DNA of 39,828 nt from Dehalococcoidia bacterium. Lineage in GTDB: Bacteria > Chloroflexota > Dehalococcoidia > UBA2247 > RBG-13-53-26. Both the position numbers and the translations under genes were made by a program. The notes beneath the pieces are model-generated. The model searched no databases. It saw nothing but the letters and a program-made list of their open reading frames with translations, and was not told the DNA's origin. How positions within the stretch are numbered: position 1 is the stretch's first letter; the number at the start of each line of letters is the position of its first letter. Positions 1 through 39,828 of the stretch are shown piece after piece. Where the stretch lies: positions 1 through 39,828 of the forward strand of contig JBGOWL010000001.1 in assembly GCA_041478585.1 (NCBI GenBank). The letters are read 5' to 3'.

Positions 1-1
1 C

Positions 2-463
2 TGGCCTGCGGACAGGGCTGATCAGGCCAGGCTGCTGAAGAAGCTGAGATCACGTACTCTGTCTGCGACCATGAACAGGAGGGCATTCTCGCTGATTTAC
101 TTCTTCTACTTCGTCATGAGTCTGCCACCGGTGATTCACCGACAGATAGTCAGGCTCCTGGTTTTCCTGCGGACACATGTTGATTGCCCTTTCCTGACCA
201 ACGGAGGCGTCGTCTGGCCCAAGATGGGCTCCCAAGAACCGGCTGTCACCCACATAGGCAATGCCAGGATAATCAATTTGACTGGCTTGTCGCCAGTGGT
301 GACACCGTGGAGACTGGGCTTTGGCGTCTGTACCTACAACAAGACTATGAATGTCTCTTTGATCTATAGACCATCCATGTTCTCCAGGGACAAAGTGCAG
401 CAATTCCTGGACTTGTACGTCGAAGAGGTGATGAACTACCAGGTCGGTTCGAAGGGCGCCTGA
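2..463 (+). CDS. 3' end of a CoA-dependent acyltransferase / condensation-domain-like protein; the 5' end lies outside the window
   Basis: Frame 2 has no stop from nt 2 up to the ATG at 71 listed in the ORF track, and ends at TGA 461-463. The C-terminal ...LGFGVCTYNKTMNVSLIYRPSMFSRDKVQQFLDLYVEEV looks like the last strand/helix of condensation/WS-DGAT/PapA5-type acyltransferases. Family assignment is by eye only. Confidence 0.35.
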   Translation, partial: WPADRADQARLLKKLRSRTLSATMNRRAFSLIYFFYFVMSLPPVIHRQIVRLLVFLRTHVDCPFLTNGGVVWPKMGSQEPAVTHIGNARIINLTGLSPVVTPWRLGFGVCTYNKTMNVSLIYRPSMFSRDKVQQFLDLYVEEVMNYQVGSKGA

Positions 464-672
464 CACTACCGGCTGCCGTTTCATCCCCAAACGCTTTCCC
501 TGTCATTCCAACTCCCCTGTGCCATGACTCCCTCATCATGCCATCCGCTCTCTTGTCACGTCATCACTCCGAAAACAGGGCATTTTCATACTTCGTGGTG
601 ACGGTGGCAACCGTCATGACACACGAGCTATGAACTGTGAACTACGAGCCATCAGCCATAAGCCACCTGTAG

Positions 673-693
673 GGGAGGCCCTGGTGGCCTCCC
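673..693. terminator. GC-rich hairpin between convergent genes (possible bidirectional terminator)
   Basis: GGGAGGCC (673-680), loop CTGGT, GGCCTCCC (686-693) form a perfect 8-bp stem. It lies between the + CDS end (463) and the - PPTase end (754). There is no clear U-tract on either strand. Confidence 0.3.
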
Positions 694-753
694 ATCGGGC
701 GGGGAGGGGACAAGCCTGCCGGAATCCATGGATCATAGCCCGAGCCCTGGGGT

Positions 754-1326
754 TCACTGACTTCCAGGGGTTATCCACTCAACGTCGTTGTCGTCTTTCA
801 GCACCGCAACGATATGCCCATCGTAGCGCAACTGTTCCACGGTATGGAGACGATCCTGGTAGAAGATCAGGATATGGGTCTTGTCCGGTACCGAGACCAC
901 CTGGCATGACCTCATGCCGGCCAGCCCTGTGCTGGCCGACTTGACCACCGCCTCTTTGGCTGTCCAGCAGCGGTAAAGGGCATCCCATGATCTGCCGCCG
1001 CAAAGCTCCCATTCCTCCTCTCCTGCCACATAGCCGAAGATCGATTGGCTGCGGGGCTTTATCTCCTCAATATCGATCCCTATTCGGTCGGTGCTGACGA
1101 CCGCTGCCACGTATTTGGTTTTGTGGGAAACAGACCAGTGATAGCTGCCTGATGGGCGGGGGACATCATCTTCGTCTTTGGATAGCTCCCGCAGTACCAC
1201 GCCGCTTCTATCGGCGCTCAGTCTCAGCGCCTGTCTGGCCTGTTTGCTGAGGAGGGCCACCTTCTGTCTGCCCTTGAGGGTCTGGAGGTCACTGGGCACT
1301 GGCAGAACGATGGGAAAGAGGGTCAT
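754..1326 (-). CDS. 4'-phosphopantetheinyl transferase (Sfp type)
   Basis: 190 aa with GIDIEEI (Mg/CoA motif) and WTAKEAVVK (W/FxxKEA motif). It is the last gene of the FAS-like operon, 4 nt after fabI. Confidence 0.85.
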   Translation of the reverse strand: MTLFPIVLPVPSDLQTLKGRQKVALLSKQARQALRLSADRSGVVLRELSKDEDDVPRPSGSYHWSVSHKTKYVAAVVSTDRIGIDIEEIKPRSQSIFGYVAGEEEWELCGGRSWDALYRCWTAKEAVVKSASTGLAGMRSCQVVSVPDKTHILIFYQDRLHTVEQLRYDGHIVAVLKDDNDVEWITPGSQ

Positions 1327-1330
1327 GTGG

Positions 1331-2134
1331 CTAATCCGGTTTCAGTGCCCTCTTGACGATGTCTTTATCGAAGGCGTTGACCGACATTCCGGCATCTATG
1401 ACGATGCCCTGGGCGTTGATCCCGCTGGACCGCTCGCTCAGGAGAAAGGCAGCCACGTTGGCCACTTCTTGCGTCTCCAGGGCTTTCTTGCGCAGCGTCA
1501 GTTGCTCTGCGAAGAGGTAGTAGTCAATATATCCCGGGATACCCGCCGAGGCGGACGTTTTCAATAGCCCTGGGTTGACCGAGTTGAACCGCACCTGGGA
1601 AAAGATGCTGAAGGACTTGGCCAGAAAGCATATGGTGGAGTCCAGACCTGCCTTCACCGGCGACATGAAGCCGTAAGTCTCCACCGCCATTCTGGTTGTC
1701 GATATTGATATGGTGACTACCGAGGCTTTGTTGTCCAGCAGGCTTCTGAAGGCATTGGCGATGCTGATCAGAGAATAGCAGGAGATATCAACGGACTGAA
1801 GGAAGTTCTTCTTTCTCGTTTCATGGAACGGTCTGACACCGTCTTCGTAGTTGGCGAAGGCGATGGAGTGCACGATCCCATGAATTACGGGGTGCTTCCT
1901 TGAAATGTCATCAGCCAGCTTGGTGATCTCTTCTTCCCGTTCTACATCACACGTGTAGATCTCAGCTCCGGGAAGAAGCTTGGAAACACTTTCCTTTCTC
2001 TCCGGAGAGCGCACTGAATAGATCACCTGCGCCTTTGCCTCCGAGAGAACCTGGCCTACGAGGTAGGCCACGCTCTTTTTGTTGGCCACACCGAAGACCA
2101 GGAAGATTTTGTTCTCCAGATTAAGGAAGTCCAT
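1331..2134 (-). CDS. fabI: enoyl-ACP reductase (FabI-type SDR)
   Basis: 267 aa. The N-terminus [20 protein letters not shown] matches the FabI GxAxxxSIA dinucleotide-fold signature, and length and layout are typical of FabI. Confidence 0.85.
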
Positions 2135-2145
2135 ATGGTGCCCTC

Positions 2146-2565
2146 CTACCCGCTGGCCAGGGTGACCGCGAATTCCACCGTGACCGCTGTCTTACCGTCA
2201 ACTGAGGCCTTGCCCTTCAGGAAATAGACATTGCTCATTTTTTCGGCGATTTCCGCCTCGATCTCCAGGGTGTCACCGGGCTTGACCATGTTCTTGAATT
2301 TGGCATTGTTGATTCTCGCCAGGACTGGGACGCCGTCCTCGACGTTGCCCATGATCCTGGACAGCAGAATGGCCCCCGATTGAAATATGGCCTCGCAGAC
2401 GAGCACTCCGGGCATGATCGGATTGCCAGGGTAGTGACCTTTGAAGAACTCTTCCTCAGGCCTTGCCTTTCTGGTCGTCTTTATCTTCGTATCTGTCAGC
2501 TCTACGATGGTATCGACAAACAGAAACGGCGGGCGGTGAGGTATGGCCTTCAGAATCTCTTCCAT
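2146..2565 (-). CDS. fabZ: 3-hydroxyacyl-ACP dehydratase (FabZ-like hotdog)
   Basis: HRPPFLFVD and [17 protein letters not shown] motifs. I place the start at ATG 2565 (MEEILK...) because GGAGGA lies 8 nt upstream and the fabG stop (TAG 2567-2569) is immediately adjacent. The tracked ORF start at 2607 would overlap fabG. Confidence 0.85.
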
Positions 2566-2566
2566 T

Positions 2567-3307
2567 CTATAATCCTCCGCTGACCTCCAGCACTGTGCCA
2601 TGAACATACGATGCGTCGCGAGAGGCCAGGAAAAGGACGCAGACGGCCACCTCTTCAGCTTTACCGAATCTCCTCATTGGAATCTGGGACAGGTATGCCT
2701 CCCGCAGTTTCTCAGGAAGATCATCGATGAATTCGGTGGTGATGAAGCCCGGAGAAACGCAATTGACCGTGATGCCTCTGGTGCCCACCTCTCTGGCCAG
2801 CGATCTCATCAGGCCGACCTGCCCGGCCTTGGAAGCGGCGTAGTTTGATTGGCCTTCCCACCCGAATCTCCCCATGGGTGAGGTGATGATGACAATTCGG
2901 CCGTACCGCTTGCGCATCAGGGACATGACAGCGAATTTGCACATGAAGAAGGTGCCGGTTAGGTTCACATCTAGCACATTGCGCCAGTCCGCTTCCTTCA
3001 TCATGGCCAGCACCGAATCCTTTCTGATACCGGCGCTGCTTATCAGAACTTCAAAGCCTCCGTAGGTGCTGTCCACATATTTGTAGAATTTCTCCACCTC
3101 TTCATAACTGGCTACGTCGAACTTCTGCACATCGATCCTGGCAGCGAACTGCTCGTTCTCCTGTTTGAACTGTGCTGCCGTCGCGTCATCTGAGACATAA
3201 GTGCAGATCACCCTGGCGCCTGACTTGAGAAAGGACTCCGCGATAGCCCTGCCAATGCCCCTGGTGCCGCCGGTGACGATAACAGTCTGACCTCCAAAGT
3301 CAACCAT
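2567..3307 (-). CDS. fabG: 3-oxoacyl-ACP reductase (FabG-type SDR)
   Basis: 246 aa with TGGTRGIGRAIA (TGxxxGIG), NYAASKAG (YxxxK) and a PGFITT segment. Confidence 0.85.
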   Translation of the reverse strand: MVDFGGQTVIVTGGTRGIGRAIAESFLKSGARVICTYVSDDATAAQFKQENEQFAARIDVQKFDVASYEEVEKFYKYVDSTYGGFEVLISSAGIRKDSVLAMMKEADWRNVLDVNLTGTFFMCKFAVMSLMRKRYGRIVIITSPMGRFGWEGQSNYAASKAGQVGLMRSLAREVGTRGITVNCVSPGFITTEFIDDLPEKLREAYLSQIPMRRFGKAEEVAVCVLFLASRDASYVHGTVLEVSGGL

Positions 3308-3331
3308 CTCTTGCCTCCTGAAAGGGCGCGC

Positions 3332-4750
3332 TCATGCCCTCAGATATTTGTCTGCGTTGTTGGCCACGATGACGCCATAATTGGCTGCGCCCAGCCATCC
3401 GGACATGATAATGCCCACCGAGCCGGTGTGGAAAAGCCCCCGAATCTGCGCGGGGAGCCCCATGCTGATCTTCAGTCCTTCGAATTTTGTGCCGAATGAG
3501 GTGCCGTTGGGATGAAGTGTATATCTTTCAAAGGTCTTCGGAGTAGCTGCCTCCAGATAGTCGATCTTGTCCCGAACCCCCGGGACGTATTTCCCCAGAG
3601 CATCGACAGTTGACTCGATCAATTCCTGCTTGGATGCTTGGTACTCTTCGGGGGAAAGGTTTGCCCAGTCCTCGTAGTTGGCATTTGTGGAAGCAACTAT
3701 GGAGTACATGTCTGATCCCGGTCTTGTCGTCGGGTAGTAGAAGGAATAGGTCCGACTGGTGATGTTCCTGCTGCGCAATTTCTCGGAGTCGAATTTTTCT
3801 GCCACGGAGGTGAAGTAGAGGTCACCGACGAAATCAATTGCTGCACCTTTCTTGATGCCGATGTAGACCTGGCAACTGCTGTTGTTGATGCGCACCTTTC
3901 TGGCCTCTTCAGCGAAGCCGCTGTCGAAATGCTCGTCGCCAACGAGGTTGCACACTGTTGATTTGGCATTGGCGTTGGAGACCACTGACCTGGCCTTGAT
4001 CGTTTTCCCGTTTGCTACTACGCCGGTGACTTGTCTGCCTTCCACAACTATCCTCTCTACCAGGGAGTGGGTGCGGATGTCGACCCCGTTCTTGATAAGC
4101 TCGGCCTGCATCATGGAGATGATCTTGTCGGTCCCGCCCTGGAAGGTGTAGACGCCTTTGCTCATGAAGTTGGAGAAGACGATTCCATAGCTTATCGCCG
4201 GATCGTCCAGGGTGGATCCATTGGCATAGGTTATTGGCTCCATCAGCAGACGAACCACATCGTCTCGGCCGGGAAAGAATTTCTCGAAGAGCTGTCTGGT
4301 GGTCATCTGCTGGTCGTCATAGAAATTCATTCCTCTGGCAGTATCGAAGAAGGCGTCAAGGGACTCCTTGGGCACTCTGAACTTCTCCTGTAGAATCCTT
4401 GTGAAGTCGTCCCTGTCGAAGGTGGTGCTGAGCGAGAACTGCGGATTGTCGAACCTGATCGCTTTGAGCTGGACAATTGAGTCGGCGATTTCACGATTCC
4501 AGTATTTGCGGCAGGTCTTGATCATACCCACGGGGAATCCGTGCAGGGAGATGTCAAAGATATGCCCGCCCTTTCTGTGGAACCATGTGGCCAGGCCGCC
4601 CAGCTTATGGTGGTGCTCCAGTAGCAGGACGGAGTAGCCGTCCTTGGCCAGCATGTTGGCTGCCGTCAGGCCGCCCAGCCCGCTGCCGATGACAATGACA
4701 TCATATTGTGGTCTTGTGCCTTCCAACCAGTCGCCAGCCATTTCTCTCAT
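3332..4750 (-). CDS. FAD-dependent oxidoreductase, phytoene desaturase (CrtI)/amine-oxidase family
   Basis: 472 aa. [37 protein letters not shown] is the classic GxGxxG-x17-E FAD fold of CrtI/CrtD/RetSat-like enzymes. It overlaps the upstream paralogue by 4 nt. Confidence 0.8.
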
Positions 4751-6186
4751 TTGTCCCTCAACAGGTGTAGATTTGCTATTGTAATGCCGCTCAGCATCGC
4801 GCCCACAATCCCCAGGAATCCCTGATCTGTACCACAGATGAAAAGGTTATCTAGATGCGTCCTGCCGTTTCTTACCTTTTGAGGCGAGCCATACACCGCC
4901 CCATTCAGATGTCCGGTGAATTTGTAGATTGTCTTCGGGGTGAACACATCGCTGAATATAATCGAATCCCGAAAATCGGGGACAATCTTCACTGCTGCCT
5001 CGAGGGTAGCCTTCAGACAAGCCTCCTTCTGCATCTTGTATTCTTCTTTGCCTAAGCTGTTCCAGCGGTCGAAGTTGGCCAGATTGGTGATCCTGATCAT
5101 ATTCTCGGGCAATGGACTGCCGATCACATTCTTGGGCGATGGATTGTCGAACGTATTCTCATGCGGTGGGTCCCCGAAAAAAAAATTGTTGGGACAGCAT
5201 ATGACCCCGCTGGAGACGTCTATCAGACTGTCGGGCTTTCGGTAGCTGAACCTGTCTGAGTCGTTGAAGAAGATTATGGTGGTCTCTAAACCCAGGTCAG
5301 AGGGTTGCTTGTCCACCACCAGGATGGATTCCATGAAGGAAAGCAGCCCCACTTCGTGTTTGGAAACTGTTGTATCGGGGTCGGACAACAGGTTCATGGT
5401 CTCAACATGGCCGACAGTGGACAAAACCTTGTCGGCTGTCAGGACATCGCCGTTGTCTAGCAGGAGGGATTCTGCTTTGCCACCTGAAACCCGAATGCTC
5501 TGTACTCCTGATCTCGTTCTCAATTCGCCGCCACAATCCCCGTATTTCTTCACCAGGAGGTCGAGGATATGCCGCACTCCGGCCCTCGGTCTGGCAAACC
5601 CCTGGCAGAAAATGCTCTTGAACATGATAACAAACTGACCAAATTCCATATCATGCTCCTGGGCGTTCCCATAGTACATAAGTGGGCAGAAAAGCATGTC
5701 AACCAGCAGTGGATTGGAGATTATGCTGCTCACCACCTGGCGTGCCGAAAGTGGCTTTGCCTCCAGTGACAGTTCGTCATATTCGGATATGGTCTTGAGC
5801 AGTTTCTGAAAGTTGTCAGTCTGAGCTGGGAAGTTCTCGGCGACCTCACTGAGAAAAAACTCGAAGTTGTTGGTGAATCGAATTTTCCTTTCGGGAAACT
5901 TGATGACCGACATACGTTGTTGACATAAATCAAGGTCCTCGAATCTCAGCCTCAGTTGTCGCAGCAGCTTTGGCAATGGTGTCGACTTGACACCTTTAGG
6001 AACATAGTTGGTCATGGCATGCAAGCCAACATCGAGCTTGTATCCGTCCTTGCTGTAGAAAGAGTTCAGTCCCCCGACGCGGTGGTGTTTCTCAAGTATG
6101 CAGACCTTCTTGTCGAAGTAGGCTAGCCTGATGCCGGCGGCGAGTCCGGACATTCCTGCGCCAATAATCAAAACGTCGTAGTTCAT
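4747..6186 (-). CDS. FAD-dependent oxidoreductase, phytoene desaturase (CrtI)/amine-oxidase family, second paralogue
   Basis: 479 aa. [37 protein letters not shown] is the N-terminal FAD fold. A 4-nt overlap with the next gene indicates translational coupling. Confidence 0.8.
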
Positions 6187-6352
6187 GGCTCAAGTAATAT
6201 GATCAGCGACCTTCGTATCCCCATGGTCCAGCGGTACAGTGGCTGAAGCAATGTTGGCGGTTGTCTTCACCCCCAGCAGCCCGGCAGTATGGCGGGGTTC
6301 TGGGGGTACGGTGAAGAAAGAAACTGTACTCAGTCTCTTTGCTTGTCTGGGG

Positions 6353-6604
6353 CTAGAGGTGTGCCATGCGCGGTTCGAGGTATGCCACTGCGCCATCGAG
6401 CGTAGCCATCTGAATGTAGTCGTCTTCTGGGACCTCGATTCCGTAGCGTTTTCGCAGTTCCATGATTATGTCCAGGAAGTCCATGGAATCCAACTCAATC
6501 TGGTCACGGATACGGATGTCACCCCTCAGATTGCTCAGATCTTCATCTGGCACAATTTGGGCAATCACTTCCACAATGACAGATCTGATTTGTTCACCAA
6601 GCAT
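6353..6604 (-). CDS. acyl carrier protein
   Basis: 83 aa with a DQIELDSMDFLDIIMEL phosphopantetheine-attachment (DSx) motif. ATG start with a purine-rich RBS (AGGGGGGG) upstream. Confidence 0.85.
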   Translation of the reverse strand: MLGEQIRSVIVEVIAQIVPDEDLSNLRGDIRIRDQIELDSMDFLDIIMELRKRYGIEVPEDDYIQMATLDGAVAYLEPRMAHL

Positions 6605-6645
6605 AAGCCATCCCCCCCTCTAGAATAGCTGTAACTACTATTTCT

Positions 6646-7935
6646 TCAGCATTGCCCATCAAATCTTTTGACGATAACTACCGAATTGATGCCAAGCATG
6701 CCGAAGGAATTATTCATGATATGGTCAATCTTGTCAACCTTTGCGGGCTTATTGATCACCAGATTGGGAATGGCGCATCGGGGGTCCAGGTTGTCCAAGT
6801 TTACTGTTGGATGAACAAAATTGTCATTGAAAGAGGGCAGGTTCCCTGCCAGCTCCAGAGCCCCGGCGGCTCCCATGGTATGGCCGATGTAACTCTTCGT
6901 GTTATTGGTGTAGGTACGGGGGGCATCTTTGAAGACCTCTGCAATTGCCTGGCACTCCTGCAAGTCGCCCTGTTGAGTCCCCGTGGCGTGGCTGCTGACA
7001 ATATCGATATCACTGGCGGAAAGTCCGGCCTTTTTCAACGCCAGCCTCATGCACTCGGCCTGTCTCGGCGCATGTGGAAGAATGAAATCAAATGCATCCG
7101 AGTTTGTGGCATAACCTACGATTTCGCCATAAATCGTAGCCGATCTCCTGAGGGCATCGCTCAGTCTCTCCAGAAGGCAGACACAACCGCCTTCCGAGAC
7201 AACGACGCCGTTTCGGTCCCTGTCAAAGGGGCGGCATGCTTTATGAGGATCAGAATGAGAGGCCAACGCACCCTCACTCTTGAAGCCGGCGAATATGCCG
7301 AAGCTATGAATGCTCTCCGAGACTCCGCCCGCCAGGGCCAGATCTACCTCATCAAGCAGCAGCATTTGCAGACCCTGAATGAGACCGATGTTGCCAGCGG
7401 CGCAGGCGGCTCCCAGGGTGTAGTGAGGTCCGGTGATCCCCATGTTCAAGGTGACTTCGCCAGCCGGATTGTTGGCCACTGTTCTGGGATTGTGGTGATG
7501 TGACCAGTATTTGACGTCATAGTCATATTGCTTGATGGCGTAGATCTCGTTCTCAGTCTCTATATTGCCATGCTCGGTAATTCCAAGGTACACGCCGATC
7601 CCGGATTTGTCCAATGTGGTGAGATCCAGTCCTGAATGAGCGACAGCCTCATTGGCGCAGTAGATGGCTATGGAGCCTGCTCGTGTACCGCGCCGCAACT
7701 CTTTTTTTTTCTGGTACTTCAGCGGGTCGAAGTGGCATACACCTGCCAGTACCTCACCCATGTAATGGGTTTCGATTCTCTCTATGCCAGCCTTCCCGTT
7801 AAGCAGGTTCTGTCTGAATTCCGAGAGGCTATTGCCATTCGGGGCGGTCAGGCCGACGCCTGTAATCACAATACGCTGTTCATTGGCCATTTCGATCTTA
7901 GAGTCCTTGGTTCTTGCTAGAGATACCATGTTCAA
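6646..7935 (-). CDS. beta-ketoacyl-ACP synthase (KAS I/II, FabB/FabF-like)
   Basis: VITGVGLTAP, GAACAAG (active-site Cys), SSHATGT and GHTMGAAG (His/His) motifs. The tracked ORF begins with TTG at 7935. ATG at 7890 (MANEQRIVITG) is the more likely start given the putative promoter at 7921-7948. Confidence 0.9.
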   Translation of the reverse strand: MNMVSLARTKDSKIEMANEQRIVITGVGLTAPNGNSLSEFRQNLLNGKAGIERIETHYMGEVLAGVCHFDPLKYQKKKELRRGTRAGSIAIYCANEAVAHSGLDLTTLDKSGIGVYLGITEHGNIETENEIYAIKQYDYDVKYWSHHHNPRTVANNPAGEVTLNMGITGPHYTLGAACAAGNIGLIQGLQMLLLDEVDLALAGGVSESIHSFGIFAGFKSEGALASHSDPHKACRPFDRDRNGVVVSEGGCVCLLERLSDALRRSATIYGEIVGYATNSDAFDFILPHAPRQAECMRLALKKAGLSASDIDIVSSHATGTQQGDLQECQAIAEVFKDAPRTYTNNTKSYIGHTMGAAGALELAGNLPSFNDNFVHPTVNLDNLDPRCAIPNLVINKPAKVDKIDHIMNNSFGMLGINSVVIVKRFDGQC

Positions 7936-7964
7936 TACTCATTGTCAAATTAGTGGTGTGCGTT

Positions 7965-7993
7965 TTGACAATCTATCCGTCCCGCTCTATCAT
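7965..7993 (+). promoter_or_regulatory. candidate sigma70-type promoter for marC-family gene
   Basis: TTGACA (7965-7970), a 17-nt spacer, then TATCAT (7988-7993), 43 nt upstream of the start at 8036. The -35 box lies in one arm of a 9-bp inverted repeat. Confidence 0.35.
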
Positions 7994-8035
7994 CAGGGAT
8001 CGATTCAGGCACAGCAATAATCCGGAGAATAGCTG

Positions 8036-8626
8036 GTGGAAGATTTCGTCAAGACCTTCGTACCCCTCTTCATAGTGATAGATGCCTTTGGCAATCTGCC
8101 GTTTGTCCTCTCTTTGAGCGAAGGTGCGACCAGGAGCGAGCGACACCGGATGATCAACATTGCTGTCCTAACTGCAGCTGTGCTCGGCCTGGCGTTCTTG
8201 TTCATGGGCAAGGCCATTCTGGATGTGATGGGCATTTCTGTAGGTGCCTTTGCTGTTGCAGGGGGGCTCATTCTCCTTGTCCTTTCAATCAGGTATATAC
8301 TGACAGGCCACATTGTCGAGGTTATCAAAGAAGAAATGGTGGCAGTTGTTCCTATCGGCACTCCTCTGACAGTTGGTCCGGCCACGATAACGACACTACT
8401 GCTCCTGGCAACTCAGTTCCCGCTATATATGGTGCTGATGTCTTTCGCTTTGAATATTGCTGTGGCGTGGATGTTCTTCATGTTGAGCGGTTGGTTTGTG
8501 CGCGTCTTGGGACAAGGTGGTATCAAGGCAGTCTCAAAGGTGTTCAGCCTGTTGCTGGCAGCTATCGCTGTGACCATGGTTATCGACGGTCTGGATAGGC
8601 TCGGCGTACTTACTATTGAAATGTAG
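8036..8626 (+). CDS. MarC-family (UPF0056) integral membrane protein
   Basis: 196 aa and multi-TM. The N-terminal FVPLFIVIDAFGNLPFVLSL resembles the MarC family signature. Confidence 0.8.
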   Translation: MEDFVKTFVPLFIVIDAFGNLPFVLSLSEGATRSERHRMINIAVLTAAVLGLAFLFMGKAILDVMGISVGAFAVAGGLILLVLSIRYILTGHIVEVIKEEMVAVVPIGTPLTVGPATITTLLLLATQFPLYMVLMSFALNIAVAWMFFMLSGWFVRVLGQGGIKAVSKVFSLLLAAIAVTMVIDGLDRLGVLTIEM

Positions 8627-8723
8627 TTTGGACGAGAGATGCATATGAGGCCAAATAGATGATCCATGTCTGACCATGTGGTGTAAGGCTTGCTTTTCAT
8701 AGGCTTATGCCTGCGGTGCCGAT

Positions 8724-9440
8724 ATGGGTTTCGATCAAATCTACATGCAGAACCTGCTGGAGAAAGTCAAACATGAGAACTCACTGGATCTGCTGGGCAT
8801 AGCGGATGTACGGGGATCAAGAGAAGGATTTCTCGAACTGCCCAAAGATGTCAGAGAGATATTCCCTTTGGCCATTGTGATTGCCGTACGTGTTTCTCGA
8901 AGTGTGCTCAATACCCTGGAAGATGGCCCGAATCTCCTCTACTATCATCACTATCGACAGCTCAACTTCCAACTGGATCGAGCAGCGTTGAGGATGGCTC
9001 AGGAGATCGAGAGGGAAGGTTATGCGGCTCTACCCATACCTGCTTCACAAATCGTGAACTGGGCGACCATGAAGGGTCACTTGCCGCACAAAGATGTTGC
9101 CTACCTGGCTGGGTTGGGCTGGCGAGGCCGAAGCAATCTTCTGATTACTGAAGAATGGGGTTCCCAGATGCGCTTGGCCACTGTGCTGACGAACTTACCT
9201 CTGGATGCTGGCTATCCGCTGGAAGTGGATTGTGGATCCTGCCGTCGCTGTTTGGCTGTTTGCCCGGCGGGGGCGATAAAAGAGGAGCCTGGTGCGTTTG
9301 ATCACACGGCATGCTACCAGCAATTGAAAGAGTTCAGCAAAACGCGACAGATTGGACAATACGTGTGTGGGCTTTGTGTGAAAGCCTGCCACGGTTCGGC
9401 TGGCAATCGAGAGGGATCAATCACAGGAAGTGTCAGGTAG
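8724..9440 (+). CDS. QueG/RdhA-superfamily 4Fe-4S protein (short epoxyqueuosine-reductase-like)
   Basis: HKDVAYLAGLGWRGRSNLLITEEWGSQMRLATVLTNLPL followed by CGSCRRCLAVCPAGAI and CGLCVKAC matches the QueG core as I remember it. At 238 aa it is much shorter than canonical QueG (about 380 aa). Confidence 0.65.
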   Translation: MGFDQIYMQNLLEKVKHENSLDLLGIADVRGSREGFLELPKDVREIFPLAIVIAVRVSRSVLNTLEDGPNLLYYHHYRQLNFQLDRAALRMAQEIEREGYAALPIPASQIVNWATMKGHLPHKDVAYLAGLGWRGRSNLLITEEWGSQMRLATVLTNLPLDAGYPLEVDCGSCRRCLAVCPAGAIKEEPGAFDHTACYQQLKEFSKTRQIGQYVCGLCVKACHGSAGNREGSITGSVR

Positions 9441-9443
9441 CCA

Positions 9444-9977
9444 ATGGGAAGAGCCAAGGAACCACAACTGGTGAAGACCTTTGTGGGCATGCTTACGGCT
9501 CGGTTATCCCTCCTGCCCAAAGTAAACAGCTTGCTCCAGGAGAGATTGGGGCCGATTGATATCGAGAGTGACACACTGGACTTCAACTACACGCGGTACT
9601 ACGAGGAAGAGATGGGGCCGGGATTGAAGAGACGCTTTCTGGGATTTCATCATCTGGTACCTCCCGATAGACTGGTGGAGGTGAAGCTCTTCACTAACGA
9701 GTTGGAACAGATCCTCGCTGAAGAAGGAGAACGGCTGGTGAATCTGGACCCGGGATACCTGACCTCGGCCAAGGTGGTACTGGTCAGCACCAAGGATTAT
9801 GCGCATCGTCTCTATTTGAGCGGTGGAATATATGGTGAAGTCACGCTGGTCTATCAGGACAGGCGGTTCCAGATACTGCCGTGGACCTATCCTGACTATC
9901 GGAGTGAGGCATACCATGAATTCTTCAAGAAACTGCGGGCAGCGTATCTGGGGCAAATAGAGATCAAAGGTACTTGA
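9444..9977 (+). CDS. DUF4416-family protein
   Basis: 177 aa. FNYTRYYEEEMG and NLDPGYLTSAKVVLVSTKDYAHRLYL match the remembered DUF4416 pattern. It starts 3 nt after the upstream stop. Confidence 0.7.
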   Translation: MGRAKEPQLVKTFVGMLTARLSLLPKVNSLLQERLGPIDIESDTLDFNYTRYYEEEMGPGLKRRFLGFHHLVPPDRLVEVKLFTNELEQILAEEGERLVNLDPGYLTSAKVVLVSTKDYAHRLYLSGGIYGEVTLVYQDRRFQILPWTYPDYRSEAYHEFFKKLRAAYLGQIEIKGT

Positions 9978-10074
9978 CATTTGACCGCTCGTATGCATAT
10001 TATTCGCACAGTGTAGCTGTAAGCACGAGGAAGTGTGCCCAGTTGCGCGAGAAAAACAAAAAGGAGGGTGAATC

Positions 10075-10218
10075 ATGCCGCAAGCCTACTGTGTGAAGTG
10101 CCGCAAGAAGAGGGAGATTCAGAATCCGAGACAGGTCACTCTGAAGAACAAGCGGCCAGCCGTAAGTGGCACCTGCCCGGTGTGCAAGACCAAGGTATTT
10201 CGGATCGGCAAAGGCTAG
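10075..10218 (+). CDS. small zinc-ribbon protein (DUF5679-like), 47 aa; not in the ORF track
   Basis: AGGAGG lies 7 nt upstream of ATG 10075. Translation is MPQAYCVKCRKKREIQNPRQVTLKNKRPAVSGTCPVCKTKVFRIGKG, with two CxxC pairs, ending at TAG 10216-10218. Confidence 0.6.
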   Translation: MPQAYCVKCRKKREIQNPRQVTLKNKRPAVSGTCPVCKTKVFRIGKG

Positions 10219-10283
10219 AGTCTGCCTCAAGGTGGTTGAGGTGGCAGCCTGAGCTGGGCTTAGTGTTGGTATTATGTAGTGAG

Positions 10284-10321
10284 GTCACTCAGGAGGTGCT
10301 CTTATTATCTTCCTGAGTGAC
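10284..10321. terminator. hairpin with an 11-bp perfect stem downstream of the small zinc-ribbon gene
   Basis: GTCACTCAGGA (10284-10294), a 16-nt loop, then TCCTGAGTGAC (10311-10321). Only a weak T-rich run follows (ccaaggTTTaggTTT). Confidence 0.4.
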
Positions 10322-10324
10322 CAA

Positions 10325-10720
10325 GGTTTAGGTTTACTGTCTACTGGTTGGCGTGGAGCCTTGCCTGTGAATTGCAGGGGGACTTGTTGTAGATACCCAC
10401 GGGCAGAGCCCGTGGCACTTGTTGATGACAAGCTTTGCTTGACGCCCTACGGGCGAGTTCTCATTCCCCCACGGGCAAGCTCGTGGAACCCTGCCCTTCG
10501 GGTTATTGGATGGACTTTCATGCTCGGGAATGTACCCCATCCTGTGAGCCTTGACCGAAGAAGGCTGCTGTAGCGCTACTATCAGTGATTTCATGTTTCT
10601 CTCTCCTCTTCGATCTCCGAGTGAGGATACTGGTCTTTCTTGGGTCATCATTCGTTTTTGTCCGTAGCCATCTGTTGACTCTTGCCCTCCTGCTCTGCTC
10701 ATATAGAAATCCTTCGGATC
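10325..10720. other. structured non-coding region (candidate ncRNA, class and strand unassigned)
   Basis: No convincing CDS. Consecutive stem-loops: 10397-10415 (7 bp), 10418-10432 (5 bp), 10443-10455 (5 bp), 10469-10486 (5 bp), 10487-10504 (5 bp), 10508-10542 (6 bp) and 10547-10566 (6 bp). The motif CCCACGGGCA occurs twice (10396, 10468), with a variant CCCTACGGGCG at 10445. Confidence 0.3.
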
Positions 10721-10992
10721 CAATGCTATTGCCTTGCGGTCGGAATGTGTCTTGATTCGGCAGAGTCTGTGCCCAGTGACCGCGAGGGGGTGTGACTGGG
10801 GAGACGCTGGCTCGGTTGTCGATGGTTGTGTTTACGCAGTCTTTCAGACAGTGATTCGGACAACCCTTCTCTTGTCTGTCGGTGGAGTTTCAATGCTTGT
10901 GGAGAGTCTGCGAGTGGCCTGGAATATCGGTCTTTGCTGGACACCTGGAATTCAGCTGTTGGCCTGAAGGTGAACGAATGCTTGTCCTGGCG

Positions 10993-11709
10993 TCACTGAG
11001 GACTGGCTGCTTCTTCGCGGGGTTCGCCGATGATGGGGTGGACGACGGGATCAAAGATAATGTTGTCACCGGCCTGTTTGAGGGATTCATGGACATCAAA
11101 GTCTAAGGTGAGAGATGTGGTGCGATCAGCCTGAATTTCGAAGGGGCCAACGAGTTTGAGTATACCACTTGGCAGGTGTATTTCGGCGTTGCTACCATCG
11201 ACAGTGACGTTGTCCAAAGTCAGCCGTATCTGGGTGTAATGGCCTGCCTCAAGCTCGTTGTCCCCCAGTAGCTCCTTCACATCCTGGAGCTGGAGTGCTA
11301 CCAGATCAAAGGTCCTATTGTCCGGGATCACTGTTATCCAGGATTGTTCGTCATCAACATTATCACTGTCACCGGCACTGTGAACCTGTACTTGAGAAAC
11401 GGTTACGTTCACGGATGAAACCTCTCCTGGTGCATCAGTCACCCAAATCTCCAGTGTGCCTGACATGGTCTTAGTAGGTGACATAAGGGGAAGTATGACA
11501 AAATAGGCGATGAGTCCTATAGCCAGGGCTATGGCAACTGGTGCCCATACCAGAGGTCTGAGCCAAAGAGGCTGCGGTCTGGGCTGGCTGCCTGCGGTGT
11601 CAATCAGATGCTTGCGTAGTCGCTCCTTGAATTCAGATGACGCACTTGCTGGTTTGTAGGCTTCCTTTAGCATTTTCTTCAGGCCATCTTCGTTGTTATG
11701 ATCTAGCAT
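10993..11709 (-). CDS. membrane-anchored DUF4382-domain protein with an anti-sigma-like N-terminus
   Basis: 238 aa: a short cytoplasmic N-terminus, one TM (LVWAPVAIALAIGLIAYFVIL), then a region matching the remembered DUF4382 pattern (FDLVALQ..., AGHYTQIRLTL, LPSGILKL, LTLDFDVHESL). It sits directly downstream of a sigma-factor remnant. Confidence 0.7.
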   Translation of the reverse strand: MLDHNNEDGLKKMLKEAYKPASASSEFKERLRKHLIDTAGSQPRPQPLWLRPLVWAPVAIALAIGLIAYFVILPLMSPTKTMSGTLEIWVTDAPGEVSSVNVTVSQVQVHSAGDSDNVDDEQSWITVIPDNRTFDLVALQLQDVKELLGDNELEAGHYTQIRLTLDNVTVDGSNAEIHLPSGILKLVGPFEIQADRTTSLTLDFDVHESLKQAGDNIIFDPVVHPIIGEPREEAASPQ

Positions 11710-11749
11710 ATTGTCCCTCTACCCGTATAGTCGTTTTACCCTGTCATTA

Positions 11750-11953
11750 TCACTTGCTTAGCGCATGCAATTTGGCCTGCAAGGATTTTAGTGTTCGGGC
11801 CAGCAGTCCCTCAATTGACTTTGGGGAGCGGCCCACGATTCGGCCCATTTCTAAGACGGACATTTCCTCAACGTACTTGAGTACTGGGACCTGCTCATAA
11901 TCCCAGGGCAAGCTGGCTATGGCTTGCTGGACGAGTGTGCTAGTGTAGTGTCT
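11750..11953 (-). pseudogene. truncated ECF sigma factor (region 4 only)
   Basis: My translation of the minus strand is ...TLVQQAIASLPWDYEQVPVLKYVEEMSVLEMGRIVGRSPKSIEGLLARTLKSLQAKLHALSK* (stop 11750-11752), a sigma70 region-4 HTH. An in-frame TAG lies at 11954-11956 with no start codon, and no region-2 sequence appears in any upstream frame. Confidence 0.6.
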
Positions 11954-12059
11954 CTAACACTTCGTTAGCTCGTCGAACCTTGCGAAGAATGGTTTTCAGG
12001 GAAGCCATACAGACGAGGACGAGAACTATACTGATGAAATTTAGGAATCACTACACTAG
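11940..12059. repeat. 120-bp element bounded by 11-bp perfect terminal inverted repeats (MITE-like or insertion scar)
   Basis: CTAGTGTAGTG (11940-11950) and CACTACACTAG (12049-12059) are exact reverse complements, with imperfect extension inward (TCTCTAA / ATTCCTAA). The left repeat coincides with the 5' break of the sigma remnant. Confidence 0.4.
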
Positions 12060-12629
12060 TGGGGACAAGTATGATTGGGTGGAACTGACAGGGATTATTG
12101 ACAAGGGAAACAGGGCACAATAGGATGTAAGCAACAACGTAATTAGTCTGGGTCAAGGGGTGGTATGGGTCATGAGCAGGAAATCAAGAAGGGCAAAGTG
12201 GAAAAGGCGGAGTGATCGCCAGGTTGTGTACAGGAGAGATGCTGGGCAACTCTTAGAGACAGTAGCTGTTCCAGCCAAGCAGGCGTCTCCGGCCCAGATC
12301 TGGAATGATAACGACCGAACAGGAAAGGCGCTATAGGCATCTGGTGGTCTCTGATGTAAGGCGCACGGCTCTTGTTTCTGGGGTGGCTCTTTCGGTTCTT
12401 ACTATCCTTTGTGTGTTCTTGGGGTAAGGGCTGCGAGGATATTGCGTATAGTGGCGCTATTCTTGATTGACCTTTGATACCTGGCAGAGCGCTTGGTGCA
12501 GGCTTCAAGGGCATTCACAGTGTAGCCTTTTGGGGGTCTTTCTTTGTGCTACTGATCTGAGACCCACAGCTCTGGTATTCTCATCCGGGTTGCCCGTACA
12601 AATCCCGCAAAAGAAGGGTAATAGTTGGT

Positions 12630-12959
12630 TTGGTAGAGTCGCTGCTCGCTCTGGGTTTACTTCTCATTGTTGCCAAGTTATTGGAGGGCGTGGCTATTTG
12701 CCTGCGACAGAGTTCTCTAGTGGCATATGTTGCGGCGGGTATCATACTTGGATCTGTCCTGGGTTTAATAGAACCGACCGACAACAATTTCCCTGAGCTG
12801 TTTATCTTCTTTGGCATCGGGGTGATCTTCATGTTCTTCCTCATCGGCGTTGACGAGATGGGGAAGATGAGAGCACTTGTTCAGATGAACAAGCTCCACA
12901 GGCCGAAGAGAGAAAGAGAAGTAGTTGAAGAAATGACAAAACTCGATTTTGGGGGATAA
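12630..12959 (+). pseudogene. N-terminal fragment of a CPA2-type cation/H+ antiporter (Kef/NhaP-like)
   Basis: The first ~75 aa (LLALGLLLIVAKLLEGVAICLRQSSLVAYVAAGIILGSVLGLI...LFIFFGIGVIFMFFLIGVDE) match the TM1-TM3 pattern of Na_H_Exchanger proteins. It then diverges into a charged tail and stops at 109 aa, whereas full-length proteins exceed 380 aa. Confidence 0.5.
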
Positions 12960-12961
12960 GA

Positions 12962-13777
12962 TTGGAACATCTTCTAGTAGACTGGCAGCAGGTTGCAGTG
13001 CGTGTTACGAGTGCGAGACATATTCTGATCGTCAGCGATTTTGATGGCACACTTGCCCCAATCGCAGGGAGACCGGGTGAAGCGATACTGCCTGAAAGAA
13101 CAAAAGAACTCCTACAGGCTCTGGCCAAGAAGCCCAATGTCGTCATAGGAATCGTCAGTGGTCGGGCTTTGGATGATCTGAGGAGCAAGGTCGGTATTGA
13201 AGGGATAACCTATGCCGGTAATCATGGGCTGGAAATAGAGGGACCAGAGGTTGTCTTTGTGAATCCACTAGCAGAGCAGACCAGATTTACCATGCAAAGG
13301 CTGTACAGAGTGTTGAGTCGTGCTCTAAGTGGGATCGGAGGTGTGGTCATAGAGGATAAACGTCTTACTCTGAGTGTGCACTACCGTTTGGTGGACGAAG
13401 AGAAGGCCGGCCAGGTGGAGAATCTGTTCAGTCAGATTGTAGACAAAATGCGAGCCGCGGGCAGAATAAGGACTACTTACGGTAAGAAGGTGCTGGAGGT
13501 GAGGCCTGCTGTGGACTGGGACAAGGGCAAAGCCATATCCCTGATGTTGGACAGGCAGGTGAATGCCAGTGGCGAAGGAGGATTCCTGCCGATCTTCATG
13601 GGTGATGATGTTACGGATGAGGATGGCTTCGCTGCCATAGAGGATCGCGGTGGTATCTCGGTCTTTGTTGGAAACGAGAAAGACAACAGCGCTGCTCAAT
13701 ACTTCGTAGAGTCACCGGCAGAGGTTCAGCAATTGCTGGGCCAATTGCTGAACCTGATTGAAGCCGGTCACGCCTAG
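12962..13777 (+). CDS. otsB: trehalose-6-phosphate phosphatase (HAD-IIB)
   Basis: ILIVSDFDGTLAP (DxDGT motif I), GNHGLEI, VLEVRPAVDWDKGKA and GDDVTDEDGF (motif IV). TTG start with GGGGGA upstream. Confidence 0.85.
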   Translation: MEHLLVDWQQVAVRVTSARHILIVSDFDGTLAPIAGRPGEAILPERTKELLQALAKKPNVVIGIVSGRALDDLRSKVGIEGITYAGNHGLEIEGPEVVFVNPLAEQTRFTMQRLYRVLSRALSGIGGVVIEDKRLTLSVHYRLVDEEKAGQVENLFSQIVDKMRAAGRIRTTYGKKVLEVRPAVDWDKGKAISLMLDRQVNASGEGGFLPIFMGDDVTDEDGFAAIEDRGGISVFVGNEKDNSAAQYFVESPAEVQQLLGQLLNLIEAGHA

Positions 13778-13790
13778 TTGGTGCGCTAGT

Positions 13791-14534
13791 ATGCCATGTG
13801 AAGCCATAATATGTGATTGGAACGGGACGATAATAGAGTATCGGGACGAGAAGCCCATACTGAAGAGCATAGCCACAGGTCTTTTCAAGGATGCCATACC
13901 GTTTCATCCTCTCAGGATTGTCTGCATTCTCAGGGCGCAGCAGGAATTGGAGAGGCTGTATAGAGAAAGGCGTCGTGGAACTGGCTTTGATTTCGTGAGG
14001 GAGATGTTCAGGGTTTTCAATGGGAAGATAGTAGGTGGCGTGCCAATTCACTTGATACGCCGCTCGGTAGAGGGGTATGCTGCCGAGCCACGAACTCAGG
14101 GCATGCTGGACCAAAGGATTCTGAGACCGGTTGGGGAGGCTCACCAGGCCGGCAAGGTCACCGGGATCTTCTCTGCCGGCTACAGGTATGGTATAGAAAG
14201 GATTCTAACAGTTGCTGGTTACCATGAGTGTTTTGATTTCTATGAGGCGGACGATTTCAGGGAGGAGAATGGCAAGGCTATTGAATTTGCGCTGAGAATC
14301 TATAGGAACAAGCCCATGGTGCTGCTGAATTTGCTCAGGGACAGGAATCTGGATGCGAGGAGGGTGGCCTATCTTGGTGACAGTGAGGACGATGAGGGCT
14401 GCTTTGAGATCGTGAAATACCCGATCGTACCCTTTCTAGCCCCAGAAGAACTGAAGCAGCGCTACGCCCAAAAATATCAAGCTTTTGTCCCTGATAGTGA
14501 GAAGGACTTGGCTGACTACCTCAGGAATGCATAG
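13791..14534 (+). CDS. HAD-superfamily hydrolase-like protein with an atypical motif I
   Basis: AIICDWNGTI (DxNGT instead of DxDGT) and YLGDSEDDEGCF (motif IV). I place the start at ATG 13791 rather than 13758 to avoid overlap with otsB. Confidence 0.65.
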   Translation: MPCEAIICDWNGTIIEYRDEKPILKSIATGLFKDAIPFHPLRIVCILRAQQELERLYRERRRGTGFDFVREMFRVFNGKIVGGVPIHLIRRSVEGYAAEPRTQGMLDQRILRPVGEAHQAGKVTGIFSAGYRYGIERILTVAGYHECFDFYEADDFREENGKAIEFALRIYRNKPMVLLNLLRDRNLDARRVAYLGDSEDDEGCFEIVKYPIVPFLAPEELKQRYAQKYQAFVPDSEKDLADYLRNA

Positions 14535-14573
14535 CGTATTTCGAACTGCCTCCAATCTGAATCCGCAGGATGC

Positions 14574-16466
14574 TTACTGTAAGACCACCTCGTTGATCTC
14601 ATTCAGGTTCTCCAGATCGTTCATCTTTATCTTCGCATCTGATATGGTGTAGAGGATGTCATCTATGTAGAGAGACCTCTCAACAGAACAGTCGGTGGAA
14701 TAATAGTAGCCATATTGGCCAAAATCTGCGTCGGTGGAATGGGTGATCCCGCCCCTAAATTGCAGACCCTCCTCCAGGGAAATGCTGAACACATAGGCAC
14801 CCTGCCAGACACCCTCTCCATAAGCATAAGGAGGAATTCCATATGGATATGCTGTGGCATCTATTTCAGCTACCAGAACAGGGATCACAAGAAGGTTCTT
14901 CGCTTTGTCAAACAGGAGGGCTTTGTGGTCTTGCAGGACCGGTGAATCAGTCCCCCTGTCGCCGATTTCATATTTGCCTATTTCCTTTGGCTTACTAACA
15001 TCGCTGACATCAAAGAGGGATATCTTCACACCTTGATACCAGGCGAAATCTCCCTCCTCTGCGGCTACGGCCTCCTTACCTATCCCAATAACGTGGTTTT
15101 CATCATAGGGGTGGAGGTAATCCGAATAGCCTGTTATCTTCAATTCTCCCAGAACCTTGGGATTGTAGGGGTCTTTCAGGTCTATGACAAATAACGGATC
15201 GATGTTCTTGAAGGTTACCAGATAGCATCTGTTGCCCATGAACCTGGCCGAGTGAATCTGCTCCCCAGGAGCCAGGTCTTCCAGTTGTCCGACTACGTTA
15301 AGAGCTTCGTCGAGGACATAGACCTGATTCGTGAGAGTCGCACCACCTTCTCTGCTGAAATGATCGGTTGTAGTGGCTACTCTGAAGTAACCTTGATGCT
15401 CATCCATGGAGAATTGGTTCAGTAGTCTGCCAGGAACCTCTCCGCTGCCGTCATATTCGATCACACCGCCATCAATATGAATTCTATGAACAGCAGTTTT
15501 CGGCGCATCGTAGACTACTTCTGCCATCTGCTCCGGCAGCGCAACGATATCTACAGCTTGTCCGGGGAAAGTAACGTAGATGTTGGTCATTGAAACGTAG
15601 AGGCTGCTGGCAGCTCCCACCAGCAGTGTCTGATGAACTGGCTCCTGCGCATCATCTTTCATATTCACTGCCATGATGGTGGTGTACATGTATGAATAGT
15701 CGCTTATGTTGGAATGCCATATCTCCGAGGCAGGTATTTCCTCTGTGCTGTTAGGGTAATAGACCCTAGGGGTAATGACTTCATCATCGGCATCGCTTAC
15801 GAAGCCATTTACGATGACATAGGTATAGTTGCCTATCATCCTGGAACCAAAGTAGAAGCCATCCACCGCCACATCTCTTGTCAGGATCGGGGTTTCTCTG
15901 TCGGAGACGTCATACACTTTGATAGAGGTCTTCTGCGTTGTTTGGTAGTAGGGGGCAAGAAGATCCTGCCTTGTGGCATAGGCTTGTGTGCCATCTTCGA
16001 AAACCACCAAGCGATCTTCATTTATGAAAATGCCCGCAATCCTTCCGTCTAGTTCTATGTTGGAGAGTATGTGGGCTTCTTCAGGCGGGTAGGCCTTCAC
16101 GATTACAAGCCTATTGTCCAGAACCAGGTAGATGTACTCTCCGTCCGTCTTCACGATATCTGCCTCGTCGACACCTTCAACCTGGATATTTGTCTTTGAG
16201 TATTCTGAAGCATATGACGGCGCGGCCTCCCCATCTTCTATAGCCCCAAGGGTGAGCACATCACGCCATCCGTTGGTGTAGTAGTACGGATATGCTGCGT
16301 GGTTCTCCGCAAAATCTTCGAGATCTTGGTAGGAAGAGAACTGGCTGAGCTCTGTCGCCCCATGAGTCTGCGATCTCTCTGGTTTGCTCAGCCCCACTGC
16401 CAGTGCTGCTACGAAACCTGCCAGCAAACCCAGGTAAAGGAATTTCTTGACGTAGTCCCACTTCAT
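14574..16466 (-). CDS. secreted/anchored beta-propeller domain protein (PF09826-like)
   Basis: 630 aa with an N-terminal TM/signal anchor (FLYLGLLAGFVAALAVGL). TNIQVEGVDEADIVKTDGEYIYLV is the hallmark I recall for the beta-propeller family found in archaea and Chloroflexi. Confidence 0.75.
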   Translation of the reverse strand: MKWDYVKKFLYLGLLAGFVAALAVGLSKPERSQTHGATELSQFSSYQDLEDFAENHAAYPYYYTNGWRDVLTLGAIEDGEAAPSYASEYSKTNIQVEGVDEADIVKTDGEYIYLVLDNRLVIVKAYPPEEAHILSNIELDGRIAGIFINEDRLVVFEDGTQAYATRQDLLAPYYQTTQKTSIKVYDVSDRETPILTRDVAVDGFYFGSRMIGNYTYVIVNGFVSDADDEVITPRVYYPNSTEEIPASEIWHSNISDYSYMYTTIMAVNMKDDAQEPVHQTLLVGAASSLYVSMTNIYVTFPGQAVDIVALPEQMAEVVYDAPKTAVHRIHIDGGVIEYDGSGEVPGRLLNQFSMDEHQGYFRVATTTDHFSREGGATLTNQVYVLDEALNVVGQLEDLAPGEQIHSARFMGNRCYLVTFKNIDPLFVIDLKDPYNPKVLGELKITGYSDYLHPYDENHVIGIGKEAVAAEEGDFAWYQGVKISLFDVSDVSKPKEIGKYEIGDRGTDSPVLQDHKALLFDKAKNLLVIPVLVAEIDATAYPYGIPPYAYGEGVWQGAYVFSISLEEGLQFRGGITHSTDADFGQYGYYYSTDCSVERSLYIDDILYTISDAKIKMNDLENLNEINEVVLQ

Positions 16467-16676
16467 TTTCGTTCACCTCCACCAAGTCTGGTGATTTCCC
16501 CTTTTTATCAATGTAGACGAAACTCAATGGCAAAAAGTTCAATCTCATCACCAACAATGAATGCTGGAAAGGTTTGGCAACAGGTGATAGAATCTGTTGA
16601 GTTGTGATGGATGTGACAACGTCATACCCATCCTACTGCTTAGAATCCAACAATAGAAAGAGGAGGGGAGAAGGCC

Positions 16677-17315
16677 ATGCAAACTGCCGAATTTGATGCT
16701 CAGATTAGCGATTTGGAGAGCCAGATCGAAAGCCTAAAGGTGAAGATGGAAGATGTTTGTAGAGCATTCCTTCTGGCTACTGGCAAGTTTGCAGCCCAAT
16801 GGTTCGAAGATCGAGCGGAGCGGGCTGTGACCACCAACCCCGAGACCACCAGGAAGGTTTCCGCAGAGCGTTTGAGGAAAATGAAGTCTGCTCTTGAGAG
16901 GCTGGTGCTTCGTATTCCCAGGATTGTTGGGAAACATGTCAATAATGACAAGTACTGGGCTCATCGTGATGAAATGACTGACGACCTCTTCAGCTACTTT
17001 GGGCGCTATCGAGTCTATGGGCGAAGTGTTCCCGATGAGCTGGACAATGCGGTGCGCGAGGTACTCGGGTATGTGGGAAGTCTGCTGGCAGAGTATGGCC
17101 TTGCTGAGGTTGGAGAGTATAAGGAATGGGCAATTGACTATCCGGGACCTCACCCCAAGTACAGACGTGAGTATAGCTGGTCGGAGGAAATGAATATCGC
17201 GTTGATGCGGTATTCGGAACTCCATGCTAAACTGCTGAAGCTCAGCCAGGCGCTCAAGGAAGTGAAGAACCAGAAAGCTGAAGCCGAGGCGAAGAGCTTG
17301 TGGGATAAGGCCTGA
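16677..17315 (+). CDS. hypothetical protein with coiled-coil ends
   Basis: 212 aa, ATG preceded by GAGGAGGGGAG. Heptad-like N- and C-terminal segments; no family recognised. Confidence 0.5.
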   Translation: MQTAEFDAQISDLESQIESLKVKMEDVCRAFLLATGKFAAQWFEDRAERAVTTNPETTRKVSAERLRKMKSALERLVLRIPRIVGKHVNNDKYWAHRDEMTDDLFSYFGRYRVYGRSVPDELDNAVREVLGYVGSLLAEYGLAEVGEYKEWAIDYPGPHPKYRREYSWSEEMNIALMRYSELHAKLLKLSQALKEVKNQKAEAEAKSLWDKA

Positions 17316-17378
17316 GCCTCATTAGGCTCTGGCAAGAGCGACCAGTGGACGGGAGTGGTGGCAGGTATCTCACTGGCT

Positions 17379-18104
17379 TCAGGACTTCAAATCACCCTTC
17401 ATTCCGATGGTTATCTCCCTGAGAGGGATGTCCTTGTTGCTCAGGTGTATTGCCTGCTTTGCCATATGGGTTAGTCCAGAGCAGCAGGGTACCTCCATGC
17501 GCAGGACGGTAAGGTTCTTTACCTGTGAATGACGCAGAATATCTACTAGCTTCCTTTGATGAGCTTCGAAGTCGTCCAGTTTGGGGCAAGCCACCAGCAA
17601 AGCACGGTTCCTGAGGAAGTCTTGATGGAAATTGGCGTAGGCAAAGGGGACGCAGTCGGCTACCAGCAGCAGGTCAGCCCCCTTGAGGAAGGGTGCAGTG
17701 GGAGGCACCAAAGAAAGCTGCACTGGCCAGTGACCCAGGGTGGACGGTTGATGTACGGCCTCTCGAGAGCCAGACTCTCCTGCCCTTTGTGTTTCAAACT
17801 GGGTGACACTAGCGGAAGCACAACCGCAAGGAAGCTTCTCTCTGTCATGCCCTGCTTCCTCTGAATGGTGTTTTGCCGCCTCTTCGTCGAACTCCTCTGC
17901 TTCCCGTTCCTCTACGCTGATAGCACCTTGGGGGCATTCTCCCAGACAGGCCCCAAGGCCATCACAGTATTTCTCCCTGATGAGTTTTGCTTTGCCGTCG
18001 ACAATCTGAATAGCCCCCTCAGCACAGGCTGGAACACAAATGCCACAGCCATCGCACTTCTCCTCGTCTATTCTTACGATCTTTCTATATGCCTTGGTTT
18101 CCAA
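17379..18104 (-). CDS. 2x[4Fe-4S] ferredoxin-domain protein with a Cys-containing C-terminal domain
   Basis: CDGCGICVPACAEGAI and CDGLGACLGECPQGAI cluster motifs. The C-terminal LLLVADCVPFAYANF...ACPKLDD...MEVPCCSGL domain is as in ferredoxin-like proteins often found beside Crp/Fnr regulators. Confidence 0.75.
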   Translation of the reverse strand: METKAYRKIVRIDEEKCDGCGICVPACAEGAIQIVDGKAKLIREKYCDGLGACLGECPQGAISVEEREAEEFDEEAAKHHSEEAGHDREKLPCGCASASVTQFETQRAGESGSREAVHQPSTLGHWPVQLSLVPPTAPFLKGADLLLVADCVPFAYANFHQDFLRNRALLVACPKLDDFEAHQRKLVDILRHSQVKNLTVLRMEVPCCSGLTHMAKQAIHLSNKDIPLREITIGMKGDLKS

Positions 18105-18230
18105 TTTTCGTACCCTCCCCTATTATGGACCAGCGCAGCACCTGCAATCAGGTGTTGACTTTGAATTCCCTCCGTTTGCCGATAGGGTGATCTAAACTCC
18201 TACACAGCTATGGTAGTGCTAAGCCAGGAT

Positions 18231-18258
18231 AGCCACTATGATCCAGATCATAGTGGCT
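18231..18258. promoter_or_regulatory. 28-bp perfect palindrome with an Fnr/Crp-type core (TGAT-N4-ATCA)
   Basis: AGCCACTATGATC CA GATCATAGTGGCT has 13-bp perfect arms. It lies between the crp/fnr gene end (18340) and the ferredoxin-like gene start (18104), centred about 140 nt upstream of that start. It could alternatively be the crp terminator stem. Confidence 0.4.
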
Positions 18259-18339
18259 TGGTTCCCTACAGACGGTGAGGTGACCTTCCAGGGTTCACTG
18301 GCCCAATACTGGAAATGCTGTGTTGCCCTTCGACAGTTC

Positions 18340-19065
18340 CTATGCTGCTGGTGGTCCTTCGCTGAGCAGTCTGAGCTTGGACACATCCAGTATTATTGTC
18401 TTCCCACGAACAGAGCGAACAATGCCCCCTTCCTTGAGGCGACTCATAAAGCGAATGGCTGTCTCGGTGGTAGTACCGGCCATGTCGGCAATTTCCTGCC
18501 TGGTAAAAGGGAGAGTCGAACCAAGCTTAGAATAGAGCATCAGTAGTGTTCTGGCAAGACGCTGCTCGACTCTCTCCGCGGCGAGATCTCTGAGCCTGCT
18601 TTGAGCATCCCTAAGTCGCCCTGACAGAATGTTGATTATTTTTAGAGCGATTTCTGGGCGATGGGCGAGAAACGAGCGGAAATCGCTTCTTCGGATTCCC
18701 AATACCCTGGTTTCAGCCACAGCCTGCGCTGAACCTGGGTATGGCTTGTTTTCGAAAACAGCAACTTCGCCGAACATCTCGCCTGAGCCAAAGAAAGCAA
18801 TAACAAACTCCTTGCCCAGCGAGGAGTGTTTGAGAACCTTGATCCTGCCTGCGGCCACCATGTAGAACCAGTCTGGTTCATCCCCTTCCCAGAAGATGAA
18901 TTCCCCTGGCTTGAACCAACTCTCGATGGCTAAACCACCCAACACAGCCAGTTCGTCCTCATCTAGGCTGGAGAAGATGGTTGATTGTCTCAGAACTTGG
19001 CCTTTCACTCTATCCGACAACCTGTTGTTCTCCTTGCCGTCACCGGCGTCAGCAGTCTCCGTCAA
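18340..19065 (-). CDS. Crp/Fnr-family transcriptional regulator
   Basis: cNMP-binding-like beta-barrel (GEFIFWEGDEPDWFYMVAAGRIKV...FGE) plus a C-terminal HTH (FTRQEIADMAGTTTETAIRFMSRLKEGGIV). The start codon is uncertain: TTG 19065 or GTG 19008. Confidence 0.85.
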   Translation of the reverse strand: MTETADAGDGKENNRLSDRVKGQVLRQSTIFSSLDEDELAVLGGLAIESWFKPGEFIFWEGDEPDWFYMVAAGRIKVLKHSSLGKEFVIAFFGSGEMFGEVAVFENKPYPGSAQAVAETRVLGIRRSDFRSFLAHRPEIALKIINILSGRLRDAQSRLRDLAAERVEQRLARTLLMLYSKLGSTLPFTRQEIADMAGTTTETAIRFMSRLKEGGIVRSVRGKTIILDVSKLRLLSEGPPAA

Positions 19066-19120
19066 CCTGGATCGGATTCTGTCCCTACTAGAAGGTCAGA
19101 GCGCGTACTATTCGCAGCAG

Positions 19121-20233
19121 CTATGCCACTTCTCGCTTCAGCGTCAGCGAGGAAAGGACTATGAACGCCGCGGCGAATGCCGTGAGTATCAGTAGGTTTG
19201 AGCCCACGCTCCAATCCAGGATTCCAGCGCCCTTAATCATCACGTCCTTCACGGCCAAATTGGCATAGGTGACAGGCATCAGGTAGGACAGCCAGCGCAG
19301 GGACCACGGAAGGCTGTCTAGCGACCAGAAAAGACCGCCAAGTAAGCCTTGGGAGAAGACGACTAATGGCACGAACTGGACTGCCTGGAACTCGTTGCGA
19401 GCAAATGTGGACAGGAGTATGCCTAGGTTGACTGCTGTCATGATCATGATAACCACAATGAGGATAGCTACGAAAATGCTGCCCTCACAGTTTACATTGA
19501 GCACATATACTGTGAATAGAAGCATCTCCAGCGATTGTATGAGGGAGAAGATGCCAAAGCCGAGCATGTAACCCAGCACGATGTCGATCCGACTGAGCGG
19601 TGAGGCCAGTAGCCGTTCCACAGTCCCCTGGACTCGCTCTCTAACGAAGCTTATTGAGGTCAACAGGAAGACAAAGAACCATGGTATCAGTACCACGAAG
19701 GCCGGGCCAAGGTAGTCCAAGGTACTGTAGTCAGGCCCACCGTAGATGAAGCTGGGCTGAACATCGATCAAGCGGCCTTCCATTCCGGGTATGCTGGCCA
19801 GAGTCTGCTGGATGGCAGTGGTTATGGTTCCTCTGACATGTCCTGCGACCTGTGCATCGGAACCTTCCAGCAGCAGAGTCGCCGTTGGGCCATTCGCTGT
19901 GACCAGGTTCTGGGTAAAGTCGGATGGGAACATGAGAGCTGCTTTGATCCTGCCATCCCTCAATTGCCCCTCCACTTCCTCACGGCTGAGGTCTATGAGC
20001 TTCAGATCGCCAACATCCTCGAGGGTATCGACGATGAGACCAGCAACTGATGTTGCTGCCACGTCCTCGTTGACTATGCCAACAGCTGTGTCCGACGGTT
20101 TCAGATCGATGAGATATCCCACCAAGGAGAGTATTACTATGGGCACGACCAGGATGAGGGCAACGGTGCGGCGGTCCCGTCTAAACTGGGTGATAATGCG
20201 TTTGGCTAGAGCGCTTATCCTATGCCAACTCAT
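19121..20233 (-). CDS. ABC-2 type transporter permease
   Basis: 370 aa with an N-terminal TM, a large extracytoplasmic loop and 5 C-terminal TMs, the layout of ABC-2 exporters. It overlaps the ATPase gene by 14 nt. Confidence 0.8.
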   Translation of the reverse strand: MSWHRISALAKRIITQFRRDRRTVALILVVPIVILSLVGYLIDLKPSDTAVGIVNEDVAATSVAGLIVDTLEDVGDLKLIDLSREEVEGQLRDGRIKAALMFPSDFTQNLVTANGPTATLLLEGSDAQVAGHVRGTITTAIQQTLASIPGMEGRLIDVQPSFIYGGPDYSTLDYLGPAFVVLIPWFFVFLLTSISFVRERVQGTVERLLASPLSRIDIVLGYMLGFGIFSLIQSLEMLLFTVYVLNVNCEGSIFVAILIVVIMIMTAVNLGILLSTFARNEFQAVQFVPLVVFSQGLLGGLFWSLDSLPWSLRWLSYLMPVTYANLAVKDVMIKGAGILDWSVGSNLLILTAFAAAFIVLSSLTLKREVA

Positions 20234-20957
20234 TGATTCCCCTCGCTAAGGCAAGGTAAGCTTCTTCCAACGTGGATGTTCCGGTACGCTGCCTCAGTTC
20301 GCTGGCACTACCTTCGGCCAGAATGCGGCCATTTCGCATCAGGCCCAGACGGTGGCAGTGCTCTGCTTCATCCATAACGTGGCTGGAGACAACTATGGTC
20401 ACCCCCTGTTCGTTCAGCCTGCGAAAGTGATCCCAGAAACTTACCCTAAGTTCCGGGTCTACACCAACCGTGGGTTCATCGAGAAACAACAGCATTGGAT
20501 TATGCAACATGGCGCAAGCCAGTGAGACACGTCTCCTCATACCTCCACTGAGGGTGGCCACAACGCTGTTGGCCCTCTCCGCTAGCTCCACTAGCCCCAG
20601 AACTTCGTGGAAGCGAGAGGTGGAGTCTACACCGTAGATGCTGCCAAAGAAGCGCAGATTCTCCAACACCGTAAGATCCTGGTAGATAGCCTCAGCCTGG
20701 GTCATGTAGCCAACCTGGGAGAGGATATCCTTGTTAGGCACTGTTTTTGCCAGCACTATTGCTTCACCAGTGGTTGGCCGCAGCAATCCGACCAGAAGGC
20801 GAATGAGGGTGGTTTTGCCGCATCCGTTTGGCCCAAGCAATCCGTAGGTTTCTCCTGCTCTAACCTGGAGGTTCACCTCATCGACGGCTCTTATTCTGCC
20901 GAAGTGGCGGCTCAGCCTCCTGGTCTCTACAACAGTAGTGGCAGCTATGTCCATCAT
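20220..20957 (-). CDS. ABC transporter ATP-binding protein
   Basis: GPNGCGKTT (Walker A), LSGGMRRRVSLA (signature), LLFLDEPT (Walker B). I place the start at ATG 20957, with AGGAG 7 nt upstream, rather than the tracked TTG 20981. Confidence 0.9.
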   Translation of the reverse strand: MMDIAATTVVETRRLSRHFGRIRAVDEVNLQVRAGETYGLLGPNGCGKTTLIRLLVGLLRPTTGEAIVLAKTVPNKDILSQVGYMTQAEAIYQDLTVLENLRFFGSIYGVDSTSRFHEVLGLVELAERANSVVATLSGGMRRRVSLACAMLHNPMLLFLDEPTVGVDPELRVSFWDHFRRLNEQGVTIVVSSHVMDEAEHCHRLGLMRNGRILAEGSASELRQRTGTSTLEEAYLALARGINELA

Positions 20958-21035
20958 CAGCTGGCTCCTAGATCTCTGCAAATATGAAGCTACCCAGATC
21001 TATGGTCTACAGGAATTTTGCATAATAACCATTAT

Positions 21036-21073
21036 GGCGCATTCCAAGAGGAACAATCTGTTCCTGAGGCGCC
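21036..21073 (-). terminator. compound hairpin downstream of glgB
   Basis: Core AGGAACA-atc-TGTTCCT (21049-21065) flanked by GGCGC/GCGCC, followed on the minus strand by A/T-rich sequence. Confidence 0.3.
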
Positions 21074-21179
21074 ACAACATTGTGCCTCTGCCTTCTGAAC
21101 AACGGTGACCAGACCATGAAGCGAGATCCAGCACTTCCTGAGTATGTGGCACCCAAGCCTATACCAGAACTCATAGCTG

Positions 21180-23159
21180 TCAACTCTCACTTCTCAGGAG
21201 CACTATTCCCAGGGGAGGCAAGGTAAGATTCAATGAATGCGGTCGGGCGTGGTGAGCAATAGGGGCAGCTTCAACTCCGCCGAGGTTGCCTTGACCGCTG
21301 CCACCATATTCTTGAGCATCACTGTTCAGGACTTCCTTCCAGAATCCGCCTTGCGGTGCCCCTACGCGGTAATTGTACCGTGGGATCGGTGTGAAGTTGC
21401 AGGCGGCGAGGATAATATTGCTTGTAGAGCGCCCTCTGCGGATGAAGCTGATGATACTGTTCTGGACGTCACTACAATCAACCCACTCGAAGCCCATCGG
21501 CGAGAAGTCCAACTCGTGCAGTGCTGGCTCGCTTCGATACATGTGATTCAGATCCTCCACCCACTGCTGCAAGCTTGAATGTGGGCTGTAGTCCAGCAAA
21601 CTCCAGTCCAGACTGGCTTCGTGGTACCACTCATTCCATTGCCCGAACTCTCCACCCATGAATAGGAGTTTCTTGCCCAACTGGGCGTACATGTAGCCCA
21701 AGAGTAGTCTTAGATTGGCGAACTTCTGCCAGTCATCTCCGGGCATTTTGCCCAGGAGCGATCCTTTGCCGTGGACGACCTCGTCGTGCGAAAGAGGAAG
21801 GACGAAGTTCTCGAAGTAAGCGTAGAGCATTCGAAAGGTTAGGTTGTTATGGTGGTGCTTTCTGTGGATGGGATCCCTGGTCATGAACTCCAGGGTATCA
21901 TGCATCCAGCCCATATCCCACTTCAGTCCGAAGCCCAAGCCACCGACGTAGGTTGGTCGGGAGACCGCAGGCCAAGCTGTGGACTCCTCAGCGATCGTCT
22001 GAGTGTCTGGGTGGACTCCGTAGATTTCTTGGTTAAGGCGACGAAGGAAGGCGAGCGCTTCGAGGTTCTCCCTCCCGCCGTACTGGTTTGGAATCCACTC
22101 CCCCTCCTTGCGTGAATAGTCCAGGTAAAGCATGGAGGCAACGGCATCCACGCGGAGACCATCCGCGTGGTATTTATCGAGCCAGAAGAGGGCACTGCTA
22201 AGCAGGAAGCTTCGAATTTCATGGCGTCCGTAATTGAAGATGAAACTAGTCCAATCTGGATGGAATCCCTTCCTAGGATCTGAATGCTCATAGAGGTGTG
22301 TTCCATCGAAGTAACCGAGCCCATGCTCATCGGTGGGGAAGTGGGAGGGTACCCAGTCCAGGATTACGCCAATGCCTTGCTGATGAAGACAGTCGATGAG
22401 AAACATGAAATCCTGTGGAGTGCCGTACCGGCTCGTTGGTGCAAAGTATCCTGTGGTCTGATAGCCCCAGGAGCCGTACAAAGGGTGTTCCATGACTGGC
22501 AAGAACTCCACATGGGTGAAGCCCATCTTCTTTACATACTCGGTCAGTTTGAGGGCCAGCTCGCGGTAGGTCAGTGCTCTGTTGCCTTCCCCTGGTAGAC
22601 GCATCCAGGAGCCAAGGTGAACCTCATAGATAGAGATCGGAGCATCAAGCGCATTGCGTTGATTTCGCTTCTTCATCCACTCTTGGTCTTCCCAAGCGTA
22701 GTCCAAGTTCCATACAACTGAGGCGGTTCTGGGTGGCACTTCACTGTAGAATGCAAAGGGATCGGCTTTTTCTACTCGGTAACCGTTGTGTCGAGAGATG
22801 ATGTAGTACTTGTAAATGGTTCCGATTCCAACGCCAGGGACAAAGGCTTCCCAGATACCTGACTGGTCTCTAGGGTGCAAAGGGTGGCTGGTTCTACTCC
22901 AGTGGTTGAAATCGCCGACTACAAATACCTGCTCGGCATCAGGTGCCCATACCGCGAAGTAGGTCCCCGCCACTCCGCCAGCAGTCAGGGGATGGCCTCC
23001 GAGTTTGTTGTACAAACGGAGCTGACTTCCTTCATTGAAGAGATAGAGATCTTGATCGGAGAGCAAGGTCATGTCATGACGAGGAGGATCATCGGGTTCA
23101 TTGCCCACACTGGCTTTGTCCTTGTCAATGTTCTTGCTCTTGGGTTTTCTTGATGTCAT
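21180..23159 (-). CDS. glgB: 1,4-alpha-glucan branching enzyme
   Basis: 659 aa. YKYYIISRHNGYRVEKADPFAF, GVILDWVPSHF, DGLRVDAVASMLY and GGEFGQWNEW are characteristic GH13 GlgB regions. GAGGAGGA RBS. Confidence 0.95.
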   Translation of the reverse strand: MTSRKPKSKNIDKDKASVGNEPDDPPRHDMTLLSDQDLYLFNEGSQLRLYNKLGGHPLTAGGVAGTYFAVWAPDAEQVFVVGDFNHWSRTSHPLHPRDQSGIWEAFVPGVGIGTIYKYYIISRHNGYRVEKADPFAFYSEVPPRTASVVWNLDYAWEDQEWMKKRNQRNALDAPISIYEVHLGSWMRLPGEGNRALTYRELALKLTEYVKKMGFTHVEFLPVMEHPLYGSWGYQTTGYFAPTSRYGTPQDFMFLIDCLHQQGIGVILDWVPSHFPTDEHGLGYFDGTHLYEHSDPRKGFHPDWTSFIFNYGRHEIRSFLLSSALFWLDKYHADGLRVDAVASMLYLDYSRKEGEWIPNQYGGRENLEALAFLRRLNQEIYGVHPDTQTIAEESTAWPAVSRPTYVGGLGFGLKWDMGWMHDTLEFMTRDPIHRKHHHNNLTFRMLYAYFENFVLPLSHDEVVHGKGSLLGKMPGDDWQKFANLRLLLGYMYAQLGKKLLFMGGEFGQWNEWYHEASLDWSLLDYSPHSSLQQWVEDLNHMYRSEPALHELDFSPMGFEWVDCSDVQNSIISFIRRGRSTSNIILAACNFTPIPRYNYRVGAPQGGFWKEVLNSDAQEYGGSGQGNLGGVEAAPIAHHARPHSLNLTLPPLGIVLLRSES

Positions 23160-23445
23160 GGCGTGTCCTCCTCTTCGCTCAAGCTCCAGATTCTCTTTGT
23201 TTGTTGCGAGACGGAATTGTCTGACAGATCATACCATGATATTTCCAGAGGTACTCTTGCCCCAGTGATGCCCATGGGGATTCCCCGTTGATGTTGAGTA
23301 TGGGGCGAGTATTTCCGTGATGACGAGGCCTCCAGTGCGTCCGTGGGCTGCCTTGTGATGGCTAGCATTGCAAGGGAAGAGATAGGGTCTGTAGCCGTCA
23401 AGGGAAATTGCATGGTATAGTAGAACCTCATCTGTCCCTTGCACC

Positions 23446-25467
23446 TTACATATAGTAGTCGAAGTTCTTCTCGCTGCGGGACTTTCTACGTACACGGAAG
23501 ATGTGGGCTGGAACTACGAAGGGATTCAGTTCCACGTAGTTATGCGAACCATGCCACACGTAGCGGGCATCGGTCAGCAAGTCGTGAACCTGGTAGGGCT
23601 CACGGCCATTGAGTCCGAGATCATCAAGGGAGAGATCAGTCCATCCCGACTGCGTGTAACGAGGATCCAGATTCACCATGACGAGCACGATATTGGAGAA
23701 GTCCTTCGTGCGTTTACTGTAGCAGATGACCTGCTCGTTATCTGTGAGGTGGAAACTCAGGTTCCTATCGCTCTGGAGGGCAGGGTTCTCATGCCTGACA
23801 CGGTTGATTCTACCAACGAAATCCTTCAGACTGTCATGCCGTGAGATATCCCAGTGCTTTATCTCGTATTTCTCTGAATCTAGATATTCCTCACTCCCGG
23901 GCTCTCTGGCCTTGTTCTCACACAGTTCAAAGGCAGGACCGTAGATTCCGTAATTGGCTCCCAGGGTGGCTGCCAAAACTAGTCTTGCCATGAAAGCAGG
24001 CCTTCCACCAAGCTGAAGGTATTCAGTCAAGATATCGGGAGTATTTGGCCAGAGATTAGGACGATAGTATTCCCGCACCTCAGTCTGAGTAAGCTCTGTG
24101 AAGTATTGCGTTAGTTCCCACTTGATGTTACGCCAGGCGAAATAGGTATAGGACTGTGTGAAGCCGAGTTTGGCCAGTTGGTACATGACTTTGGGGCGTG
24201 TAAAAGACTCAGATAGAAAAATCACATCAGGGTATGATTCTCTGACTTGGGCAGTCAGCCATTCCCAGAAGTGGAATGGCTTGGTATGAGGGTTGTCAAC
24301 ACGGAAGATGCGAACACCTTGCTCAATCCAGAAGAAAACGATACTTTTCAGTTCCTCCCAAAGCGCTTGCCAATTCTTGATCTGGAAGTCAAGAGGGTAG
24401 ATGTCCTGATAATTCTTCGGTGGATTCTCTGCATATTGAACGGTACCGTCCGGACGCCAGCGGAACCATGCTGGATGTTCTTCCACGTAGGGATGATCGG
24501 GAGAGCAGTGAAATGCCAGATCTAAAGCGATCTCGATGCCATATTCTCGGGCTCTTGCCAATAGATGTCTGAAGTCGTCCAATGTACCGAGCTCTGGATG
24601 TACAGCCTTGTGACCCCCTTCTTTTGACCCAATTGCCCAGGGTGTGCCCGGATCATCAGGCCCTGCTACGGCTGCATTGTTCTGGCCTTTGCGATTTGTG
24701 CAGCCTATGGGATGTATCGGTGGGAGATAGAGCACATCAAAGCCCATCGAAGCCACATAAGGTAAGCGAGCTTCGCAGTCCTTGAGAGTGCCATGACGCC
24801 CCGGCTCAGTTGCACATGAACGTGGAAACATCTCATACCAACTGCTAAAGCTGGCCTTCTTGCGATCAACCATTACTTTGAGTTCTTTGGGATAGGTTAT
24901 GACGTACTCCTTATCGGGATATCTATTCATGAGGCGGGCGGTTGCAGCCGAGAGTGCCAGTGCTTTTTTTTTCTCGGCGTCTGCTATGTCATTGGATTCC
25001 AGAACATGTCCCCATCTTCGTAGCATCTCGGCATCAGCAGCGGGAGCACGCCGTGAGGCTTCATATAGGAGTCGAGCTCCTGCCAGGATATCTATCGATA
25101 TGTCCTGACCTGCCTCCGCTTTCTTGGATAGATCTGATTGCCATGAATGGAAACGATCAGTCCAAGCCATAATCGTGTACTCATAGCATGCGAGTTCAGT
25201 CACCTCAAAGGAACCCTGCCACCGATCGTTGCCCAGAGAGGTCATGGTGACTTCAGTCCATTGTGTGTCATTTTTCCTGCGATACAGAAGGAGCGCTGAT
25301 ATTGAATCGTGGCCATCGGCAAAAACGTCAGCCTCCACAAGTACCCTCTCTCCGATGACCCGCTTGATCGGGAAACGTCCACCGTCAATCTCAGGTGCTA
25401 CCCTCTCTATGACTACGCGTATTCTACCTTTCTGTTTCACCTCTGGTGAGGTATCTCCTTGCTTCAT
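23446..25467 (-). CDS. glgE: alpha-1,4-glucan:maltose-1-phosphate maltosyltransferase
   Basis: 673 aa. N-terminal IERVAPEIDGGRFPIKRVIGE (GlgE N-domain), FRVDNPHTKPFHFWEWL and LSESFTRP motifs. Confidence 0.9.
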   Translation of the reverse strand: MKQGDTSPEVKQKGRIRVVIERVAPEIDGGRFPIKRVIGERVLVEADVFADGHDSISALLLYRRKNDTQWTEVTMTSLGNDRWQGSFEVTELACYEYTIMAWTDRFHSWQSDLSKKAEAGQDISIDILAGARLLYEASRRAPAADAEMLRRWGHVLESNDIADAEKKKALALSAATARLMNRYPDKEYVITYPKELKVMVDRKKASFSSWYEMFPRSCATEPGRHGTLKDCEARLPYVASMGFDVLYLPPIHPIGCTNRKGQNNAAVAGPDDPGTPWAIGSKEGGHKAVHPELGTLDDFRHLLARAREYGIEIALDLAFHCSPDHPYVEEHPAWFRWRPDGTVQYAENPPKNYQDIYPLDFQIKNWQALWEELKSIVFFWIEQGVRIFRVDNPHTKPFHFWEWLTAQVRESYPDVIFLSESFTRPKVMYQLAKLGFTQSYTYFAWRNIKWELTQYFTELTQTEVREYYRPNLWPNTPDILTEYLQLGGRPAFMARLVLAATLGANYGIYGPAFELCENKAREPGSEEYLDSEKYEIKHWDISRHDSLKDFVGRINRVRHENPALQSDRNLSFHLTDNEQVICYSKRTKDFSNIVLVMVNLDPRYTQSGWTDLSLDDLGLNGREPYQVHDLLTDARYVWHGSHNYVELNPFVVPAHIFRVRRKSRSEKNFDYYM

Positions 25468-26001
25468 ATTGCTTCATACAGGCGCTGCTCATTCTCCGTC
25501 ATGGGCATCGTGCCAGTGGCGGTCGGCAAGGTGGCGGAGGCTCCGAAGGAATCTCTTGCTTTTCCTGTCCTTAACTTCTTTGTGCTGACACCGCGCCAGT
25601 TATCGAAAACGGCATTGAGCGGACTAAGGGATGGTGTGGTCATTCAAAGAGCATCCGTTGGGACGTTCTTGGGCCTGTAGAACGAATCAACAAGCCTGGG
25701 ATAGTGTTCAATGGCCGACATCTCAGACTTGCAACTCTAGCAAACAACTACTGTGACCGATAGCCACCTGTTCGTTTCAGACACTGCCGGATATTATAAC
25801 CTGTTCGGCTGCCTTATGACAATATGTTGTCAAATGTCCGCCGTGGGAGAATGATTCATGGTTTCTAGAACAATGTACGATACAATCTGCTGGGGATGGA
25901 AGCCGGGACACGAATTGAAGGATTGGAGTATGGAAGTGTGAAAGGATCAGAGTACTGTTTTGCTGAATTCTGCAAGCACCTGGTACTTCAATCCCTCCGG
26001 G

Positions 26002-26559
26002 CTATAGCTTTCCTTTCAGAGTCTCCTTCATTAGTATTCTACTGTAGTCCCAGAATTGTTGGCGCATACTTCTGAAATCGAGGGTGGTTACTGTGCTACC
26101 GAGGACTCCGAATGGAAGCATCTGAGGTATGAATCCCCTGGCGTATTTAAGCATCCACGTGCGGGGTTTCATACGGTAGCCTTTGTCAGTGCCTCTGCGA
26201 AGGTAGGCCATGTCTCCGGGTTTGTAGATGGCGGGTTCGAACTGGCCTTGCGTATAGCACCACATTTCTCCATCCAGCACGATGTCGTACACATCAGCCC
26301 AATACCGCCCTGAGTATCCTCCTGTAGGAATGGGTGTACCAAAGAAGATAAGATACTCCGACATTGAGCCGTAGAGTACAGTGAGCATGCCCATGGCACC
26401 GCCTGCGACGTTAAAGATCCATCTCCTCTTGCTCGGTATGCGGCCTGGGCATCGCTTATCCAGCGCATCGGAGATTGCTTCGAATTTCTCTTCCAGTGGC
26501 AAATCGAGGTTCTGCTTGCATGTCTCCTGCAATAGATCAGGATCAAAGATATATGCCAT
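26002..26559 (-). CDS. ERG2 / sigma-1 receptor family protein (bacterial homologue, no N-terminal TM)
   Basis: 185 aa, colinear with my recollection of human SIGMAR1 from about residue 55 to the end: WIFNVAGGAMGMLTVLYGSMSEYLIFFGT...GYSGRYWADVYDIVLDG...TWMLKYARGFIP versus [29 protein letters not shown]...GHSGRYWAEISDTIISG...TWMVEYGRGVIP. RBS GGGGAGAGG. Confidence 0.8.
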   Translation of the reverse strand: MAYIFDPDLLQETCKQNLDLPLEEKFEAISDALDKRCPGRIPSKRRWIFNVAGGAMGMLTVLYGSMSEYLIFFGTPIPTGGYSGRYWADVYDIVLDGEMWCYTQGQFEPAIYKPGDMAYLRRGTDKGYRMKPRTWMLKYARGFIPQMLPFGVLGSTVTTLDFRSMRQQFWDYSRILMKETLKGKL

Positions 26560-26845
26560 TACCTCTCCCCTTGCTGTTGGTCACTCTGAGATCTCTCGCT
26601 TGACATGAAAGTTCACGGTGTTGTTGCAGAATGACTGCTTGAGCATGGATGATATGCCTGTCGTGGCCTGCTGTCAAGGTTCTTCATGAGGGATTCGAAT
26701 TCTGTTTCTGGCTTCCTGTCAGATTGGAGCAAAAAACAGAGGCGCGGATGAAGAAGTCCTGGGCAATGGATACCCTAAATTGTCCCCAATTGCAGGAGGT
26801 GGTGTGTTATGGAAACACGGAGCCGTTACCTGGCTCAGGAAGCCA

Positions 26846-27793
26846 TTATCGGCCTCCTGAGCCAGGTACATGGGTTGTGTTGTCCACAGAAAGCCCGGCT
26901 GCTGCCAGGATATCTGGAACCACTTCTTCTTTGCCGATAGCCATTATGTGGACTCCGTCGCAGACTGAACTGTTTTTCAGCTCTGCGATCATCCGTCCAG
27001 CTATCTCAATGCCCTTGTTGAGCGCACCTCCTTTGGGTGCGCTGGCAAGCTCATCAATCAGATTCTTGGGGACGAAGATACCAGGCACATTCTCGGTCAT
27101 GTACTTTGCCATCCTGGCTGATACAAGCAGGACTATCCCTGCCAAAACCTTGACGCGGAATTGACGGGCATGGTTCATGAACTTACTAAAGTTATCCAGA
27201 TCATACACTGCCTGGGTTTGGAAGAATTCGGCGCCAGCCTCCACTTTCTTTTCGAATTTTATGAGCTGGGGTTCCAGCGGGTGTGCCTCAGGGGTGACGA
27301 TGGCCCCGGCACAAAACTGCACTGCGCCGTCAAGATCATTTCCTCCAAGGTCCTTGCCCGACTCCATATGATGCACTGCTCTAAGCAACTGGACTGAATC
27401 GAACTCGAAGACGTCTGCAGCGTGTTTATGATCGCCAACCACGATCGAATCCCCTGTAAGGCAAAGGACGTTTCTTATACCCCTGGTATATGCCAGGAGC
27501 AGTTCGGCTTGCAGAGCCATTTGATTACGGTCACGGCAGGTCATTTGAAGGATGGGCTCACCCCCCTGCTCTTTGATGTGCAGGCAGCCGCCGATTGAAG
27601 GAAAGCGCATTACTGAACTCTGGTGGTCGGTGACGTTTATAGCGTCAACTTTGTCTCTGAGGATGTCAATGTGGTGACACATCTTCTCGATGTTGGTTCC
27701 CTTTGGAGGGCCTATCTCACTGGTCACCACGAATTTGCCAGAGTTGAGAACTTCTTTGAAGCTTTGCCCAGTCATAGTCTGCTCCTCACTCAT
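26846..27793 (-). CDS. metF: methylenetetrahydrofolate reductase (acetogen-type MetF)
   Basis: 315 aa. FVVTSEIGPPKG, AINVTDHQ, LCLTGD and the TIM-barrel MTHFR layout. It overlaps metV by 4 nt. Confidence 0.9.
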   Translation of the reverse strand: MSEEQTMTGQSFKEVLNSGKFVVTSEIGPPKGTNIEKMCHHIDILRDKVDAINVTDHQSSVMRFPSIGGCLHIKEQGGEPILQMTCRDRNQMALQAELLLAYTRGIRNVLCLTGDSIVVGDHKHAADVFEFDSVQLLRAVHHMESGKDLGGNDLDGAVQFCAGAIVTPEAHPLEPQLIKFEKKVEAGAEFFQTQAVYDLDNFSKFMNHARQFRVKVLAGIVLLVSARMAKYMTENVPGIFVPKNLIDELASAPKGGALNKGIEIAGRMIAELKNSSVCDGVHIMAIGKEEVVPDILAAAGLSVDNTTHVPGSGGR

Positions 27794-28434
27794 GAGATTT
27801 TGATCATTCGTGGTCTAGGTATGACGTGTGAGTTCTTTGGAGGTTGATACTTCCGCATCACGTCGAGTCGACCCTGATTTTTCAAGCGCTCATAGATGAG
27901 AGTCCAAGCGCAATTCTTTGCCTTGTCAATTTCGCATTTGCCGTCATTGGTGCCGCCGCATGGGCCATTCAACAGGTGTTTGTGGCACATCGTAACGGGA
28001 CAGATGCCGGCAGTGAAGCCTAGAACACAATGGCCACACTGGGCACAAACCTCATGGAAATTGCCCGGATCCTCCTCGAGGCCAATGAACAGAGTATCCA
28101 ATGCCGGAATGACAGGCTTGTCGATGTACGAAGCTAGCTTGTGTACTCCCAGAGCGCAGCTCATGACCATGATACAATGCGCATTATGAATAGCACCATT
28201 GTTTTCCTTGAGAGATACAGAGGTCATCTCATCGCAGGCAATGGGAATTACGATCCAGCCAGTGACCATCTTGCCCAACACCTGGAGATGCTCCTTCATA
28301 TGCAAGACCTCTTCCCTACCTCCCGTCTTGGTCATAGTGGCACATGTACCACAACCAACCAGGTATATTCTGTCCATGCCGTCCAATTGCCGCTCAATCT
28401 CTTCAAGAGGCTTCTGTCTGGTAATAGATTTCAT
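27790..28434 (-). CDS. metV: MetV (MTHFR-associated Cys-rich zinc/Fe-S subunit, MTHFR_C domain)
   Basis: 214 aa. CAQCGHCVLGFTAGICPVTMCHKHLLNGPCGGTNDGKCEIDKAKNCAWTLIYERL matches the MTHFR C-terminal-like domain, and the gene is translationally coupled to metF. Confidence 0.8.
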   Translation of the reverse strand: MKSITRQKPLEEIERQLDGMDRIYLVGCGTCATMTKTGGREEVLHMKEHLQVLGKMVTGWIVIPIACDEMTSVSLKENNGAIHNAHCIMVMSCALGVHKLASYIDKPVIPALDTLFIGLEEDPGNFHEVCAQCGHCVLGFTAGICPVTMCHKHLLNGPCGGTNDGKCEIDKAKNCAWTLIYERLKNQGRLDVMRKYQPPKNSHVIPRPRMIKIS

Positions 28435-28474
28435 CCTAGCCCTCCAAATTGAACCATATGCCCCTCAATCGTTT

Positions 28475-31400
28475 TCATGTTTCCAAATCACATCTCAGAC
28501 AACGCTGGGCTTCCTGGCGGGCGCTTGCCTCTGAGAAGCTCAGCTCGATTTCCTTGAAGGAGTGTTTTCTTTCCTGAGCCGGGATTGTAGGAATCTCCTG
28601 CCGTGGGTGTGCTTCCCATGTTTCCTGCTCTTCAGGCAGGTTGACTGCAGCAGCAGTTCTCATTTTCAGATCGTATATCTCAACCCGCGAATCGTCGCCC
28701 TTGAGATATTTGTCGATAGAGATAGCCGCTCTTCTTCCAGCGGCGATGGCGTTGATGACCATGCCAGGGCCGGTGACGAAGTCGCCTCCAGCAAAGATGC
28801 CATTGACGTTTGTCGCCAGCGTATTATTGTTGACGGCCAATGTCTCCCAACGAGTACGTTCCAGAGCGCTGTTAGCCGGTAGAAAGGACAGGTCAGGAGC
28901 TTGGCCTACCGCAGCGATGACGGTATCAGCCTCAGCGAAGAATTCAGAGCCGTTAATAGGCATAGGCCGCCGACGTCCACTGCCGTCAGGTTCCCCCAAC
29001 CTCATGCGGATACATTGCAGGCCACCTGTTTTCCAGTTTTCAGTCACTATTCGGGTGGGACTGACCAGGAAGTTCAATTCAATCCCTTCAGCTACGGCTT
29101 CATCGTACTCTGCCTTGGTCACTGGCATCTCGTTCCGGGACCGCCTATAGTAGATTTGCACTTTCTCAGCACCAAGACGAAGAGCTGCCCGAGATGAGTC
29201 CAGTGCAACATTTCCACCACCGATGACTGCTACCCGGCGCCCCACGTTGACCTGCCTGCCGATCTTAATATCTCTCAGGAATCTCAACCCATAGTAAAGG
29301 CCTTCAATATCCTCTAGCTCCCCTGGTATCCCTATGCGCTGGCTTCTCTGAGCGCCGGCAGCAACAAACACGGCAGCAAATCCGTCCTTCTTGAGATCGT
29401 CTACGGTGAAATTCGCATTTATGGGCGAGTCGTATTTTATGTATACGCCGCGTTTGGCTATGTAGTCTATCTCTCTCTGAATCACCTCTTTGGGCAGGCG
29501 AAATTCGGGTATTGCCACTGACAACATACCTCCGCCTACAGGCAGTGCTTCAAAAACGGTCACCGGGTAGCCCATCTGTGCCATGAAGTAGGCGCAGCTC
29601 AACCCAGTGGGGCCAGCCCCGACAACGGCCACTCTTTGATTCTGGGTCTGAGGAAAAGGCTTGGGTTCGGGCAATTCCGCACTGTGCTCGAAATACCAAT
29701 CGGCCGCAAAACGCTTGAGCGCCCTGATGCTTACTGGATCGTCCAGTTCTCCGCGACGACATCGCATCTCACACGGGTGATGACAGATGCGACCGCAGAT
29801 GGCAGGGAAGGGATTTCGCTCCCTAATGGTATCGATGGCCTCTTCATATTCACTAGCAGTGATATGCGCTAGATACTTGGGGACGTTAGTGCCTACCGGG
29901 CAGGTATGCTGGCAAGGCGATATCATCAAAGCATCGCAGGCAGCAGCAGGGCATTTCTTGTCCTTGATATGGGCTTCATACTCATCGCGGAAGTAGTTGA
30001 TGGTGGAAAGCACTGGATTGGGACAGGTCTGGCCCAGGCCGCAGAGAGAGCATTCCTTGACGACCCTGGCTATGGCAAGCAATGTATCGAGATCTTCATC
30101 GCGGCCCTTGCCCTGGGTGATTCTGGTCAGTATCTCCAACATCTGCCTTGTTCCCAGCCGGCAGGGAGTACACTTTCCGCAGGATTCGTCCTGTGTGAAA
30201 CTGAGGAAATAGCGAGCCATTTCTACCATACAGGTCGTATCATCTAGGACCACCATGCCGCCGGAACCCATGATGGAGCCTACCTGGGCCAGCGTGTCGT
30301 ATTCCACAGGGAGGTCAATCAAATTGGCGGGGATACATCCCCCTGAAGGACCACCGGTTTGTACTGCTTTAAGCTGCTTGCCGCGAGGGATTCCACCCCC
30401 GATATCGTAGATTATGGTGGAAAGAGGAGTGCCCATAGGTACTTCAACCAAACCGCTGTTGGCGATCTTACCTGTAAGTGCAAAGACAGCTGTGCCCCTG
30501 CTCTTCTCGGTACCGAGACCAGCAAACGACTCACTGCCCCGGCTGATTATCACTGGAACGGTAGCCAGCGTTTTGACATTGTTGATTATCGTGGGCTTCC
30601 CATCCAAGCCTGACTGTGCTGGGAAGGGGGGCCGTGGACGTGGCATTCCCCGCCGGCTTTCGATGGATGCTATCAGTGCTGTCTCCTCTCCACAAACGAA
30701 GGCTCCGGCGCCCTCCTTAACATGTATGTTGAAATCGAAGCCGGAACCAAGAATATCCTTGCCGAGAAACTTTTTTTCTTGCGCTTGTTGCAGGGCAATT
30801 TGAAAACGTTTGACCGCCAAGGGATACTCGGCGCGGACATATATGTAACCTTCGCTGGCTCCAATGGCATATCCTGCAATGATCATTCCCTCGATAACGG
30901 CGTGGGGATCGGCCTCCAGGATGGATCGATCCATGAAGGCGCCTGGATCGCCTTCATCGGCATTGCAGATGAGGTACTTCTGCTGCGCAATGGCAGTCTG
31001 GCAGAACTCCCACTTACGCCATGTGGGGAAACCAGCGCCACCACGACCTCGGAGGCCGGACTTCTTGATCTCTTCAATTACTGTCTGAGGTGTCATCTCG
31101 AGCAGGGCTTTTTGTAGACCCTTGTAGCCATCTCGGACAATATAGTCATCCACTTTCTCAGGGTTGATGTGCCCACAATTGCGCAGGATGATCCGCTGCT
31201 GTTTGCTATAGAAGCTTATGTCGGAATATAGTGGTATAGCCTGATCTGTCACTGGGTCTCGGTAGAAGAGGCGCTCCACCGGCTTGTTATCGCGAAGATG
31301 AGATGTCGCTATCTCAGGAGCATCCTCAATATCAACGTGGGTATAGAAGATGCCGTCAGGCTCAATGACCACGTTAGGCCCCTGCTCACAGAAGCCATGG

Positions 31401-31537
31401 CAACCAGTGAAATCGACCCTGACATTTTTCAGGGCTAGTTTCCCTACATCTGCTTTGAGGGCTTCATATATGGCTTCAGAACCTGCTGAGGCACATCCTG
31501 TTCCCTGACAGACGAACACAGTGCGGTGCTTTGCCAT
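28475..31537 (-). CDS. NuoF-like (FMN/NADH, Fe-S) fused to a GltD-like NAD(P)H:FAD oxidoreductase
   Basis: 1020 aa. N-terminal thioredoxin-like 2Fe-2S (CQGTGC...GCHGFCEQGP); NuoF core (GLRGRGGAGFPTWRKW, NADEGDPGAF, ESCGKCTPCRLG, CGLGQT); GltD-type Fe-S linker (CQHTCPVGTNVP, ICHHPCEMRC); two Rossmann motifs (VAVVGAGPTGLSCA and VAVIGGGNVALD). Confidence 0.9.
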   Translation of the reverse strand: MAKHRTVFVCQGTGCASAGSEAIYEALKADVGKLALKNVRVDFTGCHGFCEQGPNVVIEPDGIFYTHVDIEDAPEIATSHLRDNKPVERLFYRDPVTDQAIPLYSDISFYSKQQRIILRNCGHINPEKVDDYIVRDGYKGLQKALLEMTPQTVIEEIKKSGLRGRGGAGFPTWRKWEFCQTAIAQQKYLICNADEGDPGAFMDRSILEADPHAVIEGMIIAGYAIGASEGYIYVRAEYPLAVKRFQIALQQAQEKKFLGKDILGSGFDFNIHVKEGAGAFVCGEETALIASIESRRGMPRPRPPFPAQSGLDGKPTIINNVKTLATVPVIISRGSESFAGLGTEKSRGTAVFALTGKIANSGLVEVPMGTPLSTIIYDIGGGIPRGKQLKAVQTGGPSGGCIPANLIDLPVEYDTLAQVGSIMGSGGMVVLDDTTCMVEMARYFLSFTQDESCGKCTPCRLGTRQMLEILTRITQGKGRDEDLDTLLAIARVVKECSLCGLGQTCPNPVLSTINYFRDEYEAHIKDKKCPAAACDALMISPCQHTCPVGTNVPKYLAHITASEYEEAIDTIRERNPFPAICGRICHHPCEMRCRRGELDDPVSIRALKRFAADWYFEHSAELPEPKPFPQTQNQRVAVVGAGPTGLSCAYFMAQMGYPVTVFEALPVGGGMLSVAIPEFRLPKEVIQREIDYIAKRGVYIKYDSPINANFTVDDLKKDGFAAVFVAAGAQRSQRIGIPGELEDIEGLYYGLRFLRDIKIGRQVNVGRRVAVIGGGNVALDSSRAALRLGAEKVQIYYRRSRNEMPVTKAEYDEAVAEGIELNFLVSPTRIVTENWKTGGLQCIRMRLGEPDGSGRRRPMPINGSEFFAEADTVIAAVGQAPDLSFLPANSALERTRWETLAVNNNTLATNVNGIFAGGDFVTGPGMVINAIAAGRRAAISIDKYLKGDDSRVEIYDLKMRTAAAVNLPEEQETWEAHPRQEIPTIPAQERKHSFKEIELSFSEASARQEAQRCLRCDLET

Positions 31538-31543
31538 ATGATC

Positions 31544-32038
31544 TTACCCCCTAGCGTTAGTGCTGTCTCCGAAAATCTGGGACACTTTCTTAGGATTTAG
31601 ATGACCGTAGGTTTGCTTGCCGATAACCATGTTAGGCGCCATTGCACAGACTCCAATGCAGGCAACGGTCTCCAGGGTGTACTCCATGTCGAGGGTGGTT
31701 TGGCCTTCCTCTATGCCAAGGTGCTGTTTCGCCAGTTTCAGAATTGTCTTGCCACCCCGCACGTGGCAGGCTGTACCACGGCATACTCTAACGATCCTCT
31801 TTCCCCTCGGCTCGGTGTAAAGCTGTGAGTAGAAAGTGATGACCCCTTGTATTTGGGAAGGGAACATGTTGAGGGCTCTGGCAATAGGTTCGATAGCTTC
31901 AGGAGGTATGAATCCGGACTCATTCTGGATTTCCTGAAGAATTGGAATCAATGGCCATTTCCGGGCACGGTAGTGCTCTATGATCTGGTCTACGAGTGTC
32001 AGGTCACACTTGGTGTTTTTCTCATTCATGGGAGTCAA
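31544..32038 (-). CDS. NuoE/HndA-like [2Fe-2S] subunit
   Basis: 164 aa. ALIPILQ-type segment (PLIPILQEIQNESGFIP), CRGTAC and CIGVCAMAP cluster ligands. It overlaps the upstream gene by 17 nt, or 8 nt if the start is ATG 32029. Confidence 0.85.
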   Translation of the reverse strand: MTPMNEKNTKCDLTLVDQIIEHYRARKWPLIPILQEIQNESGFIPPEAIEPIARALNMFPSQIQGVITFYSQLYTEPRGKRIVRVCRGTACHVRGGKTILKLAKQHLGIEEGQTTLDMEYTLETVACIGVCAMAPNMVIGKQTYGHLNPKKVSQIFGDSTNARG

Positions 32039-34721
32039 TCCTTTCCAGTCTCACACTACAGGCTTTCAGAGAAGGTGTTTTGGATTGTGGGTCCAGATCA
32101 ATGTCGAACAGGGCATTGACGGGACTCTCTGGGAAAGCGATGGGCATGAAAAGCATTCCTTCTGTTACAGTGTCAGTAATCCTGGCTTTGGCACTGATCT
32201 GGCCAGACGGTGAGACAATCTTGACCCTGTCACCCTCATTGATTTCCAGATGGGATGCATCTATGTTAGAAATGTCCACAGGTGCTTCCGGCAAGAACCT
32301 GTTCAGTCGCGAGGCCCTTGAGGTTCTGGATCCGCTTCCGAATTGATACAGGCTGGTGCCTGTGATGAGGGTGAGAGGATATCCATCCTTTGACAACTCT
32401 CTGTTCGGGACATAGTGAACTGGTGAAAAGCGGCCAAATCCGCTAGGGAACTGACCTTTGTAGAGGCGTCTAGCCCCCGGGGGAGGATTGCCGAACTCAG
32501 CTCGGTAGATTCCTTTCATCTCTGAGTCAGTGTAGCCTGTGCCCTGATAGAAGGGGACAAGCTCTTCGATCTCATCCATGATGTGTTCAAGAGATGAATA
32601 GGGCATTGGATAGCCCATCCTTTTCGCCAACTGAAGGATTATTCCCCAATCAGGTAGGCTCTGGCCGACAGGGTCAATGACCTTATGCAATCTTTGGACC
32701 CTTCCTTCAAAGTTGGTGAAGGTACCCTCTTTCTCAGCGAAACTTGCGGCTGGGAGTACAACAGTGGCCAGCCTGGCTGTTTCAGTAAGGAACATGTCCT
32801 GCACCACGAGGAAATGGAGTGATGCCAGGGCTTCCCTGACCAGGGCTAAATGTGGGAAGCTCGCCGCTGGATTTTCCCCCACAACGTACATTGCTTTGAT
32901 TCTTCCCTCTCTGGCTTGTTCGATCATTTCCAGGGCTGTCAGGCCAGCGCCGGTCGGGTCACATTTGCCCCAAAGATCTGCAAATCTCTTCAAAGTCTGG
33001 GGATCATCCACGAATTGATATCCGGGAAGGAAAGAGGGCAGGACACCCATGTCGCATGCTCCTTGCCCATTGCTATCTCCTTGTAGTGCATAGATGCCGC
33101 CTGAACCGTGCCCGACGTTGCCGGTAAGCATGGCCAGATTTGCCAGTGCCATTACACCGTCTGTTCCAGTGATGTGTTGAGTGACTCCTTTGCCAAAAAC
33201 AATGGAAGCCTGATTTGCTGCGGCAAAGATCTGAGCAGCACTCCGCAGTTCCTGACTTGAAACGCCGGTTATTTCCTCTGCAAGCTCCAGGGTATATGTC
33301 TCTAGACCCTGACGAAATGCCTCGAAGTTGTCTGTCCGTCTGGTCACGAACTCCTCATCGAGAAGGCTTTCAGTGATTATTAACCTTGCCAAGCCATTCA
33401 GGAGAGCTACATCGGTGCTTACTTTCGGCTTCAGCCAGAGATGGGCAAATGCAGTGAGTTTCGTTCTCCGAGGATCCACAAGAAGTAGCTTGGCGCCTCG
33501 ATATCTAACTGCGCGTTTTATGGCATATCCGACCAAGGGGGCCGAAGAGGTAGGATCAGCTCCTACGACCAATATGGCGTCTGATTGTTCCAGATTCTCA
33601 AGAGAGCCGGTCGTTCCGGGCAAGCCAAGGTTCCACCCCAAGCCTTTGCGACTGGCAGCGCTGTACAACCGACTGCTATTGTCGACGTTATTGGTGCCCA
33701 GCACACATCGAGCAAACCTCTGCAGGAGGTAGTTTTCCTCATTGGTGCACTTGGGTGAACCAAGGACAGCCAGGCTTTCAGGGCCGTCAGCTTCCCTGAT
33801 GCGGCCCAGTTCGGTGGCGACAAGATCCCAAGCCTCTTCCCAGGATGATCCCTTGAAGTCGCCATTGACCTTGATCAAAGGCTGGGTCAGTCTTTCGGAG
33901 CTGTGCACAAAATCGTAGCCATAGCTTCCCCTGACACAAAGCGTACCACGGTTAACCGGGCTGTCTTTATCTGGCCTGCAGCGCACTATTGTGTTGTCTT
34001 TGACTTCAAGGGAGATACCACAACCACAGCCACAGAAGGGACAGATGGTTGTTACTGTTCTGTTAGTAGTTCCCGCGTACGGCCTTTCCTTTTCCATTAG
34101 AGCGCCAGTGGGGCAGAATGCCACACAGGTACCACAGAAGGTGCAATCGGACTTCTCCAGGGCACTGTCATTCAGTGTTGCTGGCCTGGAGGTAAATCCG
34201 CGTCGGATGTAGTCAATAACACCCTCAACCACAAGTTCATGGTCAGCCCTGATACACTTGGCGCAGAGGATGCATTTGCTCAGATCTCTTTCAAGAAACG
34301 GATTGACTTCTTTGATGAGAGAAGGTTGAGGGATTTTCTGGAATTCTACCAGGCCGATGCCGCTTTCCGAAGCAATTCGACGCAGTTCACACCGGTTACC
34401 CTTGTCACACACCAGGCAAGAGTCAGGATGACTGGCCAGCATGAGTTTGACTATAATCTTGCGTCTCTCCAGTACCCTTGCGGACTCGGTGTTGATTACC
34501 ATTCCTGAAGCTATAGGCGTGACGCAAGAGGCCATTAGAGCACCAGAGCGTTCATCTTCTACTAGACAAATGCGACATGCACCGAATGGAGCCAAATGAG
34601 AGTCGTTGCAGAGTGTGGGGATATTTACACCAGACTCATCCGCCAGTTCGAGCACGGTCATTCCTGGGTGACCGCTTACTTCGCGTCCGTTAAGCGTAAT
34701 CGTGATTGTTTCCAATAGCAA
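32022..34721 (-). CDS. formate-dehydrogenase-alpha/NuoG-like molybdopterin-fold subunit lacking the FDH catalytic residues
   Basis: 899 aa. N-terminal 2Fe-2S, HPDSCLVCDKGNRC, two ferredoxin-type 4Fe-4S (CILCAKC, CTFCGTCVAFCP), MopB 4Fe-4S (CPFCGCGC), then a colinear FdhF-like body. The Sec/Cys-His site reads RLYSAAS and the Arg333 equivalent is Gln. TTG start (34721 or 34715) after GGAGGGGAG. Confidence 0.85.
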   Translation of the reverse strand: MLLETITITLNGREVSGHPGMTVLELADESGVNIPTLCNDSHLAPFGACRICLVEDERSGALMASCVTPIASGMVINTESARVLERRKIIVKLMLASHPDSCLVCDKGNRCELRRIASESGIGLVEFQKIPQPSLIKEVNPFLERDLSKCILCAKCIRADHELVVEGVIDYIRRGFTSRPATLNDSALEKSDCTFCGTCVAFCPTGALMEKERPYAGTTNRTVTTICPFCGCGCGISLEVKDNTIVRCRPDKDSPVNRGTLCVRGSYGYDFVHSSERLTQPLIKVNGDFKGSSWEEAWDLVATELGRIREADGPESLAVLGSPKCTNEENYLLQRFARCVLGTNNVDNSSRLYSAASRKGLGWNLGLPGTTGSLENLEQSDAILVVGADPTSSAPLVGYAIKRAVRYRGAKLLLVDPRRTKLTAFAHLWLKPKVSTDVALLNGLARLIITESLLDEEFVTRRTDNFEAFRQGLETYTLELAEEITGVSSQELRSAAQIFAAANQASIVFGKGVTQHITGTDGVMALANLAMLTGNVGHGSGGIYALQGDSNGQGACDMGVLPSFLPGYQFVDDPQTLKRFADLWGKCDPTGAGLTALEMIEQAREGRIKAMYVVGENPAASFPHLALVREALASLHFLVVQDMFLTETARLATVVLPAASFAEKEGTFTNFEGRVQRLHKVIDPVGQSLPDWGIILQLAKRMGYPMPYSSLEHIMDEIEELVPFYQGTGYTDSEMKGIYRAEFGNPPPGARRLYKGQFPSGFGRFSPVHYVPNRELSKDGYPLTLITGTSLYQFGSGSRTSRASRLNRFLPEAPVDISNIDASHLEINEGDRVKIVSPSGQISAKARITDTVTEGMLFMPIAFPESPVNALFDIDLDPQSKTPSLKACSVRLERIDSHE

Positions 34722-34848
34722 CTCCCCTCCAGGACTGAGGTGTCAGTGTTGCTCAGAACCCTAGTACTTGCAGAATCTGCGAATCGGACCCCTGGCATGA
34801 AGCCCAAGCGCTGACAGGTCGGCAGACACGATGACCTGTGGATATTCT

Positions 34849-35634
34849 CTACGCGGCGACATTATGGACAAAGCGCTGTCCCTGACTCACAGTTCTGATT
34901 GCATCCAGAAGCTCTGAGCCGGCGCTTCTCTTTGGTACAAAGCCGATTGCTCCCGCCTGAGTACTAGCCAAGACGTTCTCCTCATCGTCATATTGACTCA
35001 GCATCAGAACCTTGGCAGTGTCCCACTGTGAGCGTATGCGTTTGGTGGCCTCCAGGCCATTCATCACCGGCATAACTATGTCCATCAACACTACGTCAGG
35101 AGAAAGGTCGATGGTCTTCTGGAGTGCTTCCTGGCCGTTGACTGCCTCACCTACTACCTGCATGTCCCTCTGGAGAGCCAACAGCGCTCTGATTCCTTCT
35201 CTGATTATGGCGTGGTCATCCACTACCAGCACTTTGATCCTTCTGGTCGATCTATCGAGCAGTTTCTCCACTCGGGATACCAGTGATAGTGGTTCGAGTG
35301 GCTTAACCAGATAGTCGTCAGCCTCAAGATGCAGTCCTTCGTCTTTGCTCCACCCTTTTGTCAGTTGCTTCTCGGGGGATGCATCAATGACGATGATCGG
35401 CAGATCGCCGAATTGTGGCGCCTGTCTGAACCACTGATGCAGCCTGAAGGCCTCTCCTCTTGGCATCAAGGTGCCGAGTATGACAATATCGGGCCTTTCT
35501 GACCAGGCCATTTCCTGCGCTTGAGCTCCAGTGCTCGCAAGAGTCACTTTATGCCTGGATTTCAGAGTCGAGCGCAAACGATCCGCAAAACCGGAGTCAT
35601 CATCGACAATCAAGATCTTCGCTTTGGTGTCCAT
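34849..35634 (-). CDS. dual-receiver response regulator without an output domain (REC1 lacks the phospho-Asp)
   Basis: I place the start at ATG 35634 (GGAGGG RBS 5 nt upstream) rather than the tracked 35754. REC1 is ILIVDDD...PDIVILGTLMP...YLVKP, with Gly where the acceptor Asp is expected. REC2 is VLVVDDH...PDVVLMDIVMP, canonical NarL-type. There is no HTH. Confidence 0.8.
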   Translation of the reverse strand: MDTKAKILIVDDDSGFADRLRSTLKSRHKVTLASTGAQAQEMAWSERPDIVILGTLMPRGEAFRLHQWFRQAPQFGDLPIIVIDASPEKQLTKGWSKDEGLHLEADDYLVKPLEPLSLVSRVEKLLDRSTRRIKVLVVDDHAIIREGIRALLALQRDMQVVGEAVNGQEALQKTIDLSPDVVLMDIVMPVMNGLEATKRIRSQWDTAKVLMLSQYDDEENVLASTQAGAIGFVPKRSAGSELLDAIRTVSQGQRFVHNVAA

Positions 35635-35914
35635 TTTCACCCTCCTTCTACAGGTCTTCCTCTTGAGCCGAACAGCTCGGCGTGAGGTACAGTTCAAGGA
35701 TAGGCGAGTTCTCCTACACCAGAAAGGGGGGTTCAAAGCGGACCGAGACCGCAAAACCCCTTGGATTTCCGCAGATAACCCCTTGGTTTGGTCCTGGCAA
35801 ACCCCCGGTGCCTTCGTCTCCTATGCTCTGTGGAATGGAAGTGGGAATGAATGAGGGATCGCAAATGCCAGGGGTGGGTGTGGGATGTGCAGCGAAACGA
35901 GACGGTGCGTGGGT

Positions 35915-36568
35915 TCAGACCGTTATGATGCCCTTGCGCAGAGCGTATTTGACCAGGTCAACCCGATTGTGTATGTCAAGCTTGTCCATGAGGTTTGTCT
36001 TGTAGCCCTCGACGGTCTTGGGACTGATAACCAGGATCTCTGCGATCTCTTGAGTAGTGTGACCCTCTGCCAGAAGTTTGAGGACCTCCCTTTCACGGCC
36101 TGTTAGCTGATCATAGGGGTCACGTCTTTCCTGCAGGTTTCCGCCGGTCTGGACGTTTTCTACCAGCAACTTGGCTACTGAAGGTGATAGGAAGGAGTCT
36201 CCCCGGTAGATGGAACGGATGCCAACGACGAGCTCGGATGAGGCGGCTGTCTTGCTGATGAAACCATGAGCCCCCGCCTCGATAACCGGGAAAACATACT
36301 CCTTGTCAGCGTACTGGGTGAGAGCCAATACCCTTGTTCCCGGGAACTGCTTTCTTATCCGTCTTGTTGTCTCCATGCCTCCCAGCAAAGGCATGGCAAT
36401 ATCCATGATGACCACATCAGGTGCCAGTTCTTTGACCTTCTCCATAGCTTCCTGACCGTTGGCTGCCTCACCGACTACTTCCATGTCGGCTGCCAAGCTC
36501 AGAAGAGCGCAAATACCGTCTCGTACTATGGTATGGTCATCTACCACCAGTATTCTTATCTTCTTCAT
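35915..36568 (-). CDS. NarL/FixJ-family response regulator (REC + LuxR HTH)
   Basis: ILVVDDH, PDVVIMDIAMP, and a C-terminal LTGREREVLKLLAEGHTTQEIAEILVISPKTVEGYKTNLMDKL. Confidence 0.9.
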   Translation of the reverse strand: MKKIRILVVDDHTIVRDGICALLSLAADMEVVGEAANGQEAMEKVKELAPDVVIMDIAMPLLGGMETTRRIRKQFPGTRVLALTQYADKEYVFPVIEAGAHGFISKTAASSELVVGIRSIYRGDSFLSPSVAKLLVENVQTGGNLQERRDPYDQLTGREREVLKLLAEGHTTQEIAEILVISPKTVEGYKTNLMDKLDIHNRVDLVKYALRKGIITV

Positions 36569-37736
36569 CAGCCATACTCCGAATCACAGGAACTCTGGCC
36601 GTCACCACAGTACCTTCTCCAGGCTGAGACTTGATGGAGCATGCACCACCAAGAAGGGACACTCGTTCCTTCATGCTGAACACGCCTCGGCCTCTGCCGC
36701 TTTCCTCTATTCCTGTGATCTTCGAAACGTCAAACCCCCTACCATCATCGGTGATGCGCAATAGCAGGTCATTAGCTCTGCATTCCATAGCTATGGTGAC
36801 ATTCTTTGCCTGGGAGTGCCTGGCTATATTGCCTATCGCCCCTTGAGCAAACCGGAAGAGCCCTGCTTCCACCTCTGGTGGCAAGGAACCAAAGTTGCCC
36901 CTGCATTCCAGGGACGTGTTGATTCCCAGGTGAGCAAGAGTGGTCTCAGCATACTGCCTGATGGCTGGTACCAGCCCCAGTGTATCCAGGAGGGTGGGCC
37001 GAAGCTCTCTTATTATCCTGCTGACCTCAGTAGCTACCTGGACGGCAAGGGAGTGCGCTTTTCTCAGTCTCGATTTGAATTCTTCATCCCGAGTGTTGGA
37101 CATGTCAGCCATGTCAACCAATGCTTGCAGGTTGAGAGCCAAGCCAGACAGTGTTTGGCTTGTTTCATCATGCAGTTCACGAGATAATCTGCTTCGTGCT
37201 TCCTCTTGAGCCATCAAGACCTGGCGTGCCAACTGACGATACCGCTCCCTACCTTTTGCCAGCCGCTCGTACAGCTTCGCCTGCTCAATGGCCACACCCA
37301 GCTGGTCGCCTATCGAGTGCAGGAGGTGCATATCATCCTTGGTGAAACGATGAGGCAAGTGACTAGCTACATTGATCACGCCCCAGACAGCCTCCTTTGA
37401 CCTCAGGGGGACGCTGATGAATGCTCTCAGATCCTCTGCCTGCACCAAATCTGGATAGGCGGCGAGGGGCTCTGTCGAAATATCCTCTACCAGGATGGAT
37501 TTGCTGCTGTGGGCTACCCTCCCGGCGACTCCCTCACCCAGCTTGAGGCGTATTTCGTCAGCGAATTTGGGTGACAACCCGCGGTAGACCCGATAGGACA
37601 GAGTCTTAGTCTCTTCGTCTAGGAGCAGGATGCCTCCGATGCTGCCATCCATGATGCTGAGTACGTTATCGAGGGCAACTTCAAGAATGGCGTCGAGGTC
37701 CCACAGCCCGCTGACTGCCGCGGAGACACGACTCAA
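36537..37736 (-). CDS. GAF-domain sensor histidine kinase (HisKA_3/HATPase_c)
   Basis: GAF region (GGILLLDEE...GEGVAGRV), H-box ELHDETSQTLSGL, N/G boxes (NIARHSQA, DDGRGF, GRGVFSMKER). No TM segment. TTG start; the frame is open a further ~45 codons upstream without an ATG. Confidence 0.85.
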   Translation of the reverse strand: MSRVSAAVSGLWDLDAILEVALDNVLSIMDGSIGGILLLDEETKTLSYRVYRGLSPKFADEIRLKLGEGVAGRVAHSSKSILVEDISTEPLAAYPDLVQAEDLRAFISVPLRSKEAVWGVINVASHLPHRFTKDDMHLLHSIGDQLGVAIEQAKLYERLAKGRERYRQLARQVLMAQEEARSRLSRELHDETSQTLSGLALNLQALVDMADMSNTRDEEFKSRLRKAHSLAVQVATEVSRIIRELRPTLLDTLGLVPAIRQYAETTLAHLGINTSLECRGNFGSLPPEVEAGLFRFAQGAIGNIARHSQAKNVTIAMECRANDLLLRITDDGRGFDVSKITGIEESGRGRGVFSMKERVSLLGGACSIKSQPGEGTVVTARVPVIRSMADEEDKNTGGR

Positions 37737-38019
37737 GGCCAGAAGATCACGATACCGCTTGCTATCGTCTCCTTCCAGGTCCTGTGTGTTGGCGCCAGAT
37801 TCAGCCCGTCCGGTAGATTCGATGGCTCCTCCACTATCTGCTATTGTGCATGCGAATCATTGGGTTGGCTAGTTTCTGCCAAGTTGGGTGGTAAGGTCGC
37901 CCTGGCCAAAGTGTCATCCGCTCATTAACAAAGCGATTTTGTCCCGAAAGACTATGTGAGATTCTGGATATCTGGCAATTCCGGCAACTCTCAACTCTTA
38001 CCTCAGGGAATGGGAATGA

Positions 38020-38580
38020 TTAGGCTGGTTCCAGTTCGATCAGGCCGTAGTTGCCGTCCTTCCTCCGATATAGAACGTTGACCTGATTTGTACGCGCATT
38101 AAGGAAAATGAAGAAGTCGTGCCCCAGGAGTTCCATCTGCTCTGTTGCTTCGGATGCCGTCATGAGTTTTGTGCTGAAGCTCTTGGTCCGGACCACGTTG
38201 TTGGGGAGTATTTCCTCGTCAAGCTGGAGTGGTTCGACCGACGCAGGCAGTTCTCTCTTATGCCTATCCGACCTCCTGTGCTTCAGGTAGAATCGATCCT
38301 TGTAACGTCGTGTTTGTCTGCGGACAACATCGACAGCAGCATCAATAGCAGCATAAATATCCGCATCTCTCTCTTCAGCCCTGATGAGAGTACCATTGCT
38401 GTTGACAGTCACCTGGACTATATACCTGTTGCTCGGGTCCTTTGCTTTCTCGCTGGAGATTTCCACCTTGGTTTCGATGATAGAGGGGAGAGTACGGTCA
38501 ATCTTGCCCAGTCTTTTTGATATGTAGGCTTCCACTTCTCTGGAAACTCGTATCTTCTTGCCTCTGATCACTACGTTCAT
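38020..38580 (-). CDS. hpf: ribosome hibernation promoting factor (long HPF)
   Basis: 186 aa. N-terminal S30AE domain (MNVVIRGKKIRVSREVEAYISKRLGKIDR...IRAEERDADIYAAIDAAVD) and a C-terminal dimerisation domain (VVRTKSF...MTASEATEQMELLGHDFFIFLN...VNVLYRRKDGNYGLIE). Confidence 0.9.
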   Translation of the reverse strand: MNVVIRGKKIRVSREVEAYISKRLGKIDRTLPSIIETKVEISSEKAKDPSNRYIVQVTVNSNGTLIRAEERDADIYAAIDAAVDVVRRQTRRYKDRFYLKHRRSDRHKRELPASVEPLQLDEEILPNNVVRTKSFSTKLMTASEATEQMELLGHDFFIFLNARTNQVNVLYRRKDGNYGLIELEPA

Positions 38581-38630
38581 TCTAGGCTCTCCTTCGACTT
38601 TGCTGATAATCTCCCACCGGAGTATGACAC

Positions 38631-38659
38631 AATATAGGCTGGGCTAGAGCGAGTGTCAA
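38631..38659 (-). promoter_or_regulatory. near-consensus sigma70 promoter for hpf
   Basis: On the minus strand: TTGACA (38659-38654), an exact 17-nt spacer, then TATATT (38636-38631). GGAGAG RBS lies upstream of ATG 38580. A TGACGTCA palindrome (38661-38668) abuts the -35 box. Confidence 0.5.
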
Positions 38660-38798
38660 GTGACGTCAATTGGGGCTGTTGGGGCTCGAGTATCGGATAG
38701 AATCCAGGCTGTGGCAAGGGATAGCATGCAGACTATTGGGTGGGCTGTTTGATCTTGACGGGGACGCATTTCCTGGGGGGGGGCGGCGCTGGCCAGTC

Positions 38799-39828
38799 CT
38801 ATGTAGCGACCGTATCTTTTGATCCTGCAGTTGTAAGCTGTTTTCTTTTTCTGGGAGCACGCGCTGGCGTTGGTTTTGACTGCCGTCTGGTTGGCCGCGA
38901 CTCTGTAGGAACGTCAGTACCTTCGGGTTCTGATTTTGCAGCAGGCCGTTTCAAGCGTCTTCGCGGTTTCTTCTGGCTTTCGACGTTACTATCTTCACTA
39001 GCTGCTGACGAAGTCAGGGCAGATAGTATCTCTCTCCAGTGGTGATAGATCACACCATGTCCCTCGGCTGCAAGGAAAGTAGCGCGGCAAATGGGAATGG
39101 TGTTTGCCAGATATCTTCCCATTGCAATGGGCGTCCTAACGTCTTGTGCCCCATGCCAAAGGTGGATTTCCATGGCGATATCCTCAAGGCGGAAGCCCCA
39201 TGGATGTGCCAGCAGTACCATTTCCGATGCTATGCCGCTGATACCGTCGCGGACAGCCTCAGCATAGTCCTGTATCAGCAGGGACTTTACATCAGGCTCC
39301 TTGAGTAACACTTTCTCCGATTCGGAAGTGAGGCCTGCTTCAAAGTTGAAGAATCGGTCGGGATTCCGATGATAGGCAAGGTTCATCAACCACCATGAGA
39401 GGGCAGCAAGCGTTGGGGAGTTGCGTGCCAAGCTGAATAGCAGATGGTTTCGCCACATCATGCCCCTGGTGGCTTCTGGAGCAGAGAGCGGTGCTATGCT
39501 GCTGATTAGTGCTGCTCGGGTCAAGCGATGAGGAATCTTCAGCGCACATGCTGTGACGTAAGATCCTCCCCCCGACATGCCAGCGACTGCAAACCGGTCG
39601 ATATGTAGCGTATCAGCCAACTGCACTACATCATCCGGCCAATCCAGCAGTGTACGCCCAACCTTGGAGTCGGATAACCCGAAGCCGGGCCGGTCAGGTG
39701 CAATTATCCGAATACCCAGTGATAGTGCTATGGATTCGTCCGGATGATGAAACAGCCGTGAACCGGGTGTTCCATGGAAGAAAATGACGGGTTTGCCTTG
39801 GGGATCACCGTATTCGGCATAGGCGAGC
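38799..39828 (-). CDS. alpha/beta hydrolase (5' end outside the window) with a basic low-complexity C-terminal tail
   Basis: The frame is open to the window edge: LAYAEYGDPQGKPVIFFHGTPGSR (HG oxyanion motif), AVAGMSGGG (GxSxG nucleophile), AAEGHGVIYHHW (catalytic His region). The last ~70 aa are K/R/P/S/T-rich. Confidence 0.8.
   Translation of the reverse strand, partial: LAYAEYGDPQGKPVIFFHGTPGSRLFHHPDESIALSLGIRIIAPDRPGFGLSDSKVGRTLLDWPDDVVQLADTLHIDRFAVAGMSGGGSYVTACALKIPHRLTRAALISSIAPLSAPEATRGMMWRNHLLFSLARNSPTLAALSWWLMNLAYHRNPDRFFNFEAGLTSESEKVLLKEPDVKSLLIQDYAEAVRDGISGIASEMVLLAHPWGFRLEDIAMEIHLWHGAQDVRTPIAMGRYLANTIPICRATFLAAEGHGVIYHHWREILSALTSSAASEDSNVESQKKPRRRLKRPAAKSEPEGTDVPTESRPTRRQSKPTPARAPRKRKQLTTAGSKDTVAT

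Follow-up and report, generated by a model that had tools for sequence, protein, structure and literature searches.

A role for phytoene-dehydrogenase-like genes in anaerobic synthesis of polyunsaturated fatty acids (PUFA), an idea related to the one developed here, was hypothesised by Rattray et al. (2009) (PMC2649909). Desulfotalea psychrophila forms C31:8/C31:9 hydrocarbons without pfa genes, and its FASII clusters possess two adjacent phytoene-dehydrogenase-like genes, DP2405/DP2406 (PMC2649909). Phytoene-dehydrogenase-like enzymes of unproven function are also present in the candidate ladderane clusters (PMC4790861, PMC10139942), a parallel which had been drawn correctly in the initial annotation of the locus described here. 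The ole genes and olefins have been reported in Planctomycetes, Verrucomicrobia and Chloroflexi (PMC7158056). Shewanella OleA accepts an ACP-bound 16:4 chain, and C31:9 is methylene-interrupted (PMC6463001). FabX is a flavin/[4Fe-4S] decanoyl-ACP dehydrogenase-isomerase (PMC8626469). For the gene cassette treated below, no experimental characterisation was found in the literature.

The window, the whole 39.8-kb stretch of Dehalococcoidia DNA that was analysed, possesses at 754-7935 a genuine operon of eight genes, two of them for carotenoid-desaturase-like flavoproteins, which probably specifies a second, specialised fatty-acid synthase. An ORF check recovered all eight co-directional, tightly spaced genes on the minus strand at the positions first assigned to them. 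All the domain calls (KS, ACP, two Amino_oxidase plus NAD_binding_8 proteins, FabG, FabZ, FabI and the ACPS domain of the Sfp-type PPTase) were upheld by Pfam and NCBIfam. The features are as follows.

6646..7935, minus strand: KS (FabF-like beta-ketoacyl-ACP synthase), 429 aa as longest ORF; PF00109, PF02801
6353..6604, minus strand: dedicated ACP, 83 aa, phosphopantetheine site LDSMDF; PF00550
4747..6186, minus strand: Crt1, CrtI/amine-oxidase-fold FAD protein, 479 aa; PF01593, PF13450
3332..4750, minus strand: Crt2, second CrtI/amine-oxidase-fold FAD protein, 472 aa; PF01593, PF13450
2567..3307, minus strand: FabG-type KR (3-oxoacyl-ACP reductase), 246 aa; adh_short_C2; TIGR01830, NF009466
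2146..2607, minus strand: FabZ-type DH (3-hydroxyacyl-ACP dehydratase), FabA/FabZ domain; NF000582
1331..2134, minus strand: divergent FabI-type ER (enoyl-ACP reductase), 267 aa; PF13561
754..1326, minus strand: Sfp-type 4'-phosphopantetheinyl transferase (PPTase), 190 aa; PF01648
2..463, plus strand: 3' end of a convergent, stand-alone Condensation-domain (PapA5/WS-DGAT-like) acyltransferase, 153 codons, clipped by the window edge

From KS to PPTase, the intergenic spacings are 41, 166, -4, 24, -41 or +1, 11 and 4 nt. The two CrtI-fold proteins, earlier given as ~475 aa each, occupy the interval between ACP and KR, and an ATGA overlap read in the sequence (-4 nt) joins the start of Crt2 to the stop of Crt1. 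The spacing between FabG and FabZ varies with the start chosen for FabZ: there is a 41-nt overlap with the longest ORF and a 1-nt gap with a start at 2565. The latter is the probable true start and would give a protein of 139 aa; in the close relative L081, an independent gene call gives a 139-aa FabZ beginning 1 nt past FabG. KS probably starts at Met16 (position 7890), and translation of Crt2, like that of most orthologues, may begin 9 nt further on, at the second ATG. The genes are tightly coupled whichever of these starts apply.

The KS scored 307 bits against the fabF model TIGR03150 (cut-off 494) and just 71 bits against the PfaA model (cut-off 1010) in NCBIfam. Alignment to FabF structures showed that it keeps the Cys, His, His and Lys residues and that GMLG stands in place of the FabF gating motif GFGG, a change kept in ~52 KS orthologues. 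With the ACP, every NCBIfam ACP model scored at most 40 bits (cut-offs at least 65). It scored only 22.8 bits against E. coli AcpP and 22.5 bits against the 7AUF chain 'similar to acyl carrier protein', which we take to be the anammox ACP; it is no nearer to that chain than to other ACPs. FabG scored 280 bits against TIGR01830 (cut-off 298) and 246 bits against the subfamily NF009466, over its cut-off of 222; a weak likeness to the flexirubin reductase FlxB was also seen in NCBIfam. FabZ passed NF000582 (130 bits, cut-off 113) and matched FabZ structures with E 6e-24, and its precomputed annotation carries an ApeI-like Pfam match. The top FabI equivalog gave 170 bits on FabI against a cut-off of 362. 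The PPTase showed weak NCBIfam matches to the AusB, EntD, AcpT and HetI families, and it occupies the same position in orthologous operons of Chloroflexi/Dehalococcoidia. Because KS, ACP and FabI lie far under the housekeeping equivalog cut-offs, the operon looks dedicated rather than a canonical FAS, as had been proposed.

Crt1 and Crt2 are paralogues (25% identity, E 8e-29). The top NCBIfam match of Crt1 was carot_isom (88 bits, cut-off 587), and crtI_fam scored 65 bits (cut-off 238). Crt2 scored 120 bits against carot_isom, 109 bits against CrtD, under its cut-off, and 86 bits against crtI_fam. All these values are 3- to 7-fold under the carotenoid family cut-offs. The GxGxxG motif is unbroken in Crt1, which carries an 18-aa insertion absent from most orthologues. 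At least 8000 candidate homologues of Crt1 were found among the matches listed, with ~70% identity across phyla, and the Crt2 orthologues showed 85% mean column identity in the alignment. The AF2 model of Crt2 (pLDDT 66) had 4REP, a carotenoid desaturase, as top Foldseek match (TM 0.67) and also matched CrtI 4DGK and plant PDS 5MOG, so the predicted structure suggests the generic fold only. Some orthologues are annotated as retinol saturase and the public annotations read 'phytoene dehydrogenase-like'. Since CrtISO/RetSat-type models are top for both proteins, isomerase or saturase chemistry is favoured no less than de novo desaturation; carotenoid isomerase and retinol saturase type enzymes work on C=C bonds already present.

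The order KS-ACP-Crt1-Crt2-(FabG)-FabZ-FabI was found in more than 550 genomes of at least six phyla, including Chloroflexi/Dehalococcoidia, Planctomycetota, Nitrospirae, Nitrospinae, Verrucomicrobia (Opitutaceae) and Cloacimonadota. Statements on gene order rest on the 80 best-matching loci, most of which keep it, out of over 554 loci confirmed in genomes; given its sharing across these loci and phyla, the arrangement is not due to chance. The cassette is neither unique nor rare. Its proteins share 53-77% identity across phyla, with median identity to the window proteins of 67-76% for KS and 63-74% for Crt2, and the slot of Crt1/Crt2 between ACP and KR is invariant in every phylum examined. 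In Nitrospinae, the cassette sits amid the housekeeping genes frr-cdsA-dxr-ispF. Opitutaceae cassettes have no FabG, which argues for cooperation of the cassette with a distinct housekeeping FAS. The term 'self-contained' was therefore too strong, as FabD and a priming KS are also lacking. The cassette is abundant in Nitrospina and Opitutaceae, lineages which include aerobes, and this weakens the argument from anaerobic life. The observation made in the initial annotation is confirmed, and its interpretation is partly supported.

No FabD, FabH/OleA, OleB/C/D or other fab gene was found elsewhere in the window, in agreement with the reported absence of FabD and FabH. Likewise, the window has no radical SAM, chain-length-factor KS, adenylation or aromatic-starter gene. 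Its other genes include methylene-THF reductase, formate-dehydrogenase-like and NuoF-like genes, which suggest an anaerobe. The convergent condensation-like gene at the edge was also correctly recognised: the ORF encodes the last 153 residues of a Condensation-domain protein of ~480 aa and shares 74% identity with the C-terminal end of L042:15420-16868 (482 aa), which matches PF00668 (62 bits, E 6e-17). The same convergent neighbour follows the PPTase in seven related loci (L009, L011, L013, L017, L031, L042 and L081), and the HHxxxDG motif was found in the full-length L009 homologue. The enzyme is a candidate off-loader in the lineage of the window.

Repeated physical fusion of the cassette with oleA, oleAB or oleABCD is the most informative context and a new result. 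Three independent fusions were found. Genes oleA-B-C-D are directly upstream of KS in four Nitrospirae loci (L023, L024, L027, L029), with OleD in L019; oleA-oleB directly follows FabI in 12 Opitutaceae loci; and oleA is directly upstream of KS in ~13 loci of Dehalococcoidia, Planctomycetota and Deltaproteobacteria. The OleA candidates scored 417-441 bits against PRK09258 (NCBIfam), and their best PDB matches, the Xanthomonas OleA structures, had E values of 1e-55 to 1e-63 compared with 1e-20 for FabH. The best matches of OleC and OleD were NF045786 (605 bits) and NF042422 (378 bits), both under the equivalog cut-off, while OleB is a haloalkane-dehalogenase-like hydrolase named from synteny alone. 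In Nitrospirae, oleD and KS are separated by a B12 radical SAM gene, which weakly matches TIGR04072, a lipid-biosynthesis B12/radical SAM family. The repeated fusion points to a head-to-head olefin pathway. No ole gene was present within 8-10 kb of the cassette in the window and its closest relatives (L001, L042 and L081), or nearby in ~29 Nitrospinae loci, so the olefin link is not universal and may not apply here. From the window alone the ole context is invisible.

Given its frequent fusion to ole genes, the cassette probably supplies unusual unsaturated chains for long hydrocarbons through an unstudied route. The whole reading, put forward tentatively and at somewhat under an even chance, is a specialised O2-independent type II FAS in which Crt1 and Crt2 act on the ACP-bound chain to give a polyunsaturated acyl-ACP for olefins or off-loading. 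We infer its substrate, flavoprotein chemistry, product and off-loading step as follows. The dedicated ACP, activated by the PPTase of the operon, would carry the chain, and KS, KR, DH and ER would run the elongation cycles. The translationally coupled Crt1 and Crt2 would act on ACP-bound unsaturated intermediates, so that double bonds would be retained or shifted without O2. In the most economical scheme, one flavoprotein would be an allylic isomerase (trans-2 to cis-3) and its partner a geometric one (trans-2 to cis-2); alternatively, they would have a desaturase role. The resulting acyl-ACP would be unusual and probably polyunsaturated. In most lineages with the cassette, the adjacent OleA thiolase, with OleBCD, would condense it head-to-head to long-chain polyolefins or ketones, possibly of C31:9 type. 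In the lineage of the window, the condensation-domain acyltransferase might move the chain from ACP to an acceptor, and a gene for OleA may lie in another part of the genome. Against this, we know of no report of polyunsaturated fatty acids in Nitrospina. In Geobacter and Gemmata, which are among the C31:9 producers, pfa-like genes could be enough to explain the product (PMC3098273), and no PUFA was obtained when the more distant anammox homologues were expressed heterologously (PMC10139942). In favour, the phytoene-dehydrogenase-like UfaD acts on fatty acyl chains (PMC7380195).

The flavoproteins could instead act late. The FAS would give an ordinary or monounsaturated chain, and Crt1/Crt2 would desaturate, isomerise or saturate the finished lipid, either an Ole-derived C27-C31 olefin or ketone or a lipid-esterified chain, to conjugated polyenes or a reduced product. 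CrtI-fold enzymes typically take long free hydrophobic chains, the nearest structural match of the Crt2 model is a carotenoid desaturase, UfaD takes phospholipid-bound chains, and the products of the linked ole genes are similar in size to carotenoid precursors. We consider this unlikely, as Crt1 and Crt2 are tightly coupled between ACP and KR even without ole genes nearby (Nitrospinae, window), an ordinary substrate would make a dedicated KS, ACP and ER needless, and C31:9 is not conjugated. It is extremely improbable that both are true carotenoid or isoprenoid enzymes merely located in a fab operon. The Pfam Amino_oxidase domain, the best named matches (carotenoid isomerase and desaturase) and the public annotations fit such a role, but the scores fall under every carotenoid family cut-off, the ACP-KR slot is invariant, and more distant anammox homologues do not desaturate phytoene (PMC4790861). 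Among the families recurring beside the cassette in 80 loci (cluster representatives annotated), there was no isoprenoid gene except the housekeeping dxr/ispF of Nitrospinae. Judged by sequence and context, Crt1 and Crt2 are not carotenoid enzymes.

Housekeeping synthesis, with the flavoproteins giving ordinary monounsaturated membrane fatty acids without O2 like FabA/FabB, FabM or FabX, appears rather improbable. The elongation cycle is complete, the window has no other fab genes and suggests an anaerobe by its context, and the Nitrospinae cassette lies among housekeeping genes. However, KS, ACP and FabI miss their equivalog cut-offs widely, the ACP is far from AcpP, and FabD and FabH are absent from the window. 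Moreover, another FAS must exist in the Opitutaceae without cassette FabG, the ole fusions occur in four phyla, and the patchy cross-phylum spread at 65-75% identity is unlike that of vertically inherited core FAS genes. A different exotic lipid, with the ole link secondary, is quite improbable; it might be a cyclised or ladderane-like chain, an aryl-polyene/flexirubin-like pigment or an acylated secondary metabolite put together by the condensation-domain enzyme. The anammox candidate clusters (FabF, ACP, FabZ, phytoene-dehydrogenase-like enzyme, B12 radical SAM), the Nitrospirae radical SAM gene, the FlxB and ApeI likenesses and the condensation-domain neighbour speak for it. Yet the radical SAM, chain-length-factor, adenylation and starter genes are missing from the window, an enoyl reductase is present whereas aryl-polyene systems have none, and ladderanes are confined to anammox bacteria (PMC10139942).

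By gene content, the clusters of Kuenenia stuttgartiensis (ladderane candidates) and D. psychrophila resemble the cassette in a divergent FabF, dedicated ACP, FabZ and CrtI-fold genes (PMC2649909; Javidpour 2016, PMC4790861; Dietl 2023, PMC10139942). D. psychrophila shares two adjacent CrtI-fold flavoprotein genes with the window, and Nitrospirae cassettes share the B12 radical SAM gene with the anammox candidates. The window operon differs from both in combining two flavoproteins with its own FabG, FabI and PPTase and in having no radical SAM or SAM-methylase gene; FabI is unlinked to the clusters of Kuenenia and D. psychrophila. With CrtI, CrtD, CrtISO and RetSat, Crt1 and Crt2 share the FAD Rossmann motif and amine-oxidase fold, but they lie inside a fatty-acid operon, without carotenoid gene context and under all family cut-offs.

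UfaD of furan fatty-acid synthesis is CrtI-related and modifies, by experiment, an acyl chain beside an existing double bond, but its substrate is a phospholipid-bound methylated 18:1, it appears O2-linked and its partners are a SAM methylase and UfaO, not a FAS module (PMC7380195). Helicobacter pylori FabX represents the same concept, a flavoenzyme making a cis double bond on acyl-ACP without O2 (PMC8626469); it has another fold and is a single enzyme of housekeeping unsaturated fatty-acid synthesis. Pfa with OleABCD, the Shewanella C31:9 system, likewise builds a polyunsaturated ACP-bound chain without O2 by KS, KR, DH, ER and isomerisation, as proposed here for the cassette, and the chain, still bound to ACP, goes to OleA to be condensed head-to-head (PMC6463001). 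Pfa is a type I multidomain megasynthase with tandem ACPs and FabA-like DH/isomerase domains, whereas the cassette consists of discrete proteins. The two isomerase activities of Pfa come from these FabA-like domains; the cassette has no such domain, and the flavoproteins would serve instead. Unlike the Pfa/Ole system, the window carries no ole gene, but ole genes adjoin the chain-building genes in the Pfa system and in the cassette alike.

The initial annotation had described eight co-directional FAS-like genes at 754-7935. All of them were recovered as ORFs, and the assignment of each was confirmed by Pfam and NCBIfam profile matches. Two of the genes, Crt1 and Crt2, encode the CrtI/amine-oxidase-fold FAD proteins situated between ACP and FabG.

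Genes of the operon, each an ORF, with the supporting matches
7935..6646, minus strand: KS (PF00109, PF02801)
6604..6353, minus strand: ACP (PF00550, site LDSMDF)
6186..4747, minus strand: Crt1 (PF01593, PF13450)
4750..3332, minus strand: Crt2 (PF01593, PF13450)
3307..2567, minus strand: FabG (NCBIfam subfamily NF009466)
2607..2146, minus strand: FabZ (NF000582)
2134..1331, minus strand: FabI (adh_short_C2, FabI-type)
1326..754, minus strand: PPTase (Sfp/EntD/AcpT type)

The stop of Crt1 and the start of Crt2 overlap as ATGA. Apart from this overlap and a 166-nt spacer between ACP and Crt1, the intergenic gaps are 4-41 nt. The spacer holds no recognisable RNA or ORF, and the Rfam scan of positions 1-12000 returned zero RNA families. 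Independent gene calls in L081, a close relative of the window, begin KS at the residue corresponding to Met16 and FabZ 1 nt past FabG; these changes are small and leave the overall picture the same. The GC content of the operon is that of the remaining window. Terminator-like sites in 1-9000 were at chance level (7 found against 8.2 expected). An 11/12 sigma-70-like match, TTGACA-17-AATAAT, is situated at 6737..6709 (minus strand) in the 3' end of KS, roughly 100 nt before ACP begins, and could be an internal promoter by its consensus match alone.

The operon has the features of a FAS II elongation module, namely a Cys-His-His KS with both thiolase-fold domains, a discrete ACP, KR, DH and ER. 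It had been called self-contained, which is overstated: the elongation cycle has its own ACP and PPTase, but FabD and FabH are missing. As had also been claimed, FabD, FabH and a thioesterase are absent from the window, and neither OleA nor further fab genes were found there. When aligned to FabF structures, KS keeps the Cys, both His and the Lys, yet it scores 307 bits against the NCBIfam FabF cut-off of 494. Similarly, ACP reaches 40 bits in the NCBIfam ACP models (cut-offs 66-70) and only 22.8 bits with E. coli AcpP, and FabI reaches 170 bits against an equivalog cut-off of 362, so that all three fall short of the housekeeping FAS II equivalogs. FabG and FabZ are above the cut-offs of NF009466 and NF000582, respectively, and look ordinary by these profiles. 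Near KS residue 413, the FabF/FabB gating motif NSFG-FGG-TN is changed to NSFG-M(L/F/V)G-IN. This swap of GFGG for GM(L/F/V)G, which turns the gatekeeper Phe into Met, is kept in about 52 KS orthologues among the homologous loci L001-L080, and the residue change hints at a modified gate for acyl or malonyl-ACP.

Crt1 and Crt2 are paralogues with 25% identity, and the FAD-binding GxGxxG motif is intact in both. Both proteins exceed the cut-offs of PF01593 and PF13450, which places them in the amine-oxidase/CrtI-fold superfamily. Against the curated carotenoid families, Crt1 scored 65 bits with crtI_fam (TIGR02734), 88 with carot_isom (TIGR02730) and 60 with CrtD, and Crt2 scored 86, 120 and 109; the respective cut-offs are 238, 587 and 550. 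Every score is below its cut-off, and the top model for both is the carotenoid isomerase. Part of the orthologues carry the annotation retinol saturase. A sequence search of solved structures gave no close relative for either flavoprotein. The Crt2 model (pLDDT 66) matches the carotenoid desaturase 4REP with a TM of 0.67 as well as CrtI and plant PDS; the matches, including 4REP, 3KA7 and 4DGK, are at the level of the generic CrtI/amine-oxidase fold, and the predicted model does not separate an isomerase from a desaturase role. The Crt1 model, built from a 14-sequence alignment, had a pLDDT of 39, too poor for fold comparison. The window Crt1 also possesses an 18-residue insertion at about 340-357 that is missing in nearly all orthologues (460-461 aa); in the relative P0007 it is 9 residues long. 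Another searched protein, P0127, is a Crt2 homologue with 99% identity filed under 'Acidobacteriota bacterium'. All other close relatives are from Chloroflexi, and the label may stem from faulty binning of a public MAG.

Searches for flavoprotein homologues gave at least 8000 candidates each, and the best 120, other phyla included, showed about 70-78% identity. A locus scan with one genome per species found at least 554 encoding loci, of which the best 80 were analysed. These best 80 belong to Chloroflexi/Dehalococcoidia, Planctomycetota, Nitrospirae, Nitrospinae, Opitutaceae (Verrucomicrobia), Cloacimonadota and Deltaproteobacteria MAGs, and the Opitutaceae loci include the isolates Oleiharenicola sp. 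Vm1 and Horticoccus sp. The synteny thus recurs across phyla, and most of the best 80 loci keep the order KS-ACP-Crt1-Crt2-(FabG)-FabZ-FabI, hereafter the cassette. Cross-phylum median identity to the window proteins is 67-76% for KS and 63-74% for Crt2. Closest to the window are L001 (Chloroflexi bacterium RBG_13_53_26), L042 (a Chloroflexi MAG from Lake Tanganyika) and L081 (an ENA contig of 1.84 Mb); they have the layout of the window, and the L001 contig stops within Crt2. The PPTase belongs to the Chloroflexi/Dehalococcoidia versions, FabG is missing from the Opitutaceae cassettes, and in L002 and L003 FabD follows the PPTase. Some Opitutaceae have a gene for a xylose-isomerase-like TIM barrel (PF01261) between Crt1 and Crt2 (L074:11385-12317, plus strand), and gaps of about 0.9-1.8 kb at this place were also seen in L063, L073, L078 and L080.

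The main new result is the linkage of the cassette to ole genes. When all ORFs of the best 80 loci were clustered, a FabH-like family was recurrent beside the cassette, with 417-441 bits to NCBIfam PRK09258. Its closest solved structures are 3ROW, 3S21, 4KU2, 5VX* and 6B2* (E 1e-55 to 1e-63), which are Xanthomonas campestris OleA structures, while FabH structures match at E 1e-20 or worse. Judged from these matches, the family is OleA. Among the neighbouring genes, one has its best match in OleC (an olefin beta-lactone synthetase) at 605 bits and another in OleD (a 2-alkyl-3-oxoalkanoate reductase) at 378 bits, both below the equivalog cut-offs, and the OleB candidate, a haloalkane-dehalogenase-like hydrolase, is named by synteny. 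Four Nitrospirae loci (L023, L024, L027, L029) show oleA-B-C-D, a B12-binding radical SAM gene and then the cassette, and L019 has OleD. In 12 Opitutaceae loci oleA-oleB comes after the cassette, and in about 13 loci of Dehalococcoidia, Planctomycetota and Deltaproteobacteria oleA is immediately upstream of KS. Because these fusions are independent and occur in four phyla, they are strong evidence that the cassette and ole act in a shared pathway. The linkage is not universal. No ole genes were found within 8-10 kb in about 29 Nitrospinae loci or in the window, L001, L042 and L081; OleA is encoded with the cassette in relatives and not in the window. The reading of the initial annotation was broadly right, but incomplete.

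Upstream of Crt1, two Dehalococcoidia loci, L002:3-5077 and L026:4435-9833, have the oleA-KS(-ACP) module duplicated in tandem. This is reminiscent of LstA/LstB, heterodimeric OleA homologues which join two different chains. The radical SAM gene of L023 (6792-8363, plus strand; PF04055, PF02310, DUF4070) is situated between oleD and KS, with equivalent positions in other Nitrospirae loci; its similarity to TIGR04072 ('lipid biosynthesis B12-binding/radical SAM') is weak.

At the edge of the window, the convergent ORF covers the final 153 codons of a gene for a stand-alone Condensation-domain protein of about 480 aa. The gene is also convergent in L042 and L081, and a full-length homologue in L009 shows the HHxxxDG motif. 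A close solved relative is absent, the top match being an NRPS C domain at E about 5e-3. Downstream of the PPTase in L009, the condensation-domain gene is accompanied by one for a DUF362 protein (PF04015; 15718-17022, minus strand), and the same pairing was observed in L011, L013, L017 and L031, all Dehalococcoidia. Judged from L042 and L081, the DUF362 gene is missing from the window lineage; the window itself ends in the condensation gene.

The remainder of the window, at 12962-34721, encodes trehalose-phosphatase, GlgB and GlgE of alpha-glucan metabolism, MTHFR with a C-terminal partner, a NuoF-like/[2Fe-2S] module and a formate-dehydrogenase-like molybdoenzyme, along with Crp, an ABC-2 transporter and two-component regulators. 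The MTHFR, NuoF-like and formate-dehydrogenase-like genes suggest an anaerobic, Wood-Ljungdahl-type lifestyle. The argument from an anaerobic host in the initial annotation was overstated, as the cassette is also found in Nitrospina and Opitutaceae, lineages that include aerobes. A 185-aa ORF at 26002-26559 (minus strand) matches the ERG2/sigma-1-receptor family (PF04622, E 1e-58) over near full length. This family is known mainly from eukaryotic sterol C8-isomerases, and a member on a contig of Chloroflexi type is a surprise.

Opitutaceae and some Planctomycetes make C31:9 polyolefins and are not known to have pfa genes; Sukovich 2010 reportedly found C31:9 in Opitutaceae TAV2 and Planctomyces maris. 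In the Pfa model, methylene-interrupted cis bonds need trans-2 to cis-3 plus trans-2 to cis-2 isomerisation. Among CrtI-fold flavoenzymes, geometric isomerisation is carried out by CrtISO and an allylic shift by Propionibacterium linoleate isomerase. Crt1 and Crt2 are proposed as two isomerases because the Pfa route needs both steps and the fold is known for such chemistry. Tentatively, the cassette may represent a third, discrete type II PUFA route, with Crt1/Crt2 (CrtISO/RetSat-like) replacing the FabA-type domains in the allylic (2,3) and geometric (2,2) isomerisation, or the desaturation, of enoyl-ACP and feeding OleA in pfa-less C31:9 makers. KS, KR and DH would act with the dedicated ACP, activated by the operon PPTase, as an oxygen-independent PUFA synthase; ER would serve saturated cycles, and Crt1 and Crt2 would supply both isomerisations on enoyl-ACP or, alternatively, an allylic desaturation. 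The acyl product would pass to OleA in lineages having it, and in the window lineage the conserved PapA5/WS-DGAT-like condensation-domain protein is a candidate off-loader.

Other explanations were weighed against this discrete PUFA route. It is rather doubtful that Crt1 and Crt2 are late-acting and work on the olefin or on lipids. A housekeeping FAS with anaerobic monounsaturation is improbable, as KS, ACP and FabI score sub-threshold, FabD and FabH are missing from the operon, the Opitutaceae cassettes are without FabG and the cassette is fused to ole genes. Another exotic lipid or pigment as the product is considered quite improbable. That Crt1 and Crt2 are true carotenoid enzymes is hardly credible; a carotenoid function was rejected from the scores below the TIGR02734, TIGR02730 and CrtD cut-offs and from the missing association with crtB/crtE, neither of which was present in the scanned window ORFs; the families conserved beside the cassette in the best 80 loci, annotated through cluster representatives, likewise included no carotenoid gene.

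The interest of the cassette lies in its breadth and conservation, in the newly seen Ole linkage and in an old question made experimentally approachable. If the discrete PUFA route is true, the cassette, strongly conserved and very common (more than 550 genomes, spanning Dehalococcoidia, Nitrospina and Opitutaceae), would hold unexplored flavin chemistry on acyl-ACPs and explain the polyunsaturated hydrocarbon precursors (C31:9) in bacteria without Pfa synthases. It would also give a handle on the 15-year-old question of the role of phytoene-dehydrogenase-like enzymes in ladderane-type FAS clusters and, by extension, define their chemistry in ladderane-candidate clusters. Cassette-bearing isolates (Oleiharenicola, Horticoccus, Nitrospina) ought to be much more convenient for experiments than anammox enrichments, and the compact discrete parts could serve anaerobic engineering of unsaturated lipids or olefins.

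Among known systems, Pfa-type PUFA synthases are the multidomain PfaA-D with tandem ACPs and a FabA-like DH, whereas the operon encodes discrete proteins with a FabZ-type DH; KS scores 71 bits with the PfaA model, far from the cut-off of 1010. Aryl-polyene and flexirubin clusters combine a KS/CLF pair with two DHs and with adenylation or aromatic starter enzymes, and they have no ER. An aryl-polyene or flexirubin cluster was rejected, since the window has a lone KS and FabI and is without starter or adenylation genes. The operon ACP has no specific similarity to 7AUF, presumably an anammox ACP, and a radical SAM gene and a second KS are absent from the window; ladderane synthesis was rejected on these grounds. 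The anammox ladderane-candidate cluster contains anammox-type ACP/FabZ, a pair of FabF paralogues, a single phytoene-dehydrogenase-like enzyme and a radical SAM enzyme of the B12 type (PMC10139942).

No paper on characterisation of the cassette or its ole fusion was found in the literature searched, and such absence is no proof. FASII clusters with phytoene-dehydrogenase-like genes were described by Rattray et al. 2009 in Kuenenia and Desulfotalea psychrophila, the latter with two such genes adjacent (PMC2649909), and the initial annotation had mentioned anammox clusters of this kind with unproven function, in agreement with PMC2649909 and PMC10139942. Javidpour et al. found that Kuenenia homologues do not desaturate phytoene (PMC4790861), and the enzyme is still uncharacterised in reviews to 2023 and 2026 (PMC10139942, PMC13459092). 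UfaD, also phytoene-dehydrogenase-like, is a proven fatty acyl desaturase (PMC7380195). Shewanella OleA converts a Pfa-derived ACP-bound 16:4 chain to C31:9 (PMC6463001), Gemmataceae are characterised by C31:9 (PMC7534041), and ole genes are known from Planctomycetes, Verrucomicrobia and Chloroflexi (PMC7158056). D. psychrophila contains C31:8/C31:9 hydrocarbons without pfa genes, for which a novel anaerobic PUFA route was proposed (PMC2649909). The B12 radical SAM gene of the Nitrospirae loci echoes the anammox and Desulfotalea clusters. The window holds one member of this large, previously noticed and uncharacterised class of FAS-plus-CrtI-like clusters, and a distinct eight-gene variant of it.

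Follow-up and report, generated by a model that had tools for sequence, protein, structure and literature searches.

A conserved metVF gene block with a Bfu-derived NAD(P)H module and a pseudo-formate dehydrogenase, a candidate fifth type of methylene-THF reductase

Related systems and layout of the gene block

Four types of methylene-THF reductase (MTHFR) are recognised, and this scheme was still current in August 2026 (PMC8760232, PMC9430772, PMC13564433). The MetVF enzyme has no NAD(P)H site (PMC8760232, PMC9430772). In type III, an FMN/NADH subunit is added, i.e., RnfC2, which is of the same Pfam family as the NuoF half described below, and HdrA of Moorella carries a GltD-type NAD(P)H domain like the GltD half (PMC8760232, PMC9430772). 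The present arrangement fits none of the four types, in agreement with the first-pass annotation, which had not recognised it as a characterised MTHFR complex. The cluster was mentioned once, in passing, in 2016, and was read there as containing a real formate dehydrogenase (FDH) (Frank et al., PMC5080403).

In the window, i.e., the whole stretch of 39,828 nucleotides that was analysed, all five ORFs were found on the minus strand, and the coordinates and junctions given for these packed genes by the first-pass annotation were exact to the base. From the FDH-like gene to metF, the junctions are -17 (the NuoE start overlaps the pseudo-FDH stop), +6, +40 (from the fusion gene to MetV) and -4 nt (the MetF start overlaps the MetV stop). 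The features are as follows.

36537-37736, minus strand: GAF-HisKA_3 histidine kinase (Pfam)
35915-36568, minus strand: LuxR-type response regulator (Pfam)
34849-35754, minus strand: double-receiver response regulator (Pfam)
32022-34721, minus strand: FDH-like ORF (pseudo-FDH, BfuA-like)
34077-34721, minus strand: its N-terminal Fe-S wire, aa 1-215 (Pfam Fer2_4, NADH-G_4Fe-4S_3, Fer4_Nqo3, Fer4), with A1 [2Fe-2S] ligands C38/49/52/66, His/Cys [4Fe-4S] ligands C102/105/111, and two ferredoxin-type [4Fe-4S] sites, C150/153/156 and C193/196/199/203
32025-34076, minus strand: its molybdopterin-oxidoreductase-like body, aa 216-899, with a retained A5 [4Fe-4S] site (C227/230/234/262), R264 for the pterin-bridging Lys, Y353 (nt 33663-33665) for the Mo-ligand Cys/Sec, S354 for His, and Q547 (nt 33081-33083) for the catalytic Arg
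31544-32038, minus strand: NuoE ORF, 164 aa, NuoE/HydC/BfuC-type subunit (PF01257, 2Fe-2S_thioredx, 3.1e-48; NF005722 above cutoff), with C1 [2Fe-2S] ligands C86, C91, C127 and C131
28475-31537, minus strand: NuoF-GltD fusion ORF
29924-31537, minus strand: its NuoF/HydB/BfuB-type half, aa 1-538, with an N-terminal thioredoxin-like domain (four Cys, C10/15/46/50), a B1 [4Fe-4S] site (C453/456/459/499) and the Bfu-specific B2/Zn site (C436, T474, H523, C529, C534)
28478-29923, minus strand: its GltD/NfnB-type half, aa 539-1020 (Pfam Fer4_20, Pyr_redox_2), with two [4Fe-4S] sites (eight Cys, including C-terminal C1013/C1016), the FAD motif GxGxxG (aa 638-647) and an NADP(H)-type GxGxxA with YRRSR (aa 771-801)
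27790-28434, minus strand: MetV, 214 aa, Fe-S/Zn subunit of MetVF-type methylene-THF reductase (PF12225, 2.9e-35)
26846-27793, minus strand: MetF, 315 aa, flavin- and folate-binding catalytic subunit (PF02219, 1.4e-39)

Shine-Dalgarno-like motifs precede four of the five genes. The block is bordered by a 127-nt gap upstream and a 286-nt gap downstream. The latter contains a T-run and, ahead of the next gene, a promoter-like site (11/12). Promoter and terminator counts overall were not above those of shuffled sequence, and transcription cannot be deduced from them. The window has no C1 genes besides the block, which is not embedded in a Wood-Ljungdahl cluster.

Cofactor sites of the five proteins

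Domain content was assigned with Pfam and NCBIfam and agreed with the earlier description. In the FDH-like protein (899 aa), Fer2_4, NADH-G_4Fe-4S_3, Fer4, Molybdop_Fe4S4, Molybdopterin and Molydop_binding were found. The protein scored above the NCBIfam FdhA cutoff (723.8 vs 666.25 bits) and reached 583 bits against FdsA structures. The catalytic positions were read from the alignment to FdsA 9wxb_B. All four differ from the expected Lys, Cys/Sec, His and Arg, i.e., R264, Y353, S354 and Q547, and the label 'pseudo' given to this FDH was thus well chosen. Catalytic His and Arg are missing in 32/32 orthologous loci of the residue table, and the same loss was found in 4/4 GltD-less loci and in 6/6 deep-lineage loci, one via a deletion at the site. 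None of 120 further homologues had Cys/Sec, His and Arg together, whereas K, C/U, H and R are all present in the 23 FDHs from other arrangements that formed the comparison set. Databases label the homologues 'formate dehydrogenase subunit alpha'.

Tyr stands at the old Cys position in about 111 of the 120 homologues, and Gln at the old Arg position in about 118. In other lineages, one of these two positions holds V, F, H, W, T, S or a deletion and the other E, H, D, L, P, I, A or T, with the cluster retained. The Mo-domain is the fastest-evolving segment (58% mean identity vs 72-80% for MetV, MetF and NuoF). Unlike these lost and variable catalytic residues, the Fe-S ligands of the pseudo-FDH are essentially invariant, and the N-terminal wire Cys listed above are 100% kept in the GltD-form loci, four GltD-less loci and the deep lineage. 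Judged by its residues, the 'FDH' is predicted to be catalytically dead and to survive as an iron-sulfur wire.

The four Cys of NuoE are invariant in 34-35 GltD-form loci and in four GltD-less loci. The fusion protein contains Complex1_51K, NADH_4Fe-4S, Fer4_20 and Pyr_redox_2. Its NuoF half carries the FMN/NADH site and matched BfuB of a bifurcating NiFe-hydrogenase (7t2r_B) with 780 bits over residues 6-538. The Bfu diagnostic residues, as defined in PMC9304861, are all present in this half and essentially invariant in 38 loci, and its 'NADEGDPGAFMDR' is invariant in 34/34. By its predicted sites, the NuoE/NuoF pair qualifies as a true core of the Bfu (HydBC) type. The NuoEF-type partners proposed earlier do have Nuo-family domains, but the module is a rearranged Bfu/Stn/NfnABC member and not a generic Nuo.

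At the fusion junction, HydB homology stops at aa ~540 (HydB 540 of 597) and NfnA/StnC homology begins at aa 539 (NfnA ~102). Bifurcating HydB has a C-terminal B3/B4 ferredoxin domain, whereas the fusion has the GltD NADP(H)/FAD module in that place, with its Cys and NADP(H)/FAD motifs conserved. The B3/B4 arm is needed for bifurcation in HydABC (PMC11829005). Because it is missing and GltD stands instead, ferredoxin-linked bifurcation cannot be assumed, and the known Bfu mechanism cannot simply be transferred. The cofactor inventory is accordingly not the typical one of bifurcating enzymes that had been claimed.

MetV has 12 invariant Cys. MetF is far under the NAD(P)H-type MetF equivalog cutoff (TIGR00676, 84.7 vs 293.7 bits) and only distantly related to the solved type I MetF structures. 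At 80% mean identity, metF is better conserved than any other gene of the block. The Fe-S ligands of the wire, NuoE, Bfu core and MetV are essentially invariant down to ~55% identity.

Synteny and variant loci

Synteny was counted in GltD-form loci from species-representative genomes. NuoE was upstream of the fusion in 31/31 loci, full pseudo-FDH was present in 22/24, MetV lay directly after the fusion in 28/29, and MetF was found in 23/24. Conversely, the fusion stands in front of each of the 17 MetV relatives that have at least 52% identity and informative upstream DNA; those at 43% or less have other gene contexts. The block recurs in dozens of species-level genomes, and this arrangement is far beyond chance. 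The order metF-metV-nuoF/gltD-nuoE-fdhA-like, proposed earlier as the point to check, is strongly conserved in both directions and in several phyla.

In 21/22 GltD-form loci, among them those of the Dethiobacteria, Bacillota and Syntrophomonadaceae MAGs, the three-gene two-component system (34849-37736) lies directly upstream of pseudo-FDH; it may regulate the five-gene operon. The five-gene unit of the first-pass annotation is thus conserved, but the conserved unit is larger. Across Chloroflexota, Dethiobacteria, Bacillota and Syntrophomonadaceae, the block shows 65-89% identity and is accompanied by this two-component system, which suggests movement of the block as a unit.

Four loci lack GltD, i.e., L050, L085 (Thermodesulfitimonas autotrophica, cultured), L086 and L087. 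They retain pseudo-FDH, NuoE, a NuoF of 542-551 aa, MetV and MetF, and have housekeeping genes on their flanks. With these flanks, and with no Wood-Ljungdahl embedding in the window, the adjacency is not explained by pathway-level clustering. GltD, earlier named as a module partner, is present in the window but dispensable, being missing from this sister lineage. L001 has no MetF, only a fragment of MetV and a pseudo-FDH without the Fe-S N-terminus, with NuoE and the fusion intact. In another set, group B (L030, L034, L035, L046, L047), NuoE and the fusion stand with a genuine FDH, and three of the five are near metVF.

Proposed enzyme and rival readings

It is reasonable, and in our view somewhat probable, to consider that the block encodes a fifth MetVF reductase type, in which a module derived from Bfu takes in electrons from NAD(P)H. 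The five genes would form one functional unit of a MetVF-type methylene-THF reductase and a pyridine-nucleotide module derived from Bfu (HydABC/Stn-type). Gene content, intact cofactor sites, the dead FDH site, the order of domains, and synteny or co-loss are read directly from the sequence, whereas we infer the physical complex, its electron path, stoichiometry and direction. Since MetVF itself does not possess an NAD(P)H site, electrons would come from the NuoF half (FMN, NADH), aided by NuoE ([2Fe-2S]). The five-cluster wire of the dead FDH would serve as conductor and scaffold, and MetV (two [4Fe-4S] and Zn) would hand electrons to MetF, whose flavin would perform methylene-THF reduction or methyl-THF oxidation. 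The GltD module (two [4Fe-4S], FAD, NADP(H)), joined to NuoF at the position of the ferredoxin-reducing domain of bifurcating relatives, would give three hydride sites, i.e., NAD(H), NADP(H) and methylene-THF. At its simplest, as expected of the GltD-less form, the reaction would be NADH + methylene-THF -> NAD+ + methyl-THF. The GltD form would most plausibly tie this reaction to the NADP pool. GltD could offer another site for a donor, or the reactions could be coupled as 2 NADH + methylene-THF + NADP+ <-> 2 NAD+ + methyl-THF + NADPH. In reverse, NADPH would help drive the otherwise endergonic methyl-THF oxidation. The block is therefore a candidate for the long-sought electron donor of the carbon-fixation enzyme MetVF.

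The GltD-less form argues for this reading, because its FDH is dead and it has a single pyridine-nucleotide site, so that the trio would be left without a second substrate if MetVF were not the acceptor. The co-loss in L001 fits a wire serving MetVF. The reading is also favoured by the near-absolute synteny in both directions, the spread of the block over several phyla with its two-component system, its position outside Wood-Ljungdahl clusters, the loss of catalytic FDH residues beside essentially invariant Fe-S ligands, and the precedents of RnfC2 and Moorella HdrA. Against it, NuoE and the fusion remain in L001 without MetF, so the pair can have a MetVF-independent role, and the adjacency could be inherited from an ancestral pathway cluster, as three of the group B sets are near metVF. 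Also against it, 10 long representatives contained no natural fusion of MetV to NuoF or to FDH, and in the only available proteome, unFirm_1, the supplement shows detection for MetF only. The missing Bfu ferredoxin arm and the independently purified Stn of Sporomusa ovata (PMC7483475) likewise speak against it.

The main rival, which the first-pass annotation had not considered and which we regard as possible but rather doubtful, is that of two enzymes on one transcript: a type II MetVF (donor ferredoxin or unknown) and a separate, rearranged Stn/NfnABC-like transhydrogenase. NuoE, NuoF-GltD and pseudo-FDH would then keep NADH and NADPH in balance for the methyl branch, which is the role of Stn in Sporomusa ovata. 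There, stnABC is directly downstream of metVF, and Stn was purified as a heterotrimer without MetVF (PMC7483475). The module inventory is identical to Stn/NfnABC, the NADP(H)-type motifs of the GltD half are conserved, and the L001 pair is intact without MetF. However, electrons reach ferredoxin through the B3/B4 domain, which is missing here, so that the canonical ferredoxin site for the Stn reaction (NADH + reduced ferredoxin + NADP+) would be lacking. A plain NADH:NADP+ transhydrogenase would need no 899-aa five-cluster wire, yet the wire ligands are invariant. The GltD-less lineage, with its one pyridine-nucleotide site, cannot be a transhydrogenase and still has the same pseudo-FDH, NuoE, NuoF and MetVF block. 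Stn is widespread among organisms that lack the Wood-Ljungdahl pathway (Table 1, PMC7483475), whereas the fusion clade essentially always adjoins metVF. The interpretation of the first-pass annotation as a whole is partly supported.

Two further readings concern the large subunit. It is improbable that the pseudo-FDH has a new third-substrate site, i.e., a pterin with Tyr/Ser environment or a ferredoxin/flavodoxin docking site, in a four-partner bifurcating enzyme or one with another substrate and MetVF as one partner. The Tyr/Gln majority state could mean purifying selection and not decay, and the A4/A5 branch towards the old active site retains all ligands, but both positions vary in other lineages with the cluster still kept. 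No Mo/W-bisPGD enzyme is known to use a Tyr ligand, which also counts against a new site. The homologous A2-A4-A5 branch is conserved in NfnABC too, where the depositors consider it a non-functional remnant without pterin (PMC11829005). Least likely is a working NAD(P)-linked FDH, with the operon co-expressing the first reductive step of the methyl branch together with the last. The FdhA and FdsA scores, public annotation, PMC5080403 and the intact FDHs paired with the same fusion in group B favour it. However, the window has other residues in place of the Mo ligand, the neighbouring His and the catalytic Arg, the loss is shared by the orthologous, GltD-less and deep-lineage loci and by the further homologues, and the replacements differ between lineages in a fast-evolving Mo-domain. 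The comparable domain of Stn showed no FDH activity (PMC7483475).

Gene layout and conservation of the block

The five minus-strand genes reported in the first-pass annotation were found exactly at its coordinates and on its strand, and the junctions were measured at the values it had claimed, i.e., -17, +6, +40 and -4 nt. Every domain that it named was recovered by Pfam and NCBIfam. The block is composed as follows.

32022-34721 (-), formate-dehydrogenase-like large subunit, predicted catalytically dead (pseudo-FDH)
31544-32038 (-), NuoE
28475-31537 (-), NuoF-GltD fusion (the fusion)
27790-28434 (-), MetV
26846-27793 (-), MetF

Four of the five genes have a Shine-Dalgarno-like motif ahead of the start. 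Upstream, 127 nt lie between the first block gene and a response-regulator gene. Between metF and the next gene are 286 nt, which include a T-run and an 11/12 promoter-like site. Consensus promoter and terminator scanning of 25400-36000 gave counts no higher than shuffled sequence and is not usable for a single-transcript claim. The gene spacing suggests co-transcription of the five genes.

The window is an entire NCBI contig of 39,828 bp, and its closest relatives were Chloroflexota/Dehalococcoidia MAGs. The other genes of the window are of fatty-acid/polyketide type or concern glycogen/trehalose, transport or regulation, and the block stands outside any larger C1 cluster. Directly downstream of metF, at 26002-26559 (-), a 185-aa protein of the ERG2/sigma-1-receptor family was identified (PF04622, E = 1.3e-58), with its own strong promoter-like site at 26677-26649. 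The best-known members of this family are eukaryotic sterol isomerases and receptors. Counterparts were found in two related loci (L003 14874-15431 and L004 5140-5697), and 82% identity was observed in a related MAG. At 754-7935 (-), a compact cluster encodes a phosphopantetheinyl transferase, two SDR-type reductases, a FabA-like dehydratase, a ketoacyl synthase and two amine-oxidase/phytoene-desaturase-like flavoproteins. Its gene set looks more like a pathway for polyunsaturated or modified lipids than like housekeeping fatty-acid synthesis.

Conservation was scanned in one genome per species, and each locus was then searched by tblastn with all window proteins. The counts take loci with a fusion at least 65% identical and with enough flanking DNA. 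L031, where the fusion HSP was split, was counted as positive for MetV and MetF, both genes being present by tblastn.

Block genes in loci of the GltD form, i.e., the window-type arrangement with NuoF-GltD
NuoE, present in 31/31
Complete pseudo-FDH, present in 22/24
MetV directly downstream of the fusion, 28/29
MetF, present in 23/24

The gap between the fusion and MetV HSPs had a median of 44 nt. The hosts were Chloroflexota (mainly Dehalococcoidia), a Dethiobacteria MAG, Bacillota MAGs and soda-lake Syntrophomonadaceae MAGs. In the reverse search of metagenome contigs with MetV as query, the fusion directly preceded all 17 MetV relatives at 52% identity or more with informative upstream DNA, and relatives at 43% identity or less were placed in other gene contexts. 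The 17 include a deep lineage, in which the fusion was only 54-57% identical, the gene order the same and the FDH dead. The order metF-metV-nuoF/gltD-nuoE-fdhA-like, whose conservation the first-pass annotation had left to be checked, is conserved in both search directions (28/29 and 17/17) and in several phyla. Gene content and synteny, like the cofactor sites and the subunit topology, are established here at the level of sequence.

A GAF-HisKA_3 kinase, a LuxR-type regulator and a double-receiver regulator lie directly upstream in 21 of 22 GltD-form loci across phyla (34849-37736, minus strand, in the window), so the conserved unit comprises eight genes and reaches to ~37736. The double-receiver regulator is an unusual protein of 301 aa with no output domain. 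The GltD-less form, i.e., a second form of the block with NuoF alone, is without the upstream two-component genes and has a convergent GAF-GGDEF gene downstream instead.

Subunits and cofactor sites

The metV (PF12225) and metF (PF02219) genes are adjacent with a 4-nt overlap, which is the core of type II-IV methylene-THF reductases (MTHFR), and MetV has 12 invariant Cys. MetF scored 84.7 bits against TIGR00676, the NAD(P)H-type MetF equivalog, with a cutoff of 293.7. Among solved structures none was found for MetV, so the MetV interface has no template, and for MetF only distant type I enzymes were found. A site for NAD(P)H is lacking in MetVF, and NAD(P)H is not used by purified type II enzymes (PMC8760232, PMC9430772). 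They work with ferredoxin or dyes only, and the ATP balance is then negative (PMC8760232).

Fusion residues 6-538 can be aligned over their full length to B subunits of bifurcating enzymes with known structures from the Bfu family, i.e., the HydABC-type electron-bifurcating family (BfuA/B/C).

Scores of bifurcating B subunits to the fusion
NiFe-Bfu (7t2r_B), 780 bits
HydB (7q4v_B), 732 bits
NfnB (9bov_B), 687 bits
StnB (8oh5_B), 677 bits (675-687 bits for the Stn/NfnABC set, i.e., the Nfn-Bfu transhydrogenases)

The FMN/NADH site and the B1 [4Fe-4S] cluster of BfuB were recognized as GRGGAGFPT, NADEGDPGAFMDR and C453/456/459/499, conserved in 38 loci. The B2/Zn site of BfuB is built of Cys, Cys/Thr, His, Cys and Cys, i.e., C438, C476, H525, C531 and C536 in A. 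mobile, and its His is absent from non-bifurcating homologues (PMC9304861). The window carries C436, T474, H523, C529 and C534 at this site. These residues are invariant in the 38 loci, except for one Ser in the GltD form and one Trp in the GltD-less form, and are invariant in the deep lineage. The four Cys of the N-terminal thioredoxin-like domain (B5), i.e., C10, C15, C46 and C50, align with 7t2r_B and are invariant in the 38 loci, and the DPGAFMDR signature of bifurcating BfuB is present in the NuoF half. The B2/Zn set, the N-terminal four-Cys domain and DPGAFMDR separate bifurcating BfuB from the NuoF/FdsB/HoxF type (PMC9304861). All these separating features are essentially invariant in the 38 loci and in the deep lineage. 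The Cys of the BfuC C1 [2Fe-2S] cluster (NuoE C86/91/127/131) and those of the BfuA A clusters in the pseudo-FDH are invariant.

The C-terminal ferredoxin-like domain of BfuB (B3/B4) was not detected in the fusion. HydB homology stops at about residue 540 (HydB 540 of ~597), and GltD/NfnA homology begins at fusion residue 539 (NfnA ~102), where the B3/B4 domain would start. The NuoF of the GltD-less form ends at 542-551 aa, with nothing in the B3/B4 place. In HydABC and NfnABC this domain passes low-potential electrons to ferredoxin, and bifurcation is abolished on its deletion (PMC11829005). Since the domain is missing, the fusion is not to be classed with the ordinary Bfu or Stn proteins. 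The first-pass annotation had called the cofactor inventory typical of bifurcating or confurcating enzymes, but without the B3/B4 ferredoxin arm it is not typical of them, and ferredoxin-linked bifurcation should not be presumed.

The GltD half keeps eight Cys (two [4Fe-4S]), the FAD motif GxGxxG and a GxGxxA/YRR(S/T)R motif, of a type that was linked to NADP(H) by the Stn authors (PMC7483475), and is predicted to be specific for NADP(H). The Bfu family would gain an architecture in which the ferredoxin arm is exchanged for an NADP(H) flavoprotein.

The pseudo-FDH scored 723.8 bits against the NCBIfam FdhA model (TIGR01591, cutoff 666.25) and 583 bits against FdsA structures. The first-pass label of a pseudo-formate-dehydrogenase is borne out, as all four FDH-defining residues are replaced in the window.

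FDH-defining residues and their replacements in the window
Pterin-bridging residue, expected Lys, window R264
Mo/W ligand, expected Cys/Sec, window Y353
Residue beside the Mo/W ligand, expected His, window S354
Catalytic residue, expected Arg, window Q547

The His and Arg were absent in all 32 loci with the gene order of the window, and the replacements vary by lineage, i.e., S/N/G/Y/L at one site and Q/E/H/D/L/P/I at the other. The Cys at the Mo/W-ligand position was retained in just two of these loci. FDHs from other gene arrangements kept Lys, Cys/Sec, His and Arg in 23 of 23 cases. The catalytic set was also lost in four GltD-less loci and in six loci of the deep lineage, one of them by deletion at the site, and was complete in none of 120 further database homologues (0/120). 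The Cys ligands of the five Fe-S clusters A1-A5 were conserved in every locus compared, and the sole exception among the pseudo-FDH Cys was one Ser at the non-ligand C232. Within the block the Mo-domain evolves fastest, with 58% mean identity to the window versus 72-80% for MetV, MetF and the NuoF half. A reading of this subunit as a metal-dependent formate dehydrogenase (FdhA/FdsA) is rejected on the catalytic residues. By residue loss it falls with the FDH/NuoG-like domain of Stn/NfnABC, which has no functional pterin site. The lost catalytic residues and kept Fe-S ligands would be expected if the subunit conducts electrons or serves as a scaffold and does not catalyse.

Variant loci

The GltD-less lineage was found in three Bacillota MAGs (L050, L086 and L087) and in the cultured Thermodesulfitimonas autotrophica (L085, WP_123928834.1). 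The order is pseudo-FDH (891-905 aa), NuoE, NuoF (542-551 aa, ending right after the B2 site), MetV and MetF. The neighbours are housekeeping genes, with no other Wood-Ljungdahl genes nearby. A one-off assembly artefact is ruled out by the intact ORFs and by at least 13 protein clusters of that length.

A second and divergent gene of the MTHFR family, with 26-34% identity to the window MetF and without a MetV partner, adjoins the block in the following loci.

L085 3715-4617 (-), GltD-less form, divergently transcribed
L086 3226-4182 (-), GltD-less form, divergently transcribed
L087 997-1965 (-), GltD-less form, divergently transcribed
L097, L101, L102 and L105 ~1-690 (+), deep lineage, same strand immediately upstream

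In the complete Dehalococcoidales genome L001 (CP070645.1), the locus has no MetF, only a 57% fragment of MetV, and an FDH-like gene without its Fe-S N-terminus. Both NuoE and the fusion remain intact, beside CODH/ACS genes. The joint loss of MetF, part of MetV and the Fe-S N-terminus suggests that the wire serves MetVF. The locus also shows that NuoE and the fusion can persist without MetVF. Directly after acsE in the CODH/ACS cluster, and followed by the intact NuoE and NuoF-GltD, lies a 698-aa ORF (7421-9517, +) with a DUF3786-like N-terminus and a remnant Mo-domain, of which the gene caller made two genes.

In five other loci (L030, L034, L035, L046 and L047; e.g., L047 9516-16096, Deltaproteobacteria CP070652.1), NuoE comes first, then a more distant NuoF-GltD fusion and after it a Cys/Sec FDH with an intact catalytic set. 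metVF was nearby in three of the five. The enzyme of this real-FDH group would be an uncharacterised FDH with NAD(H) and NADP(H) sites and without the B3/B4 ferredoxin arm. The group probably reflects the ancestral state, and the metVF adjacency may be older than the loss of FDH function.

NuoF-GltD fusions (~45-60% identical) were also found in L036-L038, L040-L042, L044 and L076, i.e., Anaerolineales, Thermoplasmata, Bathyarchaeia and Deltaproteobacteria MAGs. They are followed only by a short NuoG-N-terminus-like Fe-S protein, with no Mo-domain and no metVF. By its gene content this is another uncharacterised Bfu-derived architecture, reaching Archaea.

On the 331-kb Chloroflexota contig L002 (14917-19516, +), the genes that come after the block encode a small [2Fe-2S] ferredoxin, a RACo-type corrinoid activator, a B12-binding protein, a URO-D/MtaA-like methyltransferase and a pterin-binding methyltransferase. 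Their presence hints that the reductase of this contig may run towards methyl oxidation.

Known enzymes and the proposed electron input

Four MTHFR types are recognised, and the scheme was still current in August 2026 (PMC8760232, PMC9430772, PMC13564433). A flavin/Fe-S module was added to MetVF twice in nature, as RnfC2 and as HdrABC-MvhD (PMC8760232, PMC9430772). The first-pass annotation did not recognise the block as a characterised MTHFR complex, and the genes of type III and type IV were indeed both missing. No rnfC2 was found beside metVF, and RnfC models were weak in the NuoF half (TIGR01945, 40 bits, cutoff 246). For hdrA/B/C and mvhD, no CCG, FlpD or HdrA-type domains were found in the window or in the neighbour tables of the related loci.

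The type III RnfC2-MetVF of Acetobacterium woodii has an FMN/NADH Fe-S subunit of the Complex1_51K family, the Pfam family of NuoF, which makes MetVF NADH-dependent (PMC8760232, PMC9430772). It is the closest analogue by its mode of working, above all for the GltD-less form. However, the input module of the block has three subunits (NuoE, HydB-type NuoF and the pseudo-FDH wire) with Bfu-specific sites, the window adds an NADP(H)/FAD module, and neither RnfC2 nor a MetV-like domain fused to the NADH subunit is present. Rosetta-stone fusions of MetV with the module were not found among 10 long representatives with N-terminal extensions, and all 10 were NuoE-NuoF fusions. In the type IV HdrABC-MvhD-MetVF of Moorella thermoacetica and S. 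ovata, MetVF is likewise encoded with a large NADH-oxidising flavin/Fe-S module, the Moorella HdrA includes a GltD-type NAD(P)H domain as the fusion does, and coupling to an unknown second acceptor was proposed (PMC8760232, PMC9430772). The module of the block, however, comes from an unrelated family, i.e., Bfu and not HdrA.

Outside the MTHFRs, the NAD+-dependent formate dehydrogenase FdsABG (R. capsulatus 6tg9; C. necator; 9wxb) gave the best structural-sequence matches of the large subunit and shares an alpha subunit with a NuoG-like N-terminus and a Mo domain, a NuoF-like beta and a NuoE-like gamma subunit. The pseudo-FDH differs in its replaced Lys, Cys, His and Arg, and the NuoF differs from the non-bifurcating FdsB in the N-terminal 4-Cys domain and the His/Cys B2 site (PMC9304861). 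Bfu Type 2/3 enzymes (NiFe-Bfu, Wor-Bfu and the predicted Por-Bfu) also combine a BfuBC core and a conducting-only BfuA with a third-substrate site on separate subunits (PMC9304861), a role that MetVF would fill here. Unlike them, the block has B3/B4 absent or replaced. The Bfu survey lists many third substrates and does not mention MTHFR, MetF or methylene-THF (PMC9304861). Because methylene-THF (-200 mV) is more positive than NAD and does not lie between NAD and ferredoxin, the usual Bfu energetics do not apply.

The block is a MetVF reductase joined to a Bfu-derived module and is uncharacterised so far. Judged from the sequences, the five genes would probably form one functional unit, with the Bfu-derived module as the donor. 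The strongest rival, which we consider rather unlikely, is a separate Stn-like transhydrogenase that merely lies beside MetVF. The block trio equals the Sporomusa-type Nfn in its modules, and in Stn/NfnABC (StnABC 8oh5, S. ovata; NfnABC 9bov, C. saccharolyticus; 9n5u, T. sibiricus) the same four are found, i.e., a NuoE-like [2Fe-2S] protein, a HydB-type FMN/NADH part (675-687 bits), a GltD/NfnB-like NADPH/FAD part (345-409 bits) and an FDH/NuoG-like multi-cluster subunit without FDH activity or a working pterin site. In S. ovata, stnABC is immediately downstream of metVF, and Stn was still purified as an independent heterotrimer (PMC7483475). However, the GltD of the block is at the C-terminus of the NuoF-type subunit, whereas in Stn/NfnABC it is at the N-terminus of the FDH-like subunit, inside BfuA, feeding A7-A6-A3-A2-A1. 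It thus sits on a different subunit, at the opposite end of the electron path, and the window FDH-like subunit begins with a [2Fe-2S] domain of its own. The block lacks the ferredoxin arm. Also, the pseudo-FDH is much nearer to real FDHs (583 bits) than to the FDH-like part of StnC/NfnA (270-282 bits), which points to an independent loss of FDH function.

The near-absolute linkage to metVF and the existence of a GltD-less sister form are likewise unlike Stn/NfnABC. With a dead FDH and a single pyridine-nucleotide site, the GltD-less trio cannot work as a transhydrogenase, and it would lack a second substrate if MetVF were not the acceptor. Pathway clustering only is less likely, as the block lies apart from other C1 genes.

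Returning to the Bfu-derived donor module, we infer the complex, its electron path, its stoichiometry and its physiological direction as follows. The block would be a third solution to MetVF electron input, after RnfC2 and HdrABC-MvhD. NADH would reduce the FMN of the NuoF half. From B1, the electrons would enter the dead FDH at A1, run along its other clusters to MetV and reach methylene-THF by way of the MetF flavin. The step spans -320 to -200 mV and would be exergonic (potentials from PMC8760232). The GltD form would have a second branch, in which the NuoE cluster and then the two GltD clusters connect the Bfu hub to FAD and NADP(H).

On a conservative reading, the GltD form would be a reductase drawing on NADH and NADPH. 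A ferredoxin-independent bifurcating or confurcating enzyme, i.e., 2 NADH + methylene-THF + NADP+ <-> 2 NAD+ + methyl-THF + NADPH, is quite improbable. NADH electrons would then split at the FMN/[4Fe-4S]/[2Fe-2S] hub, one branch going to methylene-THF (~-200 mV) and the other to NADP+. Running forward, such coupling would keep the free energy of the MTHFR step as NADPH, and in reverse NADPH would help methyl-THF oxidation. It would be thermodynamically sensible because the cellular NADP couple, at ~-370 mV, is more reducing than the NAD couple. For cellular NAD, the potential is ~-280 mV (PMC9304861).

The electron donor of MetVF-type enzymes and energy conservation at the MTHFR step are an acknowledged open problem of the Wood-Ljungdahl pathway, and it is the reversed step that limits the syntrophic oxidation of acetate and methyl groups thermodynamically (PMC6295475). 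The block is a concrete and widespread candidate donor module, with a defined subunit list and clear predictions, and because one version is found in the cultured T. autotrophica, the donor question becomes directly testable. If the coupled reading were true, it would explain the fate of the MTHFR-step energy in acetogen-like organisms and how acetate- or methyl-oxidising syntrophs pass methyl-THF, and the enzyme would be the first of the Bfu type with a pyridine nucleotide in the place of ferredoxin.

In a previous study, one sentence was given to fdhA-nuoE-nuoF-metV-metF (GeneID 2635450610-14) of the uncultured syntroph unFirm_1, read as a link of the first and last pathway steps via a real FDH (Frank et al. 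2016, PMC5080403). Its main text reports fdhA, nuoE, nuoF and the second metVF pair as all detected in the metaproteome; supplementary Table S1 holds a value for metF only (2 peptides) and dashes for the other four. No other mention of the cluster was found in open-access papers and preprints. In papers on Chloroflexi, Actinobacteria, NPL-UPA2, haloalkaline and thermophilic syntrophs, Contubernalis and Tepidanaerobacter, the MetVF described was of the Hdr type or plain, and the block was absent. A Stn-like cluster beside a Mo-FDH, noted in a Dehalobacteriia study as of "significance unclear" (PMC10327494), may correspond to the real-FDH group.

In public records, the dead proteins (P0390-P0509; e.g., P0406, P0416, P0445 and P0457) are named 'formate dehydrogenase subunit alpha' or 'molybdopterin-dependent oxidoreductase', and they are also accepted by the FdhA equivalog model of NCBIfam. 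The formate-oxidation potential read from this gene in many Chloroflexota and Bacillota MAGs is probably overstated. As many of their annotated "formate dehydrogenase alpha subunit" genes would not encode FDHs, the formate metabolism assigned to these MAGs needs revisiting.

Follow-up and report, generated by a model that had tools for sequence, protein, structure and literature searches.

The window, a 39,828-nucleotide stretch of a Dehalococcoidia genome, encodes an 899-aa protein that we interpret as a descendant of the alpha subunit of NAD(P)-linked formate dehydrogenase (FDH). We consider it likely, with a probability of about 0.6, that this protein no longer oxidizes formate and is instead an Fe-S wire and scaffold of the BfuA/NuoG type that feeds electrons to MetFV, a methylene-THF reductase. 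As judged from alignments, the Sec/Cys, His, and Arg of the FDH catalytic triad have been replaced by Tyr, Ser, and Gln, and about twenty further positions near the metal, the substrate channels, and the cap domain that every true FDH keeps have been replaced as well. The decisive context, which an initial annotation of this DNA did not see, is a conserved operon in which the gene is accompanied by nuoE, nuoF-gltD, metV, and metF.

Replacement of the catalytic triad in the FdhA-like sequence

The gene and the sites discussed below are located as follows.

32022..34721, minus strand: FdhA-like (BfuA/NuoG-like) subunit, 899 aa; N-terminal [2Fe-2S] and [4Fe-4S] clusters, then a MopB fold without the FDH catalytic triad
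34113..34610, minus strand: N-terminal Fe-S ligands; [2Fe-2S] C38/C49/C52/C66, His-ligated [4Fe-4S] H98/C102/C105/C111, ferredoxin-type C150/C153/C156/D160 and C193/C196/C199/C203
33936..34043, minus strand: FS0-type [4Fe-4S] motif, Cys227/Cys230/Cys234/Cys262, with adjacent Arg264; retained
33660..33665, minus strand: codons of Tyr353 (TAC, 33665-33663) and Ser354 (AGC), at the positions of FdhF Sec/Cys140 and His141
33081..33083, minus strand: codon of Gln547 (CAA), at the position of FdhF Arg333

The reading frame starts with TTG, with a GGAGG-type Shine-Dalgarno sequence just 5' of it, and a search of the 899-aa ORF for in-frame TGA codons found none. Pfam recognizes Fer2_4, NADH-G_4Fe-4S_3, Fer4_Nqo3, Molybdop_Fe4S4, Molybdopterin, and Molydop_binding in the protein, and its TIGR01591 score (723.8) exceeds the cutoff of 666.25. 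The top PDB sequence matches found by phmmer are alpha subunits of NAD-type FDHs; an AF2 model of moderate quality (mean pLDDT, 68) matches FDH folds with TM scores of 0.72-0.74.

When phmmer is run against the PDB, the stretch 'tcarvCHsptgygl' of Rhodobacter capsulatus FdsA aligns over 'nssrlYSaasrkgl' of the FdhA-like protein, so that Tyr353 falls on Cys386 of FdsA, and 'gvnplRgqnnvqgscdmg' aligns over 'giyalQgdsngqgacdmg'. A MAFFT alignment of 77 relatives with Escherichia coli FdhF (reference sequence identical to PDB 1aa6_A) pairs Y353 with Sec140, S354 with His141, Q547 with Arg333, and R264 with Lys44. The C/U-H...R signature is present in FdhF and in all 48 canonical relatives. Since the loop VDNSSRLYSAASR of the FdhA-like protein contains neither Cys nor His, no other register restores a Cys/Sec-His pair. 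The initial annotation had proposed, from an alignment by eye, the same three residue assignments within an ORF uninterrupted by TGA. The assignments are borne out by phmmer, MAFFT, and the codon positions, and the intact frame by codon reading; the multiple alignment places no Cys/Sec-His pair or Arg at the catalytic positions.

Distribution of the loss among relatives

Among the query and its 120 nearest homologues (n = 121), the position of Tyr353 is occupied by Tyr in 115 sequences and that of Gln547 by Gln in 120. On this sequence evidence, loss of the triad is a family trait. We then turned to 80 loci from GTDB species-representative genomes. Proteins lacking Cys-His and Arg form a single clade in this sample, save for one Arg-to-Ser variant (L078) placed in the canonical clade, and a neighbor-joining tree of the 77 GTDB relatives cleanly separates the canonical C/U-H..R proteins from a no-triad clade. 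Branches of the latter differ in the residue at the ligand position (Tyr, Cys-Gly, Ser, His, or Asp), which argues against a new conserved metal ligand.

The changes extend beyond the triad. We compared 147 MopB positions at which the residue of E. coli FdhF is shared by 90% or more of the NAD-type FdhA proteins; 90 of them are still conserved, and the no-triad clade has lost 23. The lost positions include (FdhF numbering) His181, Met297, Gln335, Val338, Arg460, Trp528-Pro529-Cys530, Arg581, and Arg631, all changed in the query as well as in 80% or more of its clade; by comparison with MopB enzymes in general, we regard such residues as putatively pterin binding. Conservation scores in the no-triad clade are highest in the Fe-S N terminus (0.69), followed by MopB (0.56), the cap (0.48), and the linker (0.36), whereas canonical FDHs score 0.46, 0.61, 0.56, and 0.55 for the same regions. 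By these scores, the pattern of the no-triad clade is the inverse of that of true FDHs.

Retention of the Fe-S clusters

All N-terminal Fe-S ligands of the FdhA-like subunit are conserved except at position 160; here the residue is Asp, a change seen in 17 of 29 clade members. The four FS0 cysteines are found in 29/29 clade members and 48/48 canonical proteins; the residue equivalent to Lys44 is Lys in 48/48 canonical proteins and either Arg (20/29) or Lys (9/29) in the clade. If FS0 were a dead end, its strict conservation beside the former active site would be surprising, except in the case that electrons exit there. A precedent for a domain of this kind is the FdhF-like domain of StnC; annotated as FDH, it displayed no activity with formate, and it has been described as catalytically inactive.

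According to the initial annotation, the rest of the MopB fold and all Fe-S motifs were intact. This holds for most Fe-S ligands, but not for Cys160 (Asp here), the Lys44 equivalent (Arg here), or the 23 lost MopB positions. Its further proposal that the protein is not an FDH gains support from the clade-wide replacement of the triad and from the loss of other FDH-conserved residues at the metal, the substrate channel, and the cap. Likewise, the suggestion of a NuoG-like electron transfer scaffold agrees with the near-complete retention of Fe-S ligands and with the StnC precedent.

A conserved operon with metV and metF

Downstream of the FdhA-like gene lie four more genes on the same strand, and a regulatory trio lies upstream.

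31544..32038, minus strand: NuoE/HydC/BfuC-like [2Fe-2S] subunit, 164 aa (Pfam 2Fe-2S_thioredx, E 3e-48)
29924..31537, minus strand: NuoF/HydB/BfuB-like core, aa 1-538 of a 1020-aa fusion (Pfam Complex1_51K, NADH_4Fe-4S)
28475..29920, minus strand: GltD/NfnL-like FAD/NADPH domain, aa 540-1020, at the C terminus of the NuoF-like core (Pfam Fer4_20, Pyr_redox_2)
27790..28434, minus strand: MetV, small Cys-rich subunit of MetFV-type methylene-THF reductase (Pfam DUF5981, 'Methylene-tetrahydrofolate reductase C terminal', PF12225, E 3e-35)
26846..27793, minus strand: MetF, flavin-containing catalytic subunit of methylene-THF reductase (Pfam MTHFR, PF02219, E 1e-39; PDB MTHFR matches)
34849..37736, minus strand: regulatory trio upstream of the FdhA-like gene (Pfam; tblastn in related loci)
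36537-37736, minus strand: GAF/HisKA_3 histidine kinase (Pfam families listed for L001 and L002)
35915-36568, minus strand: LuxR-type response regulator (Pfam families listed for L001 and L002)
34849-35754, minus strand: double-receiver response regulator (Pfam Response_reg, two matched stretches)

The order fdhA-like, nuoE, nuoF (usually fused to the GltD/NfnL-like NADPH domain), metV, and metF constitutes a translationally coupled five-gene operon, with the fdhA-like gene first, that is conserved in Dehalococcoidia and also occurs in some Actinomycetota, Bacillota, and Desulfobacterota. The successive junctions are a 17-nt overlap (fdhA-like/nuoE), gaps of 6 nt and 40 nt, and an overlap of 4 nt (metV/metF), and metV and metF are adjacent and co-oriented, as in MetFV-type reductases. 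MetV is encoded downstream in 14/14 clade loci having at least 5.6 kb of downstream sequence versus 1/19 canonical loci. Of the 29 non-triad loci, 28 have nuoE downstream of the fdhA-like gene, the exception being L078, in the canonical clade; in canonical loci, NuoF is upstream of fdhA in 36 of 38. The NADPH domain is missing from variants of Bacillota and Clostridia (L018 and L027), whereas fdhA-like, nuoE, nuoF, metV, and metF are all kept; MetFV rather than the NADPH module is thus the constant partner.

Genes for other known partners of MetVF (hdrABC/mvhD and rnfC2) were found neither in the window nor in the related loci L001 and L002. The same holds for Nuo membrane-arm and NuoB/C/D/I genes among the window ORFs scanned and in those two loci, and no gene for a chaperone of Moco insertion (fdhD/fdsC-like) appeared among the window ORFs scanned. 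In tblastn searches, 16 related loci, that of Actinomycetota (L016) included, have all three regulators upstream of the fdhA-like gene. The Clostridia locus L027 carries the kinase and the LuxR regulator downstream, on the opposite strand (tblastn).

The NuoF-GltD fusion and its relation to known systems

The NuoF-like core carries an N-terminal [2Fe-2S] cluster, an FMN/NADH site, the B1 [4Fe-4S] cluster, and a His/Cys hinge ('B2') site. Its top PDB matches are bifurcating HydB, NfnB, and StnB proteins (7t2r_B, with 779 bits, 7q4v_B, 9bov_B, and 8oh5_B), versus 380-410 bits for the nonbifurcating FdsB and Nqo1; in sequence, it thus resembles electron-bifurcating HydB/NfnB far more closely than FdsB. 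C10/15/46/50 and C453/456/459/499 are conserved, as are C436, H523, C529, and C534 (16/16), whose counterparts define the B2 site of Bfu enzymes, and the motif 'HIKDKKCPAxxC' aligns between the core and HydB (7t2r_B). The NuoE-like subunit has Cys86/91/127/131 in the spacing C-x4-C-x35-C-x3-C, the same as in Thermococcus sibiricus NfnC. The window encodes the features of a B subunit (FMN/NADH site, B1, [2Fe-2S], and hinge), a C subunit (thioredoxin-like [2Fe-2S]), and an A subunit (N-terminal clusters) of Bfu enzymes, but not the C-terminal ferredoxin-like domain of the B subunit. That 2x[4Fe-4S] domain, with two CX2CX2CX3CP motifs binding clusters B3 and B4, occurs in all Bfu enzymes. In the fusion, the HydB/NfnB alignment ends at residue 538-540, a GltD/NfnL-type domain follows, and no CX2CX2CX3CP motif is visible; going by the alignment, the B3/B4 tail is replaced by an NADPH module. 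The top PDB match of this module is NfnA (9bov_A, residues 102-567), and StnC (8oh5_C, residues 102-566) also matches. It holds GGGNVA, a GxGxxA motif read from the sequence, which is an NADP(H) signature according to the Stn authors, and its C542, C546, C581, C585, C589, C593, C1013, and C1016 are conserved in 16/16.

Among the closest known systems, the Nfn-Bfu transhydrogenases StnABC and NfnABC (Sporomusa ovata, Caldicellulosiruptor saccharolyticus, and T. sibiricus) likewise combine NuoE-like, bifurcating-type NuoF-like (with hinge), NfnL/GltD-like, and inactive FdhF/NuoG-like modules; moreover, the S. ovata stnABC genes adjoin metVF, as the genes do here. The arrangement differs, however. 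Their NADPH domain lies in the N-terminal part of the NuoG-like subunit, whereas here it is at the C terminus of the NuoF-like subunit, in place of the missing B3/B4 domain, and Pfam detects no NfnL/GltD-like domain in the FdhA-like subunit. The latter is also full length with a cap, matching FDH alpha at E 1e-173 versus E 4e-79 for StnC (8oh5_C), and metVF is in the same operon, without Hdr/Mvh genes.

The nearest relatives of the FdhA-like subunit (41-45% identity) are alpha subunits of NAD(P)+-dependent metal FDHs, such as R. capsulatus FdsABG and the FdhA + NuoE + NuoF-GltD enzymes of many anaerobes. They share its domain order, Fe-S motifs, and NuoE and NuoF-GltD partner genes. Yet Cys/Sec-His, Arg, and about 20 other FDH-universal residues are lost here, and the gene order is nuoE-nuoF-fdhA there, whereas here the fdhA-like gene comes first and metVF is appended. 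NuoG/Nqo3 of complex I and, by its description, SfrA of Geobacter sulfurreducens SfrAB are similar in being FDH-alpha-related proteins with N-terminal Fe-S clusters and a MopB-like fold that are not FDHs; the partner of SfrA is SfrB, a GltD-like NADPH subunit. Similarity to NuoG is nonetheless confined to the N-terminal half (query residues 4-440), while that to FDH is full length, and the window ORFs scanned include no complex I membrane-arm genes.

As for MetFV-type reductases (Acetobacterium woodii MetFV-RnfC2, Moorella/Sporomusa HdrABC-MvhD-MetFV, and Clostridium ljungdahlii MetFV), they too have metV and metF adjacent and co-oriented with genes for flavin/Fe-S electron input. In A. woodii, NADH input to MetFV is via RnfC2, a NuoF-related NADH/FMN protein. 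The putative input module here differs: it consists of three Bfu-like subunits, of which one resembles FDH but is dead, and has a second flavin site of the NADPH type. Homologues of NuoEFG encoded upstream of metFV were noted by Yi et al. (2021) in Dethiosulfatarculus and 'widely in Desulfobacterales and Chloroflexi' and led these authors to speculate about an 'X type' of reductase, as yet unstudied; their account includes neither the loss of the FDH active site nor the fusion with an NADPH domain.

Proposed function and alternative readings

In the function that we propose, selection would have preserved the Fe-S cluster chain and the overall MopB fold, so the FdhA-like subunit may serve as an electron wire and docking scaffold of the BfuA/NuoG type; the Mo/W-bis-MGD cofactor has probably been lost from it. 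The FMN of the NuoF-like core would oxidize NADH, and the fused FAD domain would bind NADP(H). Electrons would travel along the Fe-S clusters, first those of the NuoE/NuoF core and then those of the FdhA-like subunit, to reach MetV and finally the flavin of MetF, which would reduce 5,10-methylene-THF to 5-methyl-THF; in organisms running the Wood-Ljungdahl pathway oxidatively, the flow would be reversed. It is synteny that suggests that the FdhA-like subunit and MetFV associate physically, and adjacency can mislead: S. ovata stnABC adjoins metVF, yet Stn is a separate enzyme.

That same example speaks for another reading, in which the FdhA-like, NuoE-like, and NuoF-GltD proteins make up an independent transhydrogenase of the Stn/Nfn-Bfu type, with NADH, NADPH, and ferredoxin as its substrates, and metVF is only co-located and co-regulated and receives no electrons from it. 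The domain inventory is indeed that of StnABC/NfnABC, and S. ovata stnABC lies directly downstream of metVF. We nevertheless regard this scenario as unlikely. The ferredoxin-like 2x[4Fe-4S] domain universal to Bfu B subunits has given way to an NADPH domain, and transhydrogenation would be impossible in L018 and L027, which lack the latter domain while keeping the five-gene core. In addition, MetVF has no other partner genes in the window, L001, or L002, and MetV is downstream in every clade locus with enough sequence.

The remaining alternatives concern the active site itself. A Mo/W-pterin could be kept in a remodeled pocket, with Tyr353 as a ligand or in the second sphere, catalyzing another reaction whose electrons go to NAD(P)+ or MetFV. 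Some pterin-type cofactor may remain, given that the MopB fold is complete, that 90 of the 147 positions are kept, and that the TIGR01591 cutoff is passed; Tyr353 and Gln547 are also highly conserved within the Dehalococcoidia branch, and neither the FS0 cluster nor the basic character of the Lys44 position has been lost. Still, we disfavor this reading as very improbable: the ligand-position residue varies across the clade, the FDH-conserved, cofactor-facing His181, Arg460, Arg581, Arg631, and WPC loop are gone, the cap domain and linker are the least conserved regions, and the window ORFs scanned include no fdhD/fdsC-like chaperone gene. Nor is Tyr known to be a metal ligand in the DMSO reductase family. 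Scarcely tenable is the view that the protein is still an FDH with noncanonical residues, or a decaying pseudogene or sequencing artifact of one. Automated pipelines do call it formate dehydrogenase subunit alpha, because its TIGR01591 score is above the cutoff, the FS0 cysteines are kept, and the fold matches FDHs; however, none of the three catalytic residues is present, the loop offers no Cys or His that could compensate, and StnC, with a comparable inactive domain, offers by analogy a case without formate activity. The ORF is intact, and more than 100 homologues with 66-87% identity share the same substitutions; the gene is under purifying selection and hence neither decaying nor an error.

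Within the preferred reading of an electron-transferring subunit that feeds MetFV, the complex might simply hand NAD(P)H electrons on to MetF, or it might bifurcate them. We tentatively consider the second, less probable possibility in a specific form, namely, a methylene-THF reductase made up of all five proteins that bifurcates electrons independently of ferredoxin. The Bfu-type FMN/B1/C1 site would oxidize NADH. One path would lead through the dead FDH-like subunit to MetV and MetF, where methylene-THF would be reduced exergonically (about -200 mV); the other would lead through the hinge to the NfnL-like domain, the replacement of the ferredoxin-binding domain, for the reduction of NADP+. 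The net reaction would be 2 NADH + NADP+ + CH2-THF -> 2 NAD+ + NADPH + CH3-THF. If so, organisms with an oxidative Wood-Ljungdahl pathway could run the reaction backward, with NADPH helping to drive an oxidation of methyl-THF by NAD+ that is otherwise endergonic, and those variants of Bacillota and Clostridia that lack the NADPH domain would simply be reductases dependent on NADH. Overall, the operon most likely encodes an uncharacterized NAD(P)H-linked methylene-THF reductase complex with an FdhA-like subunit, one that is common in Dehalococcoidia and routinely mislabeled as formate dehydrogenase.

Loss of the formate dehydrogenase active site

The window carries a compact operon headed by a gene for a formate dehydrogenase (FDH) alpha-like protein:
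32022..34721, minus strand: FdhA-like protein, 899 residues, TTG start with a good Shine-Dalgarno sequence 5' of it
then, in order: nuoE (164 residues), a nuoF-gltD fusion (1020 residues), metV and metF, with successive junctions of a 17-nt overlap, a 6-nt gap, a 40-nt gap and a 4-nt overlap

Among all PDB sequences, the best phmmer matches of the FdhA-like protein are alpha subunits of NAD-dependent FDHs (E 1e-173 to 4e-172). In the phmmer alignment, Cys386-His387 and Arg587 of Rhodobacter capsulatus FdsA fall on Tyr353-Ser354 and Gln547 of the query. A MAFFT alignment of the query, 76 relatives and Escherichia coli FdhF (reference sequence identical to PDB 1aa6_A) places the FdhF triad Sec140, His141 and Arg333 on the same three residues, and it also pairs FdhF Lys44, which lies between the pterin and the proximal cluster, with Arg264. 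The initial annotation had proposed these triad replacements; translation and both alignments bear them out, with exact codon positions (Tyr353, TAC, 33665-33663; Gln547, CAA, 33083-33081). Neither alignment puts a Cys/Sec-His pair or an Arg at the catalytic positions, and we judge its main interpretation, an FDH-like subunit that is not an FDH, to be right.

About 5.8 billion proteins were searched, which gave 4,763 relatives at E <= 1e-50; residue counts were made on the best 120. These are 66-100% identical to the query and come mostly from Chloroflexota or Dehalococcoidia metagenomes. With the query included, Tyr occupies position 353 in 115 of these 121 sequences, and Gln occupies position 547 in 120. 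Since the substitutions are common to relatives and the reading frame has no in-frame TGA, as the initial annotation had also stated, residual FDH activity, a pseudogene or a sequencing error is effectively excluded, and Sec recoding is rejected. We also considered Arg548 as a shifted stand-in for Arg333. An Arg directly follows position 547 in 86 of the 121 sequences; the query itself has Gly there and others have Ser, Asp or Lys, so this residue is not a conserved replacement.

Distribution and annotation of FdhA-like proteins

Where a source name is given for the best 120 relatives, it is "formate dehydrogenase subunit alpha." This naming, like that of the query, follows from TIGR01591, the NCBIfam FDH-alpha equivalog, for which the query scores 723.8 against a curated cutoff of 666.25. 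In the set of the 150 nearest cluster representatives at 50% identity (P0121-P0270), 70 have neither the Cys nor the Arg, and the canonical triad is present in only 48; the misannotation problem is therefore large. FDH-like subunits without an FDH site are known already from NuoG, StnC and SfrA, and these counts show that they are very common in sequence space.

Gene context was examined for three other representatives without an FDH site. In P0123 and P0126, the fdhA-like gene is followed by nuoE, and the contigs end before any metVF could show. P0141 (L085:240-5319) belongs to a nuoE-nuoF-fdhA-like trimer without MetVF, so the MetVF linkage is not universal among such proteins. At least one further complex of this kind with other partners, that of P0141, thus exists within the representative set.

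Two clades with different gene orders

One genome per GTDB species was scanned, yielding 80 loci to which the window proteins were mapped by tblastn. A neighbor-joining tree split cleanly into a canonical clade and the clade of the query. Canonical members carry the motifs VDHCARL[C/U]H, NPLRGQNNVQG and TTGRxLYHxHT; nuoE and nuoF lie upstream of fdhA in 36 of the 38 loci with enough upstream sequence, and metV lies downstream in 1 of 19. In the query's clade, the triad is replaced by IDNGSRLY[S/N/G] and ALQ[R]E/D in Dehalococcoidia and Bacillota, by Cys-Gly..Gln in one Actinomycetota genome, and by Ser/His..Ala/Glu in Desulfobacterota. The gene order here is always fdhA-like, nuoE, nuoF, metV, metF. 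Downstream nuoE occurs in 28 of 29 loci without the triad, the exception (L078) being an Arg-to-Ser variant that falls within the canonical clade of the tree. In all 14 query-clade loci whose sequence extends 5.6 kb or more downstream, metV is found there. The same five-gene order recurs on two long metagenomic contigs, one of which adjoins an acetyl-CoA synthase gene. We refer to this group as the MetVF-linked clade.

Two other arrangements were seen. In two Dehalococcoidia MAGs (L026:8001-12253 and L028:7557-10900), a canonical FdhA with Cys-His and Arg is directly followed by metV, and in L026, a branch at the base of the canonical clade, also by metF; neither has nuoE or nuoF nearby. These loci could encode a putative formate-linked methylene-tetrahydrofolate (methylene-THF) reductase or represent an intermediate towards the type without an FDH site. 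In two Desulfobacterota loci (L068:7092-7979 and L073:7032-7934), the fdhA-like gene is directly preceded by a second, divergent MetF-like gene, 28-30% identical to the window MetF, and the metV-metF pair is still present downstream.

Other genes of the window include the following:
34849-37736, minus strand, upstream of the operon: GAF/HisKA_3 kinase, LuxR-type response regulator and double-receiver response regulator
26002-26559, minus strand, directly downstream of metF: 185-residue protein, Pfam ERG2_Sigma1R (sterol C-8 isomerase/sigma-1 receptor family), E 1e-58
754-7935, minus strand: fatty-acid or polyketide-type cluster unrelated to the FdhA-like finding (phosphopantetheinyl transferase, two SDR/enoyl-ACP reductase-like proteins, FabA-like dehydratase, two amine-oxidase/phytoene-desaturase-like flavoproteins and ketoacyl synthase)

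All three regulatory genes are conserved upstream in 16 related loci, including that of Actinomycetota L016; in Clostridia L027, the kinase and the LuxR regulator lie downstream on the opposite strand. The ERG2_Sigma1R protein is unusual for a bacterial genome, and its gene was not found in the related loci examined.

Conservation of the electron wire and the pterin pocket

The canonical clade has 242 positions with at least 90% conservation; the MetVF-linked clade retains 152 of them and has lost 40. A stricter set comprises the 147 positions of the MopB part at which E. coli FdhF shares its residue with at least 90% of NAD-type enzymes; here 90 are kept and 23 lost.

Positions lost in the MetVF-linked clade (FdhF numbering)
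Active-site loop: Cys136, Ala137, Sec140, His141, Val145
Gly155-Ala156-Met157
His181, Ile206, Met297
Pro331, Arg333, Gly334, Gln335, Val338
Ala369, Arg460
Trp528-Pro529-Cys530
Arg581, Arg631

In MopB enzymes, basic and His residues of the "xHP," "TGR" and cap-domain segments contact both MGD nucleotides. Several lost positions have been described as lining the metal site or the substrate tunnels, Val145 and Met157 being tunnel residues, and Val592 of R. capsulatus FDH (RcFDH), which we take to correspond to FdhF Val338, points towards the sulfido ligand. Several lost positions also have equivalents that are mutated in published Desulfovibrio vulgaris FdhAB variants (V197, M405), which appear among the Foldseek matches.

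The Fe-S ligands are kept in all clade members with the sole exception of Cys160, the fourth Cys of the first ferredoxin-type CxxCxxCxxxC motif. Codon 160 (34242-34244) encodes Asp in the query, and the position is Asp in 17 of 29 clade members and in 3 of 48 canonical FDHs; such a replacement suggests that one cluster of the wire is Asp-ligated or of the [3Fe-4S] type. The identity profile along the MetVF-linked proteins is the inverse of that of true FDHs.

Pairwise identity by region within each group
Fe-S N-terminus: MetVF-linked clade, 0.69; canonical FDHs, 0.46
MopB domains: MetVF-linked clade, 0.56; canonical FDHs, 0.61
Cap domain: MetVF-linked clade, 0.48; canonical FDHs, 0.56
Linker: MetVF-linked clade, 0.36; canonical FDHs, 0.55

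Taken together, the lost MopB positions, the kept Fe-S ligands and the inverted profile point to selection on the electron wire and the fold rather than on the catalytic pocket. An AlphaFold2 model of the query, built from a 66-sequence alignment, retains an FDH-like fold (Foldseek TM 0.72-0.74) at moderate confidence, with a mean pLDDT of 68 and residues 549-552, 726-761 and 790-811 below 50.

The pocket could instead have been remodelled around a retained pterin for new chemistry, as the strictly conserved proximal [4Fe-4S] cluster (FS0) and the 90 retained FDH-universal positions might suggest. We disfavor this reading because different clade members have different residues at the ligand position and because the basic residues that face the cofactor have been lost. 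Loss of the pterin cofactor is likely, with a probability of roughly three in four. This estimate draws on differential conservation and on the motifs of MopB enzymes; the RcFDH and MeFDH1 structure papers give general statements on MGD binding and no residue-level contact list. Relatives without the cofactor (StnC, NfnA, Acetomicrobium mobile HydA, NuoG and SfrA) were compared by E-value, covered range and literature only.

Partner subunits and a possible electron path

The 164-residue protein is NuoE/HydC-like with all four [2Fe-2S] cysteines, and MetV and MetF are clear by Pfam. The 1020-residue protein is a two-part fusion. Residues 1-538 match B subunits of electron-bifurcating enzymes of the BfuABC (Bfu) type (A. 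mobile NiFe-HydB, 779 bits; also HydB 7q4v_B, Caldicellulosiruptor saccharolyticus NfnB and Sporomusa ovata StnB), whereas matches to the nonbifurcating FdsB and Nqo1 are much weaker (about 380-410 bits). This part keeps the N-terminal [2Fe-2S] site, the B1 cluster and the His/Cys hinge site, whose residues Cys436, His523, Cys529 and Cys534 are each conserved in 16 of 16 sequences; according to a recent structure paper, the hinge site is conserved in virtually all Bfu B subunits. Bfu B subunits continue with a ferredoxin-like domain bearing two CX2CX2CX3CP clusters, but the window protein instead has a GltD/NfnL-like domain (residues 540-1020). This domain has its closest PDB match in the NfnL-like portion of NfnA (9bov_A, residues 102-567), and it contains an FAD GxGxxG motif and a GGGNVA motif that fits GxGxxA, described by the Stn authors as an NADP(H) signature.

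In many genomes, canonical FdhA genes with a Cys or Sec codon likewise have the NuoF-GltD fusion upstream, so the fusion is older than the loss of the FDH site. Such loci span many phyla (L034, L035, L037, L042, L046, L047, L050, L054, L059, L062, L070, L076, L079, L080 and L082), implying a putative, uncharacterized FDH class with NAD(H) and NADP(H) sites. In the Bacillota and Clostridia members of the clade (L018 and L027), the NuoF-like protein stops just after the hinge, without a C-terminal domain, and all five genes are still present.

What is constant over the clade is the FDH-like subunit without its active site, NuoE, the NuoF core and MetFV, so the simplest mechanism would deliver NADH electrons to MetF. 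NADH would reduce FMN on the NuoF-like core, with NADP(H) additionally bound at the fused FAD domain in most members; electrons would then move through the Fe-S clusters of the FdhA-like subunit, on to MetV and to the flavin of MetF, where methylene-THF would be reduced. The proposed input through a NuoF core parallels the MetFV-RnfC2 enzyme of Acetobacterium woodii. RnfC2 is NuoF-related. The FdhA-like subunit has a direct precedent in StnC, which was annotated as an FDH, showed no formate activity and has been described structurally as a catalytically inactive FdhF-like domain.

Less probably, the products form a stand-alone Stn-like transhydrogenase that merely adjoins metVF, as is the case in S. 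ovata. However, the ferredoxin-like domain is missing here, the L018 and L027 variants lack any NADPH domain, and other partner genes for MetFV are absent from the window and two related loci, all of which speaks against this reading. Because a Bfu-type core is retained and its ferredoxin branch is exchanged for an NADP(H) module, a complex with MetFV might even bifurcate NADH electrons to methylene-THF (high potential) and NADP+ (lower potential), although we consider this unlikely. If it did, it would act as a reductase-driven transhydrogenase, and in reverse NADPH could help to oxidize methyl-THF.

Implications

Yi et al. (2021) noted a NuoEFG homologue upstream of metFV in Dethiosulfatarculus, "widely in Desulfobacterales and Chloroflexi," and proposed a speculative, unstudied "X type" reductase. 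That paragraph is the only mention in the literature searched, where we found no biochemical characterization of a NuoEFG- or Bfu-linked MetFV and no paper connecting Bfu enzymes to MetF. The value added here is context: this is a widespread, uncharacterized, putative five-subunit type of MetFV reductase with a domain-swapped Bfu core, systematically annotated as an FDH. The clade illustrates stepwise module swapping within the Bfu/FDH/complex I superfamily, in which the active site of an FDH was lost, an NADPH domain took the place of the ferredoxin domain in its diaphorase, and MetFV joined the system.

The bioenergetics of acetogens and reverse acetogens has long faced the question of how cells couple methylene-THF reduction to energy conservation, and the Moorella Hdr-MetFV enzyme still lacks an identified second acceptor. 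The operon represents a different, compact and widespread system whose coupling partners can be guessed from sequence and are open to test. Since its FdhA-like subunit passes the FDH cutoff and bears the FDH name, formate oxidation or a CO2-reducing first step of the Wood-Ljungdahl pathway can be assigned in error when the metabolism of Dehalococcoidia and other subsurface anaerobes is reconstructed.
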